Assembly: GCA_030744755.1 (NCBI GenBank)
Contig: JASLPY010000002.1
Span: 67,006 to 131,005 of the forward strand
Length of the DNA stretch: 64,000 nt
Origin: Kiritimatiellia bacterium
Lineage (GTDB): Bacteria > Verrucomicrobiota > Kiritimatiellia > UBA8416 > JADHWI01
Direction of reading: 5' to 3'
Shown here: positions 1-64,000 of the stretch, in pieces
Layout: the number at the start of each line of letters is the position of its first letter
Position numbering within the stretch: the first letter of the stretch is position 1
Position numbers and translations under genes: made by a program
The notes under the pieces: model-generated
The model's input: only the letters and a program-made list of their open reading frames with translations
Told to the model about the DNA's origin: nothing
The model's database searches: none

Positions 1-335
1 ATCGTTGGCCCGCGGGTGTGCCACAGGGTGCAACTCACAGCATCGGAAGCTTCGCTGACTGCGATAACGGGCCCACAAAATCCGTCATCGTGAAAATGAA
101 AGACGATCCCCGGAACGGGAAGTTCTACGATCTATGCTTTGCCAAACGCGGAGCGGTGGAACTCTATGACTGCGAAAAGGACACCGACCATGTCAATAAC
201 CTGGCGGCCGATCCGAAGCATGCCGGGACCATTGATAAACTTCGCTCACAACTGGTCGGGTATCTGGAAGCAACCGGGGATCCTCGCTTTACGGGTAAAC
301 CGGTGAAATTTGCGGAATACCCTTATCGGCCGTAG
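1..335 (+). CDS. Sulfatase, C-terminal fragment (5' end lies outside the window)
   Basis: The ORF runs in from the window edge. Its tail ...ELYDCEKDTDHVNNLAADPKHAGTIDKLRSQL... is typical of the C-terminal region of arylsulfatase-family proteins. Confidence 0.6.
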   Translation, partial: RWPAGVPQGATHSIGSFADCDNGPTKSVIVKMKDDPRNGKFYDLCFAKRGAVELYDCEKDTDHVNNLAADPKHAGTIDKLRSQLVGYLEATGDPRFTGKPVKFAEYPYRP

Positions 336-367
336 GTGTTGCAATAGAATGAAAAAGGGAGCGAAAA

Positions 368-1519
368 ATGGTCATTAAAAGTATCACCATCACCTTGACA
401 GCGATACTGCTTCTCACTGACGTTGCAGGCGCGGAACAGGTCAAGTTACGCATGGGACATGCTCAGAAACAGGAGGAGGCGAAGGCCGAACTGGAGGAAT
501 TCAAGCAGAGCTATTCCGACCTGGCCGGCTGGGAGGCCCGAAAGAAGAGAATCCGTGCGGGAATCCTGAAAGGGGCAAAGCTTACAAAACTGCCCGAGAA
601 AACACCTCTTAATCCGAAATATTTCAAGAAGCGGACCTACGATGGATACACAGTTGAGAGTGTTGCTTTAGAAAGTTCGCCCGGTTTCTATGTGACCGGG
701 ACATTATACCGTCCAACCGACCACAAAGGTTCTCTCGCCGGTATCCTTTGTCCGCACGGGCACGGCGGCCGCTTCAAGGCCAGCAAACAACAAAGGTGCG
801 CCGTACTTGCCCGGATGGGAGCCGTGGCCTTTCTGTACGATATGGTTGGCTACGGAGACTGGAAAGAGGCGGGCTGGGTGCACAGGAATACGCCGGAGGT
901 ACTCAGGCTGCAGACATGGAACAGCATGCGGATCGTGGATTTCGTTCTGTCACTACCGGGCGTAGATCCACAAAGGATTGGCATGACCGGTTGTTCCGGG
1001 GGCGGGACACAGACATTTCTCCTGACGGCAGTCGATGACCGGATAGCGGTCACCGTGCCGGTCTGCCAGGTTTCCGCCCATTTCTTTGGTGGCTGTGTAT
1101 GCGAGAGCGGTATGCCCATCCACCAAGGCCCCGATCACAAAACCAACAATGCGGAGATCTCGGCCCTTGCAGCACCTCGTCCACAACTTCTCATCTCCAA
1201 TGGTTCAGACTGGACGCTGAACACCCCAAAAATTGAGTACCCATACGTAAAACACGTTTACGAACTTTACGGGGCAGGGGACAGAGTTAAGAATGCTCAT
1301 TTTCCTAAAGAGAAACATGATTACGGAACATCCAAACGCATGGCGGCGTATCCTTTCCTGGCTGAACACCTGCAACTTGACATAAAGAAAGTTCAGGATG
1401 CAGAAGGGAAGATAGACGAATCTTTTGTGGTCCCGGAAGAGTACAAAGACCTTCTCGTTTTCGGCCCGGACAATCCCTATCCGAAAGACGCGGTGAAACC
1501 CAACACGCCATTGCCATGA
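368..1519 (+). CDS. Secreted alpha/beta hydrolase (esterase/peptidase-like)
   Basis: Ribosome-binding site aaaggga upstream of the ATG. N-terminal signal peptide. Nucleophile elbow GMTGCSGGG (G-x-S-x-G-G). Overall alpha/beta-hydrolase pattern similar to acetyl-xylan-esterase or S9-like enzymes. Confidence 0.7.
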
Positions 1520-1887
1520 ACAGAAGGATAAAATGGATATTGGTGCATCCGTGGATTGCCCACGCTGTGAGCTTCCTGGCCATGGCTGCATTAGCTTGCC
1601 CAATGTACAGGCGGATGGGCCCCGGTCCCGGCCTTGTCGAATATGTGCTGGACTCTTGTCTTCTTGCGATTCGCCTCCCTGGGATCTGGTTGGCAATGTT
1701 CATTCCGTTTCCGCAGGTTGAGATCGCGCTATGCATCATCATATGGGGGTTTACGCTGTGGCCGCTGTTTCGTCCGCGGACCAAGACGTGGATTGGGCGC
1801 GCCTATCTCACCTTCTTCACAATCTGGCCATTGTACGCCTTCGGATGGATCGTTTCACACCTGTTGGCGAGAGGAATCGCACATTGA
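1516..1887 (+). CDS. Small hydrophobic membrane protein, hypothetical
   Basis: ATGA overlap with the stop of the upstream gene. 123 aa that are strongly hydrophobic, with about 3-4 predicted transmembrane helices. No recognisable domain. Confidence 0.45.
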
Positions 1888-1922
1888 AAAGACGACCACG
1901 GATTCAGCTACATTGGACACCT

Positions 1923-2035
1923 CCCGTAGCTGAATTCGTTAGAATTCAGACTCTTCTGTACTGGTGAGGGCAAGATTTCTGAATCCTCACCCTCCGTCGC
2001 CAAGGCTAGGGAGGGCGGGCGGATTCAGCTACATG
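1923..2035 (+). repeat. Intergenic MITE-like repeat, copy A (about 113 bp)
   Basis: Shares a 32-bp block (cccgtagctgaattcgttagaattcagactct) and a second block (gaatcctcaccctccgtcgccaaggcta.ggagg...gcggat...gctacatg) with copy B at 7177-7291. Its ends are imperfect inverted repeats: cccgtagctgaattcg at the start and cggattcagctacatg at the end. A further 10-bp hairpin is formed by 1902-1911 and 1926-1935. Confidence 0.6.
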
Positions 2036-2054
2036 TAATGGAGATGAAGAACCG

Positions 2055-3899
2055 ATGACTGTAAGGGCCGTAATCTTGGGGTTGATCCTGTCGGTGGTGA
2101 TGGGCTCCGCCAACGTATACCTGGGGCTGAAGGCTGGTATGACTGTGTCTGCGTCTATTCCGGCCGCGGTGCTTGCCATGGTCTTTCTGCGTGGCCTCTT
2201 CCGCAATGGTACTATCCTGGAATGCAACCAGGTGCAGACTGCAGCCTCGGCAGGTGAATCGTTGGCGGCCGGCATTATCTTCACGATGCCGGCAATGATT
2301 CTTATCGGGGCCTGGCAGAGATTCGATTGGGGCCTGACTACGATTATCGCGTTCACAGGTGGCCTGCTGGGAATCCTGTTTATGATCCCCATGCGACGGG
2401 TCTTTGTGATCACGGAGGACCCCGATCTTAAGTTCCCCGAAGGTGTGGCCTGCGCCGCAGTGCTTCGGGCGGGCCAGGAGAACGCCGAGAAGGGTTCGGC
2501 ACTCGCTATACTTCAAGGCGGCGTTATAGGAGCAGTGGTCAAGTTGCTTGCCGGCCTGGTCGGCGTTGTCAACGGAACCCTCGAAGGGGCCACGAGGCTG
2601 GGCGGACGAATCTTCTACCTTGGCACCGACGTCTCACCGGCCCTTCTGGCCGTGGGTTACATCGTGGGGCTCAACGTGGCCATTTTGATCTTTATCGGCG
2701 GCGCTATTGCCTGGTTGGTGGGCATTCCGCTTCTGAGCGGTGATCCCGCGTCGGCGGGTGAAGTACTGGACAGTGCCTGGACCTTGTGGTCCACCAAGGT
2801 TCGCTATGTCGGGGTCGGCTGCATGGCGGTAGGTGGCGTATCGTCAATATGGAAGGTGCGCGGAGGACTCGTTCACGCGGTACGTGAGATGGGTAGAAAA
2901 CCTGCCGCGTCGGCGGGGGCAACCGACAAAGACCGGGACCTGCCCAAAAGCATCATCGTAGCCCTCAGCATGATAGCCGTTCTCATGGTAGGCGGGGTTT
3001 ACTTTCACCTCACGGGTGACTTGAGAATGACTCTGATCATAACCGCCATAATGATTGTTATGTCTTTCTTCTTCACCGCGGTGGCCAGCTATATCGTTGG
3101 CTTGGTTGGCAACTCGAACAGCCCGGTTTCCGGCATGACCATTACCACCGTACTCTTTACCGGGTTGTTGCTGGTGGTTTTGGGCTTCTCGGGGACTTCC
3201 GGCATGGTGGCGGTCCTGGGAGTGGCGGCCATAGTCTGTTGCGTGGCCTGCACTTCGGGTGACATCTGTAATGACCTCAAGACCGGTCAACTGGTCGGTG
3301 CCTCGCCCATGCGCCAGCAACTGATGCAGATCGGCGGGGTTGCGGTGGCCTGCCTGGTTATGGCGCCGGTCATGCAGCTTCTGCATGAAGCGGCCGATGG
3401 AGGAATAGGTGGTCCCGAGCTACCGGCCCCCCAGGCTGCCCTGTTTGCCGGTCTCGTCAGAGGTTTCTTCGGGGAAGGAGCGTTGCCATGGGATCTCGTT
3501 GGGGTGGGAGCGGGACTGGGGTTGCTGTTCCTGGTGATCGACAGGATACTCGAGTGGCGCAAGACCACTTTTCGCGTGCACCTGATGCCGGTAGCGGTGG
3601 GCATGTACCTTCCTTTCGGACTGGCAGCACCGATTCTGATCGGCGGACTGATCAATCATGCTGTCGTTAGAGGCAGGAACGAAAACGACGCCCAGGAACG
3701 CAGCCGGCGAGGCGTGCTTTTTGCTTCGGGGGCCATTGCCGGTGAGTCTCTTATGGGCGTGGGTATTGCTGTACTCTACAGGTTGGGAATTGAGAAAATG
3801 GATCTGCAATTGAGCGATCCTGTTCTGACTACGACAACGATTGTCATTGCGGTGGGCCTGGTCTTGTGCTTCCGATGGTTCTCCAGGCCCAGGAACTGA
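2055..3899 (+). CDS. OPT-family oligopeptide transporter
   Basis: 614-aa polytopic membrane protein. The N-terminus MTVRAVILGLILSVVMGSANVYLGLKAGMTVSASIPAAVLAM is characteristic of the bacterial OPT/YgaY-like family. Confidence 0.85.
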   Translation: MTVRAVILGLILSVVMGSANVYLGLKAGMTVSASIPAAVLAMVFLRGLFRNGTILECNQVQTAASAGESLAAGIIFTMPAMILIGAWQRFDWGLTTIIAFTGGLLGILFMIPMRRVFVITEDPDLKFPEGVACAAVLRAGQENAEKGSALAILQGGVIGAVVKLLAGLVGVVNGTLEGATRLGGRIFYLGTDVSPALLAVGYIVGLNVAILIFIGGAIAWLVGIPLLSGDPASAGEVLDSAWTLWSTKVRYVGVGCMAVGGVSSIWKVRGGLVHAVREMGRKPAASAGATDKDRDLPKSIIVALSMIAVLMVGGVYFHLTGDLRMTLIITAIMIVMSFFFTAVASYIVGLVGNSNSPVSGMTITTVLFTGLLLVVLGFSGTSGMVAVLGVAAIVCCVACTSGDICNDLKTGQLVGASPMRQQLMQIGGVAVACLVMAPVMQLLHEAADGGIGGPELPAPQAALFAGLVRGFFGEGALPWDLVGVGAGLGLLFLVIDRILEWRKTTFRVHLMPVAVGMYLPFGLAAPILIGGLINHAVVRGRNENDAQERSRRGVLFASGAIAGESLMGVGIAVLYRLGIEKMDLQLSDPVLTTTTIVIAVGLVLCFRWFSRPRN

Positions 3900-3900
3900 T

Positions 3901-6900
3901 CTACTGTTTCTCAACCACTCGCGCGGATGCCCCCCACTCGCCACCGAGCTGAATGATTTTGAGCATAAGATCGTTGGTACCCTTCATGAGGCGCACGTTC
4001 ACCTTGTCTCTGCCACGCTTATGTGCCGTCACGATATCGTTTGACCAGATTGCTTCCCCATTAAGCCAGGCCTTGATTCCGTCGTCGCTTCCCAGCTCCA
4101 GGATGGCATCACGTTCAGTTGTCGAGAAGACACGGGTCCTCAGGTACGCCACGCGGTTATTCCCGCCAACAATCGCGGTCAGATTGATATCCCCCGGTCG
4201 AAGCAACTTGGTGAAGGGACCCGCCAGCGTATCGATCGAACGCCACTCGACTTCCGTGTTGCCGTCCTGTTCGGGCGGGAACGCGGTATTGAAGAGGGAC
4301 TGCCTGTTGCCACCCGAGTAAGGTCCGGCCAATTCCCACGTGCAGATGCAACCGCCGATCTCCTTCACGGCATTCTGAAGATTCTTCACTTTCTGAAGGA
4401 CAAACTGTTTGTCCTCAGGTCGCCGCGCGAATTCAGCCGCAGCTTCCACTTTCGGCAGAACACGGTCATTGCCGGGGCTGAAGTCGCGCACCAGCATGTC
4501 TACGTATCCGCGAAATGCGAGTACACCGGCAACCATGTCCGGATCATCGCGTGCCATGTCGCGCAGAAGAGGTAGCGGCTTCGTTGTAGGCCAGTCGGAC
4601 AGGGCCCGAATCGCGGCCTTCCGGACCTCAACAACCTTGCTGTCCAGCGACTCCTTGATCGCTCCAAATGCGCGGTCCGTTCCGGAACGCCCCAGGACCT
4701 CAATCACTACGGGCTTCGTCGTTGAGTCGATCTTGTTGAGCACCGCTATCAGGCGTTCAATCTGTTTGTCCGTAACGCCGGCTTTTGCCACGATTGCTTT
4801 CATTGCGGCGGTAAGACGGGAACGATCGGATTCGGTCATCTCCACGGGCAACAGATCAACCAGGTCATCAAGATGTTCATTGGTCACGAGTGCGCGCAGA
4901 GCACGCAGTGCTGCGGAACGTTCTTCATCGCCTCCCTTTCTGACAGCTCCAATCAGGGAAGGGACTGCCTCTGACATTCCACGATCAGCCACGACACCCA
5001 TCATTTCGCAACGATTTGTGACCTGTCCCCCGGACAACCTCGCAAGGATGGCGGGTCCAACACCGGGTGCGTCAAGGCGACACAGGCTTTCCCGTGACAG
5101 TTTTCCCGGCTCGCCCTCTTCCAGCATCCTTTGCTCAAGTAATGCAACATGTGTCGGGCCGCCGAGGCCGCCAAGTGCTCTTATCGCTACGAGGTCGACG
5201 GCGTTGGTGCCATCCCTGGCCAGCTTTGCCACTGCATCCGCAGCACCGCGGTCCCCGCGTTGTTCCAATCCCGCGAGCAACACGATCTGGGCATCCTCGT
5301 GTAAGGAGGGCAACCGTTCGCCCGCGATTCTTGCGACTTCCGATCCATTGAGTTTCACCAACAGGCCGGCTGCCGCCAGGCATATCTCGCGGCTCTTTGA
5401 ATCCAGGGCCGCGATTACCGATTTCACTGCCACTGCATTGTCGAGACGCGCAAGGCCGTCAAGCGCCGCTACCCGCAGTGCCGTTGTCCCGCCATTTGCA
5501 TACACATCCTCGAGAACTCTCTGTGCCTTCTGCCTGGCGCCGCCTACCAGCAAACGATTTGCACAGGCAAGCCTCGCATGCGTTCTTGCAACCGTAAACT
5601 CCTTAGGCAAGCGTATTTCCTTCAGTGCTGCGAGGGCTGTCTCGGAACCCATGGATCCCAAGGCCCCCACCGCCGCGCAGACAACGGTCGTGTCCTGGCT
5701 GCCGGCCAGTGCGGCCAGCTTGTCCACGGCCTGACCGTCGCGGCGTTCGCCCACAACATTGATCACGCCCACCAGTTCATCTCCCTTGAATCGTGCCATT
5801 GCTGCTCTGAGTTCCCCTTCGCTTTCCGGTCCCGGCAGGCTTCTCAACGCTTCCAGCGCGGCATGGAAAGTGGCGGGTTCATCCATCAGCGAGGCAAGTG
5901 TTGAAACCAGCGGAGAGCCGTCGTCCGTCTTGGGCGTATTTACAGGGGCCCGGCGCTTTCCGAAGGGCATAAAGAGAGAGCGTTTGCGCTCGGCGCGGAC
6001 GGACGTTGTTGGGTGCCTCGCACTCACGTTTCCCCATTTGCCCAGCAGCCCGATCAGGCGGCATTTCGCGTCCGGCGTTGTTTTCTTCGAGGCCAGCATG
6101 TCCAGCAACTTACCCTGTATGATATCCCGTCCTTCCGGTCGCGCGTCGCGCAGGCGTTCTTCCAGAACGGTGAAGGCCTTCCGGCTGCCGCCGGCCTTGT
6201 ACGAAGCGATCTCCTTCATCAGATCCGTCCCGAGCAGCTCGCCTTCCCAGGAAGGTGCAGCCGGCGTCAGCTTTCTCCAGGCATCCATCGTCCCGGCGAG
6301 ATTAGCATGTGCATCGCCTCCGATACCGAAACCCTGGAATCCAACCGGGCCCTTGTACCCAACGTCCTTCAGCGCGGCCATGACCTTCCCGACATCATAG
6401 TTCCCGCGATCAAGTCTCTGAATCAGTTGCTTCCAGTCTTTGCCCCCGCGATCTGCGCCGTTTATTGAGACCATGGTCAGTAGCGGCGCCGCTTTTCGAA
6501 TGATTGTCACGAGATCCTGGTTTGGCGACACTTTCAGCCAGTGACACAGGTTGAATGTCACGCCGACATTCGGACGGTTAACTTTTTCCGCTACGCGGAG
6601 ACCGTCCTCCACACGTTCAATCCATGATCCGGCATGCGGATAAAGCGCCACACGCAACTTGTTCTTCGCAGCCAGATCTGCGATCTCCCGCAAATAGGGT
6701 ACGGCCAGCAAATCGCCAATGGGAGAAGAGAACCGGCTCGACGAGCTGTTCACTGCCAGCCAGAGACAAGAAACCCGGCCTTTCAGCACGGTCATAGCTT
6801 CGACCAGGTTCCCAGGTATCTGTTCGGCATCAACGGAAACAGTGAGGTAGATCGCGTAGAGCTTAAGCTTCTTGGCATCCAGGAGGCGAAGTGTGTCTTT

Positions 6901-7110
6901 CAGGTCGGCGATGTTGCCAAGTCCGAGGGAGATTCCATCGTAGCCGAGTTCCGCTACCATTTTCACCTGGCTCTCGCGTGTCCTGTGCTTGGCATCGCCA
7001 ATAGCCGTATCCATGGCAAAGAACTCGTTGGCTTGGCGCGCGCCTGCAACAGGCGCGCTCAACAACACACTCACCGCAAGAAGAGATATCAGCATCAAAA
7101 GTCTATTCAC
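3901..7110 (-). CDS. Secreted multidomain protein: xylose-isomerase-like TIM barrel, then HEAT repeats, then a C-terminal beta-sandwich
   Basis: GTG start with ribosome-binding site agagga, followed by a signal peptide. The N-terminal approximately 300 aa carry sugar-phosphate isomerase/epimerase motifs (..ALYPHAGSWIERVEDGLRVAEKVNRPNVGVTFNLCHWL..). The middle approximately 500 aa contain many A/L/G-rich HEAT/PBS-lyase-like repeats. The C-terminal approximately 200 aa form a ConA/LamG-like jelly-roll (..GIKAWLNGEAIWSNDIVTAHKRG..). Confidence 0.8.
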   Translation of the reverse strand: MNRLLMLISLLAVSVLLSAPVAGARQANEFFAMDTAIGDAKHRTRESQVKMVAELGYDGISLGLGNIADLKDTLRLLDAKKLKLYAIYLTVSVDAEQIPGNLVEAMTVLKGRVSCLWLAVNSSSSRFSSPIGDLLAVPYLREIADLAAKNKLRVALYPHAGSWIERVEDGLRVAEKVNRPNVGVTFNLCHWLKVSPNQDLVTIIRKAAPLLTMVSINGADRGGKDWKQLIQRLDRGNYDVGKVMAALKDVGYKGPVGFQGFGIGGDAHANLAGTMDAWRKLTPAAPSWEGELLGTDLMKEIASYKAGGSRKAFTVLEERLRDARPEGRDIIQGKLLDMLASKKTTPDAKCRLIGLLGKWGNVSARHPTTSVRAERKRSLFMPFGKRRAPVNTPKTDDGSPLVSTLASLMDEPATFHAALEALRSLPGPESEGELRAAMARFKGDELVGVINVVGERRDGQAVDKLAALAGSQDTTVVCAAVGALGSMGSETALAALKEIRLPKEFTVARTHARLACANRLLVGGARQKAQRVLEDVYANGGTTALRVAALDGLARLDNAVAVKSVIAALDSKSREICLAAAGLLVKLNGSEVARIAGERLPSLHEDAQIVLLAGLEQRGDRGAADAVAKLARDGTNAVDLVAIRALGGLGGPTHVALLEQRMLEEGEPGKLSRESLCRLDAPGVGPAILARLSGGQVTNRCEMMGVVADRGMSEAVPSLIGAVRKGGDEERSAALRALRALVTNEHLDDLVDLLPVEMTESDRSRLTAAMKAIVAKAGVTDKQIERLIAVLNKIDSTTKPVVIEVLGRSGTDRAFGAIKESLDSKVVEVRKAAIRALSDWPTTKPLPLLRDMARDDPDMVAGVLAFRGYVDMLVRDFSPGNDRVLPKVEAAAEFARRPEDKQFVLQKVKNLQNAVKEIGGCICTWELAGPYSGGNRQSLFNTAFPPEQDGNTEVEWRSIDTLAGPFTKLLRPGDINLTAIVGGNNRVAYLRTRVFSTTERDAILELGSDDGIKAWLNGEAIWSNDIVTAHKRGRDKVNVRLMKGTNDLMLKIIQLGGEWGASARVVEKQ

Positions 7111-7176
7111 AATGTTCCTCTAGATTGATCTATCCATCAACTCCATAGATTTCCGCGCACGCGCCTACGCAATAGT

Positions 7177-7291
7177 CCCGTAGCTGAATTCGTTAGAATT
7201 CAGACTCTCTCGGTCCAGAACCCTTTCACCCTTCGGAATCCTCACCCTCCGTCGCCAAAGGCTATGGAGGCCAAGCGGATCCCGCTACATG
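7177..7291 (+). repeat. Intergenic MITE-like repeat, copy B (about 115 bp)
   Basis: Second copy of the two conserved blocks seen at 1923-2035, in the same orientation. It lies between two minus-strand genes. Confidence 0.6.
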
Positions 7292-7326
7292 GGGTCCAGT
7301 AAACAGATCTTCGTGAATAATCCAGA

Positions 7327-8646
7327 CTACACTGCTGACAGTGACCATGGCGCACGCATTGCGCGTGACCGCATCGCATTGGCCTGGTCGTCATCTAAGA
7401 ATGATTCGTTGTCAGGATTCCACCGCAATTTTCGCCCCAGCAGCATGGCGATGTTGCCCAGGTGGCAAATTGTGGCCGTACGGTGTCCCACTTCAGCCGG
7501 TGCATACGTAGGCTGTCGGCTCTTAACGCAGTTGAGGAAATCGCGGTGTTCGCGATCCTTGCATGTGCGCAGGTGGATTTCATCCGGGCCTATCACAGAA
7601 TGGAGGATCTCTTCGGACGAAGCCTGCACGGCCGCCTCCCAGTTAGGGACATGCACCCAACCTTCATCGCCCTCGAAGCGAATACCTGGAACGCCGCTTT
7701 TGCAGCTCAGTTTCACTCCGTTCGCATATTCGTAGAGTACGTCAAACGTAAGGGCCGTGTTGTACAATCCATCCTGCGGGAAAACGCCGTGCCCTTCGAC
7801 GCTGACCGGTCCGCTGTGTTCCGTATCGTTTCCCCACTGTGCAACATCGTTGATATGGGCTCCCCAATCGGTCATAAGGCCGCCGGAGTAGTCGAAGATC
7901 CACCTGAAGTCGAAATGGCACCGTCCGCGCGTGTACGGAGCTTCCGGCGCCTGGCCGAGCCACATGTCGTAGTCGAAACCGTCAGGGACAGGTTGGGGCG
8001 GATGGGCCTGAGGCCCGACGTTCTGTCTGCTGCCCCCCTGCGGCAGTTCGGCGCGAATAGTGTGCAGCTTACCTATACGGCCGTTGCGCACCAGTTCACA
8101 TGCTCGCAGGAAATTCCCCTTCGACCGGTTTTCGCTGGCAGTCTGGAAAATCCGACCGTACTGGCGCATTGTATCGCTCAACACGCGTCCTTCGTGGATG
8201 GTCAGGGTGAGCGGTTTCTCGCAGAACACATCTTTTCCGGCGCGAGCCGCCGCGATGGCCGGTAGCACGTGCCAGTGATCAGGCGTGGAAACAACAACGG
8301 CATCAATATCATCGCGTGCGACGATTTCGCGCCAGTCGCCGGTTGTTACAGGACGCTCCGATTGCCCCTGTCTGGAGTAATGCTGCTGTGTCCTCTCGGC
8401 GGCCGACTTGAGCCGGTTCGCATCAACATCGCACAGTGCGACCACTTGAGCGTCCGGCTGGTGCAAGAAGGAGTTCAGGTTGACCCCCACACCGTGGCCT
8501 CCCAGGCCGATAAACCCGAGGGCGATTCGGTTACCCGGAGACGGCGAGGAGTCATTACCAAGAGCGCGTGCAGGGATAATCACGGGCAGCCCGATCGCGG
8601 CAGTTCCCGCAGCGAGGGTGGTTCTCAGAAAACGTCGTCGATTCAT
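7327..8646 (-). CDS. Gfo/Idh/MocA-family oxidoreductase with a Tat signal (periplasmic sugar dehydrogenase)
   Basis: Strong ribosome-binding site aaaggagg. Twin-arginine signal MNRRRFLRTTLAAGTAAIG. Rossmann GFIGLGGHG followed by the family core; approximately 439 aa. Confidence 0.85.
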   Translation of the reverse strand: MNRRRFLRTTLAAGTAAIGLPVIIPARALGNDSSPSPGNRIALGFIGLGGHGVGVNLNSFLHQPDAQVVALCDVDANRLKSAAERTQQHYSRQGQSERPVTTGDWREIVARDDIDAVVVSTPDHWHVLPAIAAARAGKDVFCEKPLTLTIHEGRVLSDTMRQYGRIFQTASENRSKGNFLRACELVRNGRIGKLHTIRAELPQGGSRQNVGPQAHPPQPVPDGFDYDMWLGQAPEAPYTRGRCHFDFRWIFDYSGGLMTDWGAHINDVAQWGNDTEHSGPVSVEGHGVFPQDGLYNTALTFDVLYEYANGVKLSCKSGVPGIRFEGDEGWVHVPNWEAAVQASSEEILHSVIGPDEIHLRTCKDREHRDFLNCVKSRQPTYAPAEVGHRTATICHLGNIAMLLGRKLRWNPDNESFLDDDQANAMRSRAMRAPWSLSAV

Positions 8647-8835
8647 GATCCTCCTTTATGGACAATATGAAGCAGAGCTCTCCTATACTATAAGCAAGGC
8701 GAAATGGTCAACCTCCACGTTGCGGATTTGTGCCACAGCGCAAGTTCCTCGTAAGAGAGCTATTTTCCCTGTCGTTCTGGTCAATGCAAGCGGGGTGAAT
8801 CAGAGGTGTGATGTTTTGTTTACCCCACAGCGGAA

Positions 8836-8973
8836 GGCGTTAGGCGCTAGGCGTTAGTAGCTAGGACTCTGGACGCGCAAATCGACCCCACGGTTTTCAA
8901 CGGCTTACGAGACAGGCATGGCTCCGCGGACGGCGGACCTTTCCTGCTAACGCCTAGCGCCTAACCCCTAGCC
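8836..8973. repeat. 138-bp element flanked by 19-bp perfect (about 30-bp imperfect) terminal inverted repeats
   Basis: Left arm ggcgttaggcgctaggcgttag (8836-8865) is the reverse complement of right arm ctaacgcctagcgcctaac (8943-8973). The left arm also contains an internal direct repeat of gcgttag. Confidence 0.5.
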
Positions 8974-8978
8974 ACTGC

Positions 8979-8999
8979 GTTCTGCGCGCCGCGCAGAAC
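8979..8999. promoter_or_regulatory. Perfect 21-bp palindrome (gttctgcgcg-c-cgcgcagaac), candidate operator
   Basis: Exact dyad symmetry about 90 bp upstream of the 9090 ORF. The central loop is too small for an RNA hairpin, so it fits a dimeric-repressor site better. Confidence 0.35.
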
Positions 9000-9089
9000 A
9001 CTCGTAAGAGTCTTTCCGTTTACAACTCATGGTCTACGCTCTAGACTTAAGTTGGCTGATGAATTGCAAAGCACCAAAAGGAGATCATC

Positions 9090-9368
9090 ATGGAGCAGAA
9101 TTATCAGTATTCCGGGAAGGTGACCCCACAGGGTATAGTTCTGGGCCTGGTAGCAGGCTGCGCGGCTGCTGCGGTTCTTTGCATACCGTACGCCTATATC
9201 ACCATCTTTATCCCGCTGGTCTTTTTCAATGTGGTTGCAACTATCATTTTCGGCATGATTGCAGGGATGTGTGCGGGGTGGGGTGGGCGCAAGGGCAATA
9301 TGCAGAGCGCCGCCATGTACGTGGTTGTCGGGCTGATCGTCGGCCTTGTTGCGGAGTATCTCAACTGA
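9090..9368 (+). CDS. Small membrane protein (92 aa), hypothetical
   Basis: Ribosome-binding site aaaaggag 7 nt upstream of the ATG. Two or three predicted hydrophobic helices with G/A-rich faces. Confidence 0.5.
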   Translation: MEQNYQYSGKVTPQGIVLGLVAGCAAAAVLCIPYAYITIFIPLVFFNVVATIIFGMIAGMCAGWGGRKGNMQSAAMYVVVGLIVGLVAEYLN

Positions 9369-9407
9369 GTTTTATGGGTATTCGTTTTTTCAGGACACGA
9401 GGCGGTT

Positions 9408-9908
9408 GTGCTGAGTCCCGTGCACCTTCTCAACATAGCTCGTGTGGTTATGGAGGAAGGGACCTGGGGAATGACCAGCGGAGATAATGTTGCCGGCCTG
9501 GAGCTGGCGTGTGTCTGGATTGCCGAAGGTCTGATGATTGTAGGAGGCTCTATCTACATGGCTCGCGGTGGGCTTACTTCATACATCTGCTGCCCTGACT
9601 GCACTGTGTGGTTCAAGGATCCGACAAAAACTATGAGCTACGAAATGCCGGAAGATCTCGACAAGGTAGTACATGACCTGAAGGGACTGAATCTAAAGAC
9701 TCTCCATCATCTGACCCCTCTGACAGGACAGAAACCGGCATCTCTTGAGTTTGACATATTCTTCTGTCCTGCATGCTCCACGTTCGGATGTTTTGACCTG
9801 CAGACCGTGGAACTCATCCAAAAGAAGAAAAAGGTGGAGACGAAGAAGGCGAAGTTGATAGACAGGCTGCTTCTCCCCAAGGAGGGATTGGCAGACTTGC
9901 TCAAATAA
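9408..9908 (+). CDS. Hypothetical protein with Cys clusters (CCPDC...CPAC, zinc-ribbon-like)
   Basis: GTG start 40 nt after the preceding ORF, so likely co-transcribed. Contains a hydrophobic segment, two Cys-x-x-Cys-type clusters and a Lys-rich C-terminus. Confidence 0.4.
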   Translation: MLSPVHLLNIARVVMEEGTWGMTSGDNVAGLELACVWIAEGLMIVGGSIYMARGGLTSYICCPDCTVWFKDPTKTMSYEMPEDLDKVVHDLKGLNLKTLHHLTPLTGQKPASLEFDIFFCPACSTFGCFDLQTVELIQKKKKVETKKAKLIDRLLLPKEGLADLLK

Positions 9909-9984
9909 GGGTTGGTTGTCGGCCTGCGATTGCTACAGGTGAAACCGACTCCGTTGTATGTATGAAGAAAGGAAGGGGATAAAT

Positions 9985-10713
9985 ATGAAGAGTCATATGC
10001 ATGTATTAGTCCTGGTTGTGTGTCTTGTGTCTTTCGGGTCTGTGATGACGGCGGGTGCGGAGGATACGGAATGTGTTGACCTGATGAAAGTTGAAGGGTT
10101 GGAGTCATTTCGTGAGCCAACGGGAGACTGGACGGTTGTTGGAAACGTGTCAAAAGACACGAAGAACGAACGTCTACTGGCCTCCGAGCCCGGCAAGGGG
10201 ACTGTTGTAAACGGGGCCAAGGGGCGGACCAAACACCTCTTCACGAAACTGGAGCACGGAGACATAGAGGCCCACATTGAGTTCGTGGTTCCGGCCAAGT
10301 CAAACTCGGGGGTCTATTTCCAGGGAAGGTATGAAATTCAGGTGCTGGACAGTTGGGGTGTTGAGAAACCCAAGCATGGCGATTGCGGCGGTATCTACCA
10401 GCGATGGAAGCAGGGCAAAGGATATGAAGGCCGTCCTCCGCGGGTCAATGCTTCGCGCAAGCCGGGGGAGTGGCAGTCGTTCGATGTGATATTCCGTGCG
10501 CCGCGTTTTGATAAGGACGGGAAGAAGACAGCCAACGCGGTTTTTGTAAAGGTTGTTCACAACGGAGTTGTGGTGCACGAAAACGAGGAACTTTCGGGAC
10601 CGACCCGCGCATCTGCTTACAATGATGAAAAGCCTCTTGGCCCACTGATGTTCCAGGGCGACCACGGTCCGGTTGCCTATCGAAACGTTCGGATCAAGTT
10701 GCTGAAGAACTAA
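9985..10713 (+). CDS. DUF1080 (3-keto-disaccharide hydrolase family) secreted protein
   Basis: Ribosome-binding site aaggaagggga before the ATG at 9985; the track's upstream start at 9958 is unlikely. Signal peptide present. Hallmark motifs SGVYFQGRYEIQVLDSW and MFQGDHGPVAYRNVRIK. Confidence 0.85.
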   Translation: MKSHMHVLVLVVCLVSFGSVMTAGAEDTECVDLMKVEGLESFREPTGDWTVVGNVSKDTKNERLLASEPGKGTVVNGAKGRTKHLFTKLEHGDIEAHIEFVVPAKSNSGVYFQGRYEIQVLDSWGVEKPKHGDCGGIYQRWKQGKGYEGRPPRVNASRKPGEWQSFDVIFRAPRFDKDGKKTANAVFVKVVHNGVVVHENEELSGPTRASAYNDEKPLGPLMFQGDHGPVAYRNVRIKLLKN

Positions 10714-10857
10714 CCGGCAAGGCAGAACACGGCTCAGCGCAGCTTTGCCCTCCATGCGTTGTCTAGAATGGCTGAGATTGTGGTCATGCAGGGCGAGGCC
10801 GTGCCGAGCCGGGGAGCACCCCGCCGATTTTCGATAGGCGCGATGACAGGTGAGAGT

Positions 10858-11157
10858 ATGAAAGAAGTGTGGTCAAGCCCCAGTCTCGTACAGTGCGACC
10901 TCGTCAAGGCTATGCTTGAGGGTGAAGGTATCGAGTGCGCGGTACGAAATGAGAGCAATGCGCGTTTCGCGGGAATAGGCTATCCGTTGCTTTCCGGGCA
11001 GACGCTCGCTTTTGCGTGGCCGCAACTGTGGGTGCCCGACGCGCAGTTTGAGAGGGCATCAGAGATAGTGCGTGACTATTCCAAAGGTCATGAGGAAACG
11101 CTCGAACGAGACAAGGAAAGATTGTCCGGCAATGAAACCGAGAGCGACGACTCGTAA
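10858..11157 (+). CDS. DUF2007-domain protein (putative signal-transducing protein)
   Basis: Internal ATG with ribosome-binding site ggtgagag. Matches the DUF2007 pattern ..VWSSPSLVQCDLVKAMLEGEGIECAVRNE..WPQLWVPDAQFERASEIV.. The upstream extension (from 10759) carries no domain. Confidence 0.55.
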   Translation: MKEVWSSPSLVQCDLVKAMLEGEGIECAVRNESNARFAGIGYPLLSGQTLAFAWPQLWVPDAQFERASEIVRDYSKGHEETLERDKERLSGNETESDDS

Positions 11158-11181
11158 CTTCTCATGGAGGAATGTTCGATG

Positions 11182-12372
11182 AGAATCACGCAAAGACGAT
11201 TTACAAACCGTGTCTTGCGAGCAATGCCGGTGATCCTCATCTTCCTGACCCTTGAAGCGCCTGCGCCTGGTGCTGACATCATGGTTCGTGATGCGAAAGA
11301 ATTGCGGGACGAGTTGCGTGGGGCACAACCCGGCGCCACGATCAGGCTGGCCCCGGGGAACTACGGTAGTGGTATTGGGGTCAAGGACCTCAATGGCACG
11401 AAAGACAAACCGATCGTCATTACGGGTGCAGACGCCCGGAATAGACCTTTGTTCGCCGGCGGTAACGAAGCCATACATTTTATCAATTGCAATTACATTA
11501 CGCTGCGTGACATCAAGGTATCCGGCTGTTCGGGAAACGGGATCAATGCCGACGATGGCGGCAGCTTTGATACGCCGTCAAGGGGGATGGTTTTTGAGAA
11601 TGTCACCATTGAAAACGTCGGGCCAACGGGCAATAGGGACGGCCTGAAACTGTCCGGTCTGGATTATTTCGTGGTCAGGAACTGCCGGATCTCCGGCTGG
11701 GGAGGTTCGGCAATCGATATGGTAGGGTGTCATGATGGTGTCATCGAAAGATGCCAATTCCTTGGTAAACAGGGATTTTCCCAGAGCACGGGAATCCAGA
11801 CCAAGGGTGGGTCCGAGAACATCATGATCAAGCAGAACTTTTTCAAGAACGCCGGCGGACGTGCTGTCAATATAGGCGGCAGTACCGGCCTTCAGTACTT
11901 CCGGCCAACTCTGCGTGACTACGAAGCGAAAGCCATTGAAGTTGCTGGGAACCACTTTGTCGGGAGTATGGCGCCGGTCGCTTACGTCACGTCGATCAAA
12001 TGCCTGGTGCGTCAAAATACCATTATCAACCCGGAGAAATGGGTCATGCGAATCCTCCAGGAACAGCCGACTGACAAGTTCCAGCCGTGCCAGCAGGGAG
12101 TCTTCGAAGCCAACCTGGTTGTTTTCGACAGACGAGTACGGACATTCGTCAACATCGGGCCAAACACAAAGCCCGAAACGTTTGTGTTCCGGAGAAACGC
12201 TTGGTTCTGCAGTGATGGGAACCGTCGCCCCTCGCTGCCTGCCAAGGAAGTCGATGGCGTCTATCAAATCGATCCCAAGCTGCAGAACCTTGAGACGCCC
12301 AGTCTGAAAGTGGGATCCAGAAATCTGAAACTGCAGGGTATAGGCGCCCATGCCTTCAGAATGCGAGATTAA
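11182..12372 (+). CDS. Right-handed parallel beta-helix repeat protein (pectate-lyase fold), secreted
   Basis: Ribosome-binding site ggagga. Signal-like N-terminus. Repeated motifs of the form ..NCxIxG..GIN.. (NCNYITLRDIKVSGCSGNGINADD, VRNCRISGWGGSAIDM). Confidence 0.7.
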   Translation, partial: RITQRRFTNRVLRAMPVILIFLTLEAPAPGADIMVRDAKELRDELRGAQPGATIRLAPGNYGSGIGVKDLNGTKDKPIVITGADARNRPLFAGGNEAIHFINCNYITLRDIKVSGCSGNGINADDGGSFDTPSRGMVFENVTIENVGPTGNRDGLKLSGLDYFVVRNCRISGWGGSAIDMVGCHDGVIERCQFLGKQGFSQSTGIQTKGGSENIMIKQNFFKNAGGRAVNIGGSTGLQYFRPTLRDYEAKAIEVAGNHFVGSMAPVAYVTSIKCLVRQNTIINPEKWVMRILQEQPTDKFQPCQQGVFEANLVVFDRRVRTFVNIGPNTKPETFVFRRNAWFCSDGNRRPSLPAKEVDGVYQIDPKLQNLETPSLKVGSRNLKLQGIGAHAFRMRD

Positions 12373-12387
12373 GAGGAAAACACAGTT

Positions 12388-15300
12388 ATGAAATCACTAT
12401 CAATCGTCCTGGTTGTGTTCGTGGCCTGTACCACCCGGTCCATCGCGGAGAAAGCGAATGGGCGCAAAGCCGTGCAAACGGAACTGGTTAAGGCCTCGGG
12501 TGTAACGGGAGGGCTGGTCGTTATTGTTGGTGACAATACTCAACTGGCGACTGAACTGGGATCAAAGGGCTCATACCTGGTGCACGTAATTGATACAGAC
12601 CAGGCAAGAGTCGACCGGGCAAGGGCACATATCCAATCAAAAGGACTTTACGGAACAGTGTCCGCGGATACGTTTGACGGAATCCATCTGCCCTACGTGG
12701 ACAACCTGGTGAACTTGGTCGTGATAGGGGACAGGCAATGTGAAATACGGCATGAGGAGGTCGAGCGCGTGCTTGCTCCTCGCGGCGTAGCCATCGCGCC
12801 GAAAGGTGCATCATGTATCCCTGACCCTTCCCTCCTCATAGCCGATGGGTTGGTTAGCTTCACAAACCCGGTTCCTTCCACTATTGACGACTGGACCCAT
12901 TTCCTGCATGGATCCGACAACAATGCCGTGGCTCGCGACAGCGTTGTTGGCCCGCCCCGGCATATGCAATGGGTGGGTGGCCCGCGCTACGGAAGGCATC
13001 ACGATAAGATGTCCAGTATCAGCGCCGTAGTCTCGTCAAGGGGGCGCGTCTTCTACATACAGGATGAAACTTCTCCTTTCTCGGTTCTTACGGCCCCGGA
13101 ATGGAAGCTCGTCGCCCGCGATGCCTTTAACGGGACAGTGCTCTGGAAACGGCATATAGCCAAATGGTTCAATGACCTCCATCCCCACAAAAGCGGCCCG
13201 GCAAATCTGCCGCGCAAGCTGGTCGCCGATGAAGACCGGGTCTACGTAACCCTCTCCATCGACGGTCCCGCCCTTGCCCTGAACGCAGCAACGGGTGAGA
13301 CGGTTAATACGTACGAAGGAACAGAACCGGCCGACGAACTTATGTACTCAGACGGAATTCTCTTTGTACGAAAAGAGACTGGGCTCTCGGCGTTCGATGC
13401 GGTTTCCAGCAAGGAACTGTGGAAAACCGACCAGGTACCCGTCAAGGGAAGCCTCGCCGTTGACGATGAGCGTGCCGTGTTCCTGGTTGGAGACCGAATT
13501 GCCTGTCTCAACAAGAAGGACGGAAAACAGATATGGCAATCGGAACCGGTGCCTCGACCCGAGAAGTACCATGTACGATTCACCCCAACCCTCATCCTTT
13601 ACGATGACATCGTGCTCTGGGCGGGTGGCGAGAAATCTGTGGGTCACAAGGATCACCAGGGGAACTACTCCTGGTTCAAAGGCCTTAACGATACCGTCAA
13701 CGCGCTGTCAGCCGAGACAGGCAAGCTGTTGTGGACGGCTCCTCATCCGTTATCCGGGTATGCTTCATCAGAGGATCTCTTCGTGATAGACGGGGTCGTC
13801 TGGTGTGGCGAAACCACCAGTGGCCACGCCGTAGGTCACTACAAGGGGCATGATGTAAAGACCGGCAAGGTCGTCAAGGAATTCGATCCGGATGTGGATA
13901 CTTACTGGTTTCATCACCGCTGTCATCGGGGCAAGGCGACCGAGAAGTTCATCCTGACGTCACGGACGGGCACCGAGTTTATCGACCCCAAGACCGGGCA
14001 CTGGCAGATCAACCACTGGGTACGCGGCGCATGTCTCTATGGCATCATGCCGGCCAACGGCCTGGTTTACTCGCCCCAGAATCCCTGTGCATGCTTTCTC
14101 GACAGCAGGATGGACGGTTTCAATGCTCTTGCCCATTCGCAAACGCCCTTCCCGAAAACGGAAACAGGACGACTCGAAAAAGGCCCTGCCTATCCGGAGG
14201 CCAGAGATCGGAAGTCAGAAGTCGGCAGGGCAGAGCCGCCCTCCGATCTCCGATCTCCGATCTCTGCTTCTTCCTGGCCCACCTACAGAGGCAACAACGG
14301 ACGAAGCGGAAGCATCGAGGCGAAGGTACCTCCTGAGGTGAGACCAGCCTGGGCAACGAAGATTGCCGGACGGATCAGCAGTCCAACGATTGCCTTCGGC
14401 AAAGTCTTCGTGGCCGCGATCGATCAGCACAAGGTTGTTGCCCTTGACGAAAAAGATGGGAAGATCCTCTGGCAGTATACAACCGGGGGGCGTGTGGATT
14501 CACCGCCAACTCTCATAGAGGCGGCAAAGGGCAAGGGGCAGAAGACGGTCGCCCTCTGTATCTTCGGCTCGCGCGACGGGATGATCACTTGCCTGAATGC
14601 ATCTGACGGCAAGGTTGCCTGGCGTTTCCGCGCCGCACCTGCCGACCGGCGTTTGATGGCATACGAGCAGATCGAATCGCTCTGGCCCGTAAGCGGCAGT
14701 GTGCTGGTCCACGACAATGTCCTCTACGCGGCGGTTGGACGATCCTTCTTCCTGGATGGTGGTCTTCGCCTCCTGCGGCTGGATCCCGTGAGCGGGAAAC
14801 TGCTTTCAGAGACTATGATGGGAGAGAAAGATGAGAAGGGCGAGGCGATACAGAGCTACGCCCGCCAACACAACATGCCCACTTCCCTTCCGGACATTCT
14901 CTCCTGTGACGGGAAGTATGTCTTCATGCGGTCGCAAGCTTTCAGGCTGGACGGCACCAGGTTGCCGCTGAAGGCATTGGAATACGGCGGCAATCCGGAA
15001 CGCTACTCTATCAAACCGACGCAGGATCCGGCGTTCGCGCATCTCTTCAGCCCCACGGGATTCCTGGACGACTCCTGGTGGCACCGGACCTACTGGGTAT
15101 ACGGCAGTCGCTTTATCGGGGGCTGGGCAGGCTATCCCCAGGCCGGCAAGGTTGCCCCGTCCGGCCGTATCCTGGTTTTTGACGATGACAGAGTGTTCGG
15201 TTATGGACGCCTGCCAAAGTTTTACCGCTGGACCAAGCCAATCGAACATCGCCTTTTCGCTGCCAGGAAGACCGGTTTCAAGATCAATGACAAGGAGGCG

Positions 15301-15627
15301 TATTCCTGGACTGGAGACATTGCCATGTTCCCGAGAGGTATGGTCAAGGCCGGCAATCTGCTGTTCATCGCGGGGCCGGAGGATTTCGTGAACGAAGAAG
15401 CCGCCTATCGCCACCGGAACAACCCAGAGTGGCAGGAAAAGATCCGCCGTCAGGCCGAAGCTTTCTCAGGAAGCGCCGGCGGTTTTCTGAGAGCAATGAA
15501 CACGGAGACGGGCGAGCAGGCCTCGCAGATAAAGATCGGCAGCATCCCCGTCTTTGACGGCATGGCCGCGGCCAACAGCAGGTTGTACATATCGCTCGTT
15601 GATGGCAGCGTCATGTGCTTGGAGTGA
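12388..15627 (+). CDS. PQQ-like beta-propeller repeat protein with an N-terminal methyltransferase-like Rossmann domain
   Basis: Ribosome-binding site aagagga. Signal peptide. GLVVIVGDNTQLATELG..VHVIDTD resembles methyltransferase motif I. Multiple PQQ/BamB-type blades (KILWQYTTGGRVDSPP, KVAWRFRAAPADRRL). 1079 aa. Confidence 0.75.
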   Translation: MKSLSIVLVVFVACTTRSIAEKANGRKAVQTELVKASGVTGGLVVIVGDNTQLATELGSKGSYLVHVIDTDQARVDRARAHIQSKGLYGTVSADTFDGIHLPYVDNLVNLVVIGDRQCEIRHEEVERVLAPRGVAIAPKGASCIPDPSLLIADGLVSFTNPVPSTIDDWTHFLHGSDNNAVARDSVVGPPRHMQWVGGPRYGRHHDKMSSISAVVSSRGRVFYIQDETSPFSVLTAPEWKLVARDAFNGTVLWKRHIAKWFNDLHPHKSGPANLPRKLVADEDRVYVTLSIDGPALALNAATGETVNTYEGTEPADELMYSDGILFVRKETGLSAFDAVSSKELWKTDQVPVKGSLAVDDERAVFLVGDRIACLNKKDGKQIWQSEPVPRPEKYHVRFTPTLILYDDIVLWAGGEKSVGHKDHQGNYSWFKGLNDTVNALSAETGKLLWTAPHPLSGYASSEDLFVIDGVVWCGETTSGHAVGHYKGHDVKTGKVVKEFDPDVDTYWFHHRCHRGKATEKFILTSRTGTEFIDPKTGHWQINHWVRGACLYGIMPANGLVYSPQNPCACFLDSRMDGFNALAHSQTPFPKTETGRLEKGPAYPEARDRKSEVGRAEPPSDLRSPISASSWPTYRGNNGRSGSIEAKVPPEVRPAWATKIAGRISSPTIAFGKVFVAAIDQHKVVALDEKDGKILWQYTTGGRVDSPPTLIEAAKGKGQKTVALCIFGSRDGMITCLNASDGKVAWRFRAAPADRRLMAYEQIESLWPVSGSVLVHDNVLYAAVGRSFFLDGGLRLLRLDPVSGKLLSETMMGEKDEKGEAIQSYARQHNMPTSLPDILSCDGKYVFMRSQAFRLDGTRLPLKALEYGGNPERYSIKPTQDPAFAHLFSPTGFLDDSWWHRTYWVYGSRFIGGWAGYPQAGKVAPSGRILVFDDDRVFGYGRLPKFYRWTKPIEHRLFAARKTGFKINDKEAYSWTGDIAMFPRGMVKAGNLLFIAGPEDFVNEEAAYRHRNNPEWQEKIRRQAEAFSGSAGGFLRAMNTETGEQASQIKIGSIPVFDGMAAANSRLYISLVDGSVMCLE

Positions 15628-15866
15628 GATGCGGCGGAGGCGGTCACCTTGCTGAGGGCGTCAGGTTTTGTGGCTTCTCTTGCGCTTGCCCACCGCCGAA
15701 CTTGCGCGGGTCGGGCAGGGTGCCAGTCCTACATGGGAGGGATCCAGTATCGTCTTACTGACACCTGCTTTTTGCGTCAAAGCGTAGAAAGCTCATTTAA
15801 CATGGTTGTTGTAAACGAAAACGGCGTAGTGCTACGATCCGGGCGAGATCAAAGGGAATGTGAGCA

Positions 15867-16631
15867 ATGCGAGAGACTATTTCTGCCTGTATAACTGCCG
15901 GAAACGAAGAAAAAAACATCCGGAGATGCCTTGAGAGCGTCACGTGGGCCGATGAAATCGTTGTTGTCGACAGTTTCAGCACGGACCGAACCGTAGAGAT
16001 CTGCAGGGAATACACGGATAGGGTCTACGCTCACCGGTGGCTTGGATACATAGGGCAGAAGAACCTTATAAAGGATCTGGCAAAGAAACCGTGGGTTCTT
16101 TTCCTCGACGCCGACGAGGAAATATCCGCGGGATTGCGAGACGAGATTCTGGGTGAATTCAAGAACGGTGCGAGTACATCGGTTGCGGGCTACGAATTTC
16201 CGCGCCTGGTGAAATACCTGGGCCGCTGGATAAAGCATGGGGACTGGTATCCGGACGTAAAGCTAAGGCTCTTCCGAAAGGAACATGGCAAATGTGGGGG
16301 CAAGGAACCTCATGATCGACTGATCGTGGACGGCCCGGTAAGGCGCCTCCAGAACTGCATGTACCATTACACCTACTCCGGGATTTCCGACCAGGTGGCT
16401 ACCATAAACAGGTTTTCTACAATCACGGCCCAGGGAAAGCATGACGAAGGGGTGAAGTTTCGGTTTACCGACTTGTTCTTGAGACCCGTATATCGCTTTT
16501 TCCGTGGATACTTCTTTAAACTCGGTTTTCTCGACGGGTTCGCAGGACTGGTAGTTGCGGTGACCACTTCATTCGGTGTCTTCATAAAATACGCCAAGCT
16601 CTGGGAAATGCGCCGGGAGGACACGGAGTGA
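15867..16631 (+). CDS. Family 2 glycosyltransferase (KdtX/WaaE-like)
   Basis: SACITAGNEEKNIRRCLESVTWADEIVVVDSFSTDRT and the FLDADEE (DxD-type) motif. Confidence 0.85.
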   Translation: MRETISACITAGNEEKNIRRCLESVTWADEIVVVDSFSTDRTVEICREYTDRVYAHRWLGYIGQKNLIKDLAKKPWVLFLDADEEISAGLRDEILGEFKNGASTSVAGYEFPRLVKYLGRWIKHGDWYPDVKLRLFRKEHGKCGGKEPHDRLIVDGPVRRLQNCMYHYTYSGISDQVATINRFSTITAQGKHDEGVKFRFTDLFLRPVYRFFRGYFFKLGFLDGFAGLVVAVTTSFGVFIKYAKLWEMRREDTE

Positions 16632-16662
16632 CGGTTCTTCTTATCCCCTGATGGTGAGGCCG

Positions 16663-17436
16663 TTACTTGGCCGTCGCGTTTTGCTTCAATCTCGACAGCA
16701 TTGTCAGGGCGGACGAGCGGTGTCCCACGCGTTCTTCTCTGCCTGCGCCGAGAAGGGCATTGCGAACATCTGCAAGCGGGGTTTCACCGGAGAAATCGCA
16801 GTCGATGATGGAAGCGTATGTCCCGGCTCTTACCTCCTCGCCGGAAAACGGGAGGGGATCGGATCCTGCAACGATGCCAATTCCGTCTCGTGCGGCTTTC
16901 TGCATCAGTCGCGGTTCAGGCCAGACCGTTGGGCGCAACGTCGTATCACCAACAATGATCTTGCCGGGACCGAACTTCGCCAGTACCGAGTCCACTACCT
17001 TTCCCCGCCCAAAAAACCACTTGCCTGGAGCCCAGCTCAGGATAGGAACGCCGTTATCGGCGAGAACCGCCGATATCGTGTCGGCGGCCGCGAGGCCATC
17101 CTCAATATGTCCGGCCATAGCCACGCCGAGGATTTCGATGCGTTCTTCGGTGACTATCTGTCTGCCGGAGAGAACGTACAGTGCATTCCCGTCATCAACG
17201 TTCAGAACCAGGGCACCCTCTTCTCCGGATGTTGAAACCTGTATGCCGGCACCCGTCAGATCGATGCTTCCCGACGCCAGCTTGGTGAAAACATGGCAGT
17301 CATGCCGTTCCGCCAGAAGGGCAATCTTCACCGCGTCGGGGGCAAGCTGCGAAAGGTTCGAATCCAGGCAGCGCAGCGCCAACGCCAGGTCATAGCAGGG
17401 GTACAGATGAACGTGCGTATCGATTATCAAGTGCAT
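16663..17436 (-). CDS. Metal-dependent hydrolase, PHP/TatD-like (putative)
   Basis: The N-terminus MHLIIDTHVHLY is a typical metal-binding start of PHP and amidohydrolase-fold enzymes. The rest has no clear family. Confidence 0.45.
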   Translation of the reverse strand: MHLIIDTHVHLYPCYDLALALRCLDSNLSQLAPDAVKIALLAERHDCHVFTKLASGSIDLTGAGIQVSTSGEEGALVLNVDDGNALYVLSGRQIVTEERIEILGVAMAGHIEDGLAAADTISAVLADNGVPILSWAPGKWFFGRGKVVDSVLAKFGPGKIIVGDTTLRPTVWPEPRLMQKAARDGIGIVAGSDPLPFSGEEVRAGTYASIIDCDFSGETPLADVRNALLGAGREERVGHRSSALTMLSRLKQNATAK

Positions 17437-17467
17437 GGATAGGCCTTCTGGTTAGACAGATGAATCT

Positions 17468-18637
17468 CTACCTCAGCATGGTTTCGTAGCATTCTGCAAG
17501 CCGTTTCTTGAACTGCTGGAAGTTATACGTGTCGTCTATCAGCCGGCGTCCGTTCTCTGCCAGTCTTTTCCGTAACTGGGGATCATCCAGCAGATTGCAG
17601 ATTGCCCGTGCGAATTCAGGCGGCTTGGGTTCGGCGAGAACTGCAATGGTCTCGTCCAGGATCAGCCGGTTTGCATCGGTGTCGGTTGCCACGATTGCGC
17701 TTTCGGCTTTGAGGTAATCGAGGAGCTTGAGCGGAGTGTTCACACCGCTGAGCCGTGGAGATAAGAGGATGTCAGCCGCAGCCAGGAAGTGGGGCAGGTC
17801 GTCCGGGGGTATCTTGCCCGCAAAGGTCACCGAATCCTCACAGTTTCTGTCCGTCAGCCACCGCTTCCTCTGTTCGATTTCCCCGGGCGTGCCGCCCACA
17901 ATCACGAACCGTGCCTCCGGATGACTCTTAACGACTTCGGGAACCGATTCGAACATAAGGTCGACTCCCTGATAAACGGCAAAAGATCCCACGAACATCA
18001 CAAGTCTTTCTTCCTGTGAGCCCGCGAGTTCTTTCCGGTGTGCATCGGCACGCTCCGGGGTAGGTTCAACAAGAGATGATGGAATGTCGAAGATGTGGTG
18101 ATGAGATGCGTGCCCCGCCATGGCCCTGGTCTGCGCGACAAGACCTTCTCCCGTTCCTATCACCGCATCGGCCCTGCGGACTATGAAGCGTTCCAGTGCC
18201 GCATACCCGCGCATCAAAAAGTTGCGAAGGGCGCCTTTCTTGTAGGCAGAAGGATCGCTGTGCTTCTCGTACACAAGTTTGCTCCCGGCAACCTTTGCAA
18301 CGAAAACGCCTATGGCCCCAGCATCTTCGACGCCATGAATAACTGCGTAACGGTTTCTGCGAGCCAGGGACAGGGCCTTGAACAGGAGAATGATATCGAA
18401 AAGCGCCTTCGATACTGACGGTCCTATCGGAACGTTCTTCACGCCCAGAAGGTTCGGAACCCTGATCACATTGACCCCATCAATCTGCCGATCTTCGCCA
18501 ATGGGCAGAGTCAATAGATCCACCTGATATCCGGATTCTGCCAGTGCCTGCAGATCGAATCCTGCCCGTATGGGTGATCCCCGCCACTGGAAAAACGGTT
18601 GCGGCAGAATGAACAGAACTTTCTCAGCGTCACTCAT
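17468..18637 (-). CDS. Family 4 glycosyltransferase (GT-B)
   Basis: GT4 pattern with an N-terminal acceptor domain. C-terminal ..FVGSFAVYQGVDLMFES.. followed by a TGEGL/E-x7-E-like region. Confidence 0.85.
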   Translation of the reverse strand: MSDAEKVLFILPQPFFQWRGSPIRAGFDLQALAESGYQVDLLTLPIGEDRQIDGVNVIRVPNLLGVKNVPIGPSVSKALFDIILLFKALSLARRNRYAVIHGVEDAGAIGVFVAKVAGSKLVYEKHSDPSAYKKGALRNFLMRGYAALERFIVRRADAVIGTGEGLVAQTRAMAGHASHHHIFDIPSSLVEPTPERADAHRKELAGSQEERLVMFVGSFAVYQGVDLMFESVPEVVKSHPEARFVIVGGTPGEIEQRKRWLTDRNCEDSVTFAGKIPPDDLPHFLAAADILLSPRLSGVNTPLKLLDYLKAESAIVATDTDANRLILDETIAVLAEPKPPEFARAICNLLDDPQLRKRLAENGRRLIDDTYNFQQFKKRLAECYETMLR

Positions 18638-18817
18638 GTCTATTTAAGTTTCCTTTGTGCTTCGTACTTTCGTATTGTGAACGGAAAGAGACGGCATGCC
18701 CCACTAGTAGGGATTTTCTTGTTGCAAATCAAATCGTTTCTTGCAGAATGCCGTCTCAATTTGCGCGGCGGGACCGAGGATGACGAACAAGCCGCGACAC
18801 AAAACCCGGAGAGAATC

Positions 18818-21040
18818 ATGGGTACATCCTTGGACGTGCGTTTTATATTCAGGCAGGCGATGCGCGCCTGCCTTCCTGTTCTACTGGCCGCAGGAGTGGG
18901 TTGTAGCCGCGCGCCTGAACCCGTCGGTGACGCACCCGTTGTGTACGATTTTGCAGAACGTGCGGAACATGCCATCCAGGTAGGTACATGGGGTGAGCTC
19001 GATCTTGGCAGCAGTGATACGGACATCTTCCTTGCAAAGGGATGGGCCACACCGGGGCAGACGTCGGATGGCACTCCGGCACGATGGATGTCCAAGAAAG
19101 TGGCGGGTGTCACCTTCTTCCTTTCCGAGCCGGCCGATCTGACCATGACCGCCAGTTGCAAGCCTTATACAAGAAGCTACATGGCACAGACTCTGACCAT
19201 CGTGGTGAACGGCAACGTGGCGGCAAAGCAGGAGCTTGAACGTAGTTCATCTCTTTCCGACTACACGTTCAAGATCCCGTCCAGTTTTCTTCTCAGGGGC
19301 AACAACGAAATCGAGTTCAAGGCCAGGTATGCGAGTCGTCGGCACGGCACGGCTATTCGCTTCGGCCGCTTGGAGATGTCGGCAGCATCCGGACCCACAC
19401 CGGAACTACCACCTGTCGGAAGAATCGGGGATCCTTTGTTGCAGGAACCCGGGACACGTGTTGCCTGGCATATCGTGGCGCCGCAAGCCGGGTATGTCAG
19501 GGTTCAACCCGAGTTTCAAGCCGTTTCACCGGGGGGGGAATGCAACGTTGTGTTTTGCCTGGATGGGGACAGGTACGAGATCGGAACGTTCACTGAAAGC
19601 CGGAAGGAACCGCAAGTTCTCTCACTTGCTCGCTGGCCGGGAGCGCGAGGAAGGATCGAGTTCGAGGTCCTGGGGACCAATGCTGTTCATTGGAAAGGCG
19701 CAGTCATTGGCGGCCGGGTATCCCCGAAGGACGTCAACATTCTCTTCTTTACCATCGACACCCTGAGGGAAGACCACGTTGGGGCTTACGGATATCAGCG
19801 GGATACTACTCCGTGTTTCGATCGTCTCGCCACGCGGGGTACGATGTTCCTCAACGCGTTCGTGTCGTCTAATCTGTCTTCACCTTCACATGCCTGTATG
19901 CTGACTTCACGCTACCCCCAGAGTCACGGGCTATTTGCTAATGGCAGAACCATGGACCGTCAGCAGCTCACAGTGTCGCAGCTCTTAAGAAGGGCGGGCT
20001 ATGAAACGGCGATCTACTCAAACTTTCCCCTTCTCCACAGGGGAGATATGACCGGTAAAGGGTTCACGACGCGCAGGTATGTTCCCGGCACGGCAGACAC
20101 GCCCGATGTCTCGGGGAAAGAGATGAATGTCTACGCCGCCGCCATGAAATGGTTGAAGTCCAACAGGAAGAAGAAGATGTTCCTGATGGTTCACAGTGAG
20201 TATCTTCACCTGCAGAACATACCAGAGCCCTACGATGCAATGTACTGGGAAAAGCCGGCCGACATCACCGGCAAGAGCTACTTCCCCGCCTTATCCGAAA
20301 AACAGCGAAGCACGATGCGCAGGGAGTACAACCAAAAGCACATCGACCTTTCGGAGGATGAGATTCAGTCGGTCACGGACTACTATGATGGTGCGATACG
20401 TTTGACGGACGATTGCATTGCTGCCTTCATGGATGTTGTTGGTTTCTATGGTCTCGATCCTTTTACGGCTGTTGCGATTACTTCGGATCACGGAATCAGC
20501 ATTGGTCAGAATCATCGCATAAGTCACACGGGATGGCCCTTCGACCATCTTCTCAAGGTTCCAATGCTCTTCGTACTGCCGGGTGTGGACCAGGAGGCGG
20601 GAAGGTCGGTTGAAGGGATCGTGGAGTCTGTCGATATTGCGCCCACGCTTCTTTCTTACACGGGCATTTCCGTTCCCCGGCGAATGCAGGGCATTGACCT
20701 GCTGCCATGGATCGTTGCCAACGGGAGGCCATCGGACGAGGTCAAGGAATGCTCTTACGCGGCGCTGAAGGGATACTCACGCTGGTACTCCATAAGGACA
20801 AAGGAGTGGCGCTACTCCGTGAATGCAGAGGAAAAGGAGATCCTGGAAAAGAATCCTCGCAGTGACGAGCAGCCGGTATCGGTAGTGAGAGATTTTCCGA
20901 AGGAGCGGGAAGAACTTCGCAAGAAACTGTTCCACTGGGTAAATGCCACTCCGGACGTCACTGAGGAGACAGACAAGCATTTGCCGCCGGAGATTACAGA
21001 AATGCTCAGAAAGGCAGGTTACCTTGACGACATCCAGTGA
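18818..21040 (+). CDS. Sulfatase-like hydrolase (alkaline-phosphatase superfamily) lipoprotein with an N-terminal beta-sandwich domain
   Basis: Ribosome-binding site ggagag before the ATG at 18818. Lipobox LAAGVGC. C-terminal domain ILFFTIDTLREDH... The active-site stretch SSPSHACMLTSR aligns with the canonical C/S-x-P-S-R-x-x-x-L-T-G-R motif. Confidence 0.75.
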   Translation: MGTSLDVRFIFRQAMRACLPVLLAAGVGCSRAPEPVGDAPVVYDFAERAEHAIQVGTWGELDLGSSDTDIFLAKGWATPGQTSDGTPARWMSKKVAGVTFFLSEPADLTMTASCKPYTRSYMAQTLTIVVNGNVAAKQELERSSSLSDYTFKIPSSFLLRGNNEIEFKARYASRRHGTAIRFGRLEMSAASGPTPELPPVGRIGDPLLQEPGTRVAWHIVAPQAGYVRVQPEFQAVSPGGECNVVFCLDGDRYEIGTFTESRKEPQVLSLARWPGARGRIEFEVLGTNAVHWKGAVIGGRVSPKDVNILFFTIDTLREDHVGAYGYQRDTTPCFDRLATRGTMFLNAFVSSNLSSPSHACMLTSRYPQSHGLFANGRTMDRQQLTVSQLLRRAGYETAIYSNFPLLHRGDMTGKGFTTRRYVPGTADTPDVSGKEMNVYAAAMKWLKSNRKKKMFLMVHSEYLHLQNIPEPYDAMYWEKPADITGKSYFPALSEKQRSTMRREYNQKHIDLSEDEIQSVTDYYDGAIRLTDDCIAAFMDVVGFYGLDPFTAVAITSDHGISIGQNHRISHTGWPFDHLLKVPMLFVLPGVDQEAGRSVEGIVESVDIAPTLLSYTGISVPRRMQGIDLLPWIVANGRPSDEVKECSYAALKGYSRWYSIRTKEWRYSVNAEEKEILEKNPRSDEQPVSVVRDFPKEREELRKKLFHWVNATPDVTEETDKHLPPEITEMLRKAGYLDDIQ

Positions 21041-21092
21041 TGACAACCTGAGAAGAACGCCCCGCACCGTTTTCGCCGCCTTTGCCGCAATC

Positions 21093-21752
21093 ATGGCATT
21101 GGACATACTGTTCGTTGTCCTGCACCTGCTGATTGGTGAGAAATTCGATATCATCAACCTTGACCAGGAAGGGAACCTGACCGCCTGGTATTCCAGCACA
21201 AAGCTCCTTGCCCTGGCGGCAATGTGTTTCACGATCTGGTCTACCGAACGGATTGCGAAGGTCGGTAAAAAGTGGCGTCTCACCGTGCTGTGGCTTCTTG
21301 TCGCGGCCGTCTTCCTGGGATTGAGCATGGACGAGACGGCAAGCATACATGAGCGGCTTGCACGATTCGTCATGCAGGAATCTTACGTCGGCCTGGACAT
21401 CAGGGAATCTGTTCTGGACGGGGATTCCACGAAGGACTCGTTCGCGTGGGTCCTGATTCTGTCGCCCATCATCTTGTCTGTTACGGTTTTCTTTTTCGTT
21501 TTTTTCTACAGCAGACTCTTCCTGTCCCGCACGGGCTATGTGCCTGCGCTCATAGCCCTCAGCATGTTTCTGATCGCGGTTGGAATGGAGGCGACGGTTT
21601 ATTTCACCCCATCCATGAGCGATTGGGACGCAAATATGCTGAACAAGTACAAGCTTGGGATTGCACTGGAAGAAACCGCGGAAATGATGGGAAGCACCCT
21701 TTTCCTCCTGGCATTCTGGCGCTACTGGCGGTTTCTGAAAGAAAGTCATTGA
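21093..21752 (+). CDS. Integral membrane protein, hypothetical
   Basis: In-frame ATG after the stop of the sulfatase-like gene. About 6 predicted transmembrane helices. No recognised domain. Confidence 0.5.
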   Translation: MALDILFVVLHLLIGEKFDIINLDQEGNLTAWYSSTKLLALAAMCFTIWSTERIAKVGKKWRLTVLWLLVAAVFLGLSMDETASIHERLARFVMQESYVGLDIRESVLDGDSTKDSFAWVLILSPIILSVTVFFFVFFYSRLFLSRTGYVPALIALSMFLIAVGMEATVYFTPSMSDWDANMLNKYKLGIALEETAEMMGSTLFLLAFWRYWRFLKESH

Positions 21753-21756
21753 ACAC

Positions 21757-23031
21757 ATGAGCCATGAGCATCCAGGCAGCTCGGGTATTACTGTGCCTGA
21801 GACGATTGGCGCCGGTGTGCCACGCTGGATGCGGGGGTTGAGTTACATCTTCTTCCTCCTGGGGTGTTCTCTTCTTCTGATGGTATGCCTGATTGCCTGG
21901 AAGGGTGGACGCTGGGAGTGGGGAGGCATATCGGCATCCAGCCCGGGAGACCGTCTCGCCGGCGCCGCAGCCTGCCTGATCATCTGGCTTATGCTCAGGG
22001 ACGGGTTCAAGAGGCCGCGAAAAGAATGGGTGTCGCTTTTCGGACGAATCTTCCTGCTTACGGCAAGTCTTGGCCTGGCGTTCTTTATGGCTGAGCGATT
22101 GTTGCGCATCCACCTGAGAAACACACAGGGCTTCAGTGCTATAGAGGATTTGACGAGATTCCATGAAGGCCGAAACGTCAAAGTGCAATCGCAGCACGCG
22201 TTGACGGCGTTAGTCCGGGTTTCCGCAAACAGTAAACTCATCTACGAGTTGAAGCCCAGGAGAGAGTTCCGCTTTGCCGGACGGCGTTTCAAATCCAACA
22301 GCATGGGGATGCGCGACAGCCTGGAGTACGCCGAACATAAGCCTGCTGGAACTGTGCGCATAATCGGAATTGGAGATTCCGGGATGTTCGGCTGGGGCAA
22401 TCACCAGGATGAGGATTACCTGGCCGTGCTGGAGGCCAACCTAAACTCGAAAAGCACCGGTCCCCGGTACGAGGTCCTCAACACGGCAGTTCCTGGCTAC
22501 AACACCCAGCAAGAACTCGAGGCCTTCAAAAGTAAGTGGCTTGCATTCGCACCTGACATCGTCGTGATCGGCTGGTGCAACAATGACTTCGATCTGCCGT
22601 TCTTCCTCTATGGTAAGAACGACTTTGACGACAGGGATGTTTCCTATTTCTACGAATTTCTATTCGACAGGAAGACCTACCGCGAGCTTATTGAACCACG
22701 CGTTCTTCCAGCCAAGAAGATTGACGAGAACCTGGTGGATCCTGAGCTGCTCCTTGGCGAAGGCGAGGACGGTGTGGGCAGGGCGCTTGGTGAGCTTAAG
22801 AGACTGGGGGAAGCGCACGGTTTCAAGATCATTGGGTTTGGGCCATTGGGCTCCAGAGCCATTCGTGTGTTCGAGAAGATTGGCGTCGATTACTACAGTA
22901 CTTCCAGGGAGATACCCAAGGATAAGTATCCGCGGGAATACTTCATTCATTTCATGCACCCCGCGGCAAGCGGGCACAAGGCATTGGCAACGCACCTGGA
23001 AGATGCACTCAAGACGCGCGGGTGGTTGTGA
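21757..23031 (+). CDS. Membrane-anchored SGNH/GDSL hydrolase
   Basis: N-terminal transmembrane helix. GDSx block IGIGDSGMFGWG. Paralogous to the gene at 40002-41096. Confidence 0.7.
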   Translation: MSHEHPGSSGITVPETIGAGVPRWMRGLSYIFFLLGCSLLLMVCLIAWKGGRWEWGGISASSPGDRLAGAAACLIIWLMLRDGFKRPRKEWVSLFGRIFLLTASLGLAFFMAERLLRIHLRNTQGFSAIEDLTRFHEGRNVKVQSQHALTALVRVSANSKLIYELKPRREFRFAGRRFKSNSMGMRDSLEYAEHKPAGTVRIIGIGDSGMFGWGNHQDEDYLAVLEANLNSKSTGPRYEVLNTAVPGYNTQQELEAFKSKWLAFAPDIVVIGWCNNDFDLPFFLYGKNDFDDRDVSYFYEFLFDRKTYRELIEPRVLPAKKIDENLVDPELLLGEGEDGVGRALGELKRLGEAHGFKIIGFGPLGSRAIRVFEKIGVDYYSTSREIPKDKYPREYFIHFMHPAASGHKALATHLEDALKTRGWL

Positions 23032-23064
23032 GTCCTCACCCGAACGCCGCGACGAGGAGTTTTG

Positions 23065-23170
23065 TCGTCCTGAGCGAAGCGTTGCGGAGTCAAAGAGCCT
23101 GTCCTGAGCTTGTCGAAGGAATCTCAAGCGCCTGGTGAAACATGAGATCCCTCGACAGGCTCGGGATGAC
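23065..23170. repeat. Direct plus inverted GTCCTGAGC...CGAAGG repeats between convergent genes
   Basis: gtcctgagcgaagcg (23068-82) and gtcctgagcttgtcgaagg (23101-19), with an imperfect reverse complement ccctcgacaggctcgggatgac (23149-70). Confidence 0.3.
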
Positions 23171-23204
23171 ATCAACTGTACGGTCGTGCCGGAAGCGATC
23201 CGCC

Positions 23205-25382
23205 TCAGAACCATTTACGAAAAGCCAGATCAAACTCCCGTTGGCCGTTTGGGTCGATTTCTATCAGGTCGATGTCTTCATCGACATGTCGTGGGCGAAT
23301 CTCCACCGGCGGGTCTACTTTCATACCGTCGACCCAATTGTATTTCAGGACAACCGGCTGCGACGGGTCTTCCACCACGACGTGCAAGTTGTTGATACTG
23401 GGCTCAACCGTGCCTGCCCCTTCCAGAAACATGGAAGATTCGCGCTTCACACGGAACACGTACTTCTTCCGGTTGTTCCCCCACATGTATACCTCTTCAA
23501 ATAGATCCGGTCGCTCCCGAAGATGCCTGACCCATCTGCCGTGATAGGTCACAACATGGGTCACGTTGTAGGCGTGGAAGAATTCCTCCATTTTCTGATG
23601 ATCGCGGCGATAGCGCTTGGGCGGATAGTTATACTCAACAAGAGCGGGCGAAAAATGATAGTAGTCGCATGCCATCATCTCTCGTCCGGTCAATGCCGGC
23701 AGCACGGCAACATGACCGCCTCCATAAGCATGAACCGTACTCCCCGCAAACATTATGCGGCCGTCTTCCGGGGTGTTGTCGCGTATCCATTCCGCCGCCT
23801 GCAGAATCTCAGATGACATGGGACGGAACTTCTCCGGCTGACGATTCTCATACATGTTTGACACGTTGAGTCCGCCAAGCAGGAGAAGGGCGGTGAGACC
23901 CGCGCGAACGGGACTCAGCCTGAGGGATCCGTCTTCAAGGAAACGGCTGGCCCAGAGCCCGGCGGGGATTGCGGCCAGGAAGAACATGGCAATCCCGCCC
24001 CTGGAAAGTTCGAAAGCCGGCAGCAGAAGTTCTCCCCACGACGAGAGGATCAGAAGGCAGGCTAGTACCGGGACAAGAAACTGACGGATGTCGCGGCGCG
24101 GGAGCACGGTCACTCCCAGCAGGCCAAAGAAAACTATCAACGGGTGTGCCTGCCATAGTTGCTCTCTCATCGTGCGGAACCCACCCTTAAGTCCTTCAAT
24201 CCAGGGCTGCTGCTTGCCGGCTTCCTCGGCAAAAGCCTTCACGTCAACGCGGCTCAAAATCGACAAAAAGTAGGGCATGCAGACCAGGACGATCATTACT
24301 GTGCAAAGGGCAAAGAACAGGATGCGCCGCCTGGACAAGCGTGGAATGCAGAACAGCATTCCCGGGACAAGCGTGAGGGCAATGAATGCCGAGGGGGGCC
24401 ATGCAAGTAATAGAAACGCACTGAAAACAAGCAGAACCGCGGCCCAGGGCTCTGGTGTTTCCACCCACAGGAGCCTGTAGACGCATGCGCACACCAGCGG
24501 AAGAAACGATATTGAGAGACACGCCCCGATGGTTCCGAAATGAAGGAACCAGACAAAGAAGTGGCGGCTTACGCCCAGGGCCACAATGGCCGCGCACATA
24601 GACGCGGTCGTGGACCCCTTCATCATACGCGTCGCGCCCATCAACATGAACGGAATGAACACAATAGACAGAAACGCGATCGCCGGCGTGTAAACATTGA
24701 GAATGTTCCCGAAGCGCCAGAGAGGCCACAAGAGCGTCCCGGGACATGTCGTACCGGAGGCGACGATGTAGACAGCTTCTTTCCCACCGTTCCAGAAGGG
24801 GTTGTAATAAACGAGCCGGGGAAATGTCTTGCCGAAAACCCAGAAACGAAACATGAACGAAGAATGATCGTCATTGTAAAGAGGCATGCCCTGCGTCGTA
24901 TCAATCAGCTCATGAATGCAGCGAAACTGACATACCAGCAGGATAACAAAGGGGATGACCCAGCTTCTCCTCCAGCGAACGACAAACACCGGTGTCAAGA
25001 TGGCGGTAAACAATGCAAACCTGGCCATCCACGAATCGAACAGGACGGAAACAGGGTCGCTGGTCGGAAGCCATCGCAGGAAGTAGAACCTGCTCTGCAG
25101 TCCCGCGCTGGATGCCAGGTAAAGGGCCATACAGCAAGCCAGTACAATGCCCGGCAGCAGTTCCCCCGCGGCCTTTCCATCCTTTTCGGGGTAGCGCCGC
25201 CGGTACCACTCTGCGCCGGCACATGCCATGGCTACCCATATGAGCGGTGCGGCAAGTTTGCCGATTACGAAGCGCGCCTGCGTCTGGAGAACGCAAAGCA
25301 GTACCAATCCAAGTACGGCGGCCGATAACACCGCCAGCGCGGATCTGCTGTTGTTACCCTTGCTCATGCCCGAGATGCTCAT
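23205..25382 (-). CDS. Large polytopic membrane protein with a C-terminal extracytoplasmic domain (GT-C-like, family unclear)
   Basis: About 725 aa. More than 12 hydrophobic helices, then a roughly 200-aa soluble C-terminus. ATG at 25382 follows a TTG. Confidence 0.6.
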   Translation of the reverse strand: MSISGMSKGNNSRSALAVLSAAVLGLVLLCVLQTQARFVIGKLAAPLIWVAMACAGAEWYRRRYPEKDGKAAGELLPGIVLACCMALYLASSAGLQSRFYFLRWLPTSDPVSVLFDSWMARFALFTAILTPVFVVRWRRSWVIPFVILLVCQFRCIHELIDTTQGMPLYNDDHSSFMFRFWVFGKTFPRLVYYNPFWNGGKEAVYIVASGTTCPGTLLWPLWRFGNILNVYTPAIAFLSIVFIPFMLMGATRMMKGSTTASMCAAIVALGVSRHFFVWFLHFGTIGACLSISFLPLVCACVYRLLWVETPEPWAAVLLVFSAFLLLAWPPSAFIALTLVPGMLFCIPRLSRRRILFFALCTVMIVLVCMPYFLSILSRVDVKAFAEEAGKQQPWIEGLKGGFRTMREQLWQAHPLIVFFGLLGVTVLPRRDIRQFLVPVLACLLILSSWGELLLPAFELSRGGIAMFFLAAIPAGLWASRFLEDGSLRLSPVRAGLTALLLLGGLNVSNMYENRQPEKFRPMSSEILQAAEWIRDNTPEDGRIMFAGSTVHAYGGGHVAVLPALTGREMMACDYYHFSPALVEYNYPPKRYRRDHQKMEEFFHAYNVTHVVTYHGRWVRHLRERPDLFEEVYMWGNNRKKYVFRVKRESSMFLEGAGTVEPSINNLHVVVEDPSQPVVLKYNWVDGMKVDPPVEIRPRHVDEDIDLIEIDPNGQREFDLAFRKWF

Positions 25383-25398
25383 CAATGTGCGCGGTTGG

Positions 25399-27825
25399 CT
25401 ATGACGGTTCTTTCCCCAGGAAGAGAGGAGCCGAAACGTAGAGAATCGCAGCTATAGCAAACACTGTCGTGAAACCGAAGTTGACGGCTATCAGAACACT
25501 GAGAGCTGTGCCGATAACCGTAAAGTAACCGTTCACTGCCCATCCCCAGGGGATGATCGGCTTGCCTGCTGCTTTCAAGTGACGGATTCCGCTGGGCATC
25601 GGCATGCCCATGAAGAAACCTGCGATTCCGGTGAAGAGGATGGCCACAAGCATCCGTACCGGAAGAGAGCTTCCGAGAAAGCGCCCTGTTACTGCAGGGG
25701 TCCCGAAATGTACGGCCAGCACGACGAGTGCGACGATTAACAGGAGAATACGCAGGTTCTTGACCGACGGGTTCATGATGCCCGAGCAGAGACTCCCCAG
25801 ACCGGCAAACACCAGCAGGCTGGCAAGCACGGAGGCCATACTGTACACGGGTGCTCCCAGGAACAGCACCAACTTCTGGATAAGACAGATTTCCACGAAG
25901 ATGAAGGCTATGCCGAGAAACGCGAAGTAGCCCAGAGGCCTTCTGTTCTTCCTGAGAGTCTCGCGTAGTTCGCGTTTGGAGAACATGGGGATGCCGAAGA
26001 ATACCGTTGAAAGCAGCAGCCCCTCAAAAAGGATGATCAGCGGTGGCAAATCGCCCTTGGGAACTCTTTTGTCAAGCTTGTTGGGCGCTTCCACGTGGTA
26101 GATCTCGCCGGGCAGCATCGGCATTTCATCCCGTTTTCGGTCCTGAAGTCCAAGAATCTTGAAATGATTAAAGAAAGGTTTCTTGTCAGTTGACGGTTCG
26201 AAGTTAAAGCATCCCAGCCGCCAGAACTTGCTGGGATCCTGCGAAGTGGCAATCTGGTAATAGAGGTTATTGTCGATATCAGGAAGATCCTCCGTGCGAT
26301 GCGGCGCATAGAGGATCTTCCTTTCGTGATCTCCACTTTCGTAGAAGTTGTAGAGAGTATCTATCTCACCTTCCGTGAACGGAGACTTCTTCATCATGAA
26401 AGTGTTCACATGCCACTGGCTTCCCTCGCCGACGAACAGCCGTTTCGAATACTCTTCCGGGCTCATCCCCATTTGCCTGAACATTTCAACGGCAACACTC
26501 AACATGCGGATGGTGCCCCACCTGCTGATTGCCAGGATGCCGTCATCCGTCAGATGATCGTAAAAGTCGCGAAACGACTCGACGGTCAGCAGATACGTCT
26601 CGCTCAGGTTCAAAGAACCGTTCTGAAAGGCGATAGGAGTGAAATTGTTGACCTGGTGGATCAGGTCAAATTCCCGGTTGCTTCGCCTGAGGTAGCTCCG
26701 GCCTTCATCCACCACCAGCTCGCTGTATTTGCCGTCGGTGAAGAGCCCTCCGGCGTAGTCCCGGTAGTCCACGGTTACGAATTTGGCGATGGCCGGGTCC
26801 ATCTCGATTCCAAGCACGTGCCGGGCACCCATCATGAGCCCGTAGAGCGAATCTTCCCCGCCCGACGTTCCGATCACGCAAACGGTATGATTCGTTTTGA
26901 TCGTGTGCGGGATGGCCTTGTGATGCAAAAACTTGGCGGCACGTTCAAGCAGTGCCTCGCGTTTGGCGGCCAGGCTTTCGAAATCCCCGTCGAAATTCAC
27001 AATGGCCGATTCGTTCACCCCCCCCGCAATCCACACTCGTTTGCGGCTTCCCGACATGCCGGCGATGTCAACTCTCGACAGGGCGCTCCACTTTGTTGCT
27101 TCAATATTGCCCTTTTCCAGGTCGTTCTTGAATGAACGTTTCGAGACATGCACCTTCAGAGCTATATGGTCAGCTGCCCTGGGCGTCCAAAGAGCGGTCA
27201 ATACCGCAGCTGCAACTGCAGCCACGATTCCCACTGCGTTCAACTTGCGTGATGGACCTTCGCTGCCGATGAGAAAAGTGAATGCACCAACGATAGCCGT
27301 ACCCGATGCAAGTACCACCAGACCCTGTGGCTGAATCAACTGGATAAGCGGAACAAGCGCAAAGCATCCCAATCCCGCGCCAACCAGGTCGGCAAAGTAG
27401 TAGATGTTGGCCTTGCTGCCGCGCTTTTCGAAGAGGAACCCGATGATCAATCCGATGAATGCGAAGGGGACACCCATCGATACGAAGACAGCCGTGATGT
27501 TCAAGAGCTCCCGCAATACACCGTCGGGAAATGATGGCAAATGAATCGGCACGGTGTTCATGACGTGGAAGGCTGTGAAAAACGTGATGCCTGAAAGCAG
27601 GGCGCATGAAAACAGAAAAGCGGTGTCCTTTATCTGCAGCAACTTAGGCCAGCACGTAAGAATGACCCCGCTCAGACCAAAGCCGAACATAGCGGTACTT
27701 ATCACGAGATAGGCATAGTTGGCCCAAACGCTGAACTCGAAGATCTTGGTGGCGGTGATTTCGAACAGCAGACTTGCAAACGCGACAAGAAACACGGCAA
27801 TAAGCTCACAATAGCGACGTCTCAT
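25399..27825 (-). CDS. Spermidine-synthase-like fused membrane protein (transmembrane block, Rossmann aminopropyltransferase fold, transmembrane block)
   Basis: Ribosome-binding site gggaaaggg before the ATG at 27825. N-terminal transmembrane bundle. Central VIGTSGGEDSLYGLMMGARHVLGIEMDP...DLIHQV matches spermidine/spermine synthase motifs. C-terminal transmembrane helices. Confidence 0.75.
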   Translation of the reverse strand: MRRRYCELIAVFLVAFASLLFEITATKIFEFSVWANYAYLVISTAMFGFGLSGVILTCWPKLLQIKDTAFLFSCALLSGITFFTAFHVMNTVPIHLPSFPDGVLRELLNITAVFVSMGVPFAFIGLIIGFLFEKRGSKANIYYFADLVGAGLGCFALVPLIQLIQPQGLVVLASGTAIVGAFTFLIGSEGPSRKLNAVGIVAAVAAAVLTALWTPRAADHIALKVHVSKRSFKNDLEKGNIEATKWSALSRVDIAGMSGSRKRVWIAGGVNESAIVNFDGDFESLAAKREALLERAAKFLHHKAIPHTIKTNHTVCVIGTSGGEDSLYGLMMGARHVLGIEMDPAIAKFVTVDYRDYAGGLFTDGKYSELVVDEGRSYLRRSNREFDLIHQVNNFTPIAFQNGSLNLSETYLLTVESFRDFYDHLTDDGILAISRWGTIRMLSVAVEMFRQMGMSPEEYSKRLFVGEGSQWHVNTFMMKKSPFTEGEIDTLYNFYESGDHERKILYAPHRTEDLPDIDNNLYYQIATSQDPSKFWRLGCFNFEPSTDKKPFFNHFKILGLQDRKRDEMPMLPGEIYHVEAPNKLDKRVPKGDLPPLIILFEGLLLSTVFFGIPMFSKRELRETLRKNRRPLGYFAFLGIAFIFVEICLIQKLVLFLGAPVYSMASVLASLLVFAGLGSLCSGIMNPSVKNLRILLLIVALVVLAVHFGTPAVTGRFLGSSLPVRMLVAILFTGIAGFFMGMPMPSGIRHLKAAGKPIIPWGWAVNGYFTVIGTALSVLIAVNFGFTTVFAIAAILYVSAPLFLGKEPS

Positions 27826-27947
27826 ACTCGCCCTTTCCCAAGAATTCGGAAAAACTCCACCCAGTCCAGCAGGTCCGGCCAATGCCAAAGGCAAAGCGCC
27901 TGTCACGGTGGGGTTACTATGCTTTCCCGGCGGAGCTTGTGTCAAGG

Positions 27948-30305
27948 TCAAGGGAGGAGAAGGAGATGGCCATTCCAGGAGAACCGGGGGAGATCCTGCG
28001 CTCCGGGGGCGGGGGCAGAGAAGGTGAAGAGTGAGTAATGAGGAAAATCAGTTCTTGCGAACTCAGCTTTCTCCTTAAGGACCGTGCCCAGGAAAGTCTC
28101 CATTTCATCTGCAAGCCGGGATACCACGGCAACCCCCAGGCCATCGCGGGGCCGGAATGTTCTTTCGATCCTTGTGTACGAATACCGTGGATTGAAACGG
28201 GGATAGACCGGCAGGCGGTTGTCCCTCGAAGGCAGTTTTGTGATCAGGGAGGAGCTTAGCCAGCGGTCCGTCACCGTGAAATCCACCCCCTTATCGATTA
28301 TCGCTTCGGTAATGTCTTCGACTTCCTCTTCTGAAACCGGAGATCCATTGCCGAGCTGCTTGAACAACCTCAGCTCGTTAATCTCCCAGGGTCGTTGAGA
28401 AACGATGTCGATCTTGACGTATTGCGCGGTAACGGGTTCGAAGCGAATCTCACCCCGTGCGTAATGCCCCATGATGTACGCCTTGTTGCCGTCAACGTAG
28501 GCATGCAGTGCCCTGTCGATACCGCCACGCCTGATGTAGTCGGTGCCATTGGTGGACGTTGACAGGTGCCAGGTTCCCGGCAGAAGGTCACTTTTGGTAG
28601 ACGTTAAGAATGCACAGCCGAGAGTGACCGGACGTTGCGCATCAATGATGATGCTGCAGGTCACGGGTCCGGTTTGGCTGCGGGCAAAGGCCAATGCAGT
28701 ATTCGCAGAATGATCGATGGCGAAGGATGGTTTCCCCGTGACCGGCCCGCTGGTTGTAATTCCCAGGTCGGCCAAGGGTACCGAGGATTCATTGATCCGA
28801 GGAACTTCGATCGAGTGAAGTATCATCTCTCCGCTATCGATAACTTTGTAATCGGTAATACCGGCCGCGGTGAAGTTTGCTTTCACCTTGCTGAAATGCC
28901 TCCTCGAACACATGAACGCCATGTTTGGGTCCTGTTCTGCGATCTGGGCGGAAGGGTCGTAACGTTCGTAATAGGAAGAAACAAAGCGCAGGCGATCCCT
29001 CGCGAAGAAGCTGAGAATCTGGCCGGAAAGTCCGCCGATGTCAGATCCAATGATGGTGACGTTTTTCAATCCCGCCGTTTCCACCAGGTCGACAACCTCG
29101 AAGTACTCGGCGCACCTTGCCTTCTTCTTTGGGGCCTTTGCCCTTGAGGTCATTTCTCCTGAGATCGCATTGAATGAAACCCAGGCGACAAGAGCCAGCC
29201 ACGCAAACCGTCTGAGCATACGATTCTTTGCTGTCACCGCGGAGGCGAAGGTTGTGCAGACAAGGACAATGGTCAGCGGGATGAGGTATCTGGGGGCGCC
29301 AAGACCGGCCATGGGGTGGGGCAGGTACATCACGAGGAATACGCCGGCGAACAGCAGGGGAACCCAAACGGTTCTGTTGCGCCCCGGCCGCAAGCTGGTG
29401 CAAACATGGCACAGGAACGGAACGGTCAGTACGCCAAGACAACCCAGGACAAAGAGATTGACCATTGTGAACTCACGAGTGACCGGCCATGTGAAAAGCG
29501 CCGGCATGGTTTCGCAAAGTACCTTCAGGTTGCCGGGAATCAGTTTCAACGATGGTGTGTCGGTTGTCATAGAGTCGAATGCGACATCACCTGTAACGAG
29601 CAATACGGGAATCAGGCCCAGCAACGAGACTGCGCCCGCGAATGCAAGGGCGGTCATTGTGGTCTTGTTGATCCCTTTTCTACAAAGGGTCAGCAGCAGG
29701 ATCAGCGCACCGCTCGCGAGGTACGATAGCACCTGGAGATTTGTCCATATGCCGAGCGCAGCAGACACACCCATTCCTGCCGCGTGGAGCCATTTGCTTC
29801 GCGGCGACAGGTCATGGAGAAGCATCCGCAGGGCAAGCCAGAGGAAGAAGGTTCCGAAGAAGAAGGTGCCAGGATAACCGCCGTGTGCTGCAAGGCTGAA
29901 CCATTGTGCATACCAACCAGGCACCGCCACGCAAAGAGCCGCAGCAATGGCTCCGGTCCGGCCGAACAGTTCTCTGAACAGAAAGTAAGAAGCGGCAATC
30001 CACATCAGTGCAAACAGGATGGGAGATAAGGACAGGGAAACATCCGACACTCCGAAGATGAGGAACATCAGAGAAGCAAGGTAAGCCTCGAGGGCGCCCA
30101 TGTAGCTTTGGCCATAGAAGAACAGCGGACGTGACACACCTTTAAGAATATGCAGTCCCATGAGACCAACTGTCGCCGTATCGAACTCCACGAAAAATGC
30201 AAGTATCGACATTCTCAGCCGAACAAGAAACCCAAGCAGCAGTATGGCCGGCAACGCCAGTTTCCAGGCGCATTCTCTAAGAGATCTTTTCTTTTCCTGT
30301 GACAT
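27948..30305 (-). CDS. ArnT/PMT-like GT-C glycosyltransferase (GT39/GT83-type) with a C-terminal discoidin-like domain
   Basis: DTATVGLMGLHILKG...FFYGQSYMGALEAYLAS is the PMT_2/ArnT-family N-terminal signature. The C-terminal ..QYVKIDIVSQRPWEINELRLFK resembles an F5/8-type C domain. Confidence 0.75.
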   Translation of the reverse strand: MSQEKKRSLRECAWKLALPAILLLGFLVRLRMSILAFFVEFDTATVGLMGLHILKGVSRPLFFYGQSYMGALEAYLASLMFLIFGVSDVSLSLSPILFALMWIAASYFLFRELFGRTGAIAAALCVAVPGWYAQWFSLAAHGGYPGTFFFGTFFLWLALRMLLHDLSPRSKWLHAAGMGVSAALGIWTNLQVLSYLASGALILLLTLCRKGINKTTMTALAFAGAVSLLGLIPVLLVTGDVAFDSMTTDTPSLKLIPGNLKVLCETMPALFTWPVTREFTMVNLFVLGCLGVLTVPFLCHVCTSLRPGRNRTVWVPLLFAGVFLVMYLPHPMAGLGAPRYLIPLTIVLVCTTFASAVTAKNRMLRRFAWLALVAWVSFNAISGEMTSRAKAPKKKARCAEYFEVVDLVETAGLKNVTIIGSDIGGLSGQILSFFARDRLRFVSSYYERYDPSAQIAEQDPNMAFMCSRRHFSKVKANFTAAGITDYKVIDSGEMILHSIEVPRINESSVPLADLGITTSGPVTGKPSFAIDHSANTALAFARSQTGPVTCSIIIDAQRPVTLGCAFLTSTKSDLLPGTWHLSTSTNGTDYIRRGGIDRALHAYVDGNKAYIMGHYARGEIRFEPVTAQYVKIDIVSQRPWEINELRLFKQLGNGSPVSEEEVEDITEAIIDKGVDFTVTDRWLSSSLITKLPSRDNRLPVYPRFNPRYSYTRIERTFRPRDGLGVAVVSRLADEMETFLGTVLKEKAEFARTDFPHYSLFTFSAPAPGAQDLPRFSWNGHLLLLP

Positions 30306-30393
30306 ATCTTCTTTCCTGCCCCGCTTCGTGAAAAAGAGTGTCCACTCCAGTTACCTGCAAATCAAGACCGTTCTTGGCTTGTCAAAGGGTCTC

Positions 30394-30423
30394 TTGACAC
30401 AAGGCGAAGATAATAGCTAGTGT
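30394..30423 (+). promoter_or_regulatory. Possible sigma70-type promoter (TTGACA ...18 nt... TAGTGT) for the outer-membrane protein gene
   Basis: TTGACA at 30394-99 and tagtgt at 30418-23 in the divergent intergenic region. The ribosome-binding site aaaggggt precedes the ATG at 30448. Confidence 0.25.
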
Positions 30424-30447
30424 ATTTCCTTCAAAGGGGTACTGAAT

Positions 30448-31263
30448 ATGACTACATTGACCATCGGGTTGCGTATCACTTACAGGCGGGTGATCCTTTT
30501 GGGGATTGTCCTGCCACTGTTCTGTTCTGCACAAGTCATTGCCGGCGGCCTTCTCCCGAAGACGAGGGGTATGCCCCAGTATCCCGACAACCATCCACTT
30601 AGCCGACTGGGCGTTTCGTTCGAGCTGTCGCAGTCATTGCGTGACGTTGAGGAATATGACGACCGTTCGCTTTTTGGCGGAGAGCGCGATACATCCGGAT
30701 CGGTAGAGCTCCAGGCTGCTTTGTTGGATGTGTCGTATCGTGTTCTGCCTTGGACCAGCGTTGCCCTTAAACTGGGCTTTGTCTCCGCCGACTTCGAAGA
30801 TTTCTCAACACAGGGTTACGAGCACTCATACGACTTAGGCCCGGTGTGGGGATTCGGGATGTGCCAGCGCCTGTTCCAGGAACGGCGTTACGGCATATCG
30901 GTTGACACAGTATTCGAATATATTCAGGGATCTCCCGATGAGTGGGAGACGCTGACATCGAGCGGTATCCTCACGAGCTTTGACCCCTTCGTTGAGACGT
31001 GGCACCTCGACGTTCTGGCGACCAAGGAATGGGGCAGGCTCGCCGGGTACACGGGCCTGAGATACTCCGATCTGATTCTAAAATATGAGCATCCCAGTAA
31101 CGACTACGAGTCCGGAACCCGCCAAGGTGGCTTTGAAGCTACGGATCACCTGGGGCTGTTTGGCGGCGTGTCGTACATTGTCGCCGATGGGGTAGTTGTC
31201 GATGCAGAGATAAGCCTCATCGATTCCATGGGCTTATACCTGGGCGCATCTTACCAGTTCTGA
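30448..31263 (+). CDS. Outer-membrane beta-barrel protein
   Basis: Signal peptide. Alternating amphipathic beta-strands. C-terminal ...GLYLGASYQF with a terminal Phe, a typical beta-barrel signature. Confidence 0.6.
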   Translation: MTTLTIGLRITYRRVILLGIVLPLFCSAQVIAGGLLPKTRGMPQYPDNHPLSRLGVSFELSQSLRDVEEYDDRSLFGGERDTSGSVELQAALLDVSYRVLPWTSVALKLGFVSADFEDFSTQGYEHSYDLGPVWGFGMCQRLFQERRYGISVDTVFEYIQGSPDEWETLTSSGILTSFDPFVETWHLDVLATKEWGRLAGYTGLRYSDLILKYEHPSNDYESGTRQGGFEATDHLGLFGGVSYIVADGVVVDAEISLIDSMGLYLGASYQF

Positions 31264-31294
31264 TTAACCAGATTCTTAGATAGGACGCATTCAC

Positions 31295-32680
31295 ATGGAG
31301 CACTCAAGTTCACAAACGTCCCTTCGCACCCTGTATATCATGGCTCTCTCCGTACTGCTGGCAGTTCCTTCTGCCGGCCGTGCCGAAGAAACCCCGTCCT
31401 GTGCTGTTCTAACATTCGCGCACGGGACAGGCGTATCGCCTTCCGAATCGGTTCTTCTAACCAGGAAGTACTGCGATGCTCTCGACGTGCTGGAGACCTA
31501 CCAACTCATGTCCTATCGCCAGATGAACGGTAGCCTGACAAAGAGCGGTTTCGGCAGCACCCGGTACAGCTCGAATCTCGAGAGAGCGATAGCCGCCGGT
31601 AGACTACTGGCGGTCGACTTCCTGGTATTTGGAACGGCGTACAGCGATGCAAACGGGAGTTACCTGAATTCATCCCTCCTGGACGTGAGATCCGGACAGC
31701 GTATAAAGGCGGTTGTTACGAGTGCACGCGGCGGAATGGAAGATATGGCCTCGCTAATTGCAACGGACAATATCCGGGCACTTCTCGGCGGGGATGCTGA
31801 TCAGCAGCAACTGCCGGCGCCGGTGCCTGCCCCGCGAACCGGTCGGCAGGAGATTCCAATGTACCAGCCCGGCCCGGATCGTTCTGCCGTGGACTATTCT
31901 GATGAACCGGGTCCCAAGACGGCGGTTATGCGGACCGGTGAAGGCGGGCGGTGGGACTTCCTCCCTGACGTACGCGGTATCCAGCTGCCCAGCCTGGGTG
32001 GAATCCCGGAAGACCTGAGGTTCGAGCTGGCAGCATCGATTACCAGGATACGTGACAGAGAAATGACGGAAAAGGGAGGCCTCGACAATAAATCGGTCTT
32101 CAAACATTACAGGGTTTCGTCCGACAGGTTCCTGCTTGATGCCGACGTGATCCTGATGGACAGGTTGCGCGTTCGGGGCACTTTGGGTGTGGCAGACCTC
32201 GAATTGCACTCCAGCGAAGGATCGACCTGGGAGTTTGATGCGGCTTTCGCGTATGGAATATCGGCAGAAGCCCTGCTTTACAGACTCCCCAATGCCCCTG
32301 TTTCGTTCTTTGCCTCGGTCGGGTACCTGGCCTTCAATGCCGACGATGGATCACTCACCGGCGTGGATGAGCCGGACCACCATTTCGTCGGTTGGGACGA
32401 AATAGACGTAGACTGGAGCGAAATCGGTTTTTCTGTATGGACGAGGTACGAAGTTACGGAAGACTGCAGAATGGATGCCGGTGCCAGGGTGATAAAGGTC
32501 TCGGGAGACGAATCCGGGAGCGGGGGTGGTGTCAGTGCGAGCGGGGATCTTGACGAAGACGACAGCTTCGGTCTATTCACTGCCCTCGAGTACGACATCC
32601 TCGATCGACTCAGAACGAAGCTCCAGGTGAATTTCGTGGACAGCACCGAGCTCCGAGTTGCTCTGCAGTACGAGCTCTGA
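31295..32680 (+). CDS. Putative outer-membrane protein with an N-terminal periplasmic alpha/beta domain
   Basis: Signal peptide. N-terminal domain of about 170 aa (CsgG/TolB-N-like, weak). C-terminal beta-rich half ending ..RVALQYEL. Confidence 0.45.
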   Translation: MEHSSSQTSLRTLYIMALSVLLAVPSAGRAEETPSCAVLTFAHGTGVSPSESVLLTRKYCDALDVLETYQLMSYRQMNGSLTKSGFGSTRYSSNLERAIAAGRLLAVDFLVFGTAYSDANGSYLNSSLLDVRSGQRIKAVVTSARGGMEDMASLIATDNIRALLGGDADQQQLPAPVPAPRTGRQEIPMYQPGPDRSAVDYSDEPGPKTAVMRTGEGGRWDFLPDVRGIQLPSLGGIPEDLRFELAASITRIRDREMTEKGGLDNKSVFKHYRVSSDRFLLDADVILMDRLRVRGTLGVADLELHSSEGSTWEFDAAFAYGISAEALLYRLPNAPVSFFASVGYLAFNADDGSLTGVDEPDHHFVGWDEIDVDWSEIGFSVWTRYEVTEDCRMDAGARVIKVSGDESGSGGGVSASGDLDEDDSFGLFTALEYDILDRLRTKLQVNFVDSTELRVALQYEL

Positions 32681-32747
32681 TTGTTCCCCCGTCAGGGTTC
32701 ATCCACCGCACATCCGGGACTCGGTCAGCCGATGCAGATGCCGGCTA

Positions 32748-34124
32748 ATGACTTTGCCTATGAAATTCAGGCGGGATATCTCCGATTACCGGAACGTGGA
32801 AGGGATAGCAGCCATAGTCAAGAATGGCCTCTGCCACAGGTGTGGTGCATGCGTCGGGATATGCCCGGCCGGTACTCTTTCACTGAACGGTGAGGGGTTT
32901 CCAAAGCAGACAAGCGAATGCATAAACTGCAATCGCTGCGTCCAGGTGTGTTCCGGAATTGTCGTGGACTGCGAAAGTATGGGCCGCGACATGTTCGGCG
33001 AGACGTACCGCTATGGTCCGGCACTTGGTGAATTCATAGACACGGTTGTGGCACATGCCACGGATGAGGAGATACGCTGGTGCGGTGCAAGCGGAGGCGT
33101 GATAACCCAGCTACTGGTTTATCTTCTCGAATCGGGCCAGATCAAGGGCGCGCTGGTCGCAGTGCAGCACCGCGATGATCCTTCGATGGGAGAAGGAATC
33201 CTGGCGAGGACCAGGGAGGAACTGGTTGCCGCGGCACAGTCAAGATACACAACGACACCAAGTCTCACGGCTTTGAAAGATATGTCCGGAGAAGATGGCC
33301 CTTTCGCCGTGGTGGGATTGCCTTGCCAGATTCATTCGGTGCGCATGCTGCAGAAAGTCGACAAGAGCTGGGCGCGTAAAGTGGTGCTTACCATCGGCCT
33401 GGTGTGTTCACACAACCCCCCCTGCATTGCTACACGAGAGGTGGCCGCCATGTTCTCCCGGGGCAAAGCACAGCTCGAGAAGGCGCACTACAGGCAGAGC
33501 GATCAGCGCGGCTGGCCGCACGACACGGTAGAGCTCAAGTATAGCAATGGCGAAGTGCGGCGTTCACCGTTCGGACCCGCAGAGACCGTAACCCTGCTGA
33601 AGAACCTGTACCCGCTGGGACGTTGCCTGATGTGCGTGGATGCAACGGCGGAGTTTGCGGACATTGGTGTAGCTGACCCTTGGATAAGGAATGAGAAGGG
33701 CTACTGGCGATACACCGATCCCGGCGGTTGGTCCAGCTTGATAGTGCGCACCGAGAAGGCCCGCCAGGATCTGCAGTCGGCCGTGGATGCGGGTAAACTC
33801 GTTATGCATCCCCAGCCCCCGGCGGAGATCGAGGCTGGACAGTACCGCATGATGTCCACAAAGAAGATCAAGGTGCCATGCCGCCTCCTCTGGCGCAAAT
33901 GGTTCGGATGGCCAGTGCCTTTTGTGACGGCCAGCCTTCCCAAGTCATCCCCGTGGCTAATGGCGCGCTCCCTGGTATATATGGCAACCAGGGTTATTCC
34001 GGTGTGGAAGCCTTTTCGGCTGTTCCTGCTGCGGTTGGGTTTTTCGCGCGTGGGGATTCGACTCATGGCCTTCCGCAAAGAACAGAAGCGAAAGAAGGCC
34101 GTAGAGAAAGCTGCGCGGTTGTAG
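32748..34124 (+). CDS. Coenzyme F420 hydrogenase/dehydrogenase beta-subunit-family FeS flavoprotein (FrhB/FdhB-like)
   Basis: Two ferredoxin-type clusters (CHRCGACVGICP, CINCNRCVQVC), then the FrhB-like core (..GASGGVITQLLVYLLESG..VVGLPCQIHS..). Family members pair with pyruvyl transferases in polysaccharide loci. Confidence 0.8.
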   Translation: MTLPMKFRRDISDYRNVEGIAAIVKNGLCHRCGACVGICPAGTLSLNGEGFPKQTSECINCNRCVQVCSGIVVDCESMGRDMFGETYRYGPALGEFIDTVVAHATDEEIRWCGASGGVITQLLVYLLESGQIKGALVAVQHRDDPSMGEGILARTREELVAAAQSRYTTTPSLTALKDMSGEDGPFAVVGLPCQIHSVRMLQKVDKSWARKVVLTIGLVCSHNPPCIATREVAAMFSRGKAQLEKAHYRQSDQRGWPHDTVELKYSNGEVRRSPFGPAETVTLLKNLYPLGRCLMCVDATAEFADIGVADPWIRNEKGYWRYTDPGGWSSLIVRTEKARQDLQSAVDAGKLVMHPQPPAEIEAGQYRMMSTKKIKVPCRLLWRKWFGWPVPFVTASLPKSSPWLMARSLVYMATRVIPVWKPFRLFLLRLGFSRVGIRLMAFRKEQKRKKAVEKAARL

Positions 34125-34137
34125 TCACGCCGGCGGG

Positions 34138-34875
34138 TTACTTGCGCATCCTCACCACCTTGGCAGGTACACCATAGGCTATGCAGAAATCCGGGAGATC
34201 CTCCGTTACAACGGCATGCGCCCCGACTACGGTGTGACCGCCCACGGATCGGCCGTCCATGACGGTCACCCGTGCGCCCAACCATGATCCGTCTCCTACC
34301 GTGACGCCACCCAGCGTTATCGTTGGTTGATCTATGATGGGAATATCAGTGCTGTCGGTTTCGTGGGTTGCCCCCACAAGGTAACAGTAAGCAGCCAGCA
34401 GGACTTTCTTCCCTACCCGCGTGTGCCCGTATGTGCCTATCCGGCAGTAGCTGCCTATGTTTGCGCCATCGTCGATTTCTATGGTGCCTCCGGCCATGGA
34501 GATGATGGTTCCCGCACCGATGAAAACTCCATCGCCGATGACAACACCTTCGCCGTCATCTCCCTTTGCGTCTATAGTGCAGCCGCTGTCCACGATGACA
34601 TTGTCGCCAAAGCTGACACGATGAGGATGGCGGAGGACAACATTTCGTCCGATGGTAAGCCGTTTGCCACATTTCCTGAACAAGAACGGATAGAACTTGC
34701 GTCTGAGCCAGAAGCCCATTGCCCCCGGGCAGGATCCGAACAGCACTGTTATCAACTCATACTTAAGAAGATTCCACCAGCCCCCGTGACCCGTGACGAC
34801 AGTCTGGTACTGGGCGACGGGTCCGGCACCACCCGTCAGTACAACCTGTGTTCCGTCCTTCTTGAGGTCAGCCAT
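34138..34875 (-). CDS. Hexapeptide-repeat (left-handed beta-helix) acetyl/acyltransferase
   Basis: Repeated [LIV]-G-x-x-x-x hexapeptides (..IGDGVFIGAGTIISMAGGTIEIDDGANIGSYCRIG..). Start placed at the second ATG to limit overlap with the upstream gene. Confidence 0.8.
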   Translation of the reverse strand: MADLKKDGTQVVLTGGAGPVAQYQTVVTGHGGWWNLLKYELITVLFGSCPGAMGFWLRRKFYPFLFRKCGKRLTIGRNVVLRHPHRVSFGDNVIVDSGCTIDAKGDDGEGVVIGDGVFIGAGTIISMAGGTIEIDDGANIGSYCRIGTYGHTRVGKKVLLAAYCYLVGATHETDSTDIPIIDQPTITLGGVTVGDGSWLGARVTVMDGRSVGGHTVVGAHAVVTEDLPDFCIAYGVPAKVVRMRK

Positions 34876-35986
34876 CGTGTTCGCCTTCCGCCTGGACATC
34901 GTCTGCGACAGGAATCAGTTCAGCCTCGGAGAAATCGTGTTCCCGGTGCTTATACGTAATATAGAACAGGAAACCGACGATTCCCACAACTAGAAGTTTG
35001 AGCCTTATCAGGAGCCCCATGGAAAGTGCTTCGGCACTGCCGATTTCGAGTAGCCCGAAGAAAACAACGAATACCCCCTCCGTGAATCCAAGGTTCCCGA
35101 GAAGCGTTACCGGCATCATGGCCACCAGCATAGCGGCAGGTACGAGAGCCGATATCCCGAGGAAGTCGGGATCCACCCCGAATGCCCTGAAGGAAACGTA
35201 CACATTCACCCACGTCATGAAATAGAAGAAGATTGTCAACACAACAACAGCCCACAGCGCCCTCGCGTGGCCTTTCAGGGCGCCGACGGCCAGGAGCAGC
35301 TTCTGGTGGAACTTCTCGAGGTGCAAGAAGGTTCGATCCAAGAAACGCTCGAACCGGTCGATTCCCCTTGCGGACACCCCGGGGTCATCTGTCCCTACCT
35401 TCTTCCGGACGAACCCGAGGACATCCATGGCTACTCGCCGGGGAAGTCTGAGGGGTTCGGGGACTCGCCACATCCACACCATGATCGAAAGAAGGCCCAC
35501 AGCGCCCAGGGCCGGCATGAAGACAAGGGGAGACCGGTAAAGCGACGGTTTCAGTGCCGGCGCAACAATCGCAAGTATCAGCAGCAGAATGATTCCCGTG
35601 AATCTCTCTATAAAGGTGCTGACAGCCGCCTGGTACTGGTCTCCTATGTGCCTGCCGATATAGTACGACCGGACAACATCACCACCTACATTGGAAGGCA
35701 GCATATTGCTGAAAAAGTACCCGATCAGGTAGATACGCATAAGGAAAAAGAAACTGATACTCCTGCCATGCTGCGCGAGCAGCACCTTCCACTTAAGGCA
35801 GCTTGACGGAATCATGATGGGAACCAGCAGGAATGAAAGGGTGAAGTAAAAAGGATCAACCTGGGACAGGATCTTTGAGAATTCGCCTTCACGCAGGCTG
35901 GAAAACAGCACGACAAAGAACAGGACGCTAATGCAGGCTTTTGCCAGGACAACCTTGGGTTTCATGCGGCGGACTGTACTATCCAT
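34868..35986 (-). CDS. Flippase-like domain (LPG-synthase-TM/UPF0104) membrane protein
   Basis: FLLVPIMIPSSCLKWKVLL...NMLPSNVGGDVVRSYYIG matches the TIGR00374/UPF0104 signature. Confidence 0.7.
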   Translation of the reverse strand: MDSTVRRMKPKVVLAKACISVLFFVVLFSSLREGEFSKILSQVDPFYFTLSFLLVPIMIPSSCLKWKVLLAQHGRSISFFFLMRIYLIGYFFSNMLPSNVGGDVVRSYYIGRHIGDQYQAAVSTFIERFTGIILLLILAIVAPALKPSLYRSPLVFMPALGAVGLLSIMVWMWRVPEPLRLPRRVAMDVLGFVRKKVGTDDPGVSARGIDRFERFLDRTFLHLEKFHQKLLLAVGALKGHARALWAVVVLTIFFYFMTWVNVYVSFRAFGVDPDFLGISALVPAAMLVAMMPVTLLGNLGFTEGVFVVFFGLLEIGSAEALSMGLLIRLKLLVVGIVGFLFYITYKHREHDFSEAELIPVADDVQAEGEHDG

Positions 35987-36048
35987 GGCGGACGTTGAGA
36001 AGGAAATTTGAATGAGGAAGAGGAACGCATGAGTTGCCTTTCTCTTTC

Positions 36049-36067
36049 TGTGGGCGGCCCGCCCACA
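36049..36067. promoter_or_regulatory. Perfect 19-bp palindrome tgtgggcgg-c-ccgcccaca between the two flippase-like genes
   Basis: Exact dyad. On the minus strand it is followed by A/G-rich rather than U-rich sequence, so not a classical terminator. Confidence 0.3.
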
Positions 36068-36092
36068 AGGGGTTTATGCCTGGATCAACGAA

Positions 36093-37277
36093 TTACGACA
36101 GGTGATAGATTGCCATGAGGATCAGGGCTGTCAGCACGACTGAAGCCAGAACGCGGGTATAGAAGAGGCCCCGCGACCCCACGGGATATGTTTGCCTATC
36201 GAGAAGCTGATCGTGCTTGAAGAATGGAATCATCAGGATCATCAGGGCGAGCGCACCCAGAGAATACCCGTAGATCTGCGTAAAGAGATGATGCGAGACG
36301 CTGGTCAGCTTGGCGATGTCCGCCGGGAAACCAAGTAGTTCGAACACCAGCGCCCAGGCCCCTTCGTAAGCCCCGAAGCCCGCAATGCCTGATATCGGCA
36401 GGCTTGCCGCCAGCTCGGAGGAACACAGACCAAGAAACACGCGCGGCACGTTCAATTGGGCGAATCCGTATCCCTTGGGCCCTATCAACGCAAACAAGAA
36501 GACATACAGCGAACCGTACTTGGCGACTCGAACCAAGATCGAGAGTGTCATCAACCGGTCATAGATTCCCGTAGATCTGACGTCCCGGACATCCTGTTCC
36601 GCCTTCTCCCATGCCGCCTGCCACTTGCTTCTCCGGGCCGCGGGGAACAGGGAGAGCTGTCCCAGTATTCTGCCGCCGATACTGAACATCCACGGTAAGG
36701 CACACAACACGGCAACAGTAATGGCCATCAGCGCGCAGCCCGCGGAGACGAGAATGACTGGAGAAATCCCGGTTGATCCCCACGTGGCTAATGCCGCTAG
36801 AGCGATCATGGGGGCCAGCGCGACCATGTCGAAAAGGAATGACAGGGAGAAACTTGACGCGGCTGCGCTGAAGGGGACACCAAGGCGACTGGTCACTATG
36901 TACACATAGATCAATGTTCCCAGCCGTGCCGGCAGGAGATCCGAGAAGAAGTTCCGGACAATAACCACGAGAAAAAGCGAACTCGATGGAGGTACGTAGC
37001 CCGATGTTCTGAGGCACAAGAGGTAACGCCATGTACGGAACACGCTCATCGCGATGGACAGGACAAGGAACATCGCGACGCCGCGGCGGTCCGCGCCGCG
37101 TATGAGGTCAAACACCTCGCCCAGCGAGACATGTGAGAGCAGATAGGAGAATATTCCAATCGTGACAATGAGGCTGAAAACGGCGTAAAGGAAGTTTTTC
37201 CGGAGTATCTTAAACACGAATCTCTTTCCCTTTTTAGGGCGGTATTCCTGGACAGAAAACTGTACGAACCATAGCAT
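36093..37277 (-). CDS. Flippase-like domain (UPF0104) membrane protein, paralogue
   Basis: ..FSDLLPARLGTLIYVYIVTSRLG.. matches the same family. Start moved to MLWFVQF.. at 37277 because the long form overlaps the divergent gene at 37359. Confidence 0.6.
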   Translation of the reverse strand: MLWFVQFSVQEYRPKKGKRFVFKILRKNFLYAVFSLIVTIGIFSYLLSHVSLGEVFDLIRGADRRGVAMFLVLSIAMSVFRTWRYLLCLRTSGYVPPSSSLFLVVIVRNFFSDLLPARLGTLIYVYIVTSRLGVPFSAAASSFSLSFLFDMVALAPMIALAALATWGSTGISPVILVSAGCALMAITVAVLCALPWMFSIGGRILGQLSLFPAARRSKWQAAWEKAEQDVRDVRSTGIYDRLMTLSILVRVAKYGSLYVFLFALIGPKGYGFAQLNVPRVFLGLCSSELAASLPISGIAGFGAYEGAWALVFELLGFPADIAKLTSVSHHLFTQIYGYSLGALALMILMIPFFKHDQLLDRQTYPVGSRGLFYTRVLASVVLTALILMAIYHLS

Positions 37278-37358
37278 GGTCGCCGGCAAATGGCACCAAC
37301 ATAAAGCTATTCGCGCTTGCTTGCATTTTGACCGCAATCGTGGAATGCTTCTTCCGGT

Positions 37359-38249
37359 ATGAAATTGTTCAGGCAACATAGAACAGCCGGTGCGGCCGCG
37401 GTCGCGTGTCTCGGGATAGGGTTGACAGCTGCGCTGTACTTCGTACGAGATGCTTCCGTGCATAGTTCGGGAAGTTCCGATTCTGCCCGGTTGCAGGCGC
37501 CCGAGATGCTGTCGGAGATCATAGATGGAAGCATGGCCTTCACCTTCGAAGGTGATGTTTATAGAATGGATATCGGCAGCCGTGAACCAACTCTTCTTGT
37601 GAAGGACGGCTCCTATCCCAGGTGGTCACCAGACGGCGGATTCATAGCCTTCGTTAGAGGCAACAGCATCATGCGGGTGCGGTCCGACGGCGCAAACGAA
37701 GAAAAACTTGCAGCCGCCTCCGAAGCCCGAGCCGTGGCCTATCACCCGAAAGGCAGTCACGTCCTGTTTACGGATAAGAAAGCGGTCCGGTCCGTAGAGC
37801 TCCAAACGGGCACGGTGGAAACCGTCCTTGAGGGTTGGACTGTGCGCGAACTGGACGTCTCATCAGACGGCCGGCGGCTTGCTGCAACCGTTCGCAGGGC
37901 GGGTTATCACGTGTATGTTTTTGACCTGGAAACGGGAGAATCCAAACGCCTGGCGAGGGGATGTTCGGCAAACATGTCGCCCGACGGTCGCCTTGTGAGT
38001 CTCAACAGGAGCGGGCACAGGGTTCTGGGTTTTCTGTCTTCCGAGTCGGGCGAAGAATCCGGCGCAATCCATGCACTGCCGGACCGCAGGTTCGACAACC
38101 ATTCGTGGTCGAACGAGCAAGACTGGATAGTCTGCGTTTCCGAAGAGGACGCACAGAACGTGTTTGCTCACCAGATTTCAACCGACGAGGCATTCCAGCT
38201 TACCTTCCGCGGCAACTGCAACAGGCCTGATCTGTACGTCCAGCCTTAG
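37359..38249 (+). CDS. TolB-like WD40/PD40 beta-propeller periplasmic protein
   Basis: Signal anchor. PD40-type repeats (SYPRWSPDGGFIAFV, SANMSPDGRLVSL). Confidence 0.65.
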   Translation: MKLFRQHRTAGAAAVACLGIGLTAALYFVRDASVHSSGSSDSARLQAPEMLSEIIDGSMAFTFEGDVYRMDIGSREPTLLVKDGSYPRWSPDGGFIAFVRGNSIMRVRSDGANEEKLAAASEARAVAYHPKGSHVLFTDKKAVRSVELQTGTVETVLEGWTVRELDVSSDGRRLAATVRRAGYHVYVFDLETGESKRLARGCSANMSPDGRLVSLNRSGHRVLGFLSSESGEESGAIHALPDRRFDNHSWSNEQDWIVCVSEEDAQNVFAHQISTDEAFQLTFRGNCNRPDLYVQP

Positions 38250-38316
38250 GCAGGTGATTCCCGCCGAAACGCGGCCACTCTATTCGCCACGGTTGCCGAG
38301 GCCGGCGGCCTTCCCT

Positions 38317-38342
38317 GGCGCACCCTGTGCCGTATCTTTTTT
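38317..38342 (+). terminator. Weak intrinsic terminator candidate
   Basis: Short GC hairpin ggcgcac-cct-gtgccg followed by tatcTTTTTTgc, about 70 nt after the stop of the TolB-like gene. Confidence 0.3.
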
Positions 38343-38486
38343 GCATACTTTTGGCTGTGGTTCTTTCCTTTCGCTGCACCGCTGATTGTTGGTAACATAC
38401 TGGCTGGTTGCGTCAAATCTGTGAAGGAGAATAACCCGGGGAGCGGACAATTGCTCCCCCGCAACTGAAAGAACAGGTAGAGACAA

Positions 38487-38915
38487 ATGAAAAATCTGGC
38501 GGCAGGTTATATAGGTATAGTGCTCACAGCGGTCTGCGCGTTTGCCCTGATGTCGGGGTGTGATGGAGGTGGAGGCGGCAGTTCGTCATCGGCGGTTGTA
38601 GACATTGCCGGTTCTTGGTCGGGGTCTTACGAGAACGAGGAAACCGGCGAGCATGTGTCGATCTCGGCAACAGTGGACCAGGACGGATCCGGAGTTGTCA
38701 TCAAGACCACTAAGGGCAACCCTCCGGGGCAGTCTCTGTCGGGTTCGATGGACGGGAACGCCAACCTCACGATGACAGACGCTGGTGATGGTGAAGTCTG
38801 GACGAGTTTTACGCCGACTACGGCCGGCCGCATAGTGATAACCGACTTCACTTACCAGCCGCAAGCGGGGGACTCGAACGACGTACCCAGGAAGATCATC
38901 GATCTGCGCCGGTGA
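38487..38915 (+). CDS. Lipoprotein, hypothetical
   Basis: Lipobox LMSGC, then a Gly/Ser linker and a small beta-rich domain. Confidence 0.5.
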   Translation: MKNLAAGYIGIVLTAVCAFALMSGCDGGGGGSSSSAVVDIAGSWSGSYENEETGEHVSISATVDQDGSGVVIKTTKGNPPGQSLSGSMDGNANLTMTDAGDGEVWTSFTPTTAGRIVITDFTYQPQAGDSNDVPRKIIDLRR

Positions 38916-38927
38916 ATGCCGGGTCGA

Positions 38928-39917
38928 TTACAGCCACTTGTTTTCTTTGTACCACCGGGTGATTTCGACGACTTCTTCGTCGAAGCTCTTCTCCGGGGCG
39001 AAATCCAGGTCGCGCTTCGCTTTCGAAGAATCGAAATGACGGTTCTTCGTAAAGAAATCCACCCGCCTCCGAAAGATCGGCGGTTCGATATGAAGCGGGC
39101 GACATATGGTCTCCACTATCGTCCCGAGCCACTGCATTGGTTTCACGGGCAGGTGTAGCCAGGGAGGTCTTACCCCCAGCTCGCGGGCAATGATATTTGC
39201 CATGTCAATCAAGGGAACCGCTTTTTCGCCGGAGATGATGTAGATCTCACCGTTGAGAGACTCCTTCTCCATTGCCAGGTCAAAAGATCTGACAAGGTCG
39301 CGAACATCTATAAAATGGACCTCGCACGTTCCGGGGCCCACGTAGAAGAAGCGGCCGTGAGCAACCATTCGAAACATCTTCAGGTTTCTCGTATCCCCGG
39401 GCCCGTAGATCATGGCCGGGCGGATAACGACTCCCGACATCTTGCCGGATTGGTAGTATTCCATGGCGATCTTCTCGCCGGCCATCTTGGTTCTCTGGTA
39501 CATGTCGCCAGGGTTGTAGGGTGTTTCCTCGTTAGCCGGAGGATTGGCCACGTGACCCAGAACGCCGACAGTTGCACAGTGGATGACGCGTTTAACCCCG
39601 GCATCGATGGCTACATCCATGAGGCGCCGCACACCCTCGGCGTTAACGTCGTGGAAGACGCTTTCGGGAAAGCTTGCCTGGCGAAAAAGGCTGGCTATGT
39701 GGTAGATCCCTGTTACTCCCTGTACCGCGCGGGAAAGGCTGTCCTTATCCCTGAGGTCGCCGATAACGACTTCGACCCCCAGCTTGCGCAAGGGATCCGC
39801 CTTGCTTTCGTCCTTGATCATGGCTCGCACCTTTCGGCCCTTCTTGACCAGGTACTCAACCATGTGTCCGCCCACAAAACCTGACGCGCCGGTCACTAGA
39901 AACAAATTGCTGTCCAT
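38928..39917 (-). CDS. NAD-dependent epimerase/dehydratase (SDR family)
   Basis: VTGASGFVGGHMVEYL Rossmann motif and the extended SDR pattern. Confidence 0.85.
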   Translation of the reverse strand: MDSNLFLVTGASGFVGGHMVEYLVKKGRKVRAMIKDESKADPLRKLGVEVVIGDLRDKDSLSRAVQGVTGIYHIASLFRQASFPESVFHDVNAEGVRRLMDVAIDAGVKRVIHCATVGVLGHVANPPANEETPYNPGDMYQRTKMAGEKIAMEYYQSGKMSGVVIRPAMIYGPGDTRNLKMFRMVAHGRFFYVGPGTCEVHFIDVRDLVRSFDLAMEKESLNGEIYIISGEKAVPLIDMANIIARELGVRPPWLHLPVKPMQWLGTIVETICRPLHIEPPIFRRRVDFFTKNRHFDSSKAKRDLDFAPEKSFDEEVVEITRWYKENKWL

Positions 39918-40001
39918 TCTCAGACTGTTCTCCTTCCAGGGCTTTCTGACTTCCCACCGTCAAAAAGCAGTTACTTACCGGTCTGCATTCCGTCCGCCCA
40001 G

Positions 40002-41096
40002 TCAGGGCGAATCCTCACGCTCAATGATCGCCAGTTTTCGCATCTCTTCTATCAAAGCGTCGGCACAAATGGAATGCCCAATGGCATTGGGGTGCGAATC
40101 GCCGGGTGAAACCCACAACAGTTTCTGCCGTGCGCTCGTCGTGTCGGGTATCCCGTGCTTCTTTACGTAGGCGTTCGTATAGAGGCGAAGATCGAACAGG
40201 CCAAAGCCATGTTCCTTCGCCACATCCGCAAGGAGTTTCTGCTGCGAGGCAGAAGCCTGCCCCTGCATGATCATAACCGGTATGCCCCGGGAGGCAGTTA
40301 GATCTGCCAGCCGTTTCATCGCGCGTCTATAACCGGAATGGCCGCACATATGCCGGTACCGGGACAGCACCTTGGACTTTTCTTCCTTGTTAACGTCTTT
40401 GAGCCGGTAACCTATCAGTTCGGCATGCCCCGACCTGCCCCTCCCGACACGAGCCTTCAGGAAGTCCCAGAGATAGAAGTTACGGGTAGACAAGGTCCTG
40501 GGCGGACGTTCCATGAACATGGGAACGCCCAGATCATTGCCCACAAAAAGAATGATCACCAGGTCAGGGTTGTATTTCAACGCGCGGTGCTCAAACGTGG
40601 CCACCTCCATGGTGGTGTTGTAGCCGGGTACACCAAAGTTGAAGGTTTCGAAAGTGCGGGTGTCGTCGAGTCTGTTGAGCCTATCCTCGAGCACCTCCAT
40701 GTAAGAGTCCTCCTGTTCAACCCCCCATCCAAACGTCACGGAATCGCCCAACCCGACTATCCTGTATACGCCGTCCGGCTTGTCCAGGGAATGTTCATCG
40801 TCCCGCAGGCCCCTGGAATTGGTAACAAGGCGCTTATCACGGAAAGTTCCTTCGACCCCCGGTTTGAGTTCGTAGACCACATCTTCGTACGCACTGCCCC
40901 TCACCAGGCCGGTCATGTTGAACTTTCCCTTACCACCGTCCAGGCCGGTTCTGGCCGAACGTTCCAGCTTCTCCCTGAGGGTTCCCCCTCGCTTGAGGTC
41001 TGCCGCATAGACCACGCGTATGGCCATTTCGGCAACGCCCAGGGCCATAAGACCGCCGACCCCGGCAAGAATGATGCGGAATACTACCTTCTTCAT
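40002..41096 (-). CDS. Membrane-anchored SGNH/GDSL hydrolase, paralogue
   Basis: Start at MKKVVFRIILAGV (ATG at 41096); the longer track ORF overlaps the divergent gene at 41233. GDS block IVGLGDSVTFGWG. Confidence 0.7.
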   Translation of the reverse strand: MKKVVFRIILAGVGGLMALGVAEMAIRVVYAADLKRGGTLREKLERSARTGLDGGKGKFNMTGLVRGSAYEDVVYELKPGVEGTFRDKRLVTNSRGLRDDEHSLDKPDGVYRIVGLGDSVTFGWGVEQEDSYMEVLEDRLNRLDDTRTFETFNFGVPGYNTTMEVATFEHRALKYNPDLVIILFVGNDLGVPMFMERPPRTLSTRNFYLWDFLKARVGRGRSGHAELIGYRLKDVNKEEKSKVLSRYRHMCGHSGYRRAMKRLADLTASRGIPVMIMQGQASASQQKLLADVAKEHGFGLFDLRLYTNAYVKKHGIPDTTSARQKLLWVSPGDSHPNAIGHSICADALIEEMRKLAIIEREDSP

Positions 41097-41232
41097 CGAG
41101 TGATTCTTCTCCGTCCCGAATACCGTTGTTGTGAGTAACGGATGGAAGAGCAGGACGGGTGATTGTCTACTATACTTCTCAGTCCAAAGATAGTAAAAAC
41201 TCTCATCAGAACGAGCACTTGAAAGGTCTGTT

Positions 41233-42453
41233 ATGCTTAAATCGGTTACGTTACTCGGTTCATCTTCCGGAAGAAATGCCGGCGATGCAGCCCTGATATC
41301 AGGAATCATGGAATCGGTCGATGCCGCCTGCGGTACCCGGTTGACTTACGAAATACCCACGATAAAGCCGGGGTACATAAGAGATAACTACCACAACGAT
41401 ACCGTACCGATATCAATGATGCCGTGGGCCATGTCCGTAAAAATGCTGGGAATTCCCACATACCGGTCCATCATGCGAACGGATTTAACCCTGATTTTTG
41501 ACGCGATTCTCTTTGACCGGTCTCTCTACAACCCGCTGTTCAATTTTATGTCTACCCTGTATCTCCTTCTTCCCATTGCCAGGAAGAAGGGCAAGAAAAT
41601 GGCCTACTTCAATATTGGCGCCGGGCCCGTGACTACTCCACATGGCCGGACAATGCTTCGTAAGATCTCGGACATGATGGATTTCATAACGGTCAGGGAT
41701 GAAGATTCATTTGAGATCCTGCGGGAGATCGACTGCAGCAATCCCCGGATGCTTCGCGCCGCGGATGCCGCTTTGATCGTCAAGGCCTCTGAAGAGCAGG
41801 AAGCCGATGACATGTTACGGAAGCTTGGACTCGATCCGTCCCAGGAGATCCTGGGAATAAACGTCAACGCGTATATAGACACCTGGGCCGGACCGCACGT
41901 GACGCCGATGGGGAAAGAGAAGTTCCTGTCCACGTATTCCGCCGCCCTGAACCGCGTGGCCGAAACCGTGAAAGCTCCGTTTCTCTTCGTGTGCACTCAG
42001 CATCTTGACGTTCCCATCACCAGGGAACTTATGGAAAGAGTGAACATTCCCCAGAAGAAGGCGCTCCTGACGAACGTTGACTACAACCACTACCAGATCA
42101 AAGCGGCACTGGGTAAGCTTGCGCTGCTGTTCGGCATGCGTCTGCATTGTACGATTCTCTCTTCATCCGAGCTTACTCCTATTATTGGCTTGGCTTACCA
42201 GCCCAAGATCCACCATTACTTCACTAACCTGGAGCTACCCGAATACAGCCTGGACTTTGCAGATTTCTCCGAGGATGCCCTGGTGAGACACATTACGAAG
42301 GGATGGGAGAATCGGAAAGCAATAGGCGAAAAACTGTCGCAACGCATTCCCGAGCTTAAGAAGCAGGCCAATATTGCGGCTGAGCTCGTGGCGTGTCTAC
42401 ATCGCGGCGATGATCTGGATGAAGCCTTTGCTTCATTCCAGATTCCCGCTTAG
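41233..42453 (+). CDS. Polysaccharide pyruvyl transferase (CsaB/WcaK family)
   Basis: The N-terminus LLGSSSGRNAGDAALISG is the PS_pyruv_trans signature. Confidence 0.8.
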   Translation: MLKSVTLLGSSSGRNAGDAALISGIMESVDAACGTRLTYEIPTIKPGYIRDNYHNDTVPISMMPWAMSVKMLGIPTYRSIMRTDLTLIFDAILFDRSLYNPLFNFMSTLYLLLPIARKKGKKMAYFNIGAGPVTTPHGRTMLRKISDMMDFITVRDEDSFEILREIDCSNPRMLRAADAALIVKASEEQEADDMLRKLGLDPSQEILGINVNAYIDTWAGPHVTPMGKEKFLSTYSAALNRVAETVKAPFLFVCTQHLDVPITRELMERVNIPQKKALLTNVDYNHYQIKAALGKLALLFGMRLHCTILSSSELTPIIGLAYQPKIHHYFTNLELPEYSLDFADFSEDALVRHITKGWENRKAIGEKLSQRIPELKKQANIAAELVACLHRGDDLDEAFASFQIPA

Positions 42454-42478
42454 CAGTGGCTGAAAGAGAAAGCTGTAG

Positions 42479-45010
42479 ATGGATACCAAGCGAATTATCC
42501 TTATCTCCCTTCTGCTTACAGTGGTCTGCTGGGTGGTTTTTTCCTGGCCCCTGCCGCGCTACTTCGGGTCGGGGGTGACAAGATCGGCCGAGAGGCACGG
42601 AAACATAGTCCGGAGAATGGTTCCCGGCGATCATCTCCAGCTCATGTATCACTTCTGGCTGGCAGGAGACATGGTTGCCGGTAAGACGCCTGCTTTCCAG
42701 AACATCTACGAGTTCAACGAGGGCAATGACGAAGACTGTATAAGAAGATCTTTTTACTTTGCGCCTTACTCGCTTGTAAGCAGCCTGGCGTCCCTGGCGG
42801 GCGGGCAGGCCTTCGGCTGGAATTTCGCAAGCGTTCTCTCCCTGTGGCTTACTTATCTCTTTACCTGGAGACTTGTGGCAAGGTACAACCCGGACGAGCT
42901 GCAAGCAGCGGTCGCCGCAATGGTCGGCCTGCTCCTTCCATTTCGGTGGCACGGTGTGTGCGAGGGAAGTCCGATAGGTTTCGCAATGTCGTGGATTCCC
43001 GCGCTCATGCTCGGCATAGACGGGGTAATGCGCAAGGGATCCAAAAGCAGCGCGGTACTTGCGGGATGCGCCCTGATGTTCTCCGGTTGGGGGGATGCCC
43101 ACGTATTCTTCTTTGCGGCCCTGATGATTCCTGTCTGGGGGATCATCACGTGGCTTGCCCTGCCGGACCGGAACCTTAAAGTTGTCGGCATGCGCCTTCT
43201 TTCTGTTTGGCCAGCCATACCATTTGCCCTGTCATCCTCTATCAATCTGTTCTGGAAACAGGAAAGAATCGCCGATTCGGGTCTTGAAAAAGGGTGGGAC
43301 CTGATTTACGTGGCTTTATGCTCTCCCAGCCCGGGCGGACTGTTCAGCAGAGCCTTCGAGGGTGACACGCGCGGTATCTACATAGGATGGTTCCTGATCG
43401 TGTGTGTCGCGGTGGCTGCGACAGTGTTACTGACACGCGCCTTCCGGCATAGGACTTCTGATCATCGCATGACCTGTGTGTTCTTCATTCTTCTTGCTGG
43501 AATGTTCATCATCACACTTCTGGCCATGGGTACAAAAGCCCCTGCAGGGGGGGCGGTCATTAAGACCGTAAGGTTAATCTTCTCTCCCTACCGAAAGATC
43601 AGGCAGCCCGACAAGATATTCGTCGTGATGCCGTCACTGTTGGCCATTGCATCGGGTATCACCCTTTCGACCTGGATCGGTCTTATCAGGCAACGGCTGT
43701 GGAAATACGGTTGCGTTGTGGTCTTCGCGGTTGTGATATTCGCCGACTATAACAAACATATTGCACCGGAGATATGTCTCATCGATTCTGAACAGAAGGC
43801 TTATGAAGCCATAGTCACGGATGCCGCGAAGACAGGCGATGTTCCCAGGGCCGTCGCGGTTCCCCTCTGGCCGGGTGATTCTCACTGGTCATCGCTTTAC
43901 GAGTACTATGCGTCACTTTACAGAATCCGTTTCTTGAACGGATACTCACCAGTGGCGAAAAAGCGGTACGTCGAAGAGGTGTTTCTCAAGCTGAAACCCC
44001 TGAATATGGGGTATATTTCCGATGATCACATCAAACACCTTGACGATATGGGAATCCGCTACCTGGTGCTGCACGAAGATGCTTTTCCCGAGAAGGTAAG
44101 CCTCTTCCCTGTTGCAATGACGCTGAAACGTCTGCTCAATCATCCCCGGTTGGAGCTTCTCCGGCAGGAAGAAAGCGTATGGTCATTCAAGATCATGGAT
44201 GAACCGATCACGAAGGATGTACTCGGAACAGACTGGCAGGTTCACTTTCCCAGCAGAAAGTGGGAAATGGAACGGGTAAGGACGGATACAGGCGAGGAAT
44301 TGACTGATAGTCGGGCCTCGCGGGGCCGGTACCGTCGGATCGCGGCAGGAGATGTCGTGACCGGTAAGGGCACGAGCGCGGTGTATTTTGAAGGCCTGAA
44401 ATGGCAACTACGCGCCAAGGGAGAGGGTGTTCTTAAGGTGACAACTTTCTCTGAGGACGAAGCACTGTGTGCAACCAATGTCACGATGTCAACGGATGAG
44501 TGGGAATGGGTGGATATCCCGATAGGAAGTTTTGAGAACGCGCCCCGCACCGCAGGGCGCTTAGATTGCCAGGAAGGCAGTGTTGACCTGGACCTGCTTC
44601 TTCTTTCGGCAGGTGAGTGGGCCGGTCCCCAAGTCGGTGGCAGCATAAAGATTCCGGCAGCCTGTTTCTTCCATGCCGGCTACACCGATATTGAGAACGG
44701 GGAAGTGGTGCTGAGAGCATCAAGGGACGCCGCCGAAGAGGTCATTTACGCAAAGAACCTGCGGTTGGATCCGGGCGCTTATCGCGTTGAGATGGAATAC
44801 TCGTCGGATGGTGAGGACGGTGCAGTGCTGGGTTCTCTGATATACCGGTTCGAGAATGTGGAACCCGAAGGATCAACTGCCGTGACAGACGGTTTGCCGG
44901 CCAGTCTGGAGTTTGTGCATGAACGGGATGTTCCTTTTCGACTGGCTTTTCGTTTTAACCGGACTCGCGATGTGAGAATCGGCACAGTAACTATCAACCG
45001 GACCAGGTAG
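42479..45010 (+). CDS. Large polytopic membrane protein with a C-terminal soluble domain (YfhO/GT-C-like architecture)
   Basis: 843 aa. N-terminus PGDHLQLMYHFWLAGDM..GKTPAF followed by many transmembrane helices, then a roughly 350-aa extracytoplasmic C-terminus. Confidence 0.5.
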   Translation: MDTKRIILISLLLTVVCWVVFSWPLPRYFGSGVTRSAERHGNIVRRMVPGDHLQLMYHFWLAGDMVAGKTPAFQNIYEFNEGNDEDCIRRSFYFAPYSLVSSLASLAGGQAFGWNFASVLSLWLTYLFTWRLVARYNPDELQAAVAAMVGLLLPFRWHGVCEGSPIGFAMSWIPALMLGIDGVMRKGSKSSAVLAGCALMFSGWGDAHVFFFAALMIPVWGIITWLALPDRNLKVVGMRLLSVWPAIPFALSSSINLFWKQERIADSGLEKGWDLIYVALCSPSPGGLFSRAFEGDTRGIYIGWFLIVCVAVAATVLLTRAFRHRTSDHRMTCVFFILLAGMFIITLLAMGTKAPAGGAVIKTVRLIFSPYRKIRQPDKIFVVMPSLLAIASGITLSTWIGLIRQRLWKYGCVVVFAVVIFADYNKHIAPEICLIDSEQKAYEAIVTDAAKTGDVPRAVAVPLWPGDSHWSSLYEYYASLYRIRFLNGYSPVAKKRYVEEVFLKLKPLNMGYISDDHIKHLDDMGIRYLVLHEDAFPEKVSLFPVAMTLKRLLNHPRLELLRQEESVWSFKIMDEPITKDVLGTDWQVHFPSRKWEMERVRTDTGEELTDSRASRGRYRRIAAGDVVTGKGTSAVYFEGLKWQLRAKGEGVLKVTTFSEDEALCATNVTMSTDEWEWVDIPIGSFENAPRTAGRLDCQEGSVDLDLLLLSAGEWAGPQVGGSIKIPAACFFHAGYTDIENGEVVLRASRDAAEEVIYAKNLRLDPGAYRVEMEYSSDGEDGAVLGSLIYRFENVEPEGSTAVTDGLPASLEFVHERDVPFRLAFRFNRTRDVRIGTVTINRTR

Positions 45011-45047
45011 TCGTCGGTAGCTTGGACCCATTGGCGCAGCGTAGAAT

Positions 45048-45719
45048 TCAGGCCTGTCTTCTCTGGCGGTAAAGGCTGGGGTCTGTCACCTCTGCCATCT
45101 TCTCACGATCCATACCGCTGTCTAGAAAATCCGCGACCTTTGCCGCCGTTGCTGCGGAATCGGCAAGAGTCTGGTTATAGTTGCAGTAAAACACATCGAA
45201 ACACTCTCGGTCTGCGAGCCATTCCCTGGTGTCCGCAAGGTGCTTCTCGAAAAGAGCTTTCATCTTATCATCGCCTGGACCACCCGGTTTCCCGCGTCTT
45301 TCGAGCATCTTCTGCTGAGAAGCAAGAGTCTCATCGAGATCTCGGATCATGAAGATAACCTTGTACCGACGGTCTTCCGGCAGATCTCTGAGCAGCATGG
45401 ATATCATTTTGACAACCTTGCCCTCGGCATCATCCAACCACGAAGCATCCTCCTTCGTCTTCTTGACTTTCTCCAACTCGTAGTATCCCCGGGGATTATC
45501 TTCGTCTGCTTCGCGAATCCCGTCCGTCACAGTATTCATGCCTCCGGCTTCGAGCATCTTCATCATCATTGAAGTCCCGGAACGTGGAAGACCTGAAACA
45601 ATCGTTATCAAAACCAACTCCCTCCATTGACCCAAACCCGAAAGGCCTTTGATCTTGCCCTGCGGCAAACACATCCTTGTACTGTTATCGTGCGGCAGAC
45701 TATAGCACCCTGCAGCCAA
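45048..45719 (-). CDS. Sulfotransferase-family protein
   Basis: PAPS 5'-phosphosulfate-binding P-loop IVSGLPRSGTSMMMKML, with a sulfotransferase-like remainder. Start ambiguous: TTG at 45719 or ATG at 45674. Confidence 0.7.
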   Translation of the reverse strand: MAAGCYSLPHDNSTRMCLPQGKIKGLSGLGQWRELVLITIVSGLPRSGTSMMMKMLEAGGMNTVTDGIREADEDNPRGYYELEKVKKTKEDASWLDDAEGKVVKMISMLLRDLPEDRRYKVIFMIRDLDETLASQQKMLERRGKPGGPGDDKMKALFEKHLADTREWLADRECFDVFYCNYNQTLADSAATAAKVADFLDSGMDREKMAEVTDPSLYRQRRQA

Positions 45720-45799
45720 TCGGATAAAGTGTCAAAAGAGGATTGCGGCAAAAGAGTTACACGGTATAGTCTGACGGCGAACATATGTGCGCGTGGAAG

Positions 45800-45816
45800 C
45801 GTCAAATCTTTTGACG
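45800..45816. promoter_or_regulatory. Perfect 7-3-7 palindrome CGTCAAA-tct-TTTGACG in a divergent promoter region
   Basis: Lies between the sulfotransferase (-) and the WbpB/D-like gene (+). It overlaps a TTGACG -35-like hexamer. A half-site gtcaaaag also occurs at about 45731. Confidence 0.35.
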
Positions 45817-45864
45817 TGATGGTTTTCTTTAGAAAAGGGCTGACGCCTTGGAAAGGAGACAGGA

Positions 45865-47550
45865 ATGACTGAGAACAGTGCTCCTGTCCGGGTAGCCGTT
45901 ATGGGCGCTGGCTACTGGGGAAAGAACATAATCCGCTCGATGAACAGTCTTGGATCGCTGGCGGCAATCTGTGACAGCGAAGAAGACAGGCGGAAGGCAT
46001 TTGCTGAACAGTATCCCGAATGCAGAATCGTCAGCGCATATTCTGATATCCTGGAAGACAAGGACATCCCGGCGGTAGCCGTCGCCACGCCCGCGGAATC
46101 GCATTCGGACTTCGTGAGAAAAGCTCTCCTCGCGGGCAAAGACGTGTTCGTAGAGAAGCCACTGTGTCTGTCGCCGGAGACGGGCAGAGAGTTGGTCGCC
46201 CTTGCCGAAAGCCGCGGCCTGATCCTGATGGTCGGACACCTCCTCTGGTACCATCCCGCAGTATTGAAGCTTAAAGCGATGATTGATGAAGGCGCATTGG
46301 GCCGTATTCAATACGTGTACTCCAATCGTCTCAACCTGGGGAAAATACGGCGGGAGGAAAACATCCTCTGGTCTTTCGCGCCTCATGATATATCCGTTAT
46401 TCTCGGTCTGTTGGGAGAGATTCCCGACCACGTTTCCGCTCACGGAGGTAACTACCTGCATAGCCATATTGCAGATGTCACGGTGAGCGTCTTGTCTTTT
46501 CCCAGCGGTGTGAAAGCCCACGTCTTCGTGTCATGGCTGCATCCATTCAAAGAGCAAAAGCTTGTGGTTGTTGGCGAGAAGAAGATGGCGGTGTTCGATG
46601 ACGTGGAGAAAGAGAACAAGCTCATGCTCTATCCGCATTCCATCGACTGGAAGAACAAGATGCCGATTGCAAACAAGGCAGAAGCCCAGGCGGTTGAGAT
46701 AGAGAACGTTGAGCCTCTCAGAGAAGAGTGTGCCCACTTCCTTGACTGCGTAGCAAAAAGGGTCACGCCAAGAACGGATGGCAAGGAAGGGTTGCGTGTC
46801 CTAACTGTACTCGAGCGTTGCCAAAGGGCTATGGACCTGGAGACTGCCCAGGAGGCGGGAAGCCAGGATGAAGAGGAGGACAAGCACGTGCCCGGAGATT
46901 TCTTCGTACATGAGAGCGCATGTGTTGATGATGGCGCAAGGATAGGCAAGGGAACGAAGATCTGGCATTACTCTCATGTGCAGGCAGGCAGCACAGTTGG
47001 AGCGAACTGCTCGCTGGGCCAGAACGTTAATATTGCCAACGACGTTGTGATGGGCAACAACGTAAAAATCCAGAACAATGTCAGCCTGTACAAGGGTACA
47101 GTCATTGAAGACGATGTATTCCTCGGGCCTTCCTGTGTTCTGACCAATGTCAGCAATCCGCGCTCGCAAGTGAGCCGCCGCTCAGTATACGAGAAGACGC
47201 TCATCCGCAGAGGGGCGACGATTGGTGCCAACTCAACGATTGTGTGCGGAGTGGAGATAGGCCGTTACGCTTTCGTTGCGGCGGGCGCGGTTGTCACGAA
47301 GGATATAGCCGATTACGCACTTGTGAGGGGGAATCCCGCAAGGGCGGTGGGATGGATAAGCAGACACGGTCACCCACTTTCCGAGCCGGATGAAGAGGGC
47401 ATAATGGTCTGCCCGGAAAGCAAGTTGCGATACAAGGAATCTGAGCCGGGCGTCCTTCGATGCCTGGATGTTGACGAAGAAGATGTGCTTCCCGAGAAGC
47501 TGGCCGTTGGAAAACATCCTTACCGGTCTTTCAAGGAGGCTCAGCAGTAG
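45865..47550 (+). CDS. Bifunctional Gfo/Idh/MocA sugar dehydrogenase plus hexapeptide N-acetyltransferase (WbpB/WlbA-like fused to WbpD/WlbB-like)
   Basis: Ribosome-binding site aaggagac. N-terminal VRVAVMGAGYWGKN...VFVEKPL. C-terminal left-handed beta-helix repeats (..IGANSTIVCGVEIGRYAFVAAGAVVTKD..). Confidence 0.8.
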   Translation: MTENSAPVRVAVMGAGYWGKNIIRSMNSLGSLAAICDSEEDRRKAFAEQYPECRIVSAYSDILEDKDIPAVAVATPAESHSDFVRKALLAGKDVFVEKPLCLSPETGRELVALAESRGLILMVGHLLWYHPAVLKLKAMIDEGALGRIQYVYSNRLNLGKIRREENILWSFAPHDISVILGLLGEIPDHVSAHGGNYLHSHIADVTVSVLSFPSGVKAHVFVSWLHPFKEQKLVVVGEKKMAVFDDVEKENKLMLYPHSIDWKNKMPIANKAEAQAVEIENVEPLREECAHFLDCVAKRVTPRTDGKEGLRVLTVLERCQRAMDLETAQEAGSQDEEEDKHVPGDFFVHESACVDDGARIGKGTKIWHYSHVQAGSTVGANCSLGQNVNIANDVVMGNNVKIQNNVSLYKGTVIEDDVFLGPSCVLTNVSNPRSQVSRRSVYEKTLIRRGATIGANSTIVCGVEIGRYAFVAAGAVVTKDIADYALVRGNPARAVGWISRHGHPLSEPDEEGIMVCPESKLRYKESEPGVLRCLDVDEEDVLPEKLAVGKHPYRSFKEAQQ

Positions 47551-47636
47551 CCTTCCTGATTCGTTTAGGGAGCCTGCCGCATGACCACGAGATATCGCCT
47601 TGCCACGTTGAGCGGGCATTTAGAAAGGAATAAGAA

Positions 47637-48752
47637 GTGAACGTACCCCTCTTGGATCTCAAGGCCCAATACCAGTCCATCAAGACGGAGATCGATCCTG
47701 TGGTAGCCGAGATAATGGAGTCCCAGTACTTTATTCTTGGTCCAAAAGTCAAGGAATGTGAAGAAGCGGTTGCCGCCTACTCGAACTGTAGCCATGCCAT
47801 CGGCGTCTCTTCGGGAACGGATGCCCTCCTCATTGCTCTTATGGCCGAAGGGATTGGCGCTGGAGACGAGGTCATCACTACGCCGTACACGTTTTTCGCC
47901 ACTGTCGGCTCAATCGTCCGCACCGGGGCAACTCCCGTGTTCGTGGATATCGATCCGGTCTCGTTTAACATAGACCCGTTGGCAATAGAGGAGAAGGTCA
48001 CGGACATGACCAAGGCGATCATTCCCGTTCACCTATACGGGCAGATGGCGGACATGGATCCGATCATAGAGATTGCCCGCAAGAATGGCATTGCGGTCAT
48101 TGAAGACGGCGCGCAGGCTATAGGCGCCGAGCGGAACGGGCAAAGAGCAGGATCTGTAGGAGACTACGGATGCTTCTCGTTCTTTCCGTCGAAGAACCTT
48201 GGCGCGTTTGGCGATGGCGGCATGGTTGTTACGAACGATCCGGAGAGAGCAGAAAGGCTCGAGATTCTGAGAGCTCACGGTTCCAGGCCCAAGTATTACC
48301 ATACGGTGATCGGCGGGAATTTCAGGCTGGATGCCTTGCAGGCGGCAGTAGTCACCGTGAAGCTATCCCACCTTGATTCGTGGACTGCAGGGCGCCAGTC
48401 GAATGCGCAGAGATACGACCGTCTCCTGGGCGAGACGGGCCTGGTGGAGAAAGGACTTGTTTCCCTGCCTACGGTGATAGCCAACAGACATATCTTCAAT
48501 CAATACGTGATACGGGTGGACAGAAGAGATGAGCTCAGGGATTACCTGAAAGAGAACTCGATCGGGTGCGAAATCTACTACCCGGTTCCGCTACACATTC
48601 AGGAATGTTTCAGCTACCTTGGGCTATCGAAGGGCGATATGCCCGAAAGCGAGAAGGCTGCCGACACAACCCTGGCACTGCCCGTGTACCCGGAACTGTC
48701 CGACGAGCAGGCGAAGTACGTGGTAGACACGATAGCATCTTTCATGTCTTGA
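47637..48752 (+). CDS. DegT/DnrJ/EryC1/StrS-family PLP-dependent sugar aminotransferase (WbpE-like)
   Basis: GTG start with ribosome-binding site gaaagga. [12 protein letters not shown] lysine motif [19 protein letters not shown]. Confidence 0.9.
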
Positions 48753-48762
48753 GGGCTGAGTC

Positions 48763-50868
48763 TCAGCGGCCCTGCCAGGTATAGAGCCGAAATACGCGGG
48801 TCTTGTGCTTGATCTTGAAGTCAGACATTCGCTTGTGATGGATTATCTCGTCTACGTTGATCGTTCCACTGGTCCAATCGAGCTCGACCTTTCCAGGATC
48901 CATGGGATAGACAGTCAGTCCACGTTCCGTTGAGGTGAGGAAACGTATCTTTGCGCCCTCGTTTCTCAGGCGTTCAAGGGCGGCAAGGCCAGCAGACATT
49001 GTCTGTCCTCCGTCTCTTGCATAAAAAGTGCGGGCGTTAAGGATTCTTACGCCGTGAAGAAAACGAAGCGGAGTTCCCCACCACGGGTGATCCACGACAA
49101 CGATGTCCTCCGGATCAATCTGTTCGGCGACTTCCGCCAGGGCTGCCGACAGGCCATCGTACTCGGTCCGATTCCAGGCATGCCAGCTACTCTTTGCCGA
49201 AGATAGAAGCACGGCCATGAGAATGATCACGGCAAGGCCCTTACCCCATGGAATTCGCCCGGCGGTTCGCGGCCAAAGCCAGTGACACAGGTAAGCAAGG
49301 AGTATGGAAAGACAAGGGACTGTGAACTGAAGATAGCGCCGCGTTGCCCAGGGGTAAATCATGGCCATGAAACTCTGGATAAGTACAACGGCAGTGACTG
49401 CCGCCAGCCAGCATATGACAATTCTAAGCAGATGAGTTTCTTCCCCCTGTTTAGAGTAGAGCACCAGGGCTCCAAGAGCGGCGGCAATCATATATCCCCA
49501 ACCGAGGTAGGGAAGTATTCTGCGCAGGCTTGTGGCAGTACCGGCCATACAATCAACGCCGGCGGAGAACCATATTGCAGGGAGAGCAATAATGGCCAGG
49601 GAACAGGCTGCCGGCGAAAGCCATGATGGAGTCTTCTCCATGAATCTCCGCACCAGGGGCCGGCAAGCTATTTCATCTAAAACAACCGCCGCAATGGCAA
49701 AACCTGCCCCTGCCTTGACGAGCGTCGGAACCACACGCTGGAGTTGCTCGGTAGTAACCGATGTCACGAAGATATCAAAACATCCGCCGAGAATAAGCGC
49801 CATTACGAGCGTGGACCGTTCGAACCTCACCCGCCATCTGTCCTTACGTGTTCTGTCCTGCCAGGCGATGCATGGAAGCAACATGGCGCCAAATGGCATG
49901 AAGCTGATGCGGTTTAATTCGGCGGCCATTACGGTCGCGGCCAGGAGTACGGGTGCAGCGTAGCCGGTGGTGCGGATAGAAAGAAGCAAGGCAATGCAGC
50001 ATACAAGCAGCAACTGCAGCATCTCGGAAACCGGAATGTGCAGGTGATAAAGCCACAGCGGATGTGCCGCCAGGCATATTGCTGCGGCAACAGCGCAGAA
50101 TGGATCTCTGATCTCCCCCAGGAGAAACGCCGCAAGCATTGCGCACGCAAAGAAACCAAGAATGAAGTTAACCCGCGTTGCGGCACGAAGTCCCCCGCAT
50201 CTTGCAACTATGCTTATTGCTGTCGGGCTCAGGCGATAGAAGTAATTACGAACGGCCCGGGTTTCCCGGTCCAGCGGGATTCCCGGGAAACACTCACGGT
50301 AATCGCCGGCGCCCTTGCCTCCCCTGCGGGTGAAGACGATGAATTCTTCATCCGTGAGATTCTCGTAGGCATTCTCGGGCTCGGGATAGAACGTTCCTGT
50401 CTGTGCAACCCATGCGCCCTGGTTCAGGTAAACGCCCGGGTCCCACCCTCCGACAATCCATTCACCAGATTTCGGCAGCCACATGATAGCGGTCATTGCG
50501 AGTGCGAAGATGACGGTGCCTGGGAGCGAAAGAACGATGCCATTGAACAAGAGTTTACGCTCCCTGGCGAGCCCGGTCAGAATCCCAGAAGCCACGAGGA
50601 TCAGAGAGACGGTAATCTCGGTTCCGAGTGTGCAGACCCCTGCTTCGCATAACGCGAGTGAAACGAGTAGAGAACTGACAAGACCGATAAGAAATGCCTG
50701 GGCAGAACGAACAAGGCTGCGAACCCAACACAGCCCGGCACAGCGTTCCGGGAACGGCAGAATCCAGACCCAGGCCGCGCCGACCAGAACGAACCTGAGA
50801 CACAAAACGGCCGTGCAAGTTATCCACGGGTTGGCTGCAACTGTATGAATCGAAGGCGGCGCCAGCAT
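48763..50868 (-). CDS. Polytopic membrane protein (GT-C-like), divergent partner of the polyprenyl-phosphate GT
   Basis: 701 aa. At least 12 transmembrane helices with one large periplasmic loop (..GWDPGVYLNQGAWVAQTGTFYPEPENAYENL..). Confidence 0.55.
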   Translation of the reverse strand: MLAPPSIHTVAANPWITCTAVLCLRFVLVGAAWVWILPFPERCAGLCWVRSLVRSAQAFLIGLVSSLLVSLALCEAGVCTLGTEITVSLILVASGILTGLARERKLLFNGIVLSLPGTVIFALAMTAIMWLPKSGEWIVGGWDPGVYLNQGAWVAQTGTFYPEPENAYENLTDEEFIVFTRRGGKGAGDYRECFPGIPLDRETRAVRNYFYRLSPTAISIVARCGGLRAATRVNFILGFFACAMLAAFLLGEIRDPFCAVAAAICLAAHPLWLYHLHIPVSEMLQLLLVCCIALLLSIRTTGYAAPVLLAATVMAAELNRISFMPFGAMLLPCIAWQDRTRKDRWRVRFERSTLVMALILGGCFDIFVTSVTTEQLQRVVPTLVKAGAGFAIAAVVLDEIACRPLVRRFMEKTPSWLSPAACSLAIIALPAIWFSAGVDCMAGTATSLRRILPYLGWGYMIAAALGALVLYSKQGEETHLLRIVICWLAAVTAVVLIQSFMAMIYPWATRRYLQFTVPCLSILLAYLCHWLWPRTAGRIPWGKGLAVIILMAVLLSSAKSSWHAWNRTEYDGLSAALAEVAEQIDPEDIVVVDHPWWGTPLRFLHGVRILNARTFYARDGGQTMSAGLAALERLRNEGAKIRFLTSTERGLTVYPMDPGKVELDWTSGTINVDEIIHHKRMSDFKIKHKTRVFRLYTWQGR

Positions 50869-50988
50869 GTGCCGATACTAGCCGACTCCAAACAGGGCCT
50901 CAAGCAGTTTCGGACTCGTGCCTAATGTACTCGACACACTTAGTGCAATCCGTTACGTTCCGGTGGTTCTGGCGATCAAGGAGTGAGC

Positions 50989-51942
50989 ATGGAAGACATG
51001 CAGAATAAGTCTGAAACAACAGTGATAATGCCGGTTTTTAATGAGGCTGGAGCTGTCGCGGACGTCTTGCGAGAGCTTACCGCATCATCAAGAGATATCG
51101 GGTTTCAAGTGATTGTTGTGGATGACGGTTCTACCGATGGATCGGCGGCGGTCGTTGACGGCTTTAAGGATCAGGTTCAGGTGATTCACCACACGTCCAA
51201 CCATGGATACGGTGCCGCCCTGAAAACAGGGATTCTTGCCACGCGTGCCCAGAACGTCGTCTTCTTCGACAGCGATGGCCAGCACAAGACTGAGAATATG
51301 GCCGAACTTATTGGGCTCCTTGCTGAGCACGAATTCGTTTTCGGAGAACGGCCGAAAGGTGGTGGGTCGCCGTTGATCAGACAACCCGGTAAATGGGTAC
51401 TTGGCAAGGTCTGCAATTTTCTTGCCCTGCGCAAGATTCCCGACATCAACTGCGGTTTCCGGGGAGGAAGGCGACGGATCTACATGCGGATGCTGGACCT
51501 GTTGCCTGACGGGTTCTCTTTCTCGACAACTTCCCTGTTGTTCGCTCTGCGCAGCCGCTACTCCACGGTGTTTATGCCAGTGCGGGCGGACGCGCGTCAG
51601 GGCAAGAGCTCGGTCCGGATATTCTACGATGGGTTCAAAACGCTGCTTCTGGCCCTGAGGCTGATGATGCTTTTTGATCCCATGCGCGCCTTTGGATACC
51701 CGGCGATGGGGCTGATCCTTGTGGGGGTGATCTACCAGATTTTCATATTCTCTACCGCGGGGCTTCATATTGAGGGCGGCGCGATTCTCTCACTGCTTGC
51801 CGGCGTGATTCTGTTCCATTTCGGCTTACTTGGCGACCAGGTGGCATCTTTGCGAAAGGAGATGAGCTCGCAGACAAGCCTTTTCTGGGAGGAACACGAA
51901 TTCTTGGAACGCCGGCAAAGCCAACTCGAAAATCAACAGTAA
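50989..51942 (+). CDS. GT2 polyprenyl-phosphate glycosyltransferase (ArnC/GtrB/DPM1-like) with C-terminal transmembrane helices
   Basis: Ribosome-binding site aaggag. VIMPVFNEAGAV..VIVVDDGSTDGS..FFDSDGQH, plus two C-terminal transmembrane helices. Confidence 0.8.
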   Translation: MEDMQNKSETTVIMPVFNEAGAVADVLRELTASSRDIGFQVIVVDDGSTDGSAAVVDGFKDQVQVIHHTSNHGYGAALKTGILATRAQNVVFFDSDGQHKTENMAELIGLLAEHEFVFGERPKGGGSPLIRQPGKWVLGKVCNFLALRKIPDINCGFRGGRRRIYMRMLDLLPDGFSFSTTSLLFALRSRYSTVFMPVRADARQGKSSVRIFYDGFKTLLLALRLMMLFDPMRAFGYPAMGLILVGVIYQIFIFSTAGLHIEGGAILSLLAGVILFHFGLLGDQVASLRKEMSSQTSLFWEEHEFLERRQSQLENQQ

Positions 51943-51953
51943 CACTCGCAACG

Positions 51954-53171
51954 ATGAAAAACCATAGCCGCGTATCCTCGCTCCTTATAATCTGTCACGG
52001 CTATCCCCCTTACTACGGGGGCGGGGAAGGGGTCGCGGCCGGGATTGCATCGGAAGTCGCACGCTCATCAAGCTACAACGTCACCGTGCTCACATCCGAT
52101 ATTGGAGGGCGACTCAAGGAACGTGAGATTCTACAGGGCGTTTCCGTGATCCGGATTCCGGCGATGAAGAGGGAATGGTCTCGTCACACCGTGGTGGAGC
52201 TCCTGTCTTTCTATGTCTCTGCCGTCCGCCGTCTTCGCTCGATACATGAAGAGATACGACCGGATCATGTACTAGCCATTTTCTCCATGCCGGCAGGGCT
52301 TGTTGCCTTGAAGTGGTTCCGGATGTTCGGCGTTCCTTATTCTGTTGGACTCCACGGCTCGGATGTGCCGGGCTATCAGCCCCGCAGGTTTCGTCTGCTG
52401 CATCCGGCAATGCGCCTCGCCGTGCGGCGAGTATGGTCAAATGCGGAGAACGTTTTCGCCGTGAGCTCAAAACTTAAGGAGCTCGCATTGAAAACATGGC
52501 CGAAAGGGAGAATTGAGGTCATCCCAAACGGTGTGGATACTCGTCGCTTCCATCCTGGTAATCCCGAGGACAGTTGTAAAGGAAGACTCCGCATGGTGCT
52601 CGTATCGCAGCTGATAGAAAGGAAAGGCATTCAGTATCTCCTTGAAGCACTGGCCGAAATGGACCCCTCCCTGGGCGAGAAACTTGAAGTCGATATATAT
52701 GGCACTGGTGATTACCGTAGAACCCTTGAAGAGCAGGTGCGTGACCTCCGGCTGGGTGACCGTGTATCATTAAACGGTCTGCTGGAAACGGAAGAGCTTG
52801 CGAAGACGCTCCATGACGCCGATATGTTTGCTCTGCCTTCCCTGCAGGAAGGTCTCCCACTGGCATTACTGGAGGCCATGGCATGCGGGTTGCCCATTGT
52901 GGCGACGGCCGTGGGTGATGTTCCGAGCGTGATGCGTGACAATATCAACGGACGCCTGGTGGCACCTGCCGATAGCCAGGCTCTTTGCCGTGCCGTTTCG
53001 GCAATGGTGGCGGACTCTGAACTGCGCAGTCAACTGGGCAAACAGGCCAGGCTTACCGCGGAAGATTACTCATGGGACAGAATATGGGCTCGCTATGATA
53101 CTTCGCTGTCCCGAGGGACCGACACGAACGAGGGTGCCTGTTCTGCAGCGAAAGAGAGCGAGGTAAACTAA
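51954..53171 (+). CDS. Family 4 glycosyltransferase
   Basis: GT4 pattern including ..LPSLQEGLPLALLEAMACGLPIVAT.. Confidence 0.85.
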   Translation: MKNHSRVSSLLIICHGYPPYYGGGEGVAAGIASEVARSSSYNVTVLTSDIGGRLKEREILQGVSVIRIPAMKREWSRHTVVELLSFYVSAVRRLRSIHEEIRPDHVLAIFSMPAGLVALKWFRMFGVPYSVGLHGSDVPGYQPRRFRLLHPAMRLAVRRVWSNAENVFAVSSKLKELALKTWPKGRIEVIPNGVDTRRFHPGNPEDSCKGRLRMVLVSQLIERKGIQYLLEALAEMDPSLGEKLEVDIYGTGDYRRTLEEQVRDLRLGDRVSLNGLLETEELAKTLHDADMFALPSLQEGLPLALLEAMACGLPIVATAVGDVPSVMRDNINGRLVAPADSQALCRAVSAMVADSELRSQLGKQARLTAEDYSWDRIWARYDTSLSRGTDTNEGACSAAKESEVN

Positions 53172-53174
53172 CAC

Positions 53175-55316
53175 ATGGCACTACAACCCATAAACCGCGA
53201 ACAGGGGGACCAGCTTTCCGAGGTCTATCTGGGTGAGCGCAGCGACAGCGAAACGCAGCGAGTCACTCGAGAACGCGTGGAATGGATGTGCCGGGAGGCT
53301 GAAGGCCCACGCGTGATGGACGTAGGGTGCAGTCAAGGAATGACATCTACACTTGTAGCCAGGCAGGGATTGTTCTGTGTGGGGGTGGACGTTTCTCGTG
53401 ACGGTTTAGCCTATGCTGAGAACCTGAAGCGCAAGGGAAGTCCTGAGGTTAAAGAACGCCTGAGTTTCGTGTCTGCCAGTTGTTTCGAGTTGCCTTTCAA
53501 CGGTGATTACTTCGACAGTTGCCTTCTGGGTGAGGTCTTGGAACACTTAGAATGCCCCCGGGAATGCCTGGCGGAAACAGCCAGGGTGCTGAAGCCGGGC
53601 GGCAAAGCCGTAATCACCGTCCCATTTGGTCAGTTGCCGCACCCTGATCACAAAAGGGTTTACCATTTCACTTCTTTCCTCGCCGAGGTCGAAGCATTTT
53701 TTGACCCGGTTTCGATGGATCTGGTTGACAAACGAATACGTTTCGTCGGAAGACTCAGATCATCGGCGCCAGACGCAAAGCATGACAGTGTCGACAAGGG
53801 CCGTTTGCTTGAGAAGGCCGAACTGTTCATTGATGCACTGGAGGAATCGAAGGAAAACGAACAATTACGATTGAATATGGCTTTTGATCAACGAAAGAAG
53901 GCCCTTGAACAGCGCGATAGAAGCCTCGAGCACCTTCAGAGATTGGAAAATGGCGAAGGAGTTTCCAGACTCATTCGGGAAGTAGCACGCAAGCGAATGA
54001 GCTGGGTTGTGAGGGATTTGAGGAAGAATGGGTTCGGTTGGACCCTGATGAGGTGCTTTCGGAAGACCCTCAGGTTGATGATCAAACTGATGTCTAATTG
54101 CTTCAGCGTTTTGAAGAAGATACTGGATCTTCTCAGGGAAGAGAGGGTATGCAAGAAAGCAAGAGCCATATTTACAAAACGTCTTGCAGGTTTCGTGGAG
54201 AAAGCAAACAGCCACGATTCCAAACGTGTTGTCGTGATATTCTCCGGGACGAAGGAGATTAGGGAGATCTATGGAAACCGTCCCATGCGACAAACCAGGA
54301 TTCTTCTCGACGGAAGTACTCCCGTATTATTCTCCTACTATCGCTGGAACAAGACTGACCGTCTGGCAGAGAGTAATCGTCCGCTGCTTCTGCAATCTCC
54401 CATCGACTTCACAATGGAGTTCTTCTCCCAGATAATGCAGGCAGATTTCCCCGGCAAAGAGAAGATATTCATCGTGTCGTTCCCTCATCCTTTCATCGTT
54501 CGCAGGCTGAATGAACTGCACACGTGGGGCTGGCGAACCATCTATGATGTTCGTGATAACTGGGGGGAATTTGCGGTAGTGGGTGCAGCTCGCTGGTATG
54601 ACCAGGATGTAGAGCGGTATGTTGTCAACAACGTAGAGGCATGTTGCTGCGTCGCAGCTCCCCTTAGAGACAAGATCCAGGGTTTCACTACCAACAAGAC
54701 GGTGCACCTCAACCCGAACGCCTTCGATGTTCTGTTTCTGAAACCAGAGAACCGTGGACGGGTGGCCCCCAGGAGCGGACCGAAGATTGTCGGTTACTTC
54801 GGCCATCTTACACCTGCCTGGTTCGACTGGAAGAGGCTCAATGCAGTTGCTCGATTGTTACCGGAATGGACGTTCGAGGTAGTAGGACGGGATGCAGAAG
54901 GACATGGGGACCTGGAACGTAATATCTGTCTATCCGGACCGAAGTCTCATGCGGAACTGAACGAGATAACACAGCGTTGGCGGGTAGCCATGATCCCGTT
55001 CAAGATGGGCCCATTGGCTGATGGTGTGGATCCGATCAAGATCTACGAATACCTCGCAATGGGTTTGCCCACAGTCTCTTTCCGCATGCCCCAGATACAT
55101 GAGTACCCATATGTGTTTCCTGTGTATTCTGTCGAGGAATTCGCCGAAAAGATTGTCGAAGCATCTGAAGTGTCCATCGACAGAGAAGCTATTGACATGT
55201 TTCTCTCGGCCAATACCTGGGAAATCAGGGTCGACGAAATGTTAAGTCTTTTGATGGATCCTGAATTGACGCCTTGTGATCTGCAACTGCTCAATCCCGG
55301 CGGAGGCAATTCATGA
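53175..55316 (+). CDS. Fusion: class I SAM-dependent methyltransferase, coiled-coil linker, then a GT-B-like glycosyltransferase domain
   Basis: N-terminal VMDVGCSQGMTS...LKPGGKAVITVP. Central K/E/R-rich coiled-coil. C-terminal ..DPIKIYEYLAMGLPTVS.. resembles the GT4 donor-binding helix. Confidence 0.65.
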   Translation: MALQPINREQGDQLSEVYLGERSDSETQRVTRERVEWMCREAEGPRVMDVGCSQGMTSTLVARQGLFCVGVDVSRDGLAYAENLKRKGSPEVKERLSFVSASCFELPFNGDYFDSCLLGEVLEHLECPRECLAETARVLKPGGKAVITVPFGQLPHPDHKRVYHFTSFLAEVEAFFDPVSMDLVDKRIRFVGRLRSSAPDAKHDSVDKGRLLEKAELFIDALEESKENEQLRLNMAFDQRKKALEQRDRSLEHLQRLENGEGVSRLIREVARKRMSWVVRDLRKNGFGWTLMRCFRKTLRLMIKLMSNCFSVLKKILDLLREERVCKKARAIFTKRLAGFVEKANSHDSKRVVVIFSGTKEIREIYGNRPMRQTRILLDGSTPVLFSYYRWNKTDRLAESNRPLLLQSPIDFTMEFFSQIMQADFPGKEKIFIVSFPHPFIVRRLNELHTWGWRTIYDVRDNWGEFAVVGAARWYDQDVERYVVNNVEACCCVAAPLRDKIQGFTTNKTVHLNPNAFDVLFLKPENRGRVAPRSGPKIVGYFGHLTPAWFDWKRLNAVARLLPEWTFEVVGRDAEGHGDLERNICLSGPKSHAELNEITQRWRVAMIPFKMGPLADGVDPIKIYEYLAMGLPTVSFRMPQIHEYPYVFPVYSVEEFAEKIVEASEVSIDREAIDMFLSANTWEIRVDEMLSLLMDPELTPCDLQLLNPGGGNS

Positions 55317-56374
55317 CGAAGATACTGTTTCTTTATCAGTATGCAGTACTCGGAGGTTGCACTACACAACTTCGTAACCGAATGGCTCTCACGGGTCTTG
55401 GCATTGAACCGCACTTCGTGTTTGCCCGGGAACATGGTGGCACTAAAGCGTTTGGCGACTACCCTCATGTGAAGAGTGAAATCACAGACGACCAACTCAA
55501 GGCACTGATTCTGCAAAACGGTTTCGAGGTAGTGTCGGTTCTGGATGCCCCTGGATATCTCCGGTTGTTGGCCGAAATGAACTTCAAAGGCAAGATAGTC
55601 TGTGAAGTTCATACGACCTATCCGAAAGCACTCGAGTACCTTGCCGATGACAACCTGATGTCCGCGGTCGACATGTTCATAACCCCCTCCCAGTACCAGA
55701 TGAACATGATAAAGGAGCGCTCGCAGGCGGCGCTCTCCGTGCCTGTACAGGTAGTGCCGGATTGCATTGATGCGGATCTGTTCCGGCCCGTAGATATATT
55801 TCCGGAATCACCCCATCCCATCGTTCTGTGGGTGGGTAAGCTTGACGATCACAAGAACTGGCGGGGATTCCTTTCTATGGCTCGGGGAATCGCAGCCGAG
55901 CGTCCGGATACCGAGTTCTGGATGGTAGGCGGCGAAGCCGCAGGGGATGATGTAGTGAGCAAGTTACTGTCCGAGATGACAGACAAGGATCTTGCCTCAT
56001 CTCTTCGATGGATCGGCCGGGTTGAGCATGACAGGATGCCGCCATTGTACAGTCTGGTGGCGCGACGCCAGGGGTGCATGCTGGTTACATCACACGGGGA
56101 ATCTTTTTGTACGGCTGCCGTGGAAGCCATGTTTTGCGGTTGTCCCGTAGTAGCCCCCCGGCACACCGCCTTGCCGGAGATCGTCTGTCACGAGACCCAT
56201 GGCCTGCTGTACGCACCAGGTGATGAACGGGACGCAGTTGACCAGACCATTCGCCTGCTTTCGGATAAGCAGCTGTGGGCGAGTATTGCGGCACGAGACG
56301 CAAACGAACTTCCTGGCAGATTCGGCACAACCGAAGTGTTGCGTAAGCTAAGAGATGTCTTTGAGAAGATATAG
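55313..56374 (+). CDS. Family 4 glycosyltransferase
   Basis: ATGA overlap with the upstream gene. GT-B C-terminal motifs (..TSHGESFCTAAVEAMFCGCPVVA..). Confidence 0.8.
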   Translation: MTKILFLYQYAVLGGCTTQLRNRMALTGLGIEPHFVFAREHGGTKAFGDYPHVKSEITDDQLKALILQNGFEVVSVLDAPGYLRLLAEMNFKGKIVCEVHTTYPKALEYLADDNLMSAVDMFITPSQYQMNMIKERSQAALSVPVQVVPDCIDADLFRPVDIFPESPHPIVLWVGKLDDHKNWRGFLSMARGIAAERPDTEFWMVGGEAAGDDVVSKLLSEMTDKDLASSLRWIGRVEHDRMPPLYSLVARRQGCMLVTSHGESFCTAAVEAMFCGCPVVAPRHTALPEIVCHETHGLLYAPGDERDAVDQTIRLLSDKQLWASIAARDANELPGRFGTTEVLRKLRDVFEKI

Positions 56375-56471
56375 GAATACCCCTGTGGCCCACGACGCAA
56401 TTGAACTTCATATTGCCCTCAAGTGCCGGGTAACCAACCAGTGCCCTACGTCGAAAGGGAAGCGGCTGAAG

Positions 56472-58925
56472 ATGTTGCAGGACCGTATCAGTATCGTGTG
56501 GCTTCTCGCCCTGGTCCTTGTTGTCACCAGTGCGTGCAGCGACCGCCGGGAACAAAGGGCATCCGATCCGTTAACGAAGGAAAATGAGGTGGCAGCCGGC
56601 GAATCACGCTGGAAGATCGTGGCCAGGGAAATGAACTGGGTCGGCATTAGTGACGTAAAGACCTTTCAAGAAGACAACACAGTCAGCACAGTACTTCCCC
56701 CCATCAGCAACCGACATGTCCTTGTGATTGCCGATACCGCAGTCTCGGCGGTTGTTTCCACCAACTTTGCCGTAGAAACACAGGTGCGGTTGTCCGGGTG
56801 GAACTCCGTTCGTCTGATTACTCTCGGGATACACTTGGACAACGGAAACGTTATGTATCAAGGCAGAAAGAGTCATCCCGAACAGAATCGCTGGCTGAAC
56901 TTGCACGTGACCACGGCCAACCGCCTGAGATTGGCAGCGGACAATCCGAACCGCCCCTTGCCGACTGGGGCTTCAAACCGGGTGGACTTCGTGCGCGTTT
57001 ATGTAGTTGGGGCCCCCGGGACAGAAAGCAGGCTTGATGTGTTAGACGTACCGCTGGAGATCACCGAACCGGAGCCCTCGGAAATGCTTGCGGGCATTGA
57101 AGAAATCCTCGACCGGGACATCGGCAAAACGAGCTCCGAAATAGCGAACTACTTCGAACGCAAGAAACCTATCGGCTGGATCAAAGATGAATTTGCAGGG
57201 GAATCATCGGAGCGGGGCATCGCCCTCCTGGAAGACAATGAGTATACGACGGCGGTCCATCCGTCATTCGTCTTCCCTGAGAACCCAACATGGTGCGAAG
57301 ACCCCTTCAATGATGCCAATTGGCGCCTTCGCCTCCAAGGTTTCGACTGGTTGCATCAATTAACGGCGGCATCTGTCAGCAGCGGTTCGGATGAGTATTT
57401 CAAGAGGGCCATTTACCTCATCGAGGACTGGACGAGCGATATGCCGGGAAGAATGCCGCGCGATGTAATGGTCTGGAACGATCATTCTGTGCCTCTCCGC
57501 CTGGAGCGCCTTCTCAACTTCTTTGAAGTGCATCGTTCTCCTGCCATGGCACCGGATTCAACAGCTTTCCTCCTGCGCCTTATTCACGCCCATGCGCAGT
57601 TCTGTTCTGACGAAGATTTCTACGCGAGAAACCAGCCAACACGCGTTCATAACCACGCATTCTTCCAGGACCGGGCTCTTCTAAGGGCGGCGCTTTGTTT
57701 TCCAGAGTTCATACATGCTGAAGAATGGGAACGCACGGCTGCCCGAAGAATTGTGTTTCAGATGAATGAAGGGCTTACATCTGATGGCGTCTGGAAGGAG
57801 AACACGTCGGGCTACCACCTGGGGATGTTCAAGCACGTACAGAAACTCAACGCCTTATGGAAGTACCATGGTCGTCCCGAAGTGCTCAAGAAGGTGGAGC
57901 AGGACATGCTCAGATTCATTCTTGCGCTTGCCGAGGTCGATGGAGCTCTTGTGGCGTTCGGAGATAATCCCAGGCACTTAATGCGGGCCGAAGTTGAGAC
58001 AGAACAACTCGATGCAAAATACATCTTCTCCCAGGGCAAAGTCGGCCATGCACCGGAATGGATAGATCAGGCATTTCTCGACAGTGGATATGTAGCCATG
58101 CGCGACCGGTGGTGGCCCGAAGACAGGTTCTACATGGGTGCTCACACACTGATGCTTGCAGGTTTTAACTCAGTGACACACAAGCACCGTGACGATCTTT
58201 CTTTCTTGATATCCGCACAGGGGGAAAGGTGGCTCGTGGATCCCGGGTTCTATTCGTCAGATCGAGACGATCCTTTACAGATTTATGCATGGTCGGCGCG
58301 AGGGCACAACACTGTCTCGGTAGACGACCAGGACTTCCCGGTGGAACGGAGCCGGATAGGAAGTACAGCTGTAACGAAGTACAAATCGGAAGAATCGTTT
58401 GCATATGTTGAGGCCACAACAAAAGTCTACCGAAACATCGATTTCTATCGAAAGCTCGTCTACCTGAGGCCCAATGTCTGGTTTGTTCAAGACGTTCTCA
58501 AATCTCTTGATGGGATGAATCACAAATTTACGCAGAACTTTCATTTCTCGCCAGACAAGGAGGTAGCCGTGACGAAAGGTGTGCTGTCAATAACGGCTGA
58601 CTCGGGATCCGACATGCGCATTTTCAATCTGGATGGCCTCGGTGAACCCACTCTTCACAGAGGAGAGAAGGAGCCGCAAGTACTTGGGTGGTTCTTCCCC
58701 GTCTACGGACAGGCGGTTCCCTGCGTATGTGCAACCTATGTCCACACGGGAGAAGAAGCGCTCTTTTCAAAACTGATTGTGCTGTCCGGCGAAGATCCTT
58801 TGGCCCGTAAGTTCAAGGTTGCTCCGACCGGAGAAATCATGGGCATGTTGAAGTCGGAATTGCCCGCGGAGATCCTGGGGCGACTGGATATGACTTTCGG
58901 ACCTCCGAACAGCCGTCAACAGTGA
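56472..58925 (+). CDS. Heparinase II/III-like protein (alginate-lyase-like toroid plus Hepar_II_III beta-domain), lipoprotein
   Basis: Lipobox VVTSAC after the ATG at 56472. N-terminal beta-sandwich. The conserved ..HKHRDDLSFLISAQGERWLVDPG.. block is typical of the heparinase II/III family. Confidence 0.7.
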   Translation: MLQDRISIVWLLALVLVVTSACSDRREQRASDPLTKENEVAAGESRWKIVAREMNWVGISDVKTFQEDNTVSTVLPPISNRHVLVIADTAVSAVVSTNFAVETQVRLSGWNSVRLITLGIHLDNGNVMYQGRKSHPEQNRWLNLHVTTANRLRLAADNPNRPLPTGASNRVDFVRVYVVGAPGTESRLDVLDVPLEITEPEPSEMLAGIEEILDRDIGKTSSEIANYFERKKPIGWIKDEFAGESSERGIALLEDNEYTTAVHPSFVFPENPTWCEDPFNDANWRLRLQGFDWLHQLTAASVSSGSDEYFKRAIYLIEDWTSDMPGRMPRDVMVWNDHSVPLRLERLLNFFEVHRSPAMAPDSTAFLLRLIHAHAQFCSDEDFYARNQPTRVHNHAFFQDRALLRAALCFPEFIHAEEWERTAARRIVFQMNEGLTSDGVWKENTSGYHLGMFKHVQKLNALWKYHGRPEVLKKVEQDMLRFILALAEVDGALVAFGDNPRHLMRAEVETEQLDAKYIFSQGKVGHAPEWIDQAFLDSGYVAMRDRWWPEDRFYMGAHTLMLAGFNSVTHKHRDDLSFLISAQGERWLVDPGFYSSDRDDPLQIYAWSARGHNTVSVDDQDFPVERSRIGSTAVTKYKSEESFAYVEATTKVYRNIDFYRKLVYLRPNVWFVQDVLKSLDGMNHKFTQNFHFSPDKEVAVTKGVLSITADSGSDMRIFNLDGLGEPTLHRGEKEPQVLGWFFPVYGQAVPCVCATYVHTGEEALFSKLIVLSGEDPLARKFKVAPTGEIMGMLKSELPAEILGRLDMTFGPPNSRQQ

Positions 58926-58957
58926 TTGAGCGGGTCTAACGAGAATACAGGCATAGA

Positions 58958-60979
58958 ATGACGAGCTCTCCGAGAAGAATCATACCGCGCATCATTCCGC
59001 TGCTACTCCTGGCAGCACTGCTGTTCGCCGGATTCTTCTGGCGTGATATGCGTCGCTGCCTGAAAACGCTGCAGGCAAAATCTGATGTTTATGATGGCAG
59101 CATTATAGTCGCCCCCGCTGGTTGGCGCATGACTGCCGAATCTCACTTCTCTGGGAATCGACTCGATACTGAAGTGTGCCGTTCCAATGATTTCGTGGAC
59201 GTTACTTTCTCCGCGACTCCCGACGAACGTGCGACGCTGTATTGTGTAATGCCAATGAAAGTCAGCATGTCCGGTGAGTTCCTTCTTCGGATCCCTGTGC
59301 GGCTGTCCTCATGGGACTCGGTGTCACTTCTTGCCGTGGGCGTTCGCAACGGGACGAATGGATACTACTACGCCAGGAAAAGCCATCCATCCCAAGACAG
59401 GCGGCACAGCGTCGAGTTGTCTCCTCTCAAGCGACTCAGGTTCATTGTGGACAATACGGGAATGCGCCCCGTGAGCGAAAGCGCGTTTAACGCTGATTAC
59501 ATTCGCGTCATTGTTGATGGGGTTCCGGGGGCCGGCGCCCGGACGCGAATCTGGGAAAGTGTTATCGATCCCGATTCACCGCAGTCACCACAGCCCATTC
59601 TTCCCGTGCTGAAGAGTATTGTGCGCGAGAACATTGATTCTTCGCGTGATGGATTGACCAAGTACTTCCGGGAGAAACCGGCACCCCCGGGTCAGCGTGT
59701 CAGGTATACTCCGGAAGACGTGAAACATGGTGAACTCCTGGTGGGACAGGGTATGTTTCAGACGTTGGTTCATCCAGCCGTACGGATGCCGCCTGACCCG
59801 GACTGGGCCGCGGATCCGTTTAGTGATGCCAACTGGAGGTATCGGCTGCATGGATTCGACTGGCTGCGCGCTATTACGGCTGAGTTCCGCAAGTCGGGCT
59901 CAGCAGCGTCGCTGGAGAAGGCGACATCCTTTATAAAGGACTGGGCTTCGGATGTGCTTGGCGTCATGCCATGTGACCGCATTGTCTGGTACGATATGTC
60001 AGTTCCCGACAGGATGAAGAGAATGGTTGAGTTCTTCGAGGTCTACCGGACATCGTCCAGTTGTCAGTCCGACATGAAATTCCTGCTTTCTCAAGGAAAG
60101 GAAGGGAGCAGGCCATCCTGGCTTGACCGCCTGTTTGTGAAGAGTGGTTACGTGACTTTCAGGGATCGCTGGTGGTCTGCCGGCGATTTCAACATGGGTG
60201 TGCACACGCTTTTTCTCGCAGGCTACAACTCAATAACACATAAGCACCGGGACGATCTTTCCTTTACAATCTACGGGTATGGTGAAGACTGGCTTGTGGA
60301 TGCAGGCATGTACAAGTACAATCACATGGACAAGTTTCAACAGTACGCGCGATCCGCGCGCGCACACAATACCGTATCAATAGACGGCACTGACTTCCCT
60401 GTCTCGCGCTCCTTCGTCGGCGCAACGGAAATAACAGATTGCTACTCAGGTCCCGATGCGGCATTCGTTGAAGCGTCGACCCGGGCATACGGTGATGTAA
60501 CGTTCTCAAGGAAGTTGCTGTTCATCAGGCCCAATATTTGGATCGTTGAAGACAGCCTGGAAGACGTGAGCGACAAAGAACACGATTTCGTTCAGCACTT
60601 TCACTTTTCTCCGGGCAAAGAACTCGAACCCATGAGCAATATGTTGCTGGTTAGAGGGAGTGGTGATTCAAAAATGTCTCTCATTGACCCGTGCGGCCAT
60701 CCGGCGCCCGTTCTGATCCGGGGTGTGACTGACCCCCGGGTTCAGGGGTGGTTCTTCCCGCAATACGGTCAGAAGACTGAGAACGTGTGTGCCGACTACC
60801 GGCTTCGGGGAACATCGGCGCGTTTCGTCAAGGTGCTTGTCCTTGAAGGCAATGATCCGCATGCAAAGAAGGTCGGTGATATCTCACTTCCGGCGCTTGT
60901 GGACGGAATTCCGAAACTCGCACCGGCCGAAATGGCGGCTGCGCTGCTTACGGGAATCGACATGGGAGATAGGCGATGA
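58958..60979 (+). CDS. Heparinase II/III-like protein, tandem paralogue
   Basis: Signal anchor. N-terminal beta-sandwich and the ..HKHRDDLSFTIYGYGEDWLVDAG.. block are collinear with the gene at 56472-58925. Confidence 0.7.
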   Translation: MTSSPRRIIPRIIPLLLLAALLFAGFFWRDMRRCLKTLQAKSDVYDGSIIVAPAGWRMTAESHFSGNRLDTEVCRSNDFVDVTFSATPDERATLYCVMPMKVSMSGEFLLRIPVRLSSWDSVSLLAVGVRNGTNGYYYARKSHPSQDRRHSVELSPLKRLRFIVDNTGMRPVSESAFNADYIRVIVDGVPGAGARTRIWESVIDPDSPQSPQPILPVLKSIVRENIDSSRDGLTKYFREKPAPPGQRVRYTPEDVKHGELLVGQGMFQTLVHPAVRMPPDPDWAADPFSDANWRYRLHGFDWLRAITAEFRKSGSAASLEKATSFIKDWASDVLGVMPCDRIVWYDMSVPDRMKRMVEFFEVYRTSSSCQSDMKFLLSQGKEGSRPSWLDRLFVKSGYVTFRDRWWSAGDFNMGVHTLFLAGYNSITHKHRDDLSFTIYGYGEDWLVDAGMYKYNHMDKFQQYARSARAHNTVSIDGTDFPVSRSFVGATEITDCYSGPDAAFVEASTRAYGDVTFSRKLLFIRPNIWIVEDSLEDVSDKEHDFVQHFHFSPGKELEPMSNMLLVRGSGDSKMSLIDPCGHPAPVLIRGVTDPRVQGWFFPQYGQKTENVCADYRLRGTSARFVKVLVLEGNDPHAKKVGDISLPALVDGIPKLAPAEMAAALLTGIDMGDRR

Positions 60980-62157
60980 AGATAATGATGACGGCCTCTC
61001 TCGATCCGGGCAAAGAGACTGCGGGGAAGACTCATTTTCTGTCGCTCTGCAGATGTTTTGCCAAATCCGGTCACGATGTTACAGCGATATTGCCGTCTTT
61101 CGGAGACCCGGAAGAAGATGCACGCATTCCTGAAGAGCTTGGTATAAACGTTGTATGGACGCATTCATTAACGTCTTCCGTGCATGAATGGCTATTATGG
61201 GGCTGGATTCGCACGTTGGTGCTTGGGTGGCAAATTGTTCGCCTGCGCCCCGCCATGCTGTATGTCAGGACCAGGACATCCGCCCCGTTTTTCTGTATGA
61301 TTGCGCGTCTTGTAAGCCCGCGGCTCCGTGTAGTCAGCGGTCATCCCGGCTGGGTTGCCTACCAGTTACTTGCCTGTGGCCAGCCACGTTTCCAGCAGTC
61401 ACTGGCAAGATGGTCCCAGCTAATGAACGCAAGATTCTCTTCGCGAATACGGGTTGTTGCGGATGGTATCCGTCATGCATTGATAAGGGGGGGCATTGCA
61501 GCCGAGAAGATATACGTGGTTGGTAACGGCACAGCCGTTCAAAGATTCAGGCCCGTCGATGCTCAGGAAGCATGGAAGGCGACAGGTCTTGACGCATCTC
61601 TAACGCACCTGGGGTTTGCAGGCACATTGGAGAAATGGCAGGGCGTAGACCGCATGCTTGAGGCCGCGAAGATCTTGTTCCGTGATCGTGAGAACCTGAG
61701 GGTATTGGTCGTGGGAAGCGGACCCGAAGAAGAGTCCCTGCAGAAGAAAGCTGAAGAACTCGGCATAGCCGATCGATGCATGTTCGTTGGTGCCGTGCCG
61801 CATGCCAAGATGCCGTTTTACATCAACTGCTTCACCATCGCAGTGCTGTTCAAGTGCGGCTTGGACGAGATAGCCGGATCACTGTACTCTTCCCTGAAAC
61901 TGCGCGACTACGCTGCATGCGGAGTCCCCATTCTGGCATCGCGTGGTGCGGCTGATCACGGTATCATCACTCAAGGCAAGTTCGGGATGCTCGTAGATCC
62001 TGAGAACCCATCGGAAGTGGCACAGACGGTGATGAGGATGCTCAATGACAAGACGGCACTGGAGCAAATGGGTCAAGAAGGAAGGCGCACTGCAGAAGCC
62101 GAATTTGCCTGGGAGAAGATTGCCGAGAGTGTTCTTTGCCTGGCCCTGGAAGGTTGA
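60976..62157 (+). CDS. Family 4 glycosyltransferase
   Basis: ATGA overlap with the upstream gene. GT-B pattern (..ASRGAADHGIITQGKFGMLVDPENP..). Confidence 0.8.
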   Translation: MKIMMTASLDPGKETAGKTHFLSLCRCFAKSGHDVTAILPSFGDPEEDARIPEELGINVVWTHSLTSSVHEWLLWGWIRTLVLGWQIVRLRPAMLYVRTRTSAPFFCMIARLVSPRLRVVSGHPGWVAYQLLACGQPRFQQSLARWSQLMNARFSSRIRVVADGIRHALIRGGIAAEKIYVVGNGTAVQRFRPVDAQEAWKATGLDASLTHLGFAGTLEKWQGVDRMLEAAKILFRDRENLRVLVVGSGPEEESLQKKAEELGIADRCMFVGAVPHAKMPFYINCFTIAVLFKCGLDEIAGSLYSSLKLRDYAACGVPILASRGAADHGIITQGKFGMLVDPENPSEVAQTVMRMLNDKTALEQMGQEGRRTAEAEFAWEKIAESVLCLALEG

Positions 62158-62192
62158 CACGAGATGCTCACTGTAAAGCGGTAAGCGTTGTG

Positions 62193-62885
62193 CTACGTGG
62201 CCAGAAGTGTTCCCGGCAAATCTTCGAGATTCTCCATCACCAGGCTTCCTTTCGCGCACAGCATCAAGCGATAAGACATTCCCACGCTATGACAGCTGGT
62301 TGGCAACGCGATATCCAGAACTCGCGTGAGGGACAGCTCCCTGAAGATGCGGTAGTAATCGTGATAATAGGAGAAAGGCGCGGTTTTTGAGACGTCGCCC
62401 TCCGCGTGCTCTCCATCTATTCGTCCTTCGCCCCCGTGGACGCAAGGCTCACAAAAAAGCAGGTACCGACCGGCAATTCGGTTTAGCTCGGTGCATGTTG
62501 CCACTGGGTCCGGGATGTGGTCGAGAACGGAAATCGTAAAGACAAGATCCCAACGATTGTCAGGGTAGTCATCCAGAGCCAATTCATCACCGACACGTAG
62601 ATCCAGACCATAGTGTTCAACACCATATTTGATGGATGCCTCATTTATGTCGATACCCGACACGGCGGTTAATTCCGATTTCTTAGCGATAAGGTCCAGG
62701 TTTCTGCCGCTGTTGCATCCGAACTCGAAGACGGATGCTGGGCTGAGTAACGAGACAATTGAGGAAACAGTGTCTGCATAGTACGGCACTCCGCCTCCGT
62801 AGCCGAGCCCCATGCAATCAGTAGAACGCCAGTATGTCTTGGCATCCGCGCTTTCCCGGATGTCTGATCCCATCTCTTCGGTCAT
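62193..62885 (-). CDS. Class I SAM-dependent methyltransferase
   Basis: Motif I VFEFGCNSGRNL and motif post-I VSGIDIN. ATG at 62885 with ribosome-binding site ggaga; the track's TTG extension is rejected. Confidence 0.7.
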   Translation of the reverse strand: MTEEMGSDIRESADAKTYWRSTDCMGLGYGGGVPYYADTVSSIVSLLSPASVFEFGCNSGRNLDLIAKKSELTAVSGIDINEASIKYGVEHYGLDLRVGDELALDDYPDNRWDLVFTISVLDHIPDPVATCTELNRIAGRYLLFCEPCVHGGEGRIDGEHAEGDVSKTAPFSYYHDYYRIFRELSLTRVLDIALPTSCHSVGMSYRLMLCAKGSLVMENLEDLPGTLLAT

Positions 62886-62919
62886 TCTACATGTCTCCAC
62901 TGAATACGATGGCGGGATG

Positions 62920-64000
62920 CTAACAAGGGCGGTCAATAGCGTCAATATTCACCTTGCCGCGGTATGTTTGCACCCAGTAGCAGAACTCCGCCATGATACC
63001 GGCGTCCCTCAGATACTCCCACCTTTCTACCGGTCCCGCATCCAATCTTGTCCGGGCTCCGGCCATCCATTTGGGATTCAGAATAGACGATATGATCTCT
63101 GATTCCTGATCTATGACCTCGAGGTAACTTGAGAGGGCACCGGGGGACTGGATGCTCAGCCGGGTTCGTGGTCTACGTTTGAACCCGCTTGGCCACACGG
63201 TGTCGCTGCCGAGCGGAATGGTGGCCAACCTGGGGTCAATGGCTCCTATTATGCGCGTATTGACATTCCCCCCCAGTTTTGTCTGGGGCGGTATTCCCAT
63301 GGCGAGATGAAACACGGATGGATCTGTGAATGGAGTCACCACAAGCCATCGACGGTTGAGCATAGAACAAGGCGAGGATGCAATGGCCCGTCGGGACCTG
63401 TGCTGGAGCCAGAAGAATGACACGGTATTCGGATGTCCATCGTATTCCTTAATCTCACGTCTGACGGTACTGGTCAGCCCTTCCTTCCAGTGCTCTGCTA
63501 CCCGTGGCCTCAGAAAGTTCGAGGGCGTGCGACCTGCGAGCATGAACGTGGCCAATTCATCGGCAAGAGCTCGCAACCTCCCGTTCTTGAGCAAGTCCAG
63601 ACGGTTTGCATCCAGCATGTGCGGCTTGAGCATGACATCGCCTATGAGCCCGTCGAATGCCACCGCCCCGTCATGACCTCCCGACGCGGCGAGGTGCATT
63701 ATCCAGGTGTGAAAAGCAGTTGAGAAATCAGCTGCCTCGCATTTGTCCCGCCACGTGCGTTCAACGTAGTCCGATGGCAACGGCACGAAGGTGTTCTCGA
63801 CTTTCAGTGTTCGCGCCACTTCCAGCGCCAGGTCTGGATCAAAGAGGGCCCCGTTGTCCGGATCAGTGGTCAGCGTAGAGAATTCCACTCCCGCGTGGGC
63901 GAGAACTCCGGCAATGGACCGCGAATCCCTTCCGCCGCCGAGAAGACAGAGATGTTCCCGGTTCTCCTCCACTCTCCGCAGCGCGCCCCTGCCAATTTCG
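62920..64000 (-). CDS. Asparagine-synthetase-like amidotransferase (synthetase domain); the 5' end lies beyond the window
   Basis: Degenerate PP-loop LLGGGRDSRSIAG and a C-terminal AsnB-like domain. The reading frame stays open upstream of the GTG at 63972 to the window edge, so the gene is probably longer. Confidence 0.55.
   Translation of the reverse strand, partial: EIGRGALRRVEENREHLCLLGGGRDSRSIAGVLAHAGVEFSTLTTDPDNGALFDPDLALEVARTLKVENTFVPLPSDYVERTWRDKCEAADFSTAFHTWIMHLAASGGHDGAVAFDGLIGDVMLKPHMLDANRLDLLKNGRLRALADELATFMLAGRTPSNFLRPRVAEHWKEGLTSTVRREIKEYDGHPNTVSFFWLQHRSRRAIASSPCSMLNRRWLVVTPFTDPSVFHLAMGIPPQTKLGGNVNTRIIGAIDPRLATIPLGSDTVWPSGFKRRPRTRLSIQSPGALSSYLEVIDQESEIISSILNPKWMAGARTRLDAGPVERWEYLRDAGIMAEFCYWVQTYRGKVNIDAIDRPC

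Follow-up and report, generated by a model that had tools for sequence, protein, structure and literature searches.

Spermidine synthases of the SpeE type (structures 1uir, 3anx, 1inl/1jq3 and 3o4f; PF01564) are composed of an N-terminal beta domain and a Rossmann core, in which the acidic residue of the motif GGG(D/E)G holds dcSAM by its aminopropyl amine and keeps SAM away (PMC3725402, PMC10349129). A single D-to-I exchange at this position leads to the loss of SPDS activity and the gain of methyltransferase activity, and the T. maritima variant D101I exhibits an approximately 2000-fold lower kcat (PMC3725402). Two methyltransferases related to these enzymes deviate at the same position: in plant putrescine N-methyltransferase (PMT), which evolved from SPDS, the loss of the acid accompanies the switch from dcSAM to SAM (PMC3725402), while the fungal N-terminal histidine methyltransferase NHMT (A. 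nidulans AN4663), a proven methyltransferase, carries an Ile (PMC10349129). The putative "membrane-bound polyamine aminopropyltransferases" of the PRK03612/NF002956 type, proteins of about 520 aa, combine an N-terminal TM domain with a SpeE domain.

The gene described here is located in a window of 64,000 nucleotides (the whole stretch of DNA that was analysed) from a Kiritimatiellia bacterium. It starts with an ATG codon, 5' of which a purine-rich stretch (GGAAAGGG) is found; a longer ORF starting from TTG and reaching 27951 is unsupported, as the homologues contain 806-808 aa. The product is 100% identical to MDP6522822.1, a "hypothetical protein" from a Kiritimatiellia MAG. A word-indexed search yielded 147 homologues, mostly of 770-850 aa, and the family amounts to 7,508 clusters of 50% identity at E<=1e-30, while a search of the literature on this bacterial family returned nothing relevant. 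The family is very large and apparently uncharacterised, in agreement with the first-pass annotation, which had called it widespread but uncharacterised and had correctly reported the ORF and two motif strings in it (VIGTSGGEDS, aa 317; DLIHQV, aa 387). The gene is divided into the following parts.

25399..27825, minus strand: target gene, 808 aa plus stop, coding for seven TM helices, a SpeE-fold domain and seven further TM helices (ORF and translation)
27166..27825, minus strand: N-terminal bundle of seven TM helices, aa 1-220, resembling an MFS half (hydropathy, AF2)
26518..27132, minus strand: SpeE-like N-terminal beta domain and Rossmann core, aa 232-436 (profile against PDB, Foldseek, HMM)
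26059..26517, minus strand: remainder of the soluble domain towards its C terminus, aa 437-589 (AF2 secondary structure)
25399..26058, minus strand: C-terminal bundle of seven TM helices, aa 590-808 plus stop (hydropathy, AF2, conservation)

The AF2 model of the protein (pLDDT 90.9, pTM 0.90) consists of seven TM helices, a two-domain SpeE fold and another seven TM helices. This agrees with the earlier view of a SpeE fold embedded between bundles of membrane helices, except that the assumed numbers of about eight N-terminal and about six C-terminal helices have to be revised to seven each, as obtained from both hydropathy and the model. The helices of the N-terminal bundle comprise residues 4-32, 35-64, 67-91, 103-134, 136-163, 166-186 and 193-220, and contain the conserved buried polar residues E22, K/R27, Y143 and D146, as judged from 249 full-length members. 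The C-terminal bundle contains the conserved residues E645, Q650, N765 and Y796, the first three of which are buried, and a strongly basic loop (615-630, 7 K/R) follows its first helix, TM8. When the N-terminal half was modelled alone (pLDDT 89.7), all Foldseek matches with a probability of at least 0.9 were MFS-fold transporters (TMq 0.5-0.58), and halves of NorA, DgoT, sialin and ENT1, the last with an MFS-like fold, superpose on it with probabilities of 0.9-1.0. The modelled bundle appears to resemble an MFS half also in its predicted cytoplasmic N terminus and the conserved charged residues within helices, but the likeness is not statistically significant (Foldseek E>=0.2). Sequence support is not significant either, with Pfam MFS_1 being matched by only two of 55 members (E ~1e-3), and an internal 6+6 repeat between the two membrane bundles is not demonstrable (E 0.06-0.1, probability <1%). 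Moreover, two extra helices of the target hold a domain of 370 residues, predicted to be periplasmic, where MFS proteins have a cytoplasmic loop.

The relationship of the central domain to SpeE is apparent from the family profile and the structural model. As a single sequence, the target has no match in Pfam even at E<=10 and none in NCBIfam, is missed by PF01564 and TIGR00417, thus falling below the threshold of each curated family, and reaches only an E value of 0.02 against the PDB. In contrast, the family profile detects the SpeE structures 1uir (E 4.3e-13), 3o4f (7e-12) and 1inl (1.9e-10), and the top 50 Foldseek matches of the AF2 model in the PDB are all aminopropyltransferases (1uir 1.4e-7, 1inl 2e-7). 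The homology of the target to SpeE is real but remote, and lies far above chance once the family profile is used. The family HMM scores E. coli SpeE with 49.5 bits and the methyltransferase NHMT with 16 bits, which places the family nearer to genuine SpeE enzymes than to NHMT.

Concerning the order of its parts, the target is collinear with PRK03612, and some relatives align to NF002956 through the TM region (residues 3-372 of P0045 to model positions 19-379, and residues 14-428 of P0082 to positions 23-417). This model is matched by 44 of 55 relatives at E<=1 (best value 4.7e-18) and not by the target itself; relatives that were scanned one by one remain at 22-46 bits, with 35-46 bits confined to the three collinear ones, whereas the cut-off is 472. 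The target extends over about 370 further residues, consisting of an extra subdomain and the seven C-terminal TM helices, whereas PRK03612 ends with the SpeE domain. Fungal NHMT shares with the target the succession of seven TM helices (1-215 and 1-220, respectively) and an SpdS-like domain, as well as the replacement of the acid in GxG(D/E)G (by I322 and G322) and a conserved cofactor Glu (E340 and E341). For a profile-profile comparison with the target family, the AN4663 sequence was reconstructed from the supplement of the paper and fungal homologues were gathered. The SpdS-like cores proved to be homologous (hhalign probability 95.6%, E 1.3e-8), and the full-length profiles align over the soluble core only. 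With a probability of 0.2% for the TM sub-alignments, full-length homology to NHMT is not demonstrated, and NHMT is regarded as an architectural analogue, which stops after the soluble domain, whereas the target continues with seven TM helices. PMT and the target are both SpeE folds that are devoid of the GGG(D/E)G acid, but PMT is a soluble enzyme of the cytosol and has retained the Asp residues for putrescine binding, which the target lacks.

The residues on which a functional assignment depends were located by alignment, and their conservation was calculated over 249 full-length, diverse family members.

26851..26871, minus strand: motif I, the glycine-rich GTSGGED, aa 319-325 (profile alignments to 1uir, 3o4f and 1inl)
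26803..26805, minus strand: E341, counterpart of E340 in fungal NHMT and of the Glu that contacts the ribose in SpeE (alignments)
26635..26670, minus strand: strand-4 motif FDLIHQVNNFTP, aa 386-397, at the place of DVII(S/I)D(C/S)TDP in SpeE (alignments)
26599..26601, minus strand: E409, a nearly invariant acid peculiar to the family, in the extended "gate" loop (GSLNLSE)
26173-26187, minus strand: invariant motif D547-K-K-P550-F551 (D547 100%, P550 100%, F551 96%)

Common to SpeE and the target are a glycine-rich loop, a ribose-binding Glu, an acidic-Gly adenine contact, and a Thr-x-Glu after the gate loop. In the family, position 322 is occupied by G in 93% and A in 6% of the members, G323 is conserved in 99% and D/E325 in 96%. 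E341 is aligned to VEID/CEVD of SpeE and VEIDP of NHMT and is invariant in alignment A1, with 93% E and 6% D among the 249 members. Position 374 is acidic in 96% and followed by G375 in 89%, corresponding to Asp182-Gly183, the adenine contact of AtSPDS1 (PMC6514230). The putative adenosyl-binding residues G322/G323, E341 and E374-G375 are thus conserved in the family. In contrast, the four residues connected with aminopropyl transfer, namely the acid of GGG(D/E)G, both Asp residues (the catalytic and the second one) and the Tyr of the YHE motif, all appear to be absent from the target. According to the profile alignments, G322 takes the position of the dcSAM-specifying Asp/Glu, and the target sequence HQVNNFTP would place V/N and F/T at the positions of the catalytic Asp (Tm D170/At D201) and the second substrate Asp (Tm D173), where the SpeE motif DVII(S/I)D(C/S)TDP holds the pair of catalytic and substrate-binding Asp residues after strand 4; the alignment to E. 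coli SpeE ends just short of this motif. At position 395, 53% of the family carry D but the clade of the target has F, and positions 392-394 are not acidic. The absence of the aminopropyl-defining residues argues that the target is not a spermidine synthase. The motif strings that had been read as aminopropyltransferase motifs are indeed present, but represent the generic adenosyl-binding half and not the aminopropyl-specific residues. The family also differs from SpeE by a gate loop that is about 7 residues longer and carries its own invariant Glu (E409, E in 99% of the members, with T414 at 100% and E416 at 93% as neighbours), and by an extra C-terminal subdomain with the invariant D..PF motif. 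With R376, T414, G429, D547 and P550 all conserved in 100% of the members and E409 in 99%, the domain is under strong purifying selection. The first-pass annotation had made its proposal depend on the conservation of dcSAM-binding and catalytic residues, and the outcome is divided: the loss of the dcSAM- and aminopropyl-specific residues, as read from the alignments, argues against aminopropyl transfer, while the 93-100% conservation of adenosyl-site and family-specific polar residues argues against a purely structural role.

The target is part of a glycan cluster of about 45 kb, which extends from about 15.8 to 62 kb of the window and bears out the earlier assignment to a glycan locus. Its direct neighbours are the following genes.

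27948..30305, minus strand: upstream gene in the same strand run, GT-C glycosyltransferase of 785 aa (PMT_2/ArnT-like) with a large C-terminal soluble domain
23205..25385, minus strand: downstream gene, polytopic membrane protein of 726 aa with a C-terminal soluble domain

Both of them had been described as GT-C-like, which was verified for the adjoining upstream gene (Pfam PF13231, PMT_2; E 6e-7, 30.2 bits at a cut-off of 26.1) but found no supporting match for the downstream gene, where DUF6541 remained below the threshold (18.8 bits, cut-off 29) and searches of the PDB and profiles gave no match. The 726-aa type of protein co-occurs with the closest homologues of the target: a homologue of 72% identity is encoded directly after the target homologue in the loci L001/L002, and P0389 and P0391 agree in the length of their longest contigs with the target homologues P0003 and P0004, suggesting a location on the same contigs. 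A search with an alignment of closer homologues identified only 11 genome loci. Co-occurrence of the window genes in the loci at the BLASTP level was mostly uninformative for GT-C, and GT-C neighbours were scored from Pfam matches on contigs encoding homologues. GT-C genes are adjacent or at most three genes away in the window and in the loci L003, L008 and L018. The suggested co-occurrence with GT-C genes is a recurrent feature near homologues from PVC bacteria. The distant family members in L005, L010 and L020 are located outside glycan loci, indicating that the glycan link may be clade-specific.

As to the orientation in the membrane, the numbers of K plus R per loop in 55 homologues average 1.2-4.6 for even and 0-1.2 for odd loops. 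Two relatives (P0249, P0253) carry a PA14 carbohydrate-binding module exactly one helix ahead of TM1 of the family; if PA14 is located outside, the single helix in between implies that TM1 begins in the cytoplasm. From the positive-inside rule and these PA14-bearing relatives, we infer that the SpeE-like domain is probably periplasmic. A PDZ domain is inserted within the central domain of another relative (P0246). The substrates of NHMT are secreted proteins (PMC10349129), from which an exoplasmic catalytic domain is inferred, as in the predicted orientation of the target. The periplasm-facing prediction is a point missed by the earlier annotation, and it alters the mechanistic problem.

On this basis, the protein is tentatively regarded as an extracytoplasmic alkyl transferase, probably transferring a methyl group, which would act on a glycan or glycoconjugate; this is a possible reading that we hold with less than even confidence. 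It would be an inner-membrane protein whose periplasmic SpeE-fold (class I Rossmann) domain is held between two bundles of seven helices, and which has retained an adenosyl pocket for SAM or dcSAM, has lost the aminopropyltransferase residues and has gained its own invariant residues R376, E409, T414 and D547. The combination of a kept adenosyl pocket with lost aminopropyl residues is what suggests an adenosyl-sulfonium donor. The assignments of donor, transferred group, acceptor and role of the membrane domain are speculative. A methyl group from SAM would be the likeliest candidate by analogy with putrescine N-methyltransferase and fungal NHMT, in which the acid of GGG(D/E)G is likewise replaced. 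As acceptor, a periplasmic glycan, glycolipid or glycoprotein may be provided by the neighbouring polyprenol-phosphate-sugar and GT-C machinery, and the membrane part, which looks like a transporter and has conserved charges buried within it, may bring a cytoplasmic donor or a lipid-linked acceptor to the outside-facing active site. The previous proposal of an alkyl or aminopropyl transfer to a lipid-linked or polymeric acceptor, instead of free polyamine synthesis, is retained as far as polyamine synthesis is unlikely, but not for the aminopropyl group, whose residues are absent.

Several observations count against this reading. We know of no source of SAM in the bacterial periplasm; the clade of the target has a Phe at position 395 and offers no evident candidate for a nucleophile-activating residue; the MFS resemblance has the E values, the low number of MFS_1 matches and the missing repeat mentioned above; and the distant relatives outside glycan loci speak for a glycan link limited to certain clades at most. 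We know of no established pathway of SAM-type alkylation in the bacterial periplasm, so a catalytically active domain would imply such a reaction and require a route of cofactor supply. A more specific version, which we consider quite unlikely, is that an MFS-like core of 12 helices, together with two linker helices, channels the adenosyl-sulfonium donor out of the cytoplasm and directly into the periplasm-facing SpeE-fold site, where envelope glycans or glycoproteins would be alkylated. If true, this would be a bacterial counterpart of the cofactor-supply problem of the ER-resident fungal NHMT and of the SAM transporters of the plant Golgi. The architecture itself, a predicted periplasmic, cofactor-binding Rossmann domain on a transporter-like scaffold that is genetically tied to GT-C in PVC bacteria, is testable, and an active enzyme would point to a new way in which envelope glycans are modified in Kiritimatiellia, in Lentisphaerae and across many further phyla.

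Of the alternatives, a pseudoenzyme is rather unlikely and survives best. The SpeE-fold domain would then be a periplasmic ligand-binding or scaffolding module of a transporter-like protein, binding a glycan, polyamine or nucleotide-like ligand or docking a GT-C enzyme. Such a role would fit with the loss of every aminopropyl-transfer residue, a compartment with no known SAM supply and the transporter-like membrane part, but the 93-100% conservation of G322/G323, E341, E374-G375 and other polar residues in 249 members is what a functional ligand or active site usually shows. A conserved binding site devoid of chemistry would give the same conservation pattern. If inactive, the domain would be a striking and widespread pseudoenzyme module recruited to a membrane transporter.

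A reading along the lines of the first-pass annotation, in which a lipid-linked or polymeric acceptor receives either an aminopropyl group (donor dcSAM) or a 3-amino-3-carboxypropyl group (donor SAM), appears improbable. The closest solved relatives are all aminopropyltransferases, the family HMM favours E. coli SpeE over NHMT (49.5 versus 16 bits), and close to the place of the substrate Asp of SpeE, at position 395, an Asp is retained by about half of the family; however, Gly replaces the acid responsible for holding the aminopropyl amine and shutting out SAM, the clade of the target lacks the deprotonating Asp, and no gene for a SAM decarboxylase turned up in the subset of window ORFs that was scanned. 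A reversed topology is very improbable; in this case, the SpeE-like domain would be cytoplasmic, would draw on the normal SAM pool and would add a methyl or other alkyl group to a lipid-linked intermediate in the inner leaflet. It would remove the problem of cofactor supply, and the periplasmic orientation is a prediction, but 55 sequences show a strong K+R bias that holds consistently for 15 loops, the 3TM-PA14-1TM extensions demand a cytoplasmic start of TM1 provided that PA14 lies outside, and MFS-like halves have both their start and their end in the cytoplasm. Finally, a genuine membrane-anchored spermidine or polyamine synthase is hardly credible, even if JGI names cluster members "spermidine synthase" and relatives match NF002956/PRK03612 collinearly but weakly, since neither PF01564, TIGR00417 nor any NCBIfam model matches the target, the relatives score 35-46 bits at a cut-off of 472, and all four aminopropyl-specific residues are missing, of which the D-to-I exchange alone abolishes SPDS activity (PMC3725402). 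The residues found here show that the annotation "spermidine synthase" is wrong for the clade of the target, in a family of which thousands of members carry either this label or "hypothetical".

The protein encoded at 25399-27825 (-) is a putative transferase of the spermidine synthase (SpeE) fold whose membrane and topological setting has no precedent, and it belongs to a very large, unstudied family; beyond this architecture, its function can only be inferred. The ORF called in the first-pass annotation is real, as are both sequence motifs quoted there (residues 317 and 387), and its product (808 aa) shows 100% identity to MDP6522822.1/MDP6847939.1 from a Kiritimatiellia MAG, listed as a "hypothetical protein" and named "spermidine synthase" by JGI. 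A longer TTG-initiated ORF extends to 27951, where its TTG and the stop of the GT-C gene upstream overlap (TTGA; 27949-27951 and 27948-27950, respectively, both -). This start was rejected in favour of the ATG at 27825 further downstream, which is used by homologues and database entry alike and leaves a gap of 122 nt to the upstream gene; the ATG is preceded by the purine-rich GGAAAGGG, and the close homologues are all 806-808 aa long and begin at ATG.

On its own, the sequence is too divergent to be recognised by curated libraries: it has no Pfam match even at E<=10 and no NCBIfam match, and its best PDB match by phmmer is Thermus SpeE at an E-value of only 0.02. The relationship becomes clear when a profile of 55 homologues is used instead, which matches the SpeE proteins of Thermus (E 4.3e-13), E. 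coli (7e-12), and Thermotoga (1.9e-10), and 47 of these 55 homologues individually match PF01564. An AlphaFold2 model with this alignment as input is confident (pLDDT 90.9, pTM 0.90) and shows the following parts:

residues 4-220, seven N-terminal TM helices
residues 241-276, small four-strand beta domain
residues 314-435, Rossmann core
residues 438-589, extra alpha/beta subdomain and long ordered coil
residues 590-802, seven C-terminal TM helices, accompanied on one side by short amphipathic helices

The helix count of 7+7, with which hydropathy agrees, replaces the earlier estimate of about 8+6. In a Foldseek search of the PDB, the 50 best matches are all spermidine synthases or aminopropyltransferases (E from 1.4e-7, about 260-330 aligned columns), indicating that the whole two-domain SpeE fold is present.

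The active site was audited by profile alignments to solved SpeE sequences, column read-out, and conservation across 249 full-length family members, all of which agree; residue roles were taken from the literature (PMC6514230, PMC3725402, PMC10349129). As judged from these alignments, the adenosyl-binding half of the SpeE-type site is kept:

G322, glycine loop, 93% conserved
G323, glycine loop, 99% conserved
E341, equivalent of the ribose-binding Glu, 93% E and 6% D
E374-G375, counterpart of the AtSPDS1 Asp182-Gly183 contact to adenine N6/N1, 96% acidic and 89% G

By the same comparison, the aminopropyl half has been lost. The acid of the GGG(D/E)G motif, which binds the amine of the aminopropyl group and repels the carboxylate of SAM (PMC3725402, PMC10349129), is replaced by Gly, the Tyr of the YHE motif of SpeE shows no conservation in the family, and the DVII(S/I)D-x-T-D-P site reads FDLIHQVNNFTP, with both Asp missing (position 395 is D in 53% of the wider family and Phe in the window clade). 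A single D-to-I exchange at the GGG(D/E)G position of a plant spermidine synthase ends spermidine synthesis and yields weak methyltransferase activity (PMC3725402), and the fungal N-terminal histidine methyltransferase AN4663 (NHMT), a proven methyltransferase, carries Ile there (PMC10349129). The family also has invariant polar residues of its own, namely R376 (100%), E409 (99%), T414 (100%), and D547/P550 (100% across the 249 members), of which E409 sits in a gate loop about seven residues longer than that of SpeE and D547/P550 in the extra subdomain. The first-pass annotation had held that loss of the catalytic and dcSAM-binding residues would imply a purely structural role; the outcome is split, because the adenosyl half and the family-specific invariants are kept, yet the aminopropyl half is lost, which points away from an aminopropyltransferase while the domain has no look of decay.

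NHMT is the only experimentally characterised protein of comparable layout, consisting of seven TM helices and a SpdS-like methyltransferase domain and acting on secreted LPMOs in the ER (PMC10349129). Its sequence was rebuilt from the supplement of that paper, homologues were collected, and the profiles were compared. The soluble cores are homologous (probability 95.6%, E 1.3e-8), but the membrane domains show no similarity in the profile comparison, and the bacterial family is closer to true SpeE than to NHMT (49.5 versus 16 bits). NHMT should therefore be regarded as an analogue from outside the family, which demonstrates that proteins built in this way can function as exoplasmic methyltransferases.

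We tentatively propose that the protein is an extracytoplasmic alkyl transferase, most probably a methyltransferase, in which an adenosyl-sulfonium donor would be bound via the conserved SpeE-type pocket and the alkyl group passed to a nucleophile of a glycan, glycolipid, or glycoprotein in the periplasm. The acceptor would be handled by the neighbouring GT-C system, and the transporter-like membrane domain may supply the donor or present a lipid-linked acceptor. The donor is the weakest link, since we know of no periplasmic SAM pool. A conserved pseudoenzyme module that binds a ligand would fit the retained pocket too, but appears less likely. Transfer of an aminopropyl group, as proposed in the first-pass annotation, or of an aminocarboxypropyl group would suit the fold and the adenosyl site, but is improbable with the aminopropyl half missing. 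The initial observation holds with corrections, and its interpretation is supported in part.

The central domain is probably extracytoplasmic, with the N terminus inside, as suggested by charge distribution and domain context. Across the 55 aligned homologues, predicted cytoplasmic loops average 1.2-4.6 Lys+Arg and the alternate loops 0-1.2, and the MRRRY start together with seven K/R in the loop after TM8 implies a cytoplasmic N terminus and a 370-residue domain on the outer side. In two family members (P0249 and P0253), TM1 is preceded by an N-terminal extension in which three helices are followed by a PA14 carbohydrate-binding module and a single further helix; if PA14 lies outside the cytoplasm here, as in known proteins, TM1 has to begin on the cytoplasmic side. 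In another member (P0246), a PDZ domain is inserted within the central domain. Were the topology reversed and methylation an ordinary cytoplasmic reaction, no periplasmic donor would be needed, but this runs against these features and is quite improbable. The prediction of a cofactor-binding domain on the periplasmic side is surprising and could easily be put to the test.

The membrane part plausibly does more than anchor the protein. It contains strongly conserved buried polar residues (E22, R/K27, Y143, D146, E645, Q650, N765, and Y796), and all Foldseek matches of residues 1-225 modelled on their own (pLDDT 89.7) with probability >=0.9 and TM-scores of 0.5-0.58 are MFS-fold transporters (ENT1, NorA, sialin, DgoT, SotB, LmrP, FLVCR1, and PepT), none of them significant (best E 0.2). 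MFS_1 is weakly matched by 2 of the 55 aligned homologues. A repeat relation between the two TM bundles was sought and not demonstrable, so a soluble domain held outside by two linker helices of a 6+6 MFS-like core is only plausible. Relatives are collinear, TM region included, with NF002956/PRK03612, a model of about 520 aa for a "membrane-bound polyamine aminopropyltransferase", scoring 35-46 bits where the cut-off is 472; a genuine polyamine synthase is nevertheless highly improbable with the aminopropyl site lost.

The gene is the middle one of three on the same strand, which the first-pass annotation had placed between two GT-C-like genes in a glycan locus. The upstream neighbour is indeed a 785-aa GT-C protein (PMT_2 above threshold), but the GT-C nature of the downstream 726-aa polytopic protein could not be confirmed; the latter follows the SpeE-fold gene in the closest homologous loci, and two of its homologues appear to be co-located with homologues of the SpeE-fold gene, as their longest contigs have the same reported lengths. 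The glycan context is borne out by a large cluster spanning about 15.8-62 kb of the window, with GT2 and GT4 enzymes, two SGNH/GDSL proteins, a DegT aminotransferase, an oxidoreductase-acetyltransferase fusion, an epimerase, and the following genes:

18599-21040 (+), 813-aa membrane sulfatase-fold transferase, N-terminal membrane region and sulfatase/alkaline-phosphatase-fold domain (LtaS/EptA-like)
32658-34124 (+), FrhB/FdhB-like iron-sulfur flavoprotein
34868-35986 (-) and 36093-37463 (-), tandem LPG_synthase_TM paralogues (flippase-like membrane proteins)
41233-42453 (+), polysaccharide pyruvyl transferase
42479-45010 (+), large protein of 843 aa without Pfam match
48763-50868 (-), large protein of 701 aa without Pfam match
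53175-55316 (+), 713-aa class I SAM methyltransferase-GT4 fusion, an ordinary cytoplasmic methylation route
56355-58925 (+) and 58958-60979 (+), tandem heparinase II/III-like proteins at the cluster edge, unusual beside synthesis genes

The 813-aa protein may be part of the same periplasmic modification module, because in L001/L002 a homologue (69%) is encoded two genes away from a family gene. The flavoprotein and pyruvyl transferase pairing suggests a pyruvylated glycan, and a 37% homologue of the 843-aa protein lies about 3 kb upstream of the family gene in L011.

Among PVC-clade homologues of >=50% identity, a Pfam-recognisable GT-C gene is adjacent or <=3 genes away in the window, L003 (PMT), L008 (TMEM260_N and PMT_2), and L018 (two PMT_2). 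L001 has a 717-aa partner protein, a homologue of the downstream 726-aa protein, beside the family gene, L011 is a glycan cluster without recognisable GT-C, and the surroundings in L005 are not a glycan cluster. Of the distant members, that in L009 has Wzy_C and PAP2 genes as neighbours, that in L006 belongs to a cluster rich in GT4 genes, and those in L010 and L020 have unrelated surroundings. GT-C co-occurrence thus holds in the window clade, but is not demonstrable for the family as a whole.

The family was described initially as widespread but uncharacterised, and literature searches on it found nothing. A search of 1.84 billion 50%-identity clusters with the 55-homologue profile gives 33,222 representatives at E<=1e-3, 20,625 at <=1e-10, and 7,508 at <=1e-30, the best 150 being nearly all full-length matches of 760-850 aa. 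Genome matches include Lentisphaerae, Verrucomicrobiota, Kiritimatiellae, Desulfarculus, and Thermodesulfobacteriota MAGs. In the Desulfarculus MAG, two proteins of about 815 aa (L006:290-2740 and L006:7528-9975) are encoded upstream of the distant family member, one directly adjacent, with no Pfam match and no paralogy to the window protein detectable by BLASTP. Two Verrucomicrobiota MAGs contain two family paralogues each (L013/L017 and L014/L015). In a Kiritimatiellae MAG (WLWN01000001.1, L021:8162-12181), the family gene comes immediately after a DDE transposase and is broken up into short ORFs, with the match starting at query residue 40, and is probably a disrupted copy.

Follow-up and report, generated by a model that had tools for sequence, protein, structure and literature searches.

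The locus raises the question of whether a GT2 glycosyltransferase and a large membrane protein, encoded back to back, act together in adding sugars outside the cytoplasm, and whether they do so as the simple ArnC/ArnT-type pair that an initial annotation had suggested. Both genes lie in a 64-kb stretch of DNA from a Kiritimatiellia bacterium, hereafter the window, which is a sulfated and pyruvylated polysaccharide island. The minus-strand gene (positions 48763-50868) encodes a 701-aa polytopic protein with about 15 hydrophobic transmembrane (TM) helices, and the divergent plus-strand gene (50989-51942) encodes a GT2 of 317 aa. The ORF lister begins the GT2 at a GTG (50983) that is not conserved in the alignment with L084, an 83%-identical relative, whereas the ATG at 50989 is conserved there and follows an AAGGAG Shine-Dalgarno sequence. 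The start at 50989, and with it the divergent arrangement and the 120-bp gap between the two start codons (50869-50988) as first described, is therefore correct. This intergenic region is about 86% identical to its L084 counterpart; a scan of it for sigma-70-like promoters found none, and a repeat search was empty. Both ORFs are real genes and not chance reading frames. Homologs of the 701-aa protein number 48 full-length sequences in a word-indexed search and 3,115 representative clusters (50% identity) in an exhaustive profile search, and the GT2 has 2,048 homologs at E ≤ 1e-30.

The GT2 heads a plus-strand operon of seven genes. Its description as a DPM1/ArnC-like enzyme with C-terminal TM helices held up well: it matches PF00535 (1e-28), and alignments to ArnC (8vxh, over GT2 residues 7-303, E ~1e-12) and GtrB (5ekp, over 11-297) include the DXD motif and both C-terminal TM helices. 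The motif reads FFDSDGQH, with DSD aligned to DAD of ArnC. The best NCBIfam matches are all polyprenyl- or dolichyl-phosphate enzymes (AglJ, PpgS, ArnC and Dol-P-hexose transferase), and they cover positions 2-291 of 293 in the AglJ model and 6-301 of 316 in that of ArnC. On a class profile that separates members (at least 95 bits, with coverage past position 233) from generic GT2s (at most 58 bits), the protein scores 322. Sequence comparison thus places it in the polyprenyl-phosphate glycosyltransferase class of GT2, the ArnC/GtrB/AglJ/DPMS class. It is not, on the same evidence, an ortholog of ArnC, AglJ or PpgS, and because its scores fall below the equivalog cut-offs (81.6 bits versus 325 for AglJ, 63.7 versus 370 for PpgS and 48.4 versus 529 for ArnC), sugar specificity is not transferable to it.

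The 701-aa protein is listed at NCBI as a 'hypothetical protein' (MDP6522839.1). When 44 family members were searched against Pfam at E ≤ 1, no family was matched, including PMT, PMT_2, STT3, YfhO, GT87 and DUF6541; NCBIfam models, that of ArnT among them, gave nothing, and PDB sequence (phmmer) and profile searches returned no matches for this family or for that of an 843-aa neighbor described below. As judged from these searches, the protein belongs to none of the ArnT, PMT and GtrC sequence families. Its AF2 model (pLDDT 90.7, pTM 0.93) was compared with the PDB using Foldseek, and the best 17 matches were all GT-C enzymes (E 2e-5 to 5e-2, probability 0.97-1.00), among them DPY19 (1.9e-5), STT3, AglB, ArnT (1.7e-4), PglB, ALG12/9, Pmt4 and AftD, at modest TM-scores of 0.32-0.42 to the solved structures. 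Everything below the top 17 had E 0.15 or worse and a probability of at most 0.2. Transporters and GPCRs were among these lower matches, and the transporters listed (NKCC1, NorA and H+-PPase) reached probabilities of at most 0.15 and TM-scores of about 0.1. O-antigen ligase, WaaL, Wzy and SEDS structures were absent from the Foldseek PDB matches. Fold prediction on 48763-50868 had been chosen beforehand as the analysis that could overturn the GT-C proposal; it returned GT-C folds only, with no comparable transporter or ligase match. At the level of the predicted fold, then, the protein appears to be a GT-C superfamily member. Profile-profile alignment (hhalign; probability 80%, E 1.4e-5, 490 columns) further identifies its family as a remote homolog of the 843-aa family, and since the 843-aa protein matches AftD at 1.4e-11, this lends independent, transitive support to the GT-C fold.

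Conservation within the family, which is PVC-restricted, points to a candidate active site. All 70 members compared, at 24-83% identity, share W137, D143, E282, R511 and D593, and E192, R232, N319 and R/K510 are nearly invariant. All of these lie on the predicted periplasmic side, in a topology drawn from the positive-inside rule and not from coordinates. A 3-TM N-terminal extension precedes the core; the predicted periplasmic loop at about 130-232 carries D143, and a C-terminal alpha/beta domain (557-701), also predicted to be periplasmic, carries D593. In GT-C enzymes, the extracytoplasmic loop that follows the first TM helix of the core is expected to carry a conserved acidic residue, and in the model D143 would be that residue, about 13 residues past the helix aligned with TM1 of the 843-aa family. 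The N-terminal helices were also considered as a fused GtrA-like 4-TM flippase. This was rejected, as hhalign makes the fourth helix core TM1 of the GT-C; the Pfam search of 44 members contained no GtrA match.

The surrounding genes, assigned with Pfam and NCBIfam, are those of a polysaccharide locus. A plus-strand polysaccharide pyruvyl transferase (41233-42453; PF04230, 6.4e-18), a marker of the island context, adjoins the 843-aa gene here and in L084, L085 and L086, and a minus-strand sulfotransferase (45048-45719; PF13469 and PF00685), a marker for a sulfated glycan, is conserved in L084 and L085. Two plus-strand genes are candidates for tailoring the donor sugar. One (45865-47550) encodes a GFO-type 3-dehydrogenase with a fused hexapeptide N-acetyltransferase, and the other (47637-48752), which ends 10 bp from the stop codon of the 701-aa gene, a DegT-family aminotransferase. 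Both adjoin the GT-C gene in L084, L085 and L025. On the other side, the remainder of the GT2 operon (53175-62157, plus strand) is syntenic with L084 and encodes a methyltransferase fused to a TuaH-like GT (53175-55316), a GT4 (55313-56374), two heparinase II/III-like proteins (56355-58925 and 58958-60979) and another GT4 (60976-62157). No initiating phosphoglycosyltransferase (PGT) of the Bac_transf or MraY type was present among the window ORFs scanned. Single-sequence hhalign against the family profiles gave no assignment for membrane proteins of 726, 785 and 850 aa, and NCBIfam gave nothing for the 726-aa and 850-aa proteins.

The island encodes further GT-Cs. The 843-aa protein (42479-45010, plus strand), identified by AF2, Foldseek and hhalign, has a model of pLDDT 91.4 that matches AftD best, then STT3, DPY19, Emb, AftA and ArnT (target-normalised TM-score 0.53 against both ArnT and AftA), and its tail of CBM-like beta-sandwich domains matches CBM22 and GH101. 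As a general partner of the 701-aa family it was rejected, being nearby in only 4 of 81 loci. The third is the 785-aa product of 27948-30305 (minus strand), for which the proposed ArnT/PMT-like identity was upheld by a PMT_2 match (PF13231, 30.2 bits versus a cut-off of 26.1); its supposed discoidin-like tail amounted to a sub-threshold F5/8-type-C match (18.6 versus 28.2 bits, E 0.002). Candidates for flipping a lipid-linked donor are two minus-strand membrane proteins of the PF03706 (LPG_synthase_TM/MprF flippase-like) family (34868-35986 and 36093-37463; Pfam 2.9e-37 and 4.6e-22), encoded 11-16 kb from the GT-C/GT2 pair. A flippase role for PF03706 proteins in glycosylation has been predicted (PMC5898192), and in some members of the 843-aa family (P0241, P0234 and P0276) a PF03706 domain is fused to the GT-C. 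No GtrA-like flippase was found among small multi-TM ORFs and intergenic gaps, which leaves the GtrA/SMR position of a Gtr-type three-component system vacant in the window.

If the two genes work together, they should stay together in other genomes. Among 81 loci encoding 701-aa family members, a GT2 of this class lies within 300 bp of the GT-C gene in 16 and within 2 kb in 23. Such GT2s number 3.6 per 10 kb in the nearest 300 bp and 0.06-0.12 at 2-10 kb, an enrichment of 30-60 fold over the distal flanks, compared with 3-5 fold for other GT2s (0.67 versus 0.12-0.22 per 10 kb). In 11 loci, which form one monophyletic subclade, the GT2 and GT-C genes are operonic in that order, with gaps of at most 4 bp or overlaps and without a GT4; the GT2 lies directly downstream of the GT-C in two loci and divergently in three, plus the window. 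The operonic cassette has an NAD-dependent epimerase/dehydratase beside the GT2, and its polytopic protein could be assigned to no family, the sole match being Polysacc_synt (E 0.15) in one of three members. The divergent layout is kept in L084 (GT-C 83% identical) and in L086 (GT2 68% identical), and linkage survives rearrangement in L034. Against this, the available flank contains no class GT2 at about 70% of family loci; the GT2 side is gone from L085, a 66%-identical relative that keeps the GT-C with its DegT, acetyltransferase and oxidoreductase genes; and in L025 and L001 the divergent neighbor is a GT4. GT2 orthologs in L087, L091 and L092 have no family GT-C in the flank available, and in L093 a window-type GT2 and GT4 unit sits alongside a separate operonic GT2 and GT-C pair. 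Scanning metagenomes with the GT2 yielded only 5 loci, each on a short contig. Co-location of GT2 and GT-C is thus beyond chance but not universal, and the expected co-conservation of the pair stands in part.

A more constant neighbor of the GT2 is the 405-aa GT4 (GT-B) glycosyltransferase encoded immediately downstream (51954-53171, plus strand; Pfam Glycos_transf_1 and Glyco_transf_4), which is directly 3′ of the GT2 in 10 of 10 ortholog loci, usually overlapping it and otherwise after an 11-bp gap. This GT4, not the GT-C, is the invariant partner. Since GT2 orthologs are also much better conserved (52-72% identity) than those of the GT-C (33-46%), we suggest that the role of the GT2 is not tied to this particular GT-C. 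The ArnC/ArnT logic originally proposed survives in the class of the GT2 and the fold of the GT-C, but a one-to-one pair is too simple, since the island has at least three GT-Cs, one such GT2 and no GtrA.

With these observations in hand, the reading we favor, and hold to be somewhat better than evenly likely, is that the GT2 is the synthase, and the 701-aa protein one of the transferases, of lipid-carrier-mediated extracytoplasmic glycosylation in the island. By family membership, the GT2, anchored by its two C-terminal TM helices, would load polyprenyl (undecaprenyl) phosphate at the cytoplasmic face with a single sugar taken from a nucleotide sugar. The neighboring dehydrogenase-acetyltransferase fusion and DegT aminotransferase may supply a 3-acetamido sugar for this step. 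The lipid-linked sugar would then be flipped, possibly by the PF03706 proteins at 34868-37463, and the 701-aa GT-C, whose fold is modelled and whose chemistry we infer, would act in the periplasm on the flipped donor. The putative catalytic acid/base is D143 of the first large periplasmic loop, with E282 as a second acidic residue and R510, R511 and R232 as putative phosphate ligands. The acceptor is most likely the island polysaccharide, and the 843-aa and 785-aa GT-Cs may draw on the same donor.

The genes could instead be neighbors and not partners, with the 701-aa GT-C drawing on another synthase or on an undecaprenyl-diphosphate-linked donor, as an oligosaccharyltransferase (OST), ligase or polymerase does, and the GT2 serving the 843-aa and 785-aa GT-Cs or a housekeeping function. 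The scarcity of class GT2s at most family loci, the survival of the L085 gene set after loss of the GT2, the GT4 in its place in L025 and L001, the GT2 orthologs that lack a family GT-C nearby and the greater conservation of the GT2 would all fit, as would the presence among the fold matches of OSTs that use diphosphate-linked oligosaccharides. We nonetheless consider this unlikely, if worth keeping in view: the 30-60-fold enrichment of class GT2s compares with 3-5 fold for other GT2s, pairing is tightly operonic throughout one subclade, the divergent layout extends to L086 and linkage outlasts rearrangement in L034. The 701-aa protein also has no WWDYG-type OST motif, and no WaaL, Wzy or SEDS structure was among its fold matches. 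It is very improbable that the protein is no enzyme but a transporter or scaffold of the export machinery. It does lack a sequence match to any curated enzyme family, and its TM-scores to GT-Cs are below 0.5, but the 17 GT-Cs all outrank the best transporter fold, its invariant acidic and basic residues cluster on the predicted periplasmic face as in a GT-C active site, and its gene is linked to lipid-sugar synthases.

The constancy of the GT2 and GT4 unit, with reading frames that usually overlap, raises a different scheme, in which the GT2 starts a glycan on polyprenyl monophosphate, the invariant GT4, along with further GT4s of the operon, extends it and, once flipped, it is transferred en bloc by the GT-C to protein or polymer. 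Archaeal AglJ is the best family-level match of the GT2 over its full length, the best fold matches of the 701-aa model include STT3, AglB and PglB, and the window ORFs scanned include no initiating PGT. To our knowledge, however, no bacterial monophosphate-linked oligosaccharide donor is established; the AglJ score is 81.6 bits where 325 are required, no GT4 accompanies the GT2 and GT-C pairs of the operonic subclade, a PGT could sit beyond the 64-kb window, as one does near the family GT-C in L008, and a GT-C fold alone does not discriminate between donor types. We regard this scheme as quite unlikely. Broader still, and a long shot, is the idea that Kiritimatiellia assemble or remodel a sulfated GAG-like exopolymer largely outside the cytoplasm, using a lineage-specific battery of GT-Cs (the 701-aa family, the CBM-bearing 843-aa family and the PMT_2 type), polyprenyl-monophosphate donors and PF03706 proteins in place of GtrA; in its strongest form, an AglJ-like GT2 and the GT4 invariantly found with it would build an undecaprenyl-monophosphate-linked oligosaccharide for en bloc transfer by a GT-C, archaeal-style in Bacteria.

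Should the favored reading, that of synthase and transferase, be true, several thousand 'hypothetical' membrane proteins in Kiritimatiellia, Lentisphaerae and Verrucomicrobiota would become candidate periplasmic glycosyltransferases, probably a new CAZy or Pfam GT-C family, with D143, E282, R511 and D593 as candidate catalytic residues for testing. It would also give a lead on sugar addition after export in these bacteria, whose sulfated GAG-like exopolymers are known. No new mechanism is revealed, since synthase, flippase and GT-C make up a textbook scheme. What is new is the GT-C family; the scheme for extracytoplasmic sugar addition is already known, and this is no new kind of system. Our verdict is that the 701-aa protein is a new GT-C family using known three-component logic.

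That logic is known from GtrA/GtrB/GtrC O-antigen glucosylation and related systems, among them the GT136 pentofuranose system, in which, as in the window, a polyprenyl-phosphate sugar synthase and a GT-C occur together in a polysaccharide locus; the role expected in common is to add a sugar in the periplasm after polymerisation. Like the 701-aa protein, the GT136 enzyme resembled no existing family in sequence and came to light through its predicted fold (Kelly et al. 2024, PMC11127046). In contrast to these systems, the window yielded no flippase gene of the GtrA/SMR or MATE type, its genes are divergent and not in one operon, its GT2 is tied to a GT4, several GT-Cs are encoded in the island and the GT-C carries a 3-TM N-terminal extension. 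The ArnC/ArnT system (with ArnA/ArnB/ArnD) is echoed by the DegT-family aminotransferase and N-acyltransferase that adjoin the GT-C, recalling ArnB and ArnA, by the full-length alignment of the GT2 with ArnC and by ArnT among the fold matches (1.7e-4). However, the window has no deformylase, sequence searches match the GT-C to neither ArnT nor PMT_2, the GT2 is no ArnC ortholog, and the setting is an EPS or capsule island rather than a lipid A operon for aminoarabinose modification.

In mycobacteria, one decaprenyl-phosphate-sugar donor pool supplies several GT-Cs (AftA-D and EmbA-C, with PpgS/Rv3779). The 843-aa neighbor recalls these enzymes in its best match, AftD, and in CBM-like domains such as those of Emb and AftD, although the phylum differs, there is no sequence homology and the polymer of the window is apparently sulfated and pyruvylated. 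The archaeal AglJ/AglD, PF03706 and AglS/AglB systems (Makarova et al. 2015, PMC5898192) resemble the island in the AglJ match of the GT2, in the PF03706 genes and their fusion to the sister GT-C family and in the STT3/AglB fold matches; the window, however, is bacterial, and its GT2 scores far below the equivalog cut-offs. A published parallel in gene order comes from the same class. According to the legend of Figure 5 of van Vliet et al. (2020, PMC7356697), a putative sulfated glycosaminoglycan cluster of Pontiella sulfatireligans F21, whose genes are auto-annotated only, has a transaminase, a 'yfhO' membrane protein, an undecaprenyl-phosphate GT2 and a GT4, with sulfotransferase and methyltransferase genes nearby. 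That cluster includes a GtrA-like gene, of which none was found in the window. Its local order is otherwise that of the window, with 'yfhO' in the position of the 701-aa gene, and P. sulfatireligans F21 offers a cultured relative with the same local gene order.

Both open reading frames of the proposed divergent pair are present in the window, with a 701-aa polytopic protein encoded on the minus strand at 48763-50868 (MDP6522839.1 by exact-sequence look-up, annotated 'hypothetical protein') and a GT2 on the plus strand ending at 51942 (MDP6522840.1, found in the same way). The ORF listing starts the GT2 at GTG 50983. When the intergenic region was aligned with that of the closest relative, L084 (83%), this GTG was not kept and ATG 50989 was, preceded by AAGGAG; the start at 50989 and the 120-bp divergent gap given by the initial annotation are therefore correct. 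GC content is uniform along the window (~0.55) and gives no sign of a foreign insert.

The GT2 matches PF00535 (1.2e-28), and solved structures of ArnC (8vxh, E 9e-13) and GtrB (5ekp) align to its residues 7-303 and 11-297, respectively. These alignments span nearly the whole protein, including the DXD motif (FFDSDGQH, compared with DADLQ in ArnC) and the two C-terminal TM helices. In NCBIfam the top matches, namely AglJ, PpgS, ArnC and Dol-P-hexose transferase, all represent enzymes of polyprenyl or dolichyl phosphates; the GT2 scores far below the equivalog cut-off of each. Given the full-length alignment and the missed cut-offs, sequence comparison assigns the GT2 to the polyprenyl-phosphate class and not to the orthologs of any enzyme of known sugar specificity.

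Searches of Pfam, NCBIfam and PDB with the 701-aa protein, as a single sequence and as a profile, returned no match, and 44 aligned homologs hit no Pfam family even at E<=1. The homologs are full-length 'hypothetical proteins' from MAGs of Verrucomicrobia, Lentisphaerae and Kiritimatiellia; an exhaustive profile search at E<=1e-3 recovered 3,115 clusters (50% identity), of which 410 reach E<=1e-30. An AlphaFold2 model built from the family alignment (pLDDT 90.7, pTM 0.93) was searched against PDB with Foldseek, and ranks 1-17 were all GT-C enzymes, including DPY19 (1.9e-5), STT3, AglB, ArnT (1.7e-4), PglB, ALG12, ALG9, Pmt4 and AftD, at modest TM-scores of 0.32-0.42. WaaL, Wzy and SEDS proteins were absent from the PDB matches. 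The earlier proposal of a GT-C, as opposed to a transporter or O-antigen ligase, was thus borne out by the predicted fold. Combining the modeled helices with hydropathy and the positive-inside rule, we infer that the N-terminus lies outside and is followed by three extra TM helices (15-36, 52-76, 81-102), core TM1 (104-129) and a periplasmic loop of ~100 residues with an interfacial helix (130-232); the remainder of the chain is predicted to form about eleven further TM helices and, at 557-701, an alpha/beta domain on the periplasmic side.

Independent support for this fold comes from remote homology to the family of an 843-aa protein without a Pfam domain, encoded at 42479-45010 (+). The two families align over 490 columns with hhalign (probability 80%, E 1.4e-5), pairing residues 137-697 of the 701-aa protein with 18-573 of its neighbor. 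Judged from its model (pLDDT 91.4), whose match to AftD has E 1.4e-11 and whose target-normalized TM-score is 0.53 against both ArnT and AftA, the 843-aa protein is a GT-C, and structure matches indicate tandem CBM-like beta-sandwich domains at its C-terminus. Its family is PVC-restricted, with at least 265 members, four of which carry an N-terminal PF03706, a flippase-like domain fused to a GT-C.

The pair lies in a polysaccharide island extending from 23 to 64 kb. Three consecutive large polytopic membrane proteins are encoded at 23205-30305 (-), the last of which (785 aa) is a PMT_2 GT-C. The 726-aa and 850-aa members may be further GT-Cs; the former has a weak, below-cut-off match to DUF6541 (E 5.5e-4) and the latter has no family match. 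A polysaccharide pyruvyl transferase (41233-42453, +) lies 7 kb from an FrhB/FdhB-like ferredoxin-domain protein (32658-34124, +), a pairing that is common in EPS loci. Also present are an epimerase/dehydratase, GDSL esterases, a sulfotransferase, a WbpB/WbpD-like fusion and a DegT aminotransferase. The fusion, at 45865-47550 (+), joins a GFO-type 3-dehydrogenase and a hexapeptide N-acetyltransferase in one 561-aa protein; the 66% relative L085 encodes the two separately (329 and 217 aa; 5969-7645), and in L084 (13318-14207) the called ORFs cover only the 245-aa acetyltransferase part and a 51-aa remnant. At 38487-38915 (+) lies a lipoprotein-like ORF of 142 aa, rich in glycine and serine past its signal sequence; ORFs of 139-142 aa without Pfam matches take the corresponding place in L084, L085 and L086, a locus with a GT2 ortholog. 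Adjoining the island, an 813-aa sulfatase (18599-21040, +) has its catalytic domain from residue 380 onward, and its N-terminal 380 residues match no family.

The GT2 itself heads a seven-gene operon that continues with a GT4, a methyltransferase-GT fusion, a second GT4, two heparinase II/III-like proteins and a third GT4. The fusion (53175-55316, +; 713 aa) joins an N-terminal SAM methyltransferase to a C-terminal TuaH-like GT-B glycosyltransferase and is kept in L084. The heparinase II/III-like proteins (856 and 673 aa; 56355-60979, +), placed between GT4 genes of a biosynthetic operon, may tailor a GAG-like polymer as enzymes of epimerase or lyase type. Neither a GtrA-like gene nor an initiating phosphoglycosyltransferase was found among the window ORFs scanned. 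The island does encode two PF03706 flippase-like proteins. This domain, the C-terminal domain of AglD and a neighbor of AglD-like GT2s and PMT/STT3-like enzymes, is a predicted flippase (Makarova et al., PMC5898192); on that prediction and the fusions in the 843-aa family, the third component of the system would most plausibly be supplied by these two genes.

Linkage between the two enzyme types was measured across 81 non-redundant loci encoding members of the 701-aa family, using a class-level profile for polyprenyl-phosphate GT2s. Scores were cleanly bimodal: class GT2s gave at least 95 bits with coverage past position 233, and generic GT2s at most 58 bits with coverage to about position 120. 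The density of class GT2 genes was 3.6 per 10 kb within 300 bp of the GT-C gene (16 genes), 0.35 from 300 bp to 2 kb (8), 0.06 from 2 to 5 kb (2) and 0.12 from 5 to 10 kb (5). For other GT2s the density was 0.67 per 10 kb in the first 300 bp, compared with 0.12-0.22 at 2-10 kb, and by NCBIfam the short GT2s without TM helices that lie close to some members of the family are likewise ArnC-, AglJ- or PpgS-like. Among window genes seen near family members, the GT2 is the commonest (30/81 loci, compared with 18 for the GT4 and 4 for the 843-aa gene). The divergent layout occurs in the window, L016, L056 and L084; in L023 and L061 the GT2 is co-directional with the GT-C and lies directly downstream of it. 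The operon order GT2 then GT-C is found in 11 loci forming one monophyletic subclade; divergent from the pair there are genes for an NAD-dependent epimerase/dehydratase and a polytopic protein without a family match. That protein has 540-620 aa and 10-13 TM helices (with the epimerase/dehydratase, L057 1218-3697, L058 6314-8841 and L079 6055-8663); the sole hit, from one member, is to Polysacc_synt (E 0.15), and the protein may be a Wzx-type flippase. Just 3′ of the family GT-C, two distant loci, L057 (6907-8383) and L007 (13538-15314), encode a VTC-domain protein and a DUF4956 membrane protein; L007 also has a CotH/LTD/LRR giant protein.

Orthologs of the GT2 itself (52-72% identity, more than 120 clusters) precede one and the same GT4 in 10/10 loci, mostly in overlapping frames (window 50989-53171; L034, L084, L086-L089, L091-L093), a coupling tighter than that to the GT-C. 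The family GT-C is divergent from the GT2 in L086, which also has an 843-family GT-C and a PMT_2 gene; it is convergent on the GT4 in L034 and 5.6 kb from the GT2 unit in L088, and was not found in the available flank in L087, L091 or L092. In L093, a metagenomic contig, a family GT-C paired with its own operonic GT2 lies 3.5 kb from the GT2/GT4 unit (2673-5821, 9325-10748), so two GT2 lineages coexist there, and they are probably not interchangeable. These varied arrangements indicate a link well above chance that outlasts rearrangement and is not exclusive.

We favor, with modest confidence, a mechanism in which the GT2 would make a polyprenyl-phosphate sugar that the 701-aa GT-C would use for periplasmic glycosylation of the island polysaccharide. 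The ArnC/ArnT- or GtrB/GtrC-type logic first suggested for the pair is upheld by fold and class-level linkage; it is weakened by the GT4 being the constant partner of the GT2 and by several GT-Cs sharing the island. Co-conservation likewise holds at the level of class, and the strict pair is not universal: about 70% of the 81 loci lack a class GT2 within the available flank, the divergent neighbor of the GT-C in L025 and L001 is a GT4, and L085 keeps the side with DegT, acetyltransferase, oxidoreductase, sulfotransferase, 843-aa and pyruvyltransferase genes and has Peptidase_S24 and T2SSG genes at the expected GT2 position. Such loci are what one would expect if the two were mere neighbors and the GT-C used a different donor, a reading we consider unlikely in view of the excess of class GT2s within 300 bp. 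An AglJ/AglB-like pathway with a lipid-monophosphate oligosaccharide would fit the near-complete coverage of the AglJ model (2-291 of 293) and the AglB fold match; with the AglJ cut-off missed, we regard it as rather improbable. That the 701-aa protein is non-enzymatic seems very improbable: transporters and GPCRs do appear in the Foldseek list, below the GT-Cs, at probabilities of at most 0.2 and TM-scores of ~0.1.

The favored mechanism, in which the GT2 would supply the donor for the 701-aa GT-C, corresponds to the classical three-component system of synthase, flippase and GT-C, which Kelly et al. 2024 (PMC11127046) reviewed and developed further. The scheme is thus already known, and the 701-aa protein represents a new sequence family. 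Kelly et al. founded GT136 on a GT-C recognized by predicted fold only (PMC11127046), and predicted fold is likewise the sole means of recognizing the 701-aa protein. Closer in lineage, Pontiella (Kiritimatiellales) makes sulfated GAG-like exopolymers. The legend to Fig. 5 of PMC7356697 names, in this order in a putative cluster of strain F21, a transaminase (vioA), a 'yfhO' membrane protein, an undecaprenyl-phosphate mannosyltransferase GT2, a GT4 and a GtrA-like gene. This is the order of DegT, GT-C, GT2 and GT4 in the window, so the arrangement has been drawn before, under automatic names and, as far as that legend goes, without analysis.

Follow-up and report, generated by a model that had tools for sequence, protein, structure and literature searches.

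Tandem heparinase II/III-like genes within a surface-glycan operon

The window analysed here, a 64,000-nucleotide stretch of DNA, comes from an uncultured marine bacterium. Two genes, ORF A and ORF B, occupy exactly the interval 56472-60979 in which the earlier note had placed a pair of co-oriented tandem paralogues, and they lie among glycosyltransferase (GT) genes as follows.

50983-56374, + strand: upstream genes, by Pfam a GT2 (GtrB/AglJ-like), a GT4, a methyltransferase-GT fusion and a GT4
56472-58925, + strand: ORF A, predicted exported PL12-like (Hepar_II_III) enzyme with a full catalytic set, 817 aa (Pfam, PDB, Foldseek)
58958-60979, + strand: ORF B, predicted membrane-anchored paralogue with an internal 149-codon deletion, 673 aa
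60976-62157, + strand: downstream GT4, its start overlapping the ORF B stop by 4 nt (ATGA)
62193-63972, - strand: methyltransferase and AsnB-like amidotransferase (Pfam), convergent and cut by the window end

ORF A runs from an ATG at 56472 to a stop at 58925, in a frame that is open upstream to 56355, and 97 nt separate it from the end of the preceding GT4 gene at 56374. The ATGA overlap follows behind ORF B, and the pair does lie inside a GT operon, as had been proposed. Against NCBIfam, the upstream genes gave TuaG/TuaC/TuaH-like and EpsE-like matches, all sub-threshold. Contig L053 of the same genome carries the AsnB-like gene (598 aa), a GT4, a 270-aa gene, an ABC_tran protein of 216 aa and an ABC2_membrane protein of 246 aa, which puts a Wzt-type ATPase and a Wzm-type permease ~5-6 kb downstream; likewise in the related genome L002. 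Searches of the window turned up neither a Wzx nor a Wzy family. The genes stand in the same order in L001, L003 and L053. The setting of A and B is that of an ABC-transporter-type surface-glycan operon.

A sulfotransferase-like ORF is present at 45048-45719 (- strand), in agreement with the earlier note. The uronic acid genes also expected nearby are indicated only indirectly. No UDP-sugar 6-dehydrogenase is encoded by the window ORFs of at least 200 aa, in a scan of all but 11 whose span is shared with a longer ORF in a different frame or on the opposite strand; we infer a uronate substrate from indirect pointers in the sequence, namely the AsnB-like amidotransferase, a WbpB/D/E-like trio and the sub-threshold TuaC/G/H-like GT matches.

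A and B belong to the PL12-like heparinase fold

Using Pfam, both proteins passed the gathering cut-off of 24 bits for Hepar_II_III_C (PF07940), with 80.2 bits for A and 89 bits for B, confirming the family assignment. Hepar_II_III_N (PF16889, cut-off 22) was matched at 78.6 bits by A over profile positions 30-281 of 340, and at 24.7 bits, barely over the cut-off, by B, which covers just positions 21-185 because of its deletion. PF05426 (Alginate_lyase), which had been suggested as a second profile, gave no match to A or B at E<=1, and nor did DSE-like_N (PF16332). A relative with a DSE-like_N domain is present in locus L041.

The two are paralogues (BLASTP E 1e-87): their C-terminal halves are 47% identical and their N-terminal halves 34%, and the HKHRDDLSF block described earlier is present in both (A residues 570-578, B residues 428-436). 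Heparinase III (4MMH) was the top solved relative of ORF A, at E 1e-17 with the single sequence and 2e-38 with a family profile. Foldseek with the full-length AF2 model of ORF A (pLDDT 72, moderate, from an 8-sequence alignment) returned PL12 structures as leading matches (E 1e-24), and TM scores to target of 0.63-0.66 for 4MMH, 5JMF and 4FNV indicate a toroid plus antiparallel beta-sheet fold. These enzymes, from Pedobacter heparinus (4MMH) and Bacteroides (BT4657, 5JMD/5JMF; 4FNV), are the best matches by sequence and by fold and share the architecture and catalytic Asn/Tyr/His of ORF A, but identity in structural alignment is 17-18%, A and B are extended by a signal or anchor and by an orphan beta-sandwich, and the PL12 HepC genes lie in a catabolic locus whereas A and B sit in a biosynthetic operon. 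The NCBIfam HepC models NF045573/NF045572 (cut-offs 700/600 bits) scored A at 75/43 bits and B at 57/30 bits. By these scores A and B appear nearest to PL12 heparinase III yet far under orthologue level, and the glycosaminoglycan-like polymer of the earlier note, set against 75 bits where 600-700 are called for, is speculation.

The tandem pair was found again in related genomes at 65-93% identity, and both genes are under purifying selection (dN/dS 0.17-0.34; 0.27 for ORF A against its L003 orthologue). Among 99 neighbouring ORFs of distant relatives, the commonest families were GT4 (8-10), GT2 (6), ABC_tran (5) and methyltransferases (3-4). Heparinase-family genes are widespread in biosynthetic loci. 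Our literature searches returned characterised family members that are catabolic lyases only, and none associated with biosynthesis that has a known enzyme activity. Judged by their sequences, A and B are probably old paralogues within a branch of the heparinase II/III (PL12-like) fold that is associated with biosynthesis.

An orphan beta-sandwich domain at the N-terminus

56604-57056, + strand: ORF A beta-sandwich, CBM-like, residues ~45-195 (AF2 domain model)
59120-59575, + strand: ORF B copy of the same domain (alignment with that of A)

The N-terminal beta-sandwich attributed to both proteins was all-beta in the AF2 models of ORF A (pLDDT 86.6 for the domain model). The top Foldseek PDB matches of the A domain were CBM70 (4d0q), CBM11, CBM61 and SGBP-B (E ~3e-5, TM ~0.5); CBM70, CBM11, CBM61 and CBM16 superpose on the model at TM 0.5-0.57 (E ~3e-5) but with just 9-13% sequence identity. 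A profile of the domain searched against 1.84 billion representatives recovered only four proteins at E<=1e-10, and at sequence level it thus appears to be an orphan confined to a small clade. The B copy is 23% identical to that of A and keeps the invariant residues (W, RKSHP, R..R, DN, D..R); the domain is basic, with Arg, Lys and His among its invariant positions. CBM70 of pneumococcal hyaluronate lyase is also N-terminal to a toroid-type lyase, and in the models the order of CBM, toroid and beta-sheet in ORF A would parallel that of exported lyases of this kind.

ORF A has a predicted lipoprotein signal and a complete catalytic set

56472-56537, + strand: ORF A signal peptide and lipobox, last residue Cys22, MLQDRISIVWLLALVLVVTSAC (lipobox judged by eye)
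57081-57929, + strand: ORF A alpha/alpha toroid, residues 204-486, 13 helices in the AF2 model
57651-57653 and 57813-57815, + strand: Asn394 and Tyr448, both in the toroid (4MMH alignment)
58008-58796, + strand: ORF A C-terminal beta-sheet domain, residues 513-775, with H570-K-H572, D590 and H612

The earlier note took both proteins to be secreted or membrane-anchored, and each has an N-terminal hydrophobic segment, predicted to end in a lipobox in A and to form a transmembrane anchor in B. In ORF A, hydropathy over 15 residues peaks at 2.68 at residue 8, and a VVTSAC pattern, judged by eye, places Cys22 behind the hydrophobic core; a Cys is found at the same place in orthologues P0002, P0003 and P0008. 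ORF A is therefore a predicted lipoprotein, with a lipid-anchored, exported topology suggested by its sequence.

In the 4MMH alignment, Asn240, Tyr294 and His424 of HepIII correspond to Asn394, Tyr448 and His570 of ORF A, and the roles of these residues in PL12 are taken from PMC12088678. H393-N394-H395, Y448-H449, H570, H572, D590 and H612 were all invariant in the 8-sequence family alignment A2, and the HxH..D..H motif also aligns to 'HyHyDhLSF..sDsG..aHN' of PL39 6JP4. On this alignment evidence, ORF A appears to keep the complete PL12 catalytic set Asn394/Tyr448/His570.

An internal deletion removes half of the ORF B toroid

58991-59041, + strand: ORF B N-terminal transmembrane anchor, residues 12-28, hydropathy 2.72 at residue 12
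60041-60079, + strand: deletion junction between VYRTSSSC and QSDMK, 447 bp missing relative to the L003 orthologue

The ORF B anchor looks uncleaved, and the protein probably has its N-terminus in and its bulk out, to judge from flanking charges that are plainer in orthologues P0004 and P0005. At 822 aa both orthologues are full-length, and HNH and YH are present in them, whereas residues ~360-511 of ORF A have no counterpart in ORF B. Using blastn, window 53928-60054 aligned to L003 1-6127 and window 60070-63137 to L003 6590-9657, with short microhomology alone (GAGATG/GACATG) at the junction. The 447-bp deletion is clean and in frame, and runs from loop to loop to remove a discrete half of the toroid, which according to the model amounts to 6 of its 13 helices, including Asn and Tyr. 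The deleted gene was found base-for-base, 100% identical across the junction, in at least six independent assemblies, which demonstrates that the deletion is real. The earlier note missed this deletion.

ORF B retains H428-K-H430, D448 and H470 but, unlike ORF A and the PL12 enzymes, no counterpart of Asn or Tyr, and is therefore catalytically dead in this strain. Thus the earlier expectation of intact catalytic residues, and of a lyase or C5-epimerase role, is reasonable for A, with its Asn/Tyr/His, but fails for B, and with B catalytically incomplete only ORF A can act on the polymer.

We also considered whether, instead of being a relic, the deleted B has been selected as a pseudoenzyme that stays anchored in the membrane and, without catalysis, partners A or the export machinery by binding glycan or by scaffolding. 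Its reading frame is intact, the CBM-like domain and HxH/D/H residues are kept and the excision of a discrete half-toroid is tidy; polarised changes on the window lineage were 18 synonymous and 11 non-synonymous in B, with no non-synonymous excess and close to the 18 and 9 of ORF A, and the strain bearing the deletion turns up in numerous metagenomes, a Tara Oceans sample among them. However, as all deleted copies are 100% identical they carry no information on selection since the deletion, translational coupling to the next GT4 may alone keep the frame open, folding of half a toroid is doubtful, and close relatives keep the full-length gene. On balance we regard a selected role for B as possible but somewhat doubtful.

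Proposed action of ORF A on the exported polymer

We tentatively propose, at a little short of even confidence, that ORF A takes the C5 proton from a uronate of the cell's own exported polymer, most likely cleaving it, with B dead. The enzyme, presumably exported and lipid-anchored, would grip the cell's own acidic polymer through the basic CBM-like beta-sandwich and act once the chain has passed the inner membrane, where Asn394, as charge neutraliser, together with Tyr448 and His570 could remove the proton at C5 from a uronic-acid residue. The most likely result would be beta-eliminative cleavage, with a trimming, clearing or releasing role similar to that of AlgL. ORF B in this strain may then be a partner that only binds, or else a relic of recent date, with a frame that the overlap of its stop with the following GT4 start would keep open. 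A chain-length lyase, as proposed in the earlier note, seems less needed, because the methyltransferase-GT fusion in the operon could cap chains.

AlgL (PL5) is a periplasmic alginate lyase that is encoded in the alginate biosynthesis operon and acts on the cell's own uronic-acid chain. A and B would resemble it in concept, as lyase-fold proteins in a polymer-making operon, but AlgL is a toroid-only PL5 protein, A and B lack its Pfam family, and alginate leaves through Alg8/44/AlgE rather than an ABC transporter. A heparinase-family gene of the Pseudoalteromonas lipolytica cps operon, AT00_17115, is required for normal capsule (PMC10634453) and provides a genetic precedent; likened by description only, it and Acinetobacter GnlB/WeeF are heparinase-fold genes in cps loci, with no known reaction for either.

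The main alternative for the reaction is C5-epimerisation of uronates at polymer level by A, and by B in its ancestral full-length form, in the manner of dermatan-sulfate epimerase 1 (DS-epi1, DSE), where removal of the C5 proton is followed by reprotonation on the other face, without cleavage, leaving L-configured uronic residues in the exported chain. DS-epi1, a eukaryotic Golgi enzyme acting in biosynthesis on the polymer, shares the fold and the His/Tyr/His residues and has a metal site of the HxH type (PMC8006597), so sequence cannot separate an epimerase from the lyases. Its structure 6HZN was a significant Foldseek match to ORF A (rank 22, E 5e-12), and at motif level the HxH with an acidic residue ~18 positions on (A H570/H572/D590, B H428/H430/D448) has the spacing of DS-epi1 His450/His452/Glu470, whereas HepIII has H-A-Q and lacks the second His. 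Furthermore, many distant relatives adjoining GT genes are without a signal peptide or are GT4-fused; a lyase working in the cytoplasm next to a polymerase is implausible, and these relatives favour another reaction such as epimerisation. Likewise, GnlB/WeeF tracks with L-GalNAcA-type capsules (PMC9676051; bioRxiv 10.64898/2026.07.20.739706), and the reduced capsule on loss of the P. lipolytica homologue would fit a step required ahead of later ones. However, all biochemically characterised close relatives are lyases, and the PL12 enzymes are far closer than DSE, which has no detectable sequence relationship to A or B and whose DSE-like_N domain neither contains; an exported lipoprotein with a CBM is a layout typically seen in lyases, and nothing points to L-uronic acids in this organism. 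We therefore consider epimerisation rather unlikely, and slightly favour a lyase for ORF A.

That A and B serve nutrition, as lyases of foreign polysaccharides of heparan, alginate or ulvan type, and lie among GT genes by chance, is very improbable: lipoprotein, CBM and PL fold commonly go together in degradative lyases anchored at the surface, and degradative genes occur in the window's first 15 kb (glucuronyl-esterase-like, 3-keto-disaccharide hydrolase, GFO-type oxidoreductase and beta-helix protein), but A and B lie within a same-strand GT run, the ORF B stop overlapping the start of the GT4 that follows, in an order conserved in three related genomes and with GT- and transporter-rich neighbours in distant relatives, no uronate catabolism or import genes adjoin them, and the HepC equivalog models reach ~10% of cut-off.

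Tandem heparinase-family genes within a glycosyltransferase operon

Two co-oriented ORFs of the heparinase II/III-like (Hepar_II_III) family, A and B, lie exactly where the earlier note had placed them, in a same-strand run ordered GT2, GT4, methyltransferase-GT fusion, GT4, A, B, GT4:

53175-55316, + strand: methyltransferase-GT fusion, 713 aa, with an N-terminal SAM methyltransferase and a C-terminal TuaH-like GT domain
56472-58925, + strand: ORF A, 817 aa from MLQD, in a frame open back to 56355
58958-60979, + strand: ORF B, 673 aa

The start of A follows the upstream GT4 stop after 97 nt, while the stop of B is overlapped by the start of the downstream GT4 (ATGA). Both proteins passed the Pfam gathering scores for Hepar_II_III_C and Hepar_II_III_N, the latter match being marginal in B (24.7 bits, with a cut-off of 22) and confined to the first half of the profile, and a search with PF05426 (alginate lyase), as had been proposed, matched neither. 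The pair read clearly as paralogues (BLASTP E 1e-87, with 47% identity in the C-terminal half and 34% in the N-terminal half), and the HKHRDDLSF block said to be shared is present in both. The gene pair is real, and its earlier interpretation, as lyase-fold paralogues serving a glycosaminoglycan-like polymer, is right only in part. An 843-aa ORF at 42479-45010 was ruled out as a third paralogue (hhalign probability 0.3%), and in a promoter/terminator scan counts were at shuffle expectation. Two homologous loci conserve both the tandem pair and the GT genes beside it: L003, where the proteins are 846 and 822 aa, and L001, which is 65% identical and whose contig ends within the B copy.

A retains the catalytic residues of heparinase III

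An AF2 model of A from an 8-sequence alignment was of moderate confidence (pLDDT 72, pTM 0.68) and showed three domains, an all-beta domain (residues ~47-191), a 13-helix toroid (204-486) and a beta-sheet domain (533-772). Comparison with the PDB using Foldseek returned PL12 heparinase III first (4MMH, 5JMF and 4FNV; E 1e-24 to 1e-20), followed by PL15, PL35, PL39, PL33, PL17 and PL21 lyases, with human DS-epimerase 1 (6HZN) at rank 22 (E 5e-12). When the PDB was searched by sequence, 4MMH was matched at E 1e-17 with A alone and at 2e-38 with the family profile. In 4MMH, Tyr294 and His424 act as base/acid and Asn240 as neutraliser (PMC12088678), and mapping along the sequence alignment (chain index + 24 = published number) gave Asn394, Tyr448 and His570 as the equivalents of Asn240, Tyr294 and His424 in A. 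Invariant across the 8-sequence family alignment are H393-N394-H395, Y448-H449, H570-K-H572, D574-D575, D590 and H612-N613.

A is therefore PL12-like overall, yet with the metal-site motif of neighbouring families, since the second His of its HxH motif is not there in heparinase III (H-A-Q) but is present in the PL39 enzyme 6JP4, in which 'HyHyDhLSF..sDsG..aHN' aligns with A. In enzymes of PL17 and PL21, the corresponding HxH/D/H positions hold Zn. DS-epimerase 1 has His450 close to its active site and coordinates Mn through His452, Glu470 and Asn481 (PMC8006597).

Predicted export signals and an orphan beta-sandwich domain

The N-terminus of A has a hydrophobic core followed by VVTSAC, and because this Cys is kept at the same place in A-type orthologues we read A as a predicted lipoprotein at the level of pattern. 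B begins with one hydrophobic helix with no obvious cleavage site, and the flanking charges in B orthologues suggest a topology with the N-terminus in and the bulk of the protein out.

Modelled by itself, the N-terminal beta-sandwich was confident (pLDDT 86.6, pTM 0.83) and its best structural matches were carbohydrate-binding modules, among them CBM11, CBM16, CBM61, the CBM70 of pneumococcal hyaluronate lyase and a Bacteroides surface glycan-binding protein (E ~3e-5 and TM ~0.5). Arg, Lys and His are frequent among its invariant residues (RKSHP, R..R, D..R), and an anionic ligand would suit such a putative binding domain. When its profile was run against 1.84 billion representative proteins, four were matched at E<=1e-10, three being full-length A/B family members and the fourth a 254-aa protein (P0012); the sequence thus appears almost unique. 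This orphan CBM-like domain may report the nature of the polymer.

B carries a genuine internal deletion

At 822 aa, the two homologues that match B best (P0004 and P0005) are longer and contain the HNH and YH motifs missing from B. Aligned with the DNA of L003 (NCBI GCA_002998485.1), the window is ~93% identical either side of a gap in which 15 window bases lie opposite 462 L003 bases, so that 447 bp (149 codons) have been cleanly lost. Set against A, B is missing residues ~360-511, which comprise the final six helices of the toroid, Asn and Tyr included, and the linker. Before the gap it retains the anchor, the beta-sandwich and the first seven toroid helices, and after it the complete beta-sheet domain with H428-K-H430, D448 and H470.

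At least 10 contigs of independent assemblies encode this very 673-aa protein; the sources are JGI (3300035205), two Logan runs, NCBI (GCA_030747185.1) and two ENA sets, with a Tara Oceans sample among them. Six fetched contigs from six independent metagenome assemblies (L044-L049) were 100% identical to the window (55958-63979) over 3-8 kb. Together with deletion flanks that share only short microhomology (5-7 nt, GAGATG/GACATG), this rules out an assembly artefact; the deletion is genuine, and it belongs to a clonal, widespread marine population missing from the species-representative genome set. The genes of the window suggest, tentatively, a member of the PVC superphylum (Planctomycetota-Verrucomicrobiota group). 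The 4-nt overlap between the stop of B and the next GT4 start may be why a lesion could persist here only if it kept the frame.

For B, dN/dS came to 0.34 in comparison with L003 and to 0.17 with a further locus, L050, and polarised changes in the window lineage number 18 synonymous to 11 non-synonymous in B and 18 to 9 in A. Neither measure showed relaxed selection on B, in a test without power to date the deletion. B appears constrained when the branch is taken as a whole, while the identity of all fetched copies means that selection since the deletion cannot be read, and the deleted protein may be either a binding-only partner or a fresh relic. By its residues, B of this strain cannot catalyse either lyase or epimerase chemistry.

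The ends of B (58958-59200 and 60910-60979; the first ~80 and last ~22 codons) are 75-82% identical to L050 and 32-42% to L003, and the middle is 90-97% identical to L003. This mosaic suggests that alleles have recombined at the anchor and C-terminal tail.

Relatives in other glycan loci

Word-indexed searches gave only 3-10 relatives and a profile search no more. A scan of one genome per species returned 36 relatives at 20-30% identity, with none above 30% among these species-representative genomes and none covering the N-terminal domain. They came from Bacillota, Actinomycetota, Chloroflexota, a Planctomycetaceae MAG and Poseidoniales archaea, and many of their loci have two or three tandem copies together with GT4 genes. 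Among the 99 nearest neighbour ORFs of 25 loci the commonest Pfam families were GT1/GT4, GT2, ABC_tran and methyltransferases. The Cytobacillus spongiae locus encodes a nucleotide-sugar dehydrogenase, a GT, a hypothetical protein, a GT, an 'alginate lyase family protein' and a methyltransferase, and that of Leisingera giant GTs, a heparinase II/III family protein, asparagine synthases, GlmS and GlmU; the heparinase-family proteins of both have the NH, YH and HKH motifs and no N-terminal hydrophobic segment. An exosortase (EpsH/EpsI) EPS locus (L041, 6263-13186) has a DSE-like_N/Hepar_II_III_C protein and a 1061-aa GT4-Hepar_II_III fusion adjoining WecB/WecG/WecC-type genes, and represents a cytoplasmic, GT-fused form of the family.

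Tandem multiplication of the family is common. Romboutsia lituseburensis (L009, 9872-16115) has three same-strand heparinase II/III-like ORFs in 6.3 kb, the third ~1 kb past the second, and pairs also occur in L012, L014, L027, L030 and L040. Since the loci of distant relatives carry GT, ABC and methyltransferase neighbours, the association of Hepar_II_III with glycan synthesis is old and general, and the special feature of the A/B clade is export plus the orphan beta-sandwich. The Halobacterium C5-epimerase Agl32 has an AGE-type fold and was ruled out as a relative.

Lyase or epimerase

Many loci for capsule, O-antigen, exopolysaccharide or cell-wall glycan carry an annotated Hepar_II_III gene, and in the literature searched we found a reaction for none of them, nor a measured activity for any biosynthesis-associated Hepar_II_III protein. 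In Pseudoalteromonas lipolytica, the heparinase-family gene of the cps operon (AT00_17115) is a mutational hotspot, and its deletion gives translucent, capsule-poor colonies and has been complemented (PMC10634453). The Acinetobacter protein GnlB, called WeeF in the emulsan cluster, was given a role in making L-GalNAcA and is now seen as heparinase-like (PMC9676051; bioRxiv 10.64898/2026.07.20.739706).

The Asn, Tyr and His of A, in a PL12-like cleft, would abstract the C5 proton of a uronate, and the enolate would then collapse by elimination (lyase) or be reprotonated (epimerase), outcomes that sequence cannot tell apart. We slightly favour a lyase for A, since all characterised close relatives are lyases, the lipoprotein-CBM-toroid layout is typical of lyases, and AlgL is a precedent for a lyase encoded in a polymer-making operon. 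That A is instead a uronate C5-epimerase seems possible if somewhat doubtful; the cytoplasmic and the GT-fused relatives, the association of GnlB with L-GalNAcA and the capsule-loss phenotype speak for it, and DS-epimerase 1 shows that the same fold, with the same residues, can epimerise and not cleave (PMC8006597). More speculatively still, the biosynthesis-associated branch (A, B in its ancestral form, the relatives that are cytoplasmic or fused to GT4, GnlB/WeeF and AT00_17115) might comprise the missing bacterial uronate C5-epimerases acting at the polymer- or lipid-linked level, counterparts of DS-epimerase 1 in mechanism. The frequent tandem copies would in that case work in pairs in which a non-catalytic partner is tolerated, the deleted B of this strain being an example. 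Nutritional lyases merely sitting among GT genes are unlikely, given the conserved operon position.

If these proteins are lyases, they would extend an AlgL-like trimming or release step widely beyond alginate; if epimerases, they would account for bacterial L-configured uronic residues at the polymer level. The locus is tractable in either case, with a catalytically complete copy, a natural half-toroid deletion in its sister and full-length orthologues of that sister.

Export route and accessory genes

Further genes of the window and of the same genome's 143-kb contig may bear on the polymer:

32658-34124 and 41233-42453, + strand: FrhB-like Fe-S/flavin protein and CsaB-like polysaccharide pyruvyl transferase
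34868-37463, - strand: two LPG_synthase_TM proteins
45048-45719, - strand: sulfotransferase-like ORF, 223 aa (Sulfotransfer_3 34 bits, Sulfotransfer_1 25 bits)
45865-48752, + strand: GFO/IDH/MocA-hexapeptide acetyltransferase fusion, then DegT aminotransferase (WbpB/WbpD/WbpE-like)
143-kb contig, after B and GT4, opposite strand: methyltransferase, AsnB-like amidotransferase (598 aa), GT4
143-kb contig, continuing on that strand: 270-aa gene, ABC ATPase (216 aa), ABC-2 permease (246 aa)

Because an ABC ATPase and permease lie downstream, and no Wzx/Wzy families were found in the 64-kb window, we read the pathway as ABC-transporter dependent, in which the chain would be built in the cytoplasm and then exported, to be met by A and B outside the inner membrane. 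The 713-aa fusion, whose charged linker (about residues 200-330) is probably a coiled coil, resembles in layout WbdD and WbbB, which act as chain terminators or 'rulers' in O-antigen systems that depend on an ABC transporter, and such a role would give chain-length control without a lyase.

Three operon GTs have sub-threshold matches to the teichuronic-acid proteins TuaG, TuaC and TuaH. No UDP-sugar 6-dehydrogenase was found among the window's ORFs of >=200 aa that were scanned, and we infer a uronic acid from the enzyme chemistry together with the amidotransferase. The sulfotransferase-like ORF is the sole sulfation-related gene near the operon, and PAPS-synthesis genes were not found in the window. 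By likeness to WbpB/WbpD/WbpE, the genes at 45865-48752 are a predicted enzyme set for a 3-amino or 2,3-diacetamido sugar. Acetyltransferases are among the modification genes upstream of the operon, and the FrhB-like, CsaB-like and LPG_synthase_TM proteins, with GDSL esterases also in the window, point to more modification (pyruvylation, acylation) of this polymer or of a separate glycan.

A divergent pair at 48763-51942 encodes a 701-aa polytopic membrane protein (- strand) with no Pfam match and a GtrB/AglJ/ArnC-like GT2 (+ strand) with a hydrophobic C-terminal tail, and looks like a GT-C-type periplasmic transferase with its polyprenyl-phosphate-sugar synthase. Three large proteins in a row at 23205-30305 (- strand; 726, 850 and 785 aa) may likewise be GT-C-type glycosyltransferases, with a clear family match (PMT_2) only in the last and a weak DUF6541 match in the first. 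At the edge of the glycan island, 18599-21040 (+ strand) encodes an 813-aa protein with a sulfatase domain at residues 380-690 only, preceded by a long N-terminal region, which may be a genuine sulfatase or instead a transferase of the LtaS/EptA type.
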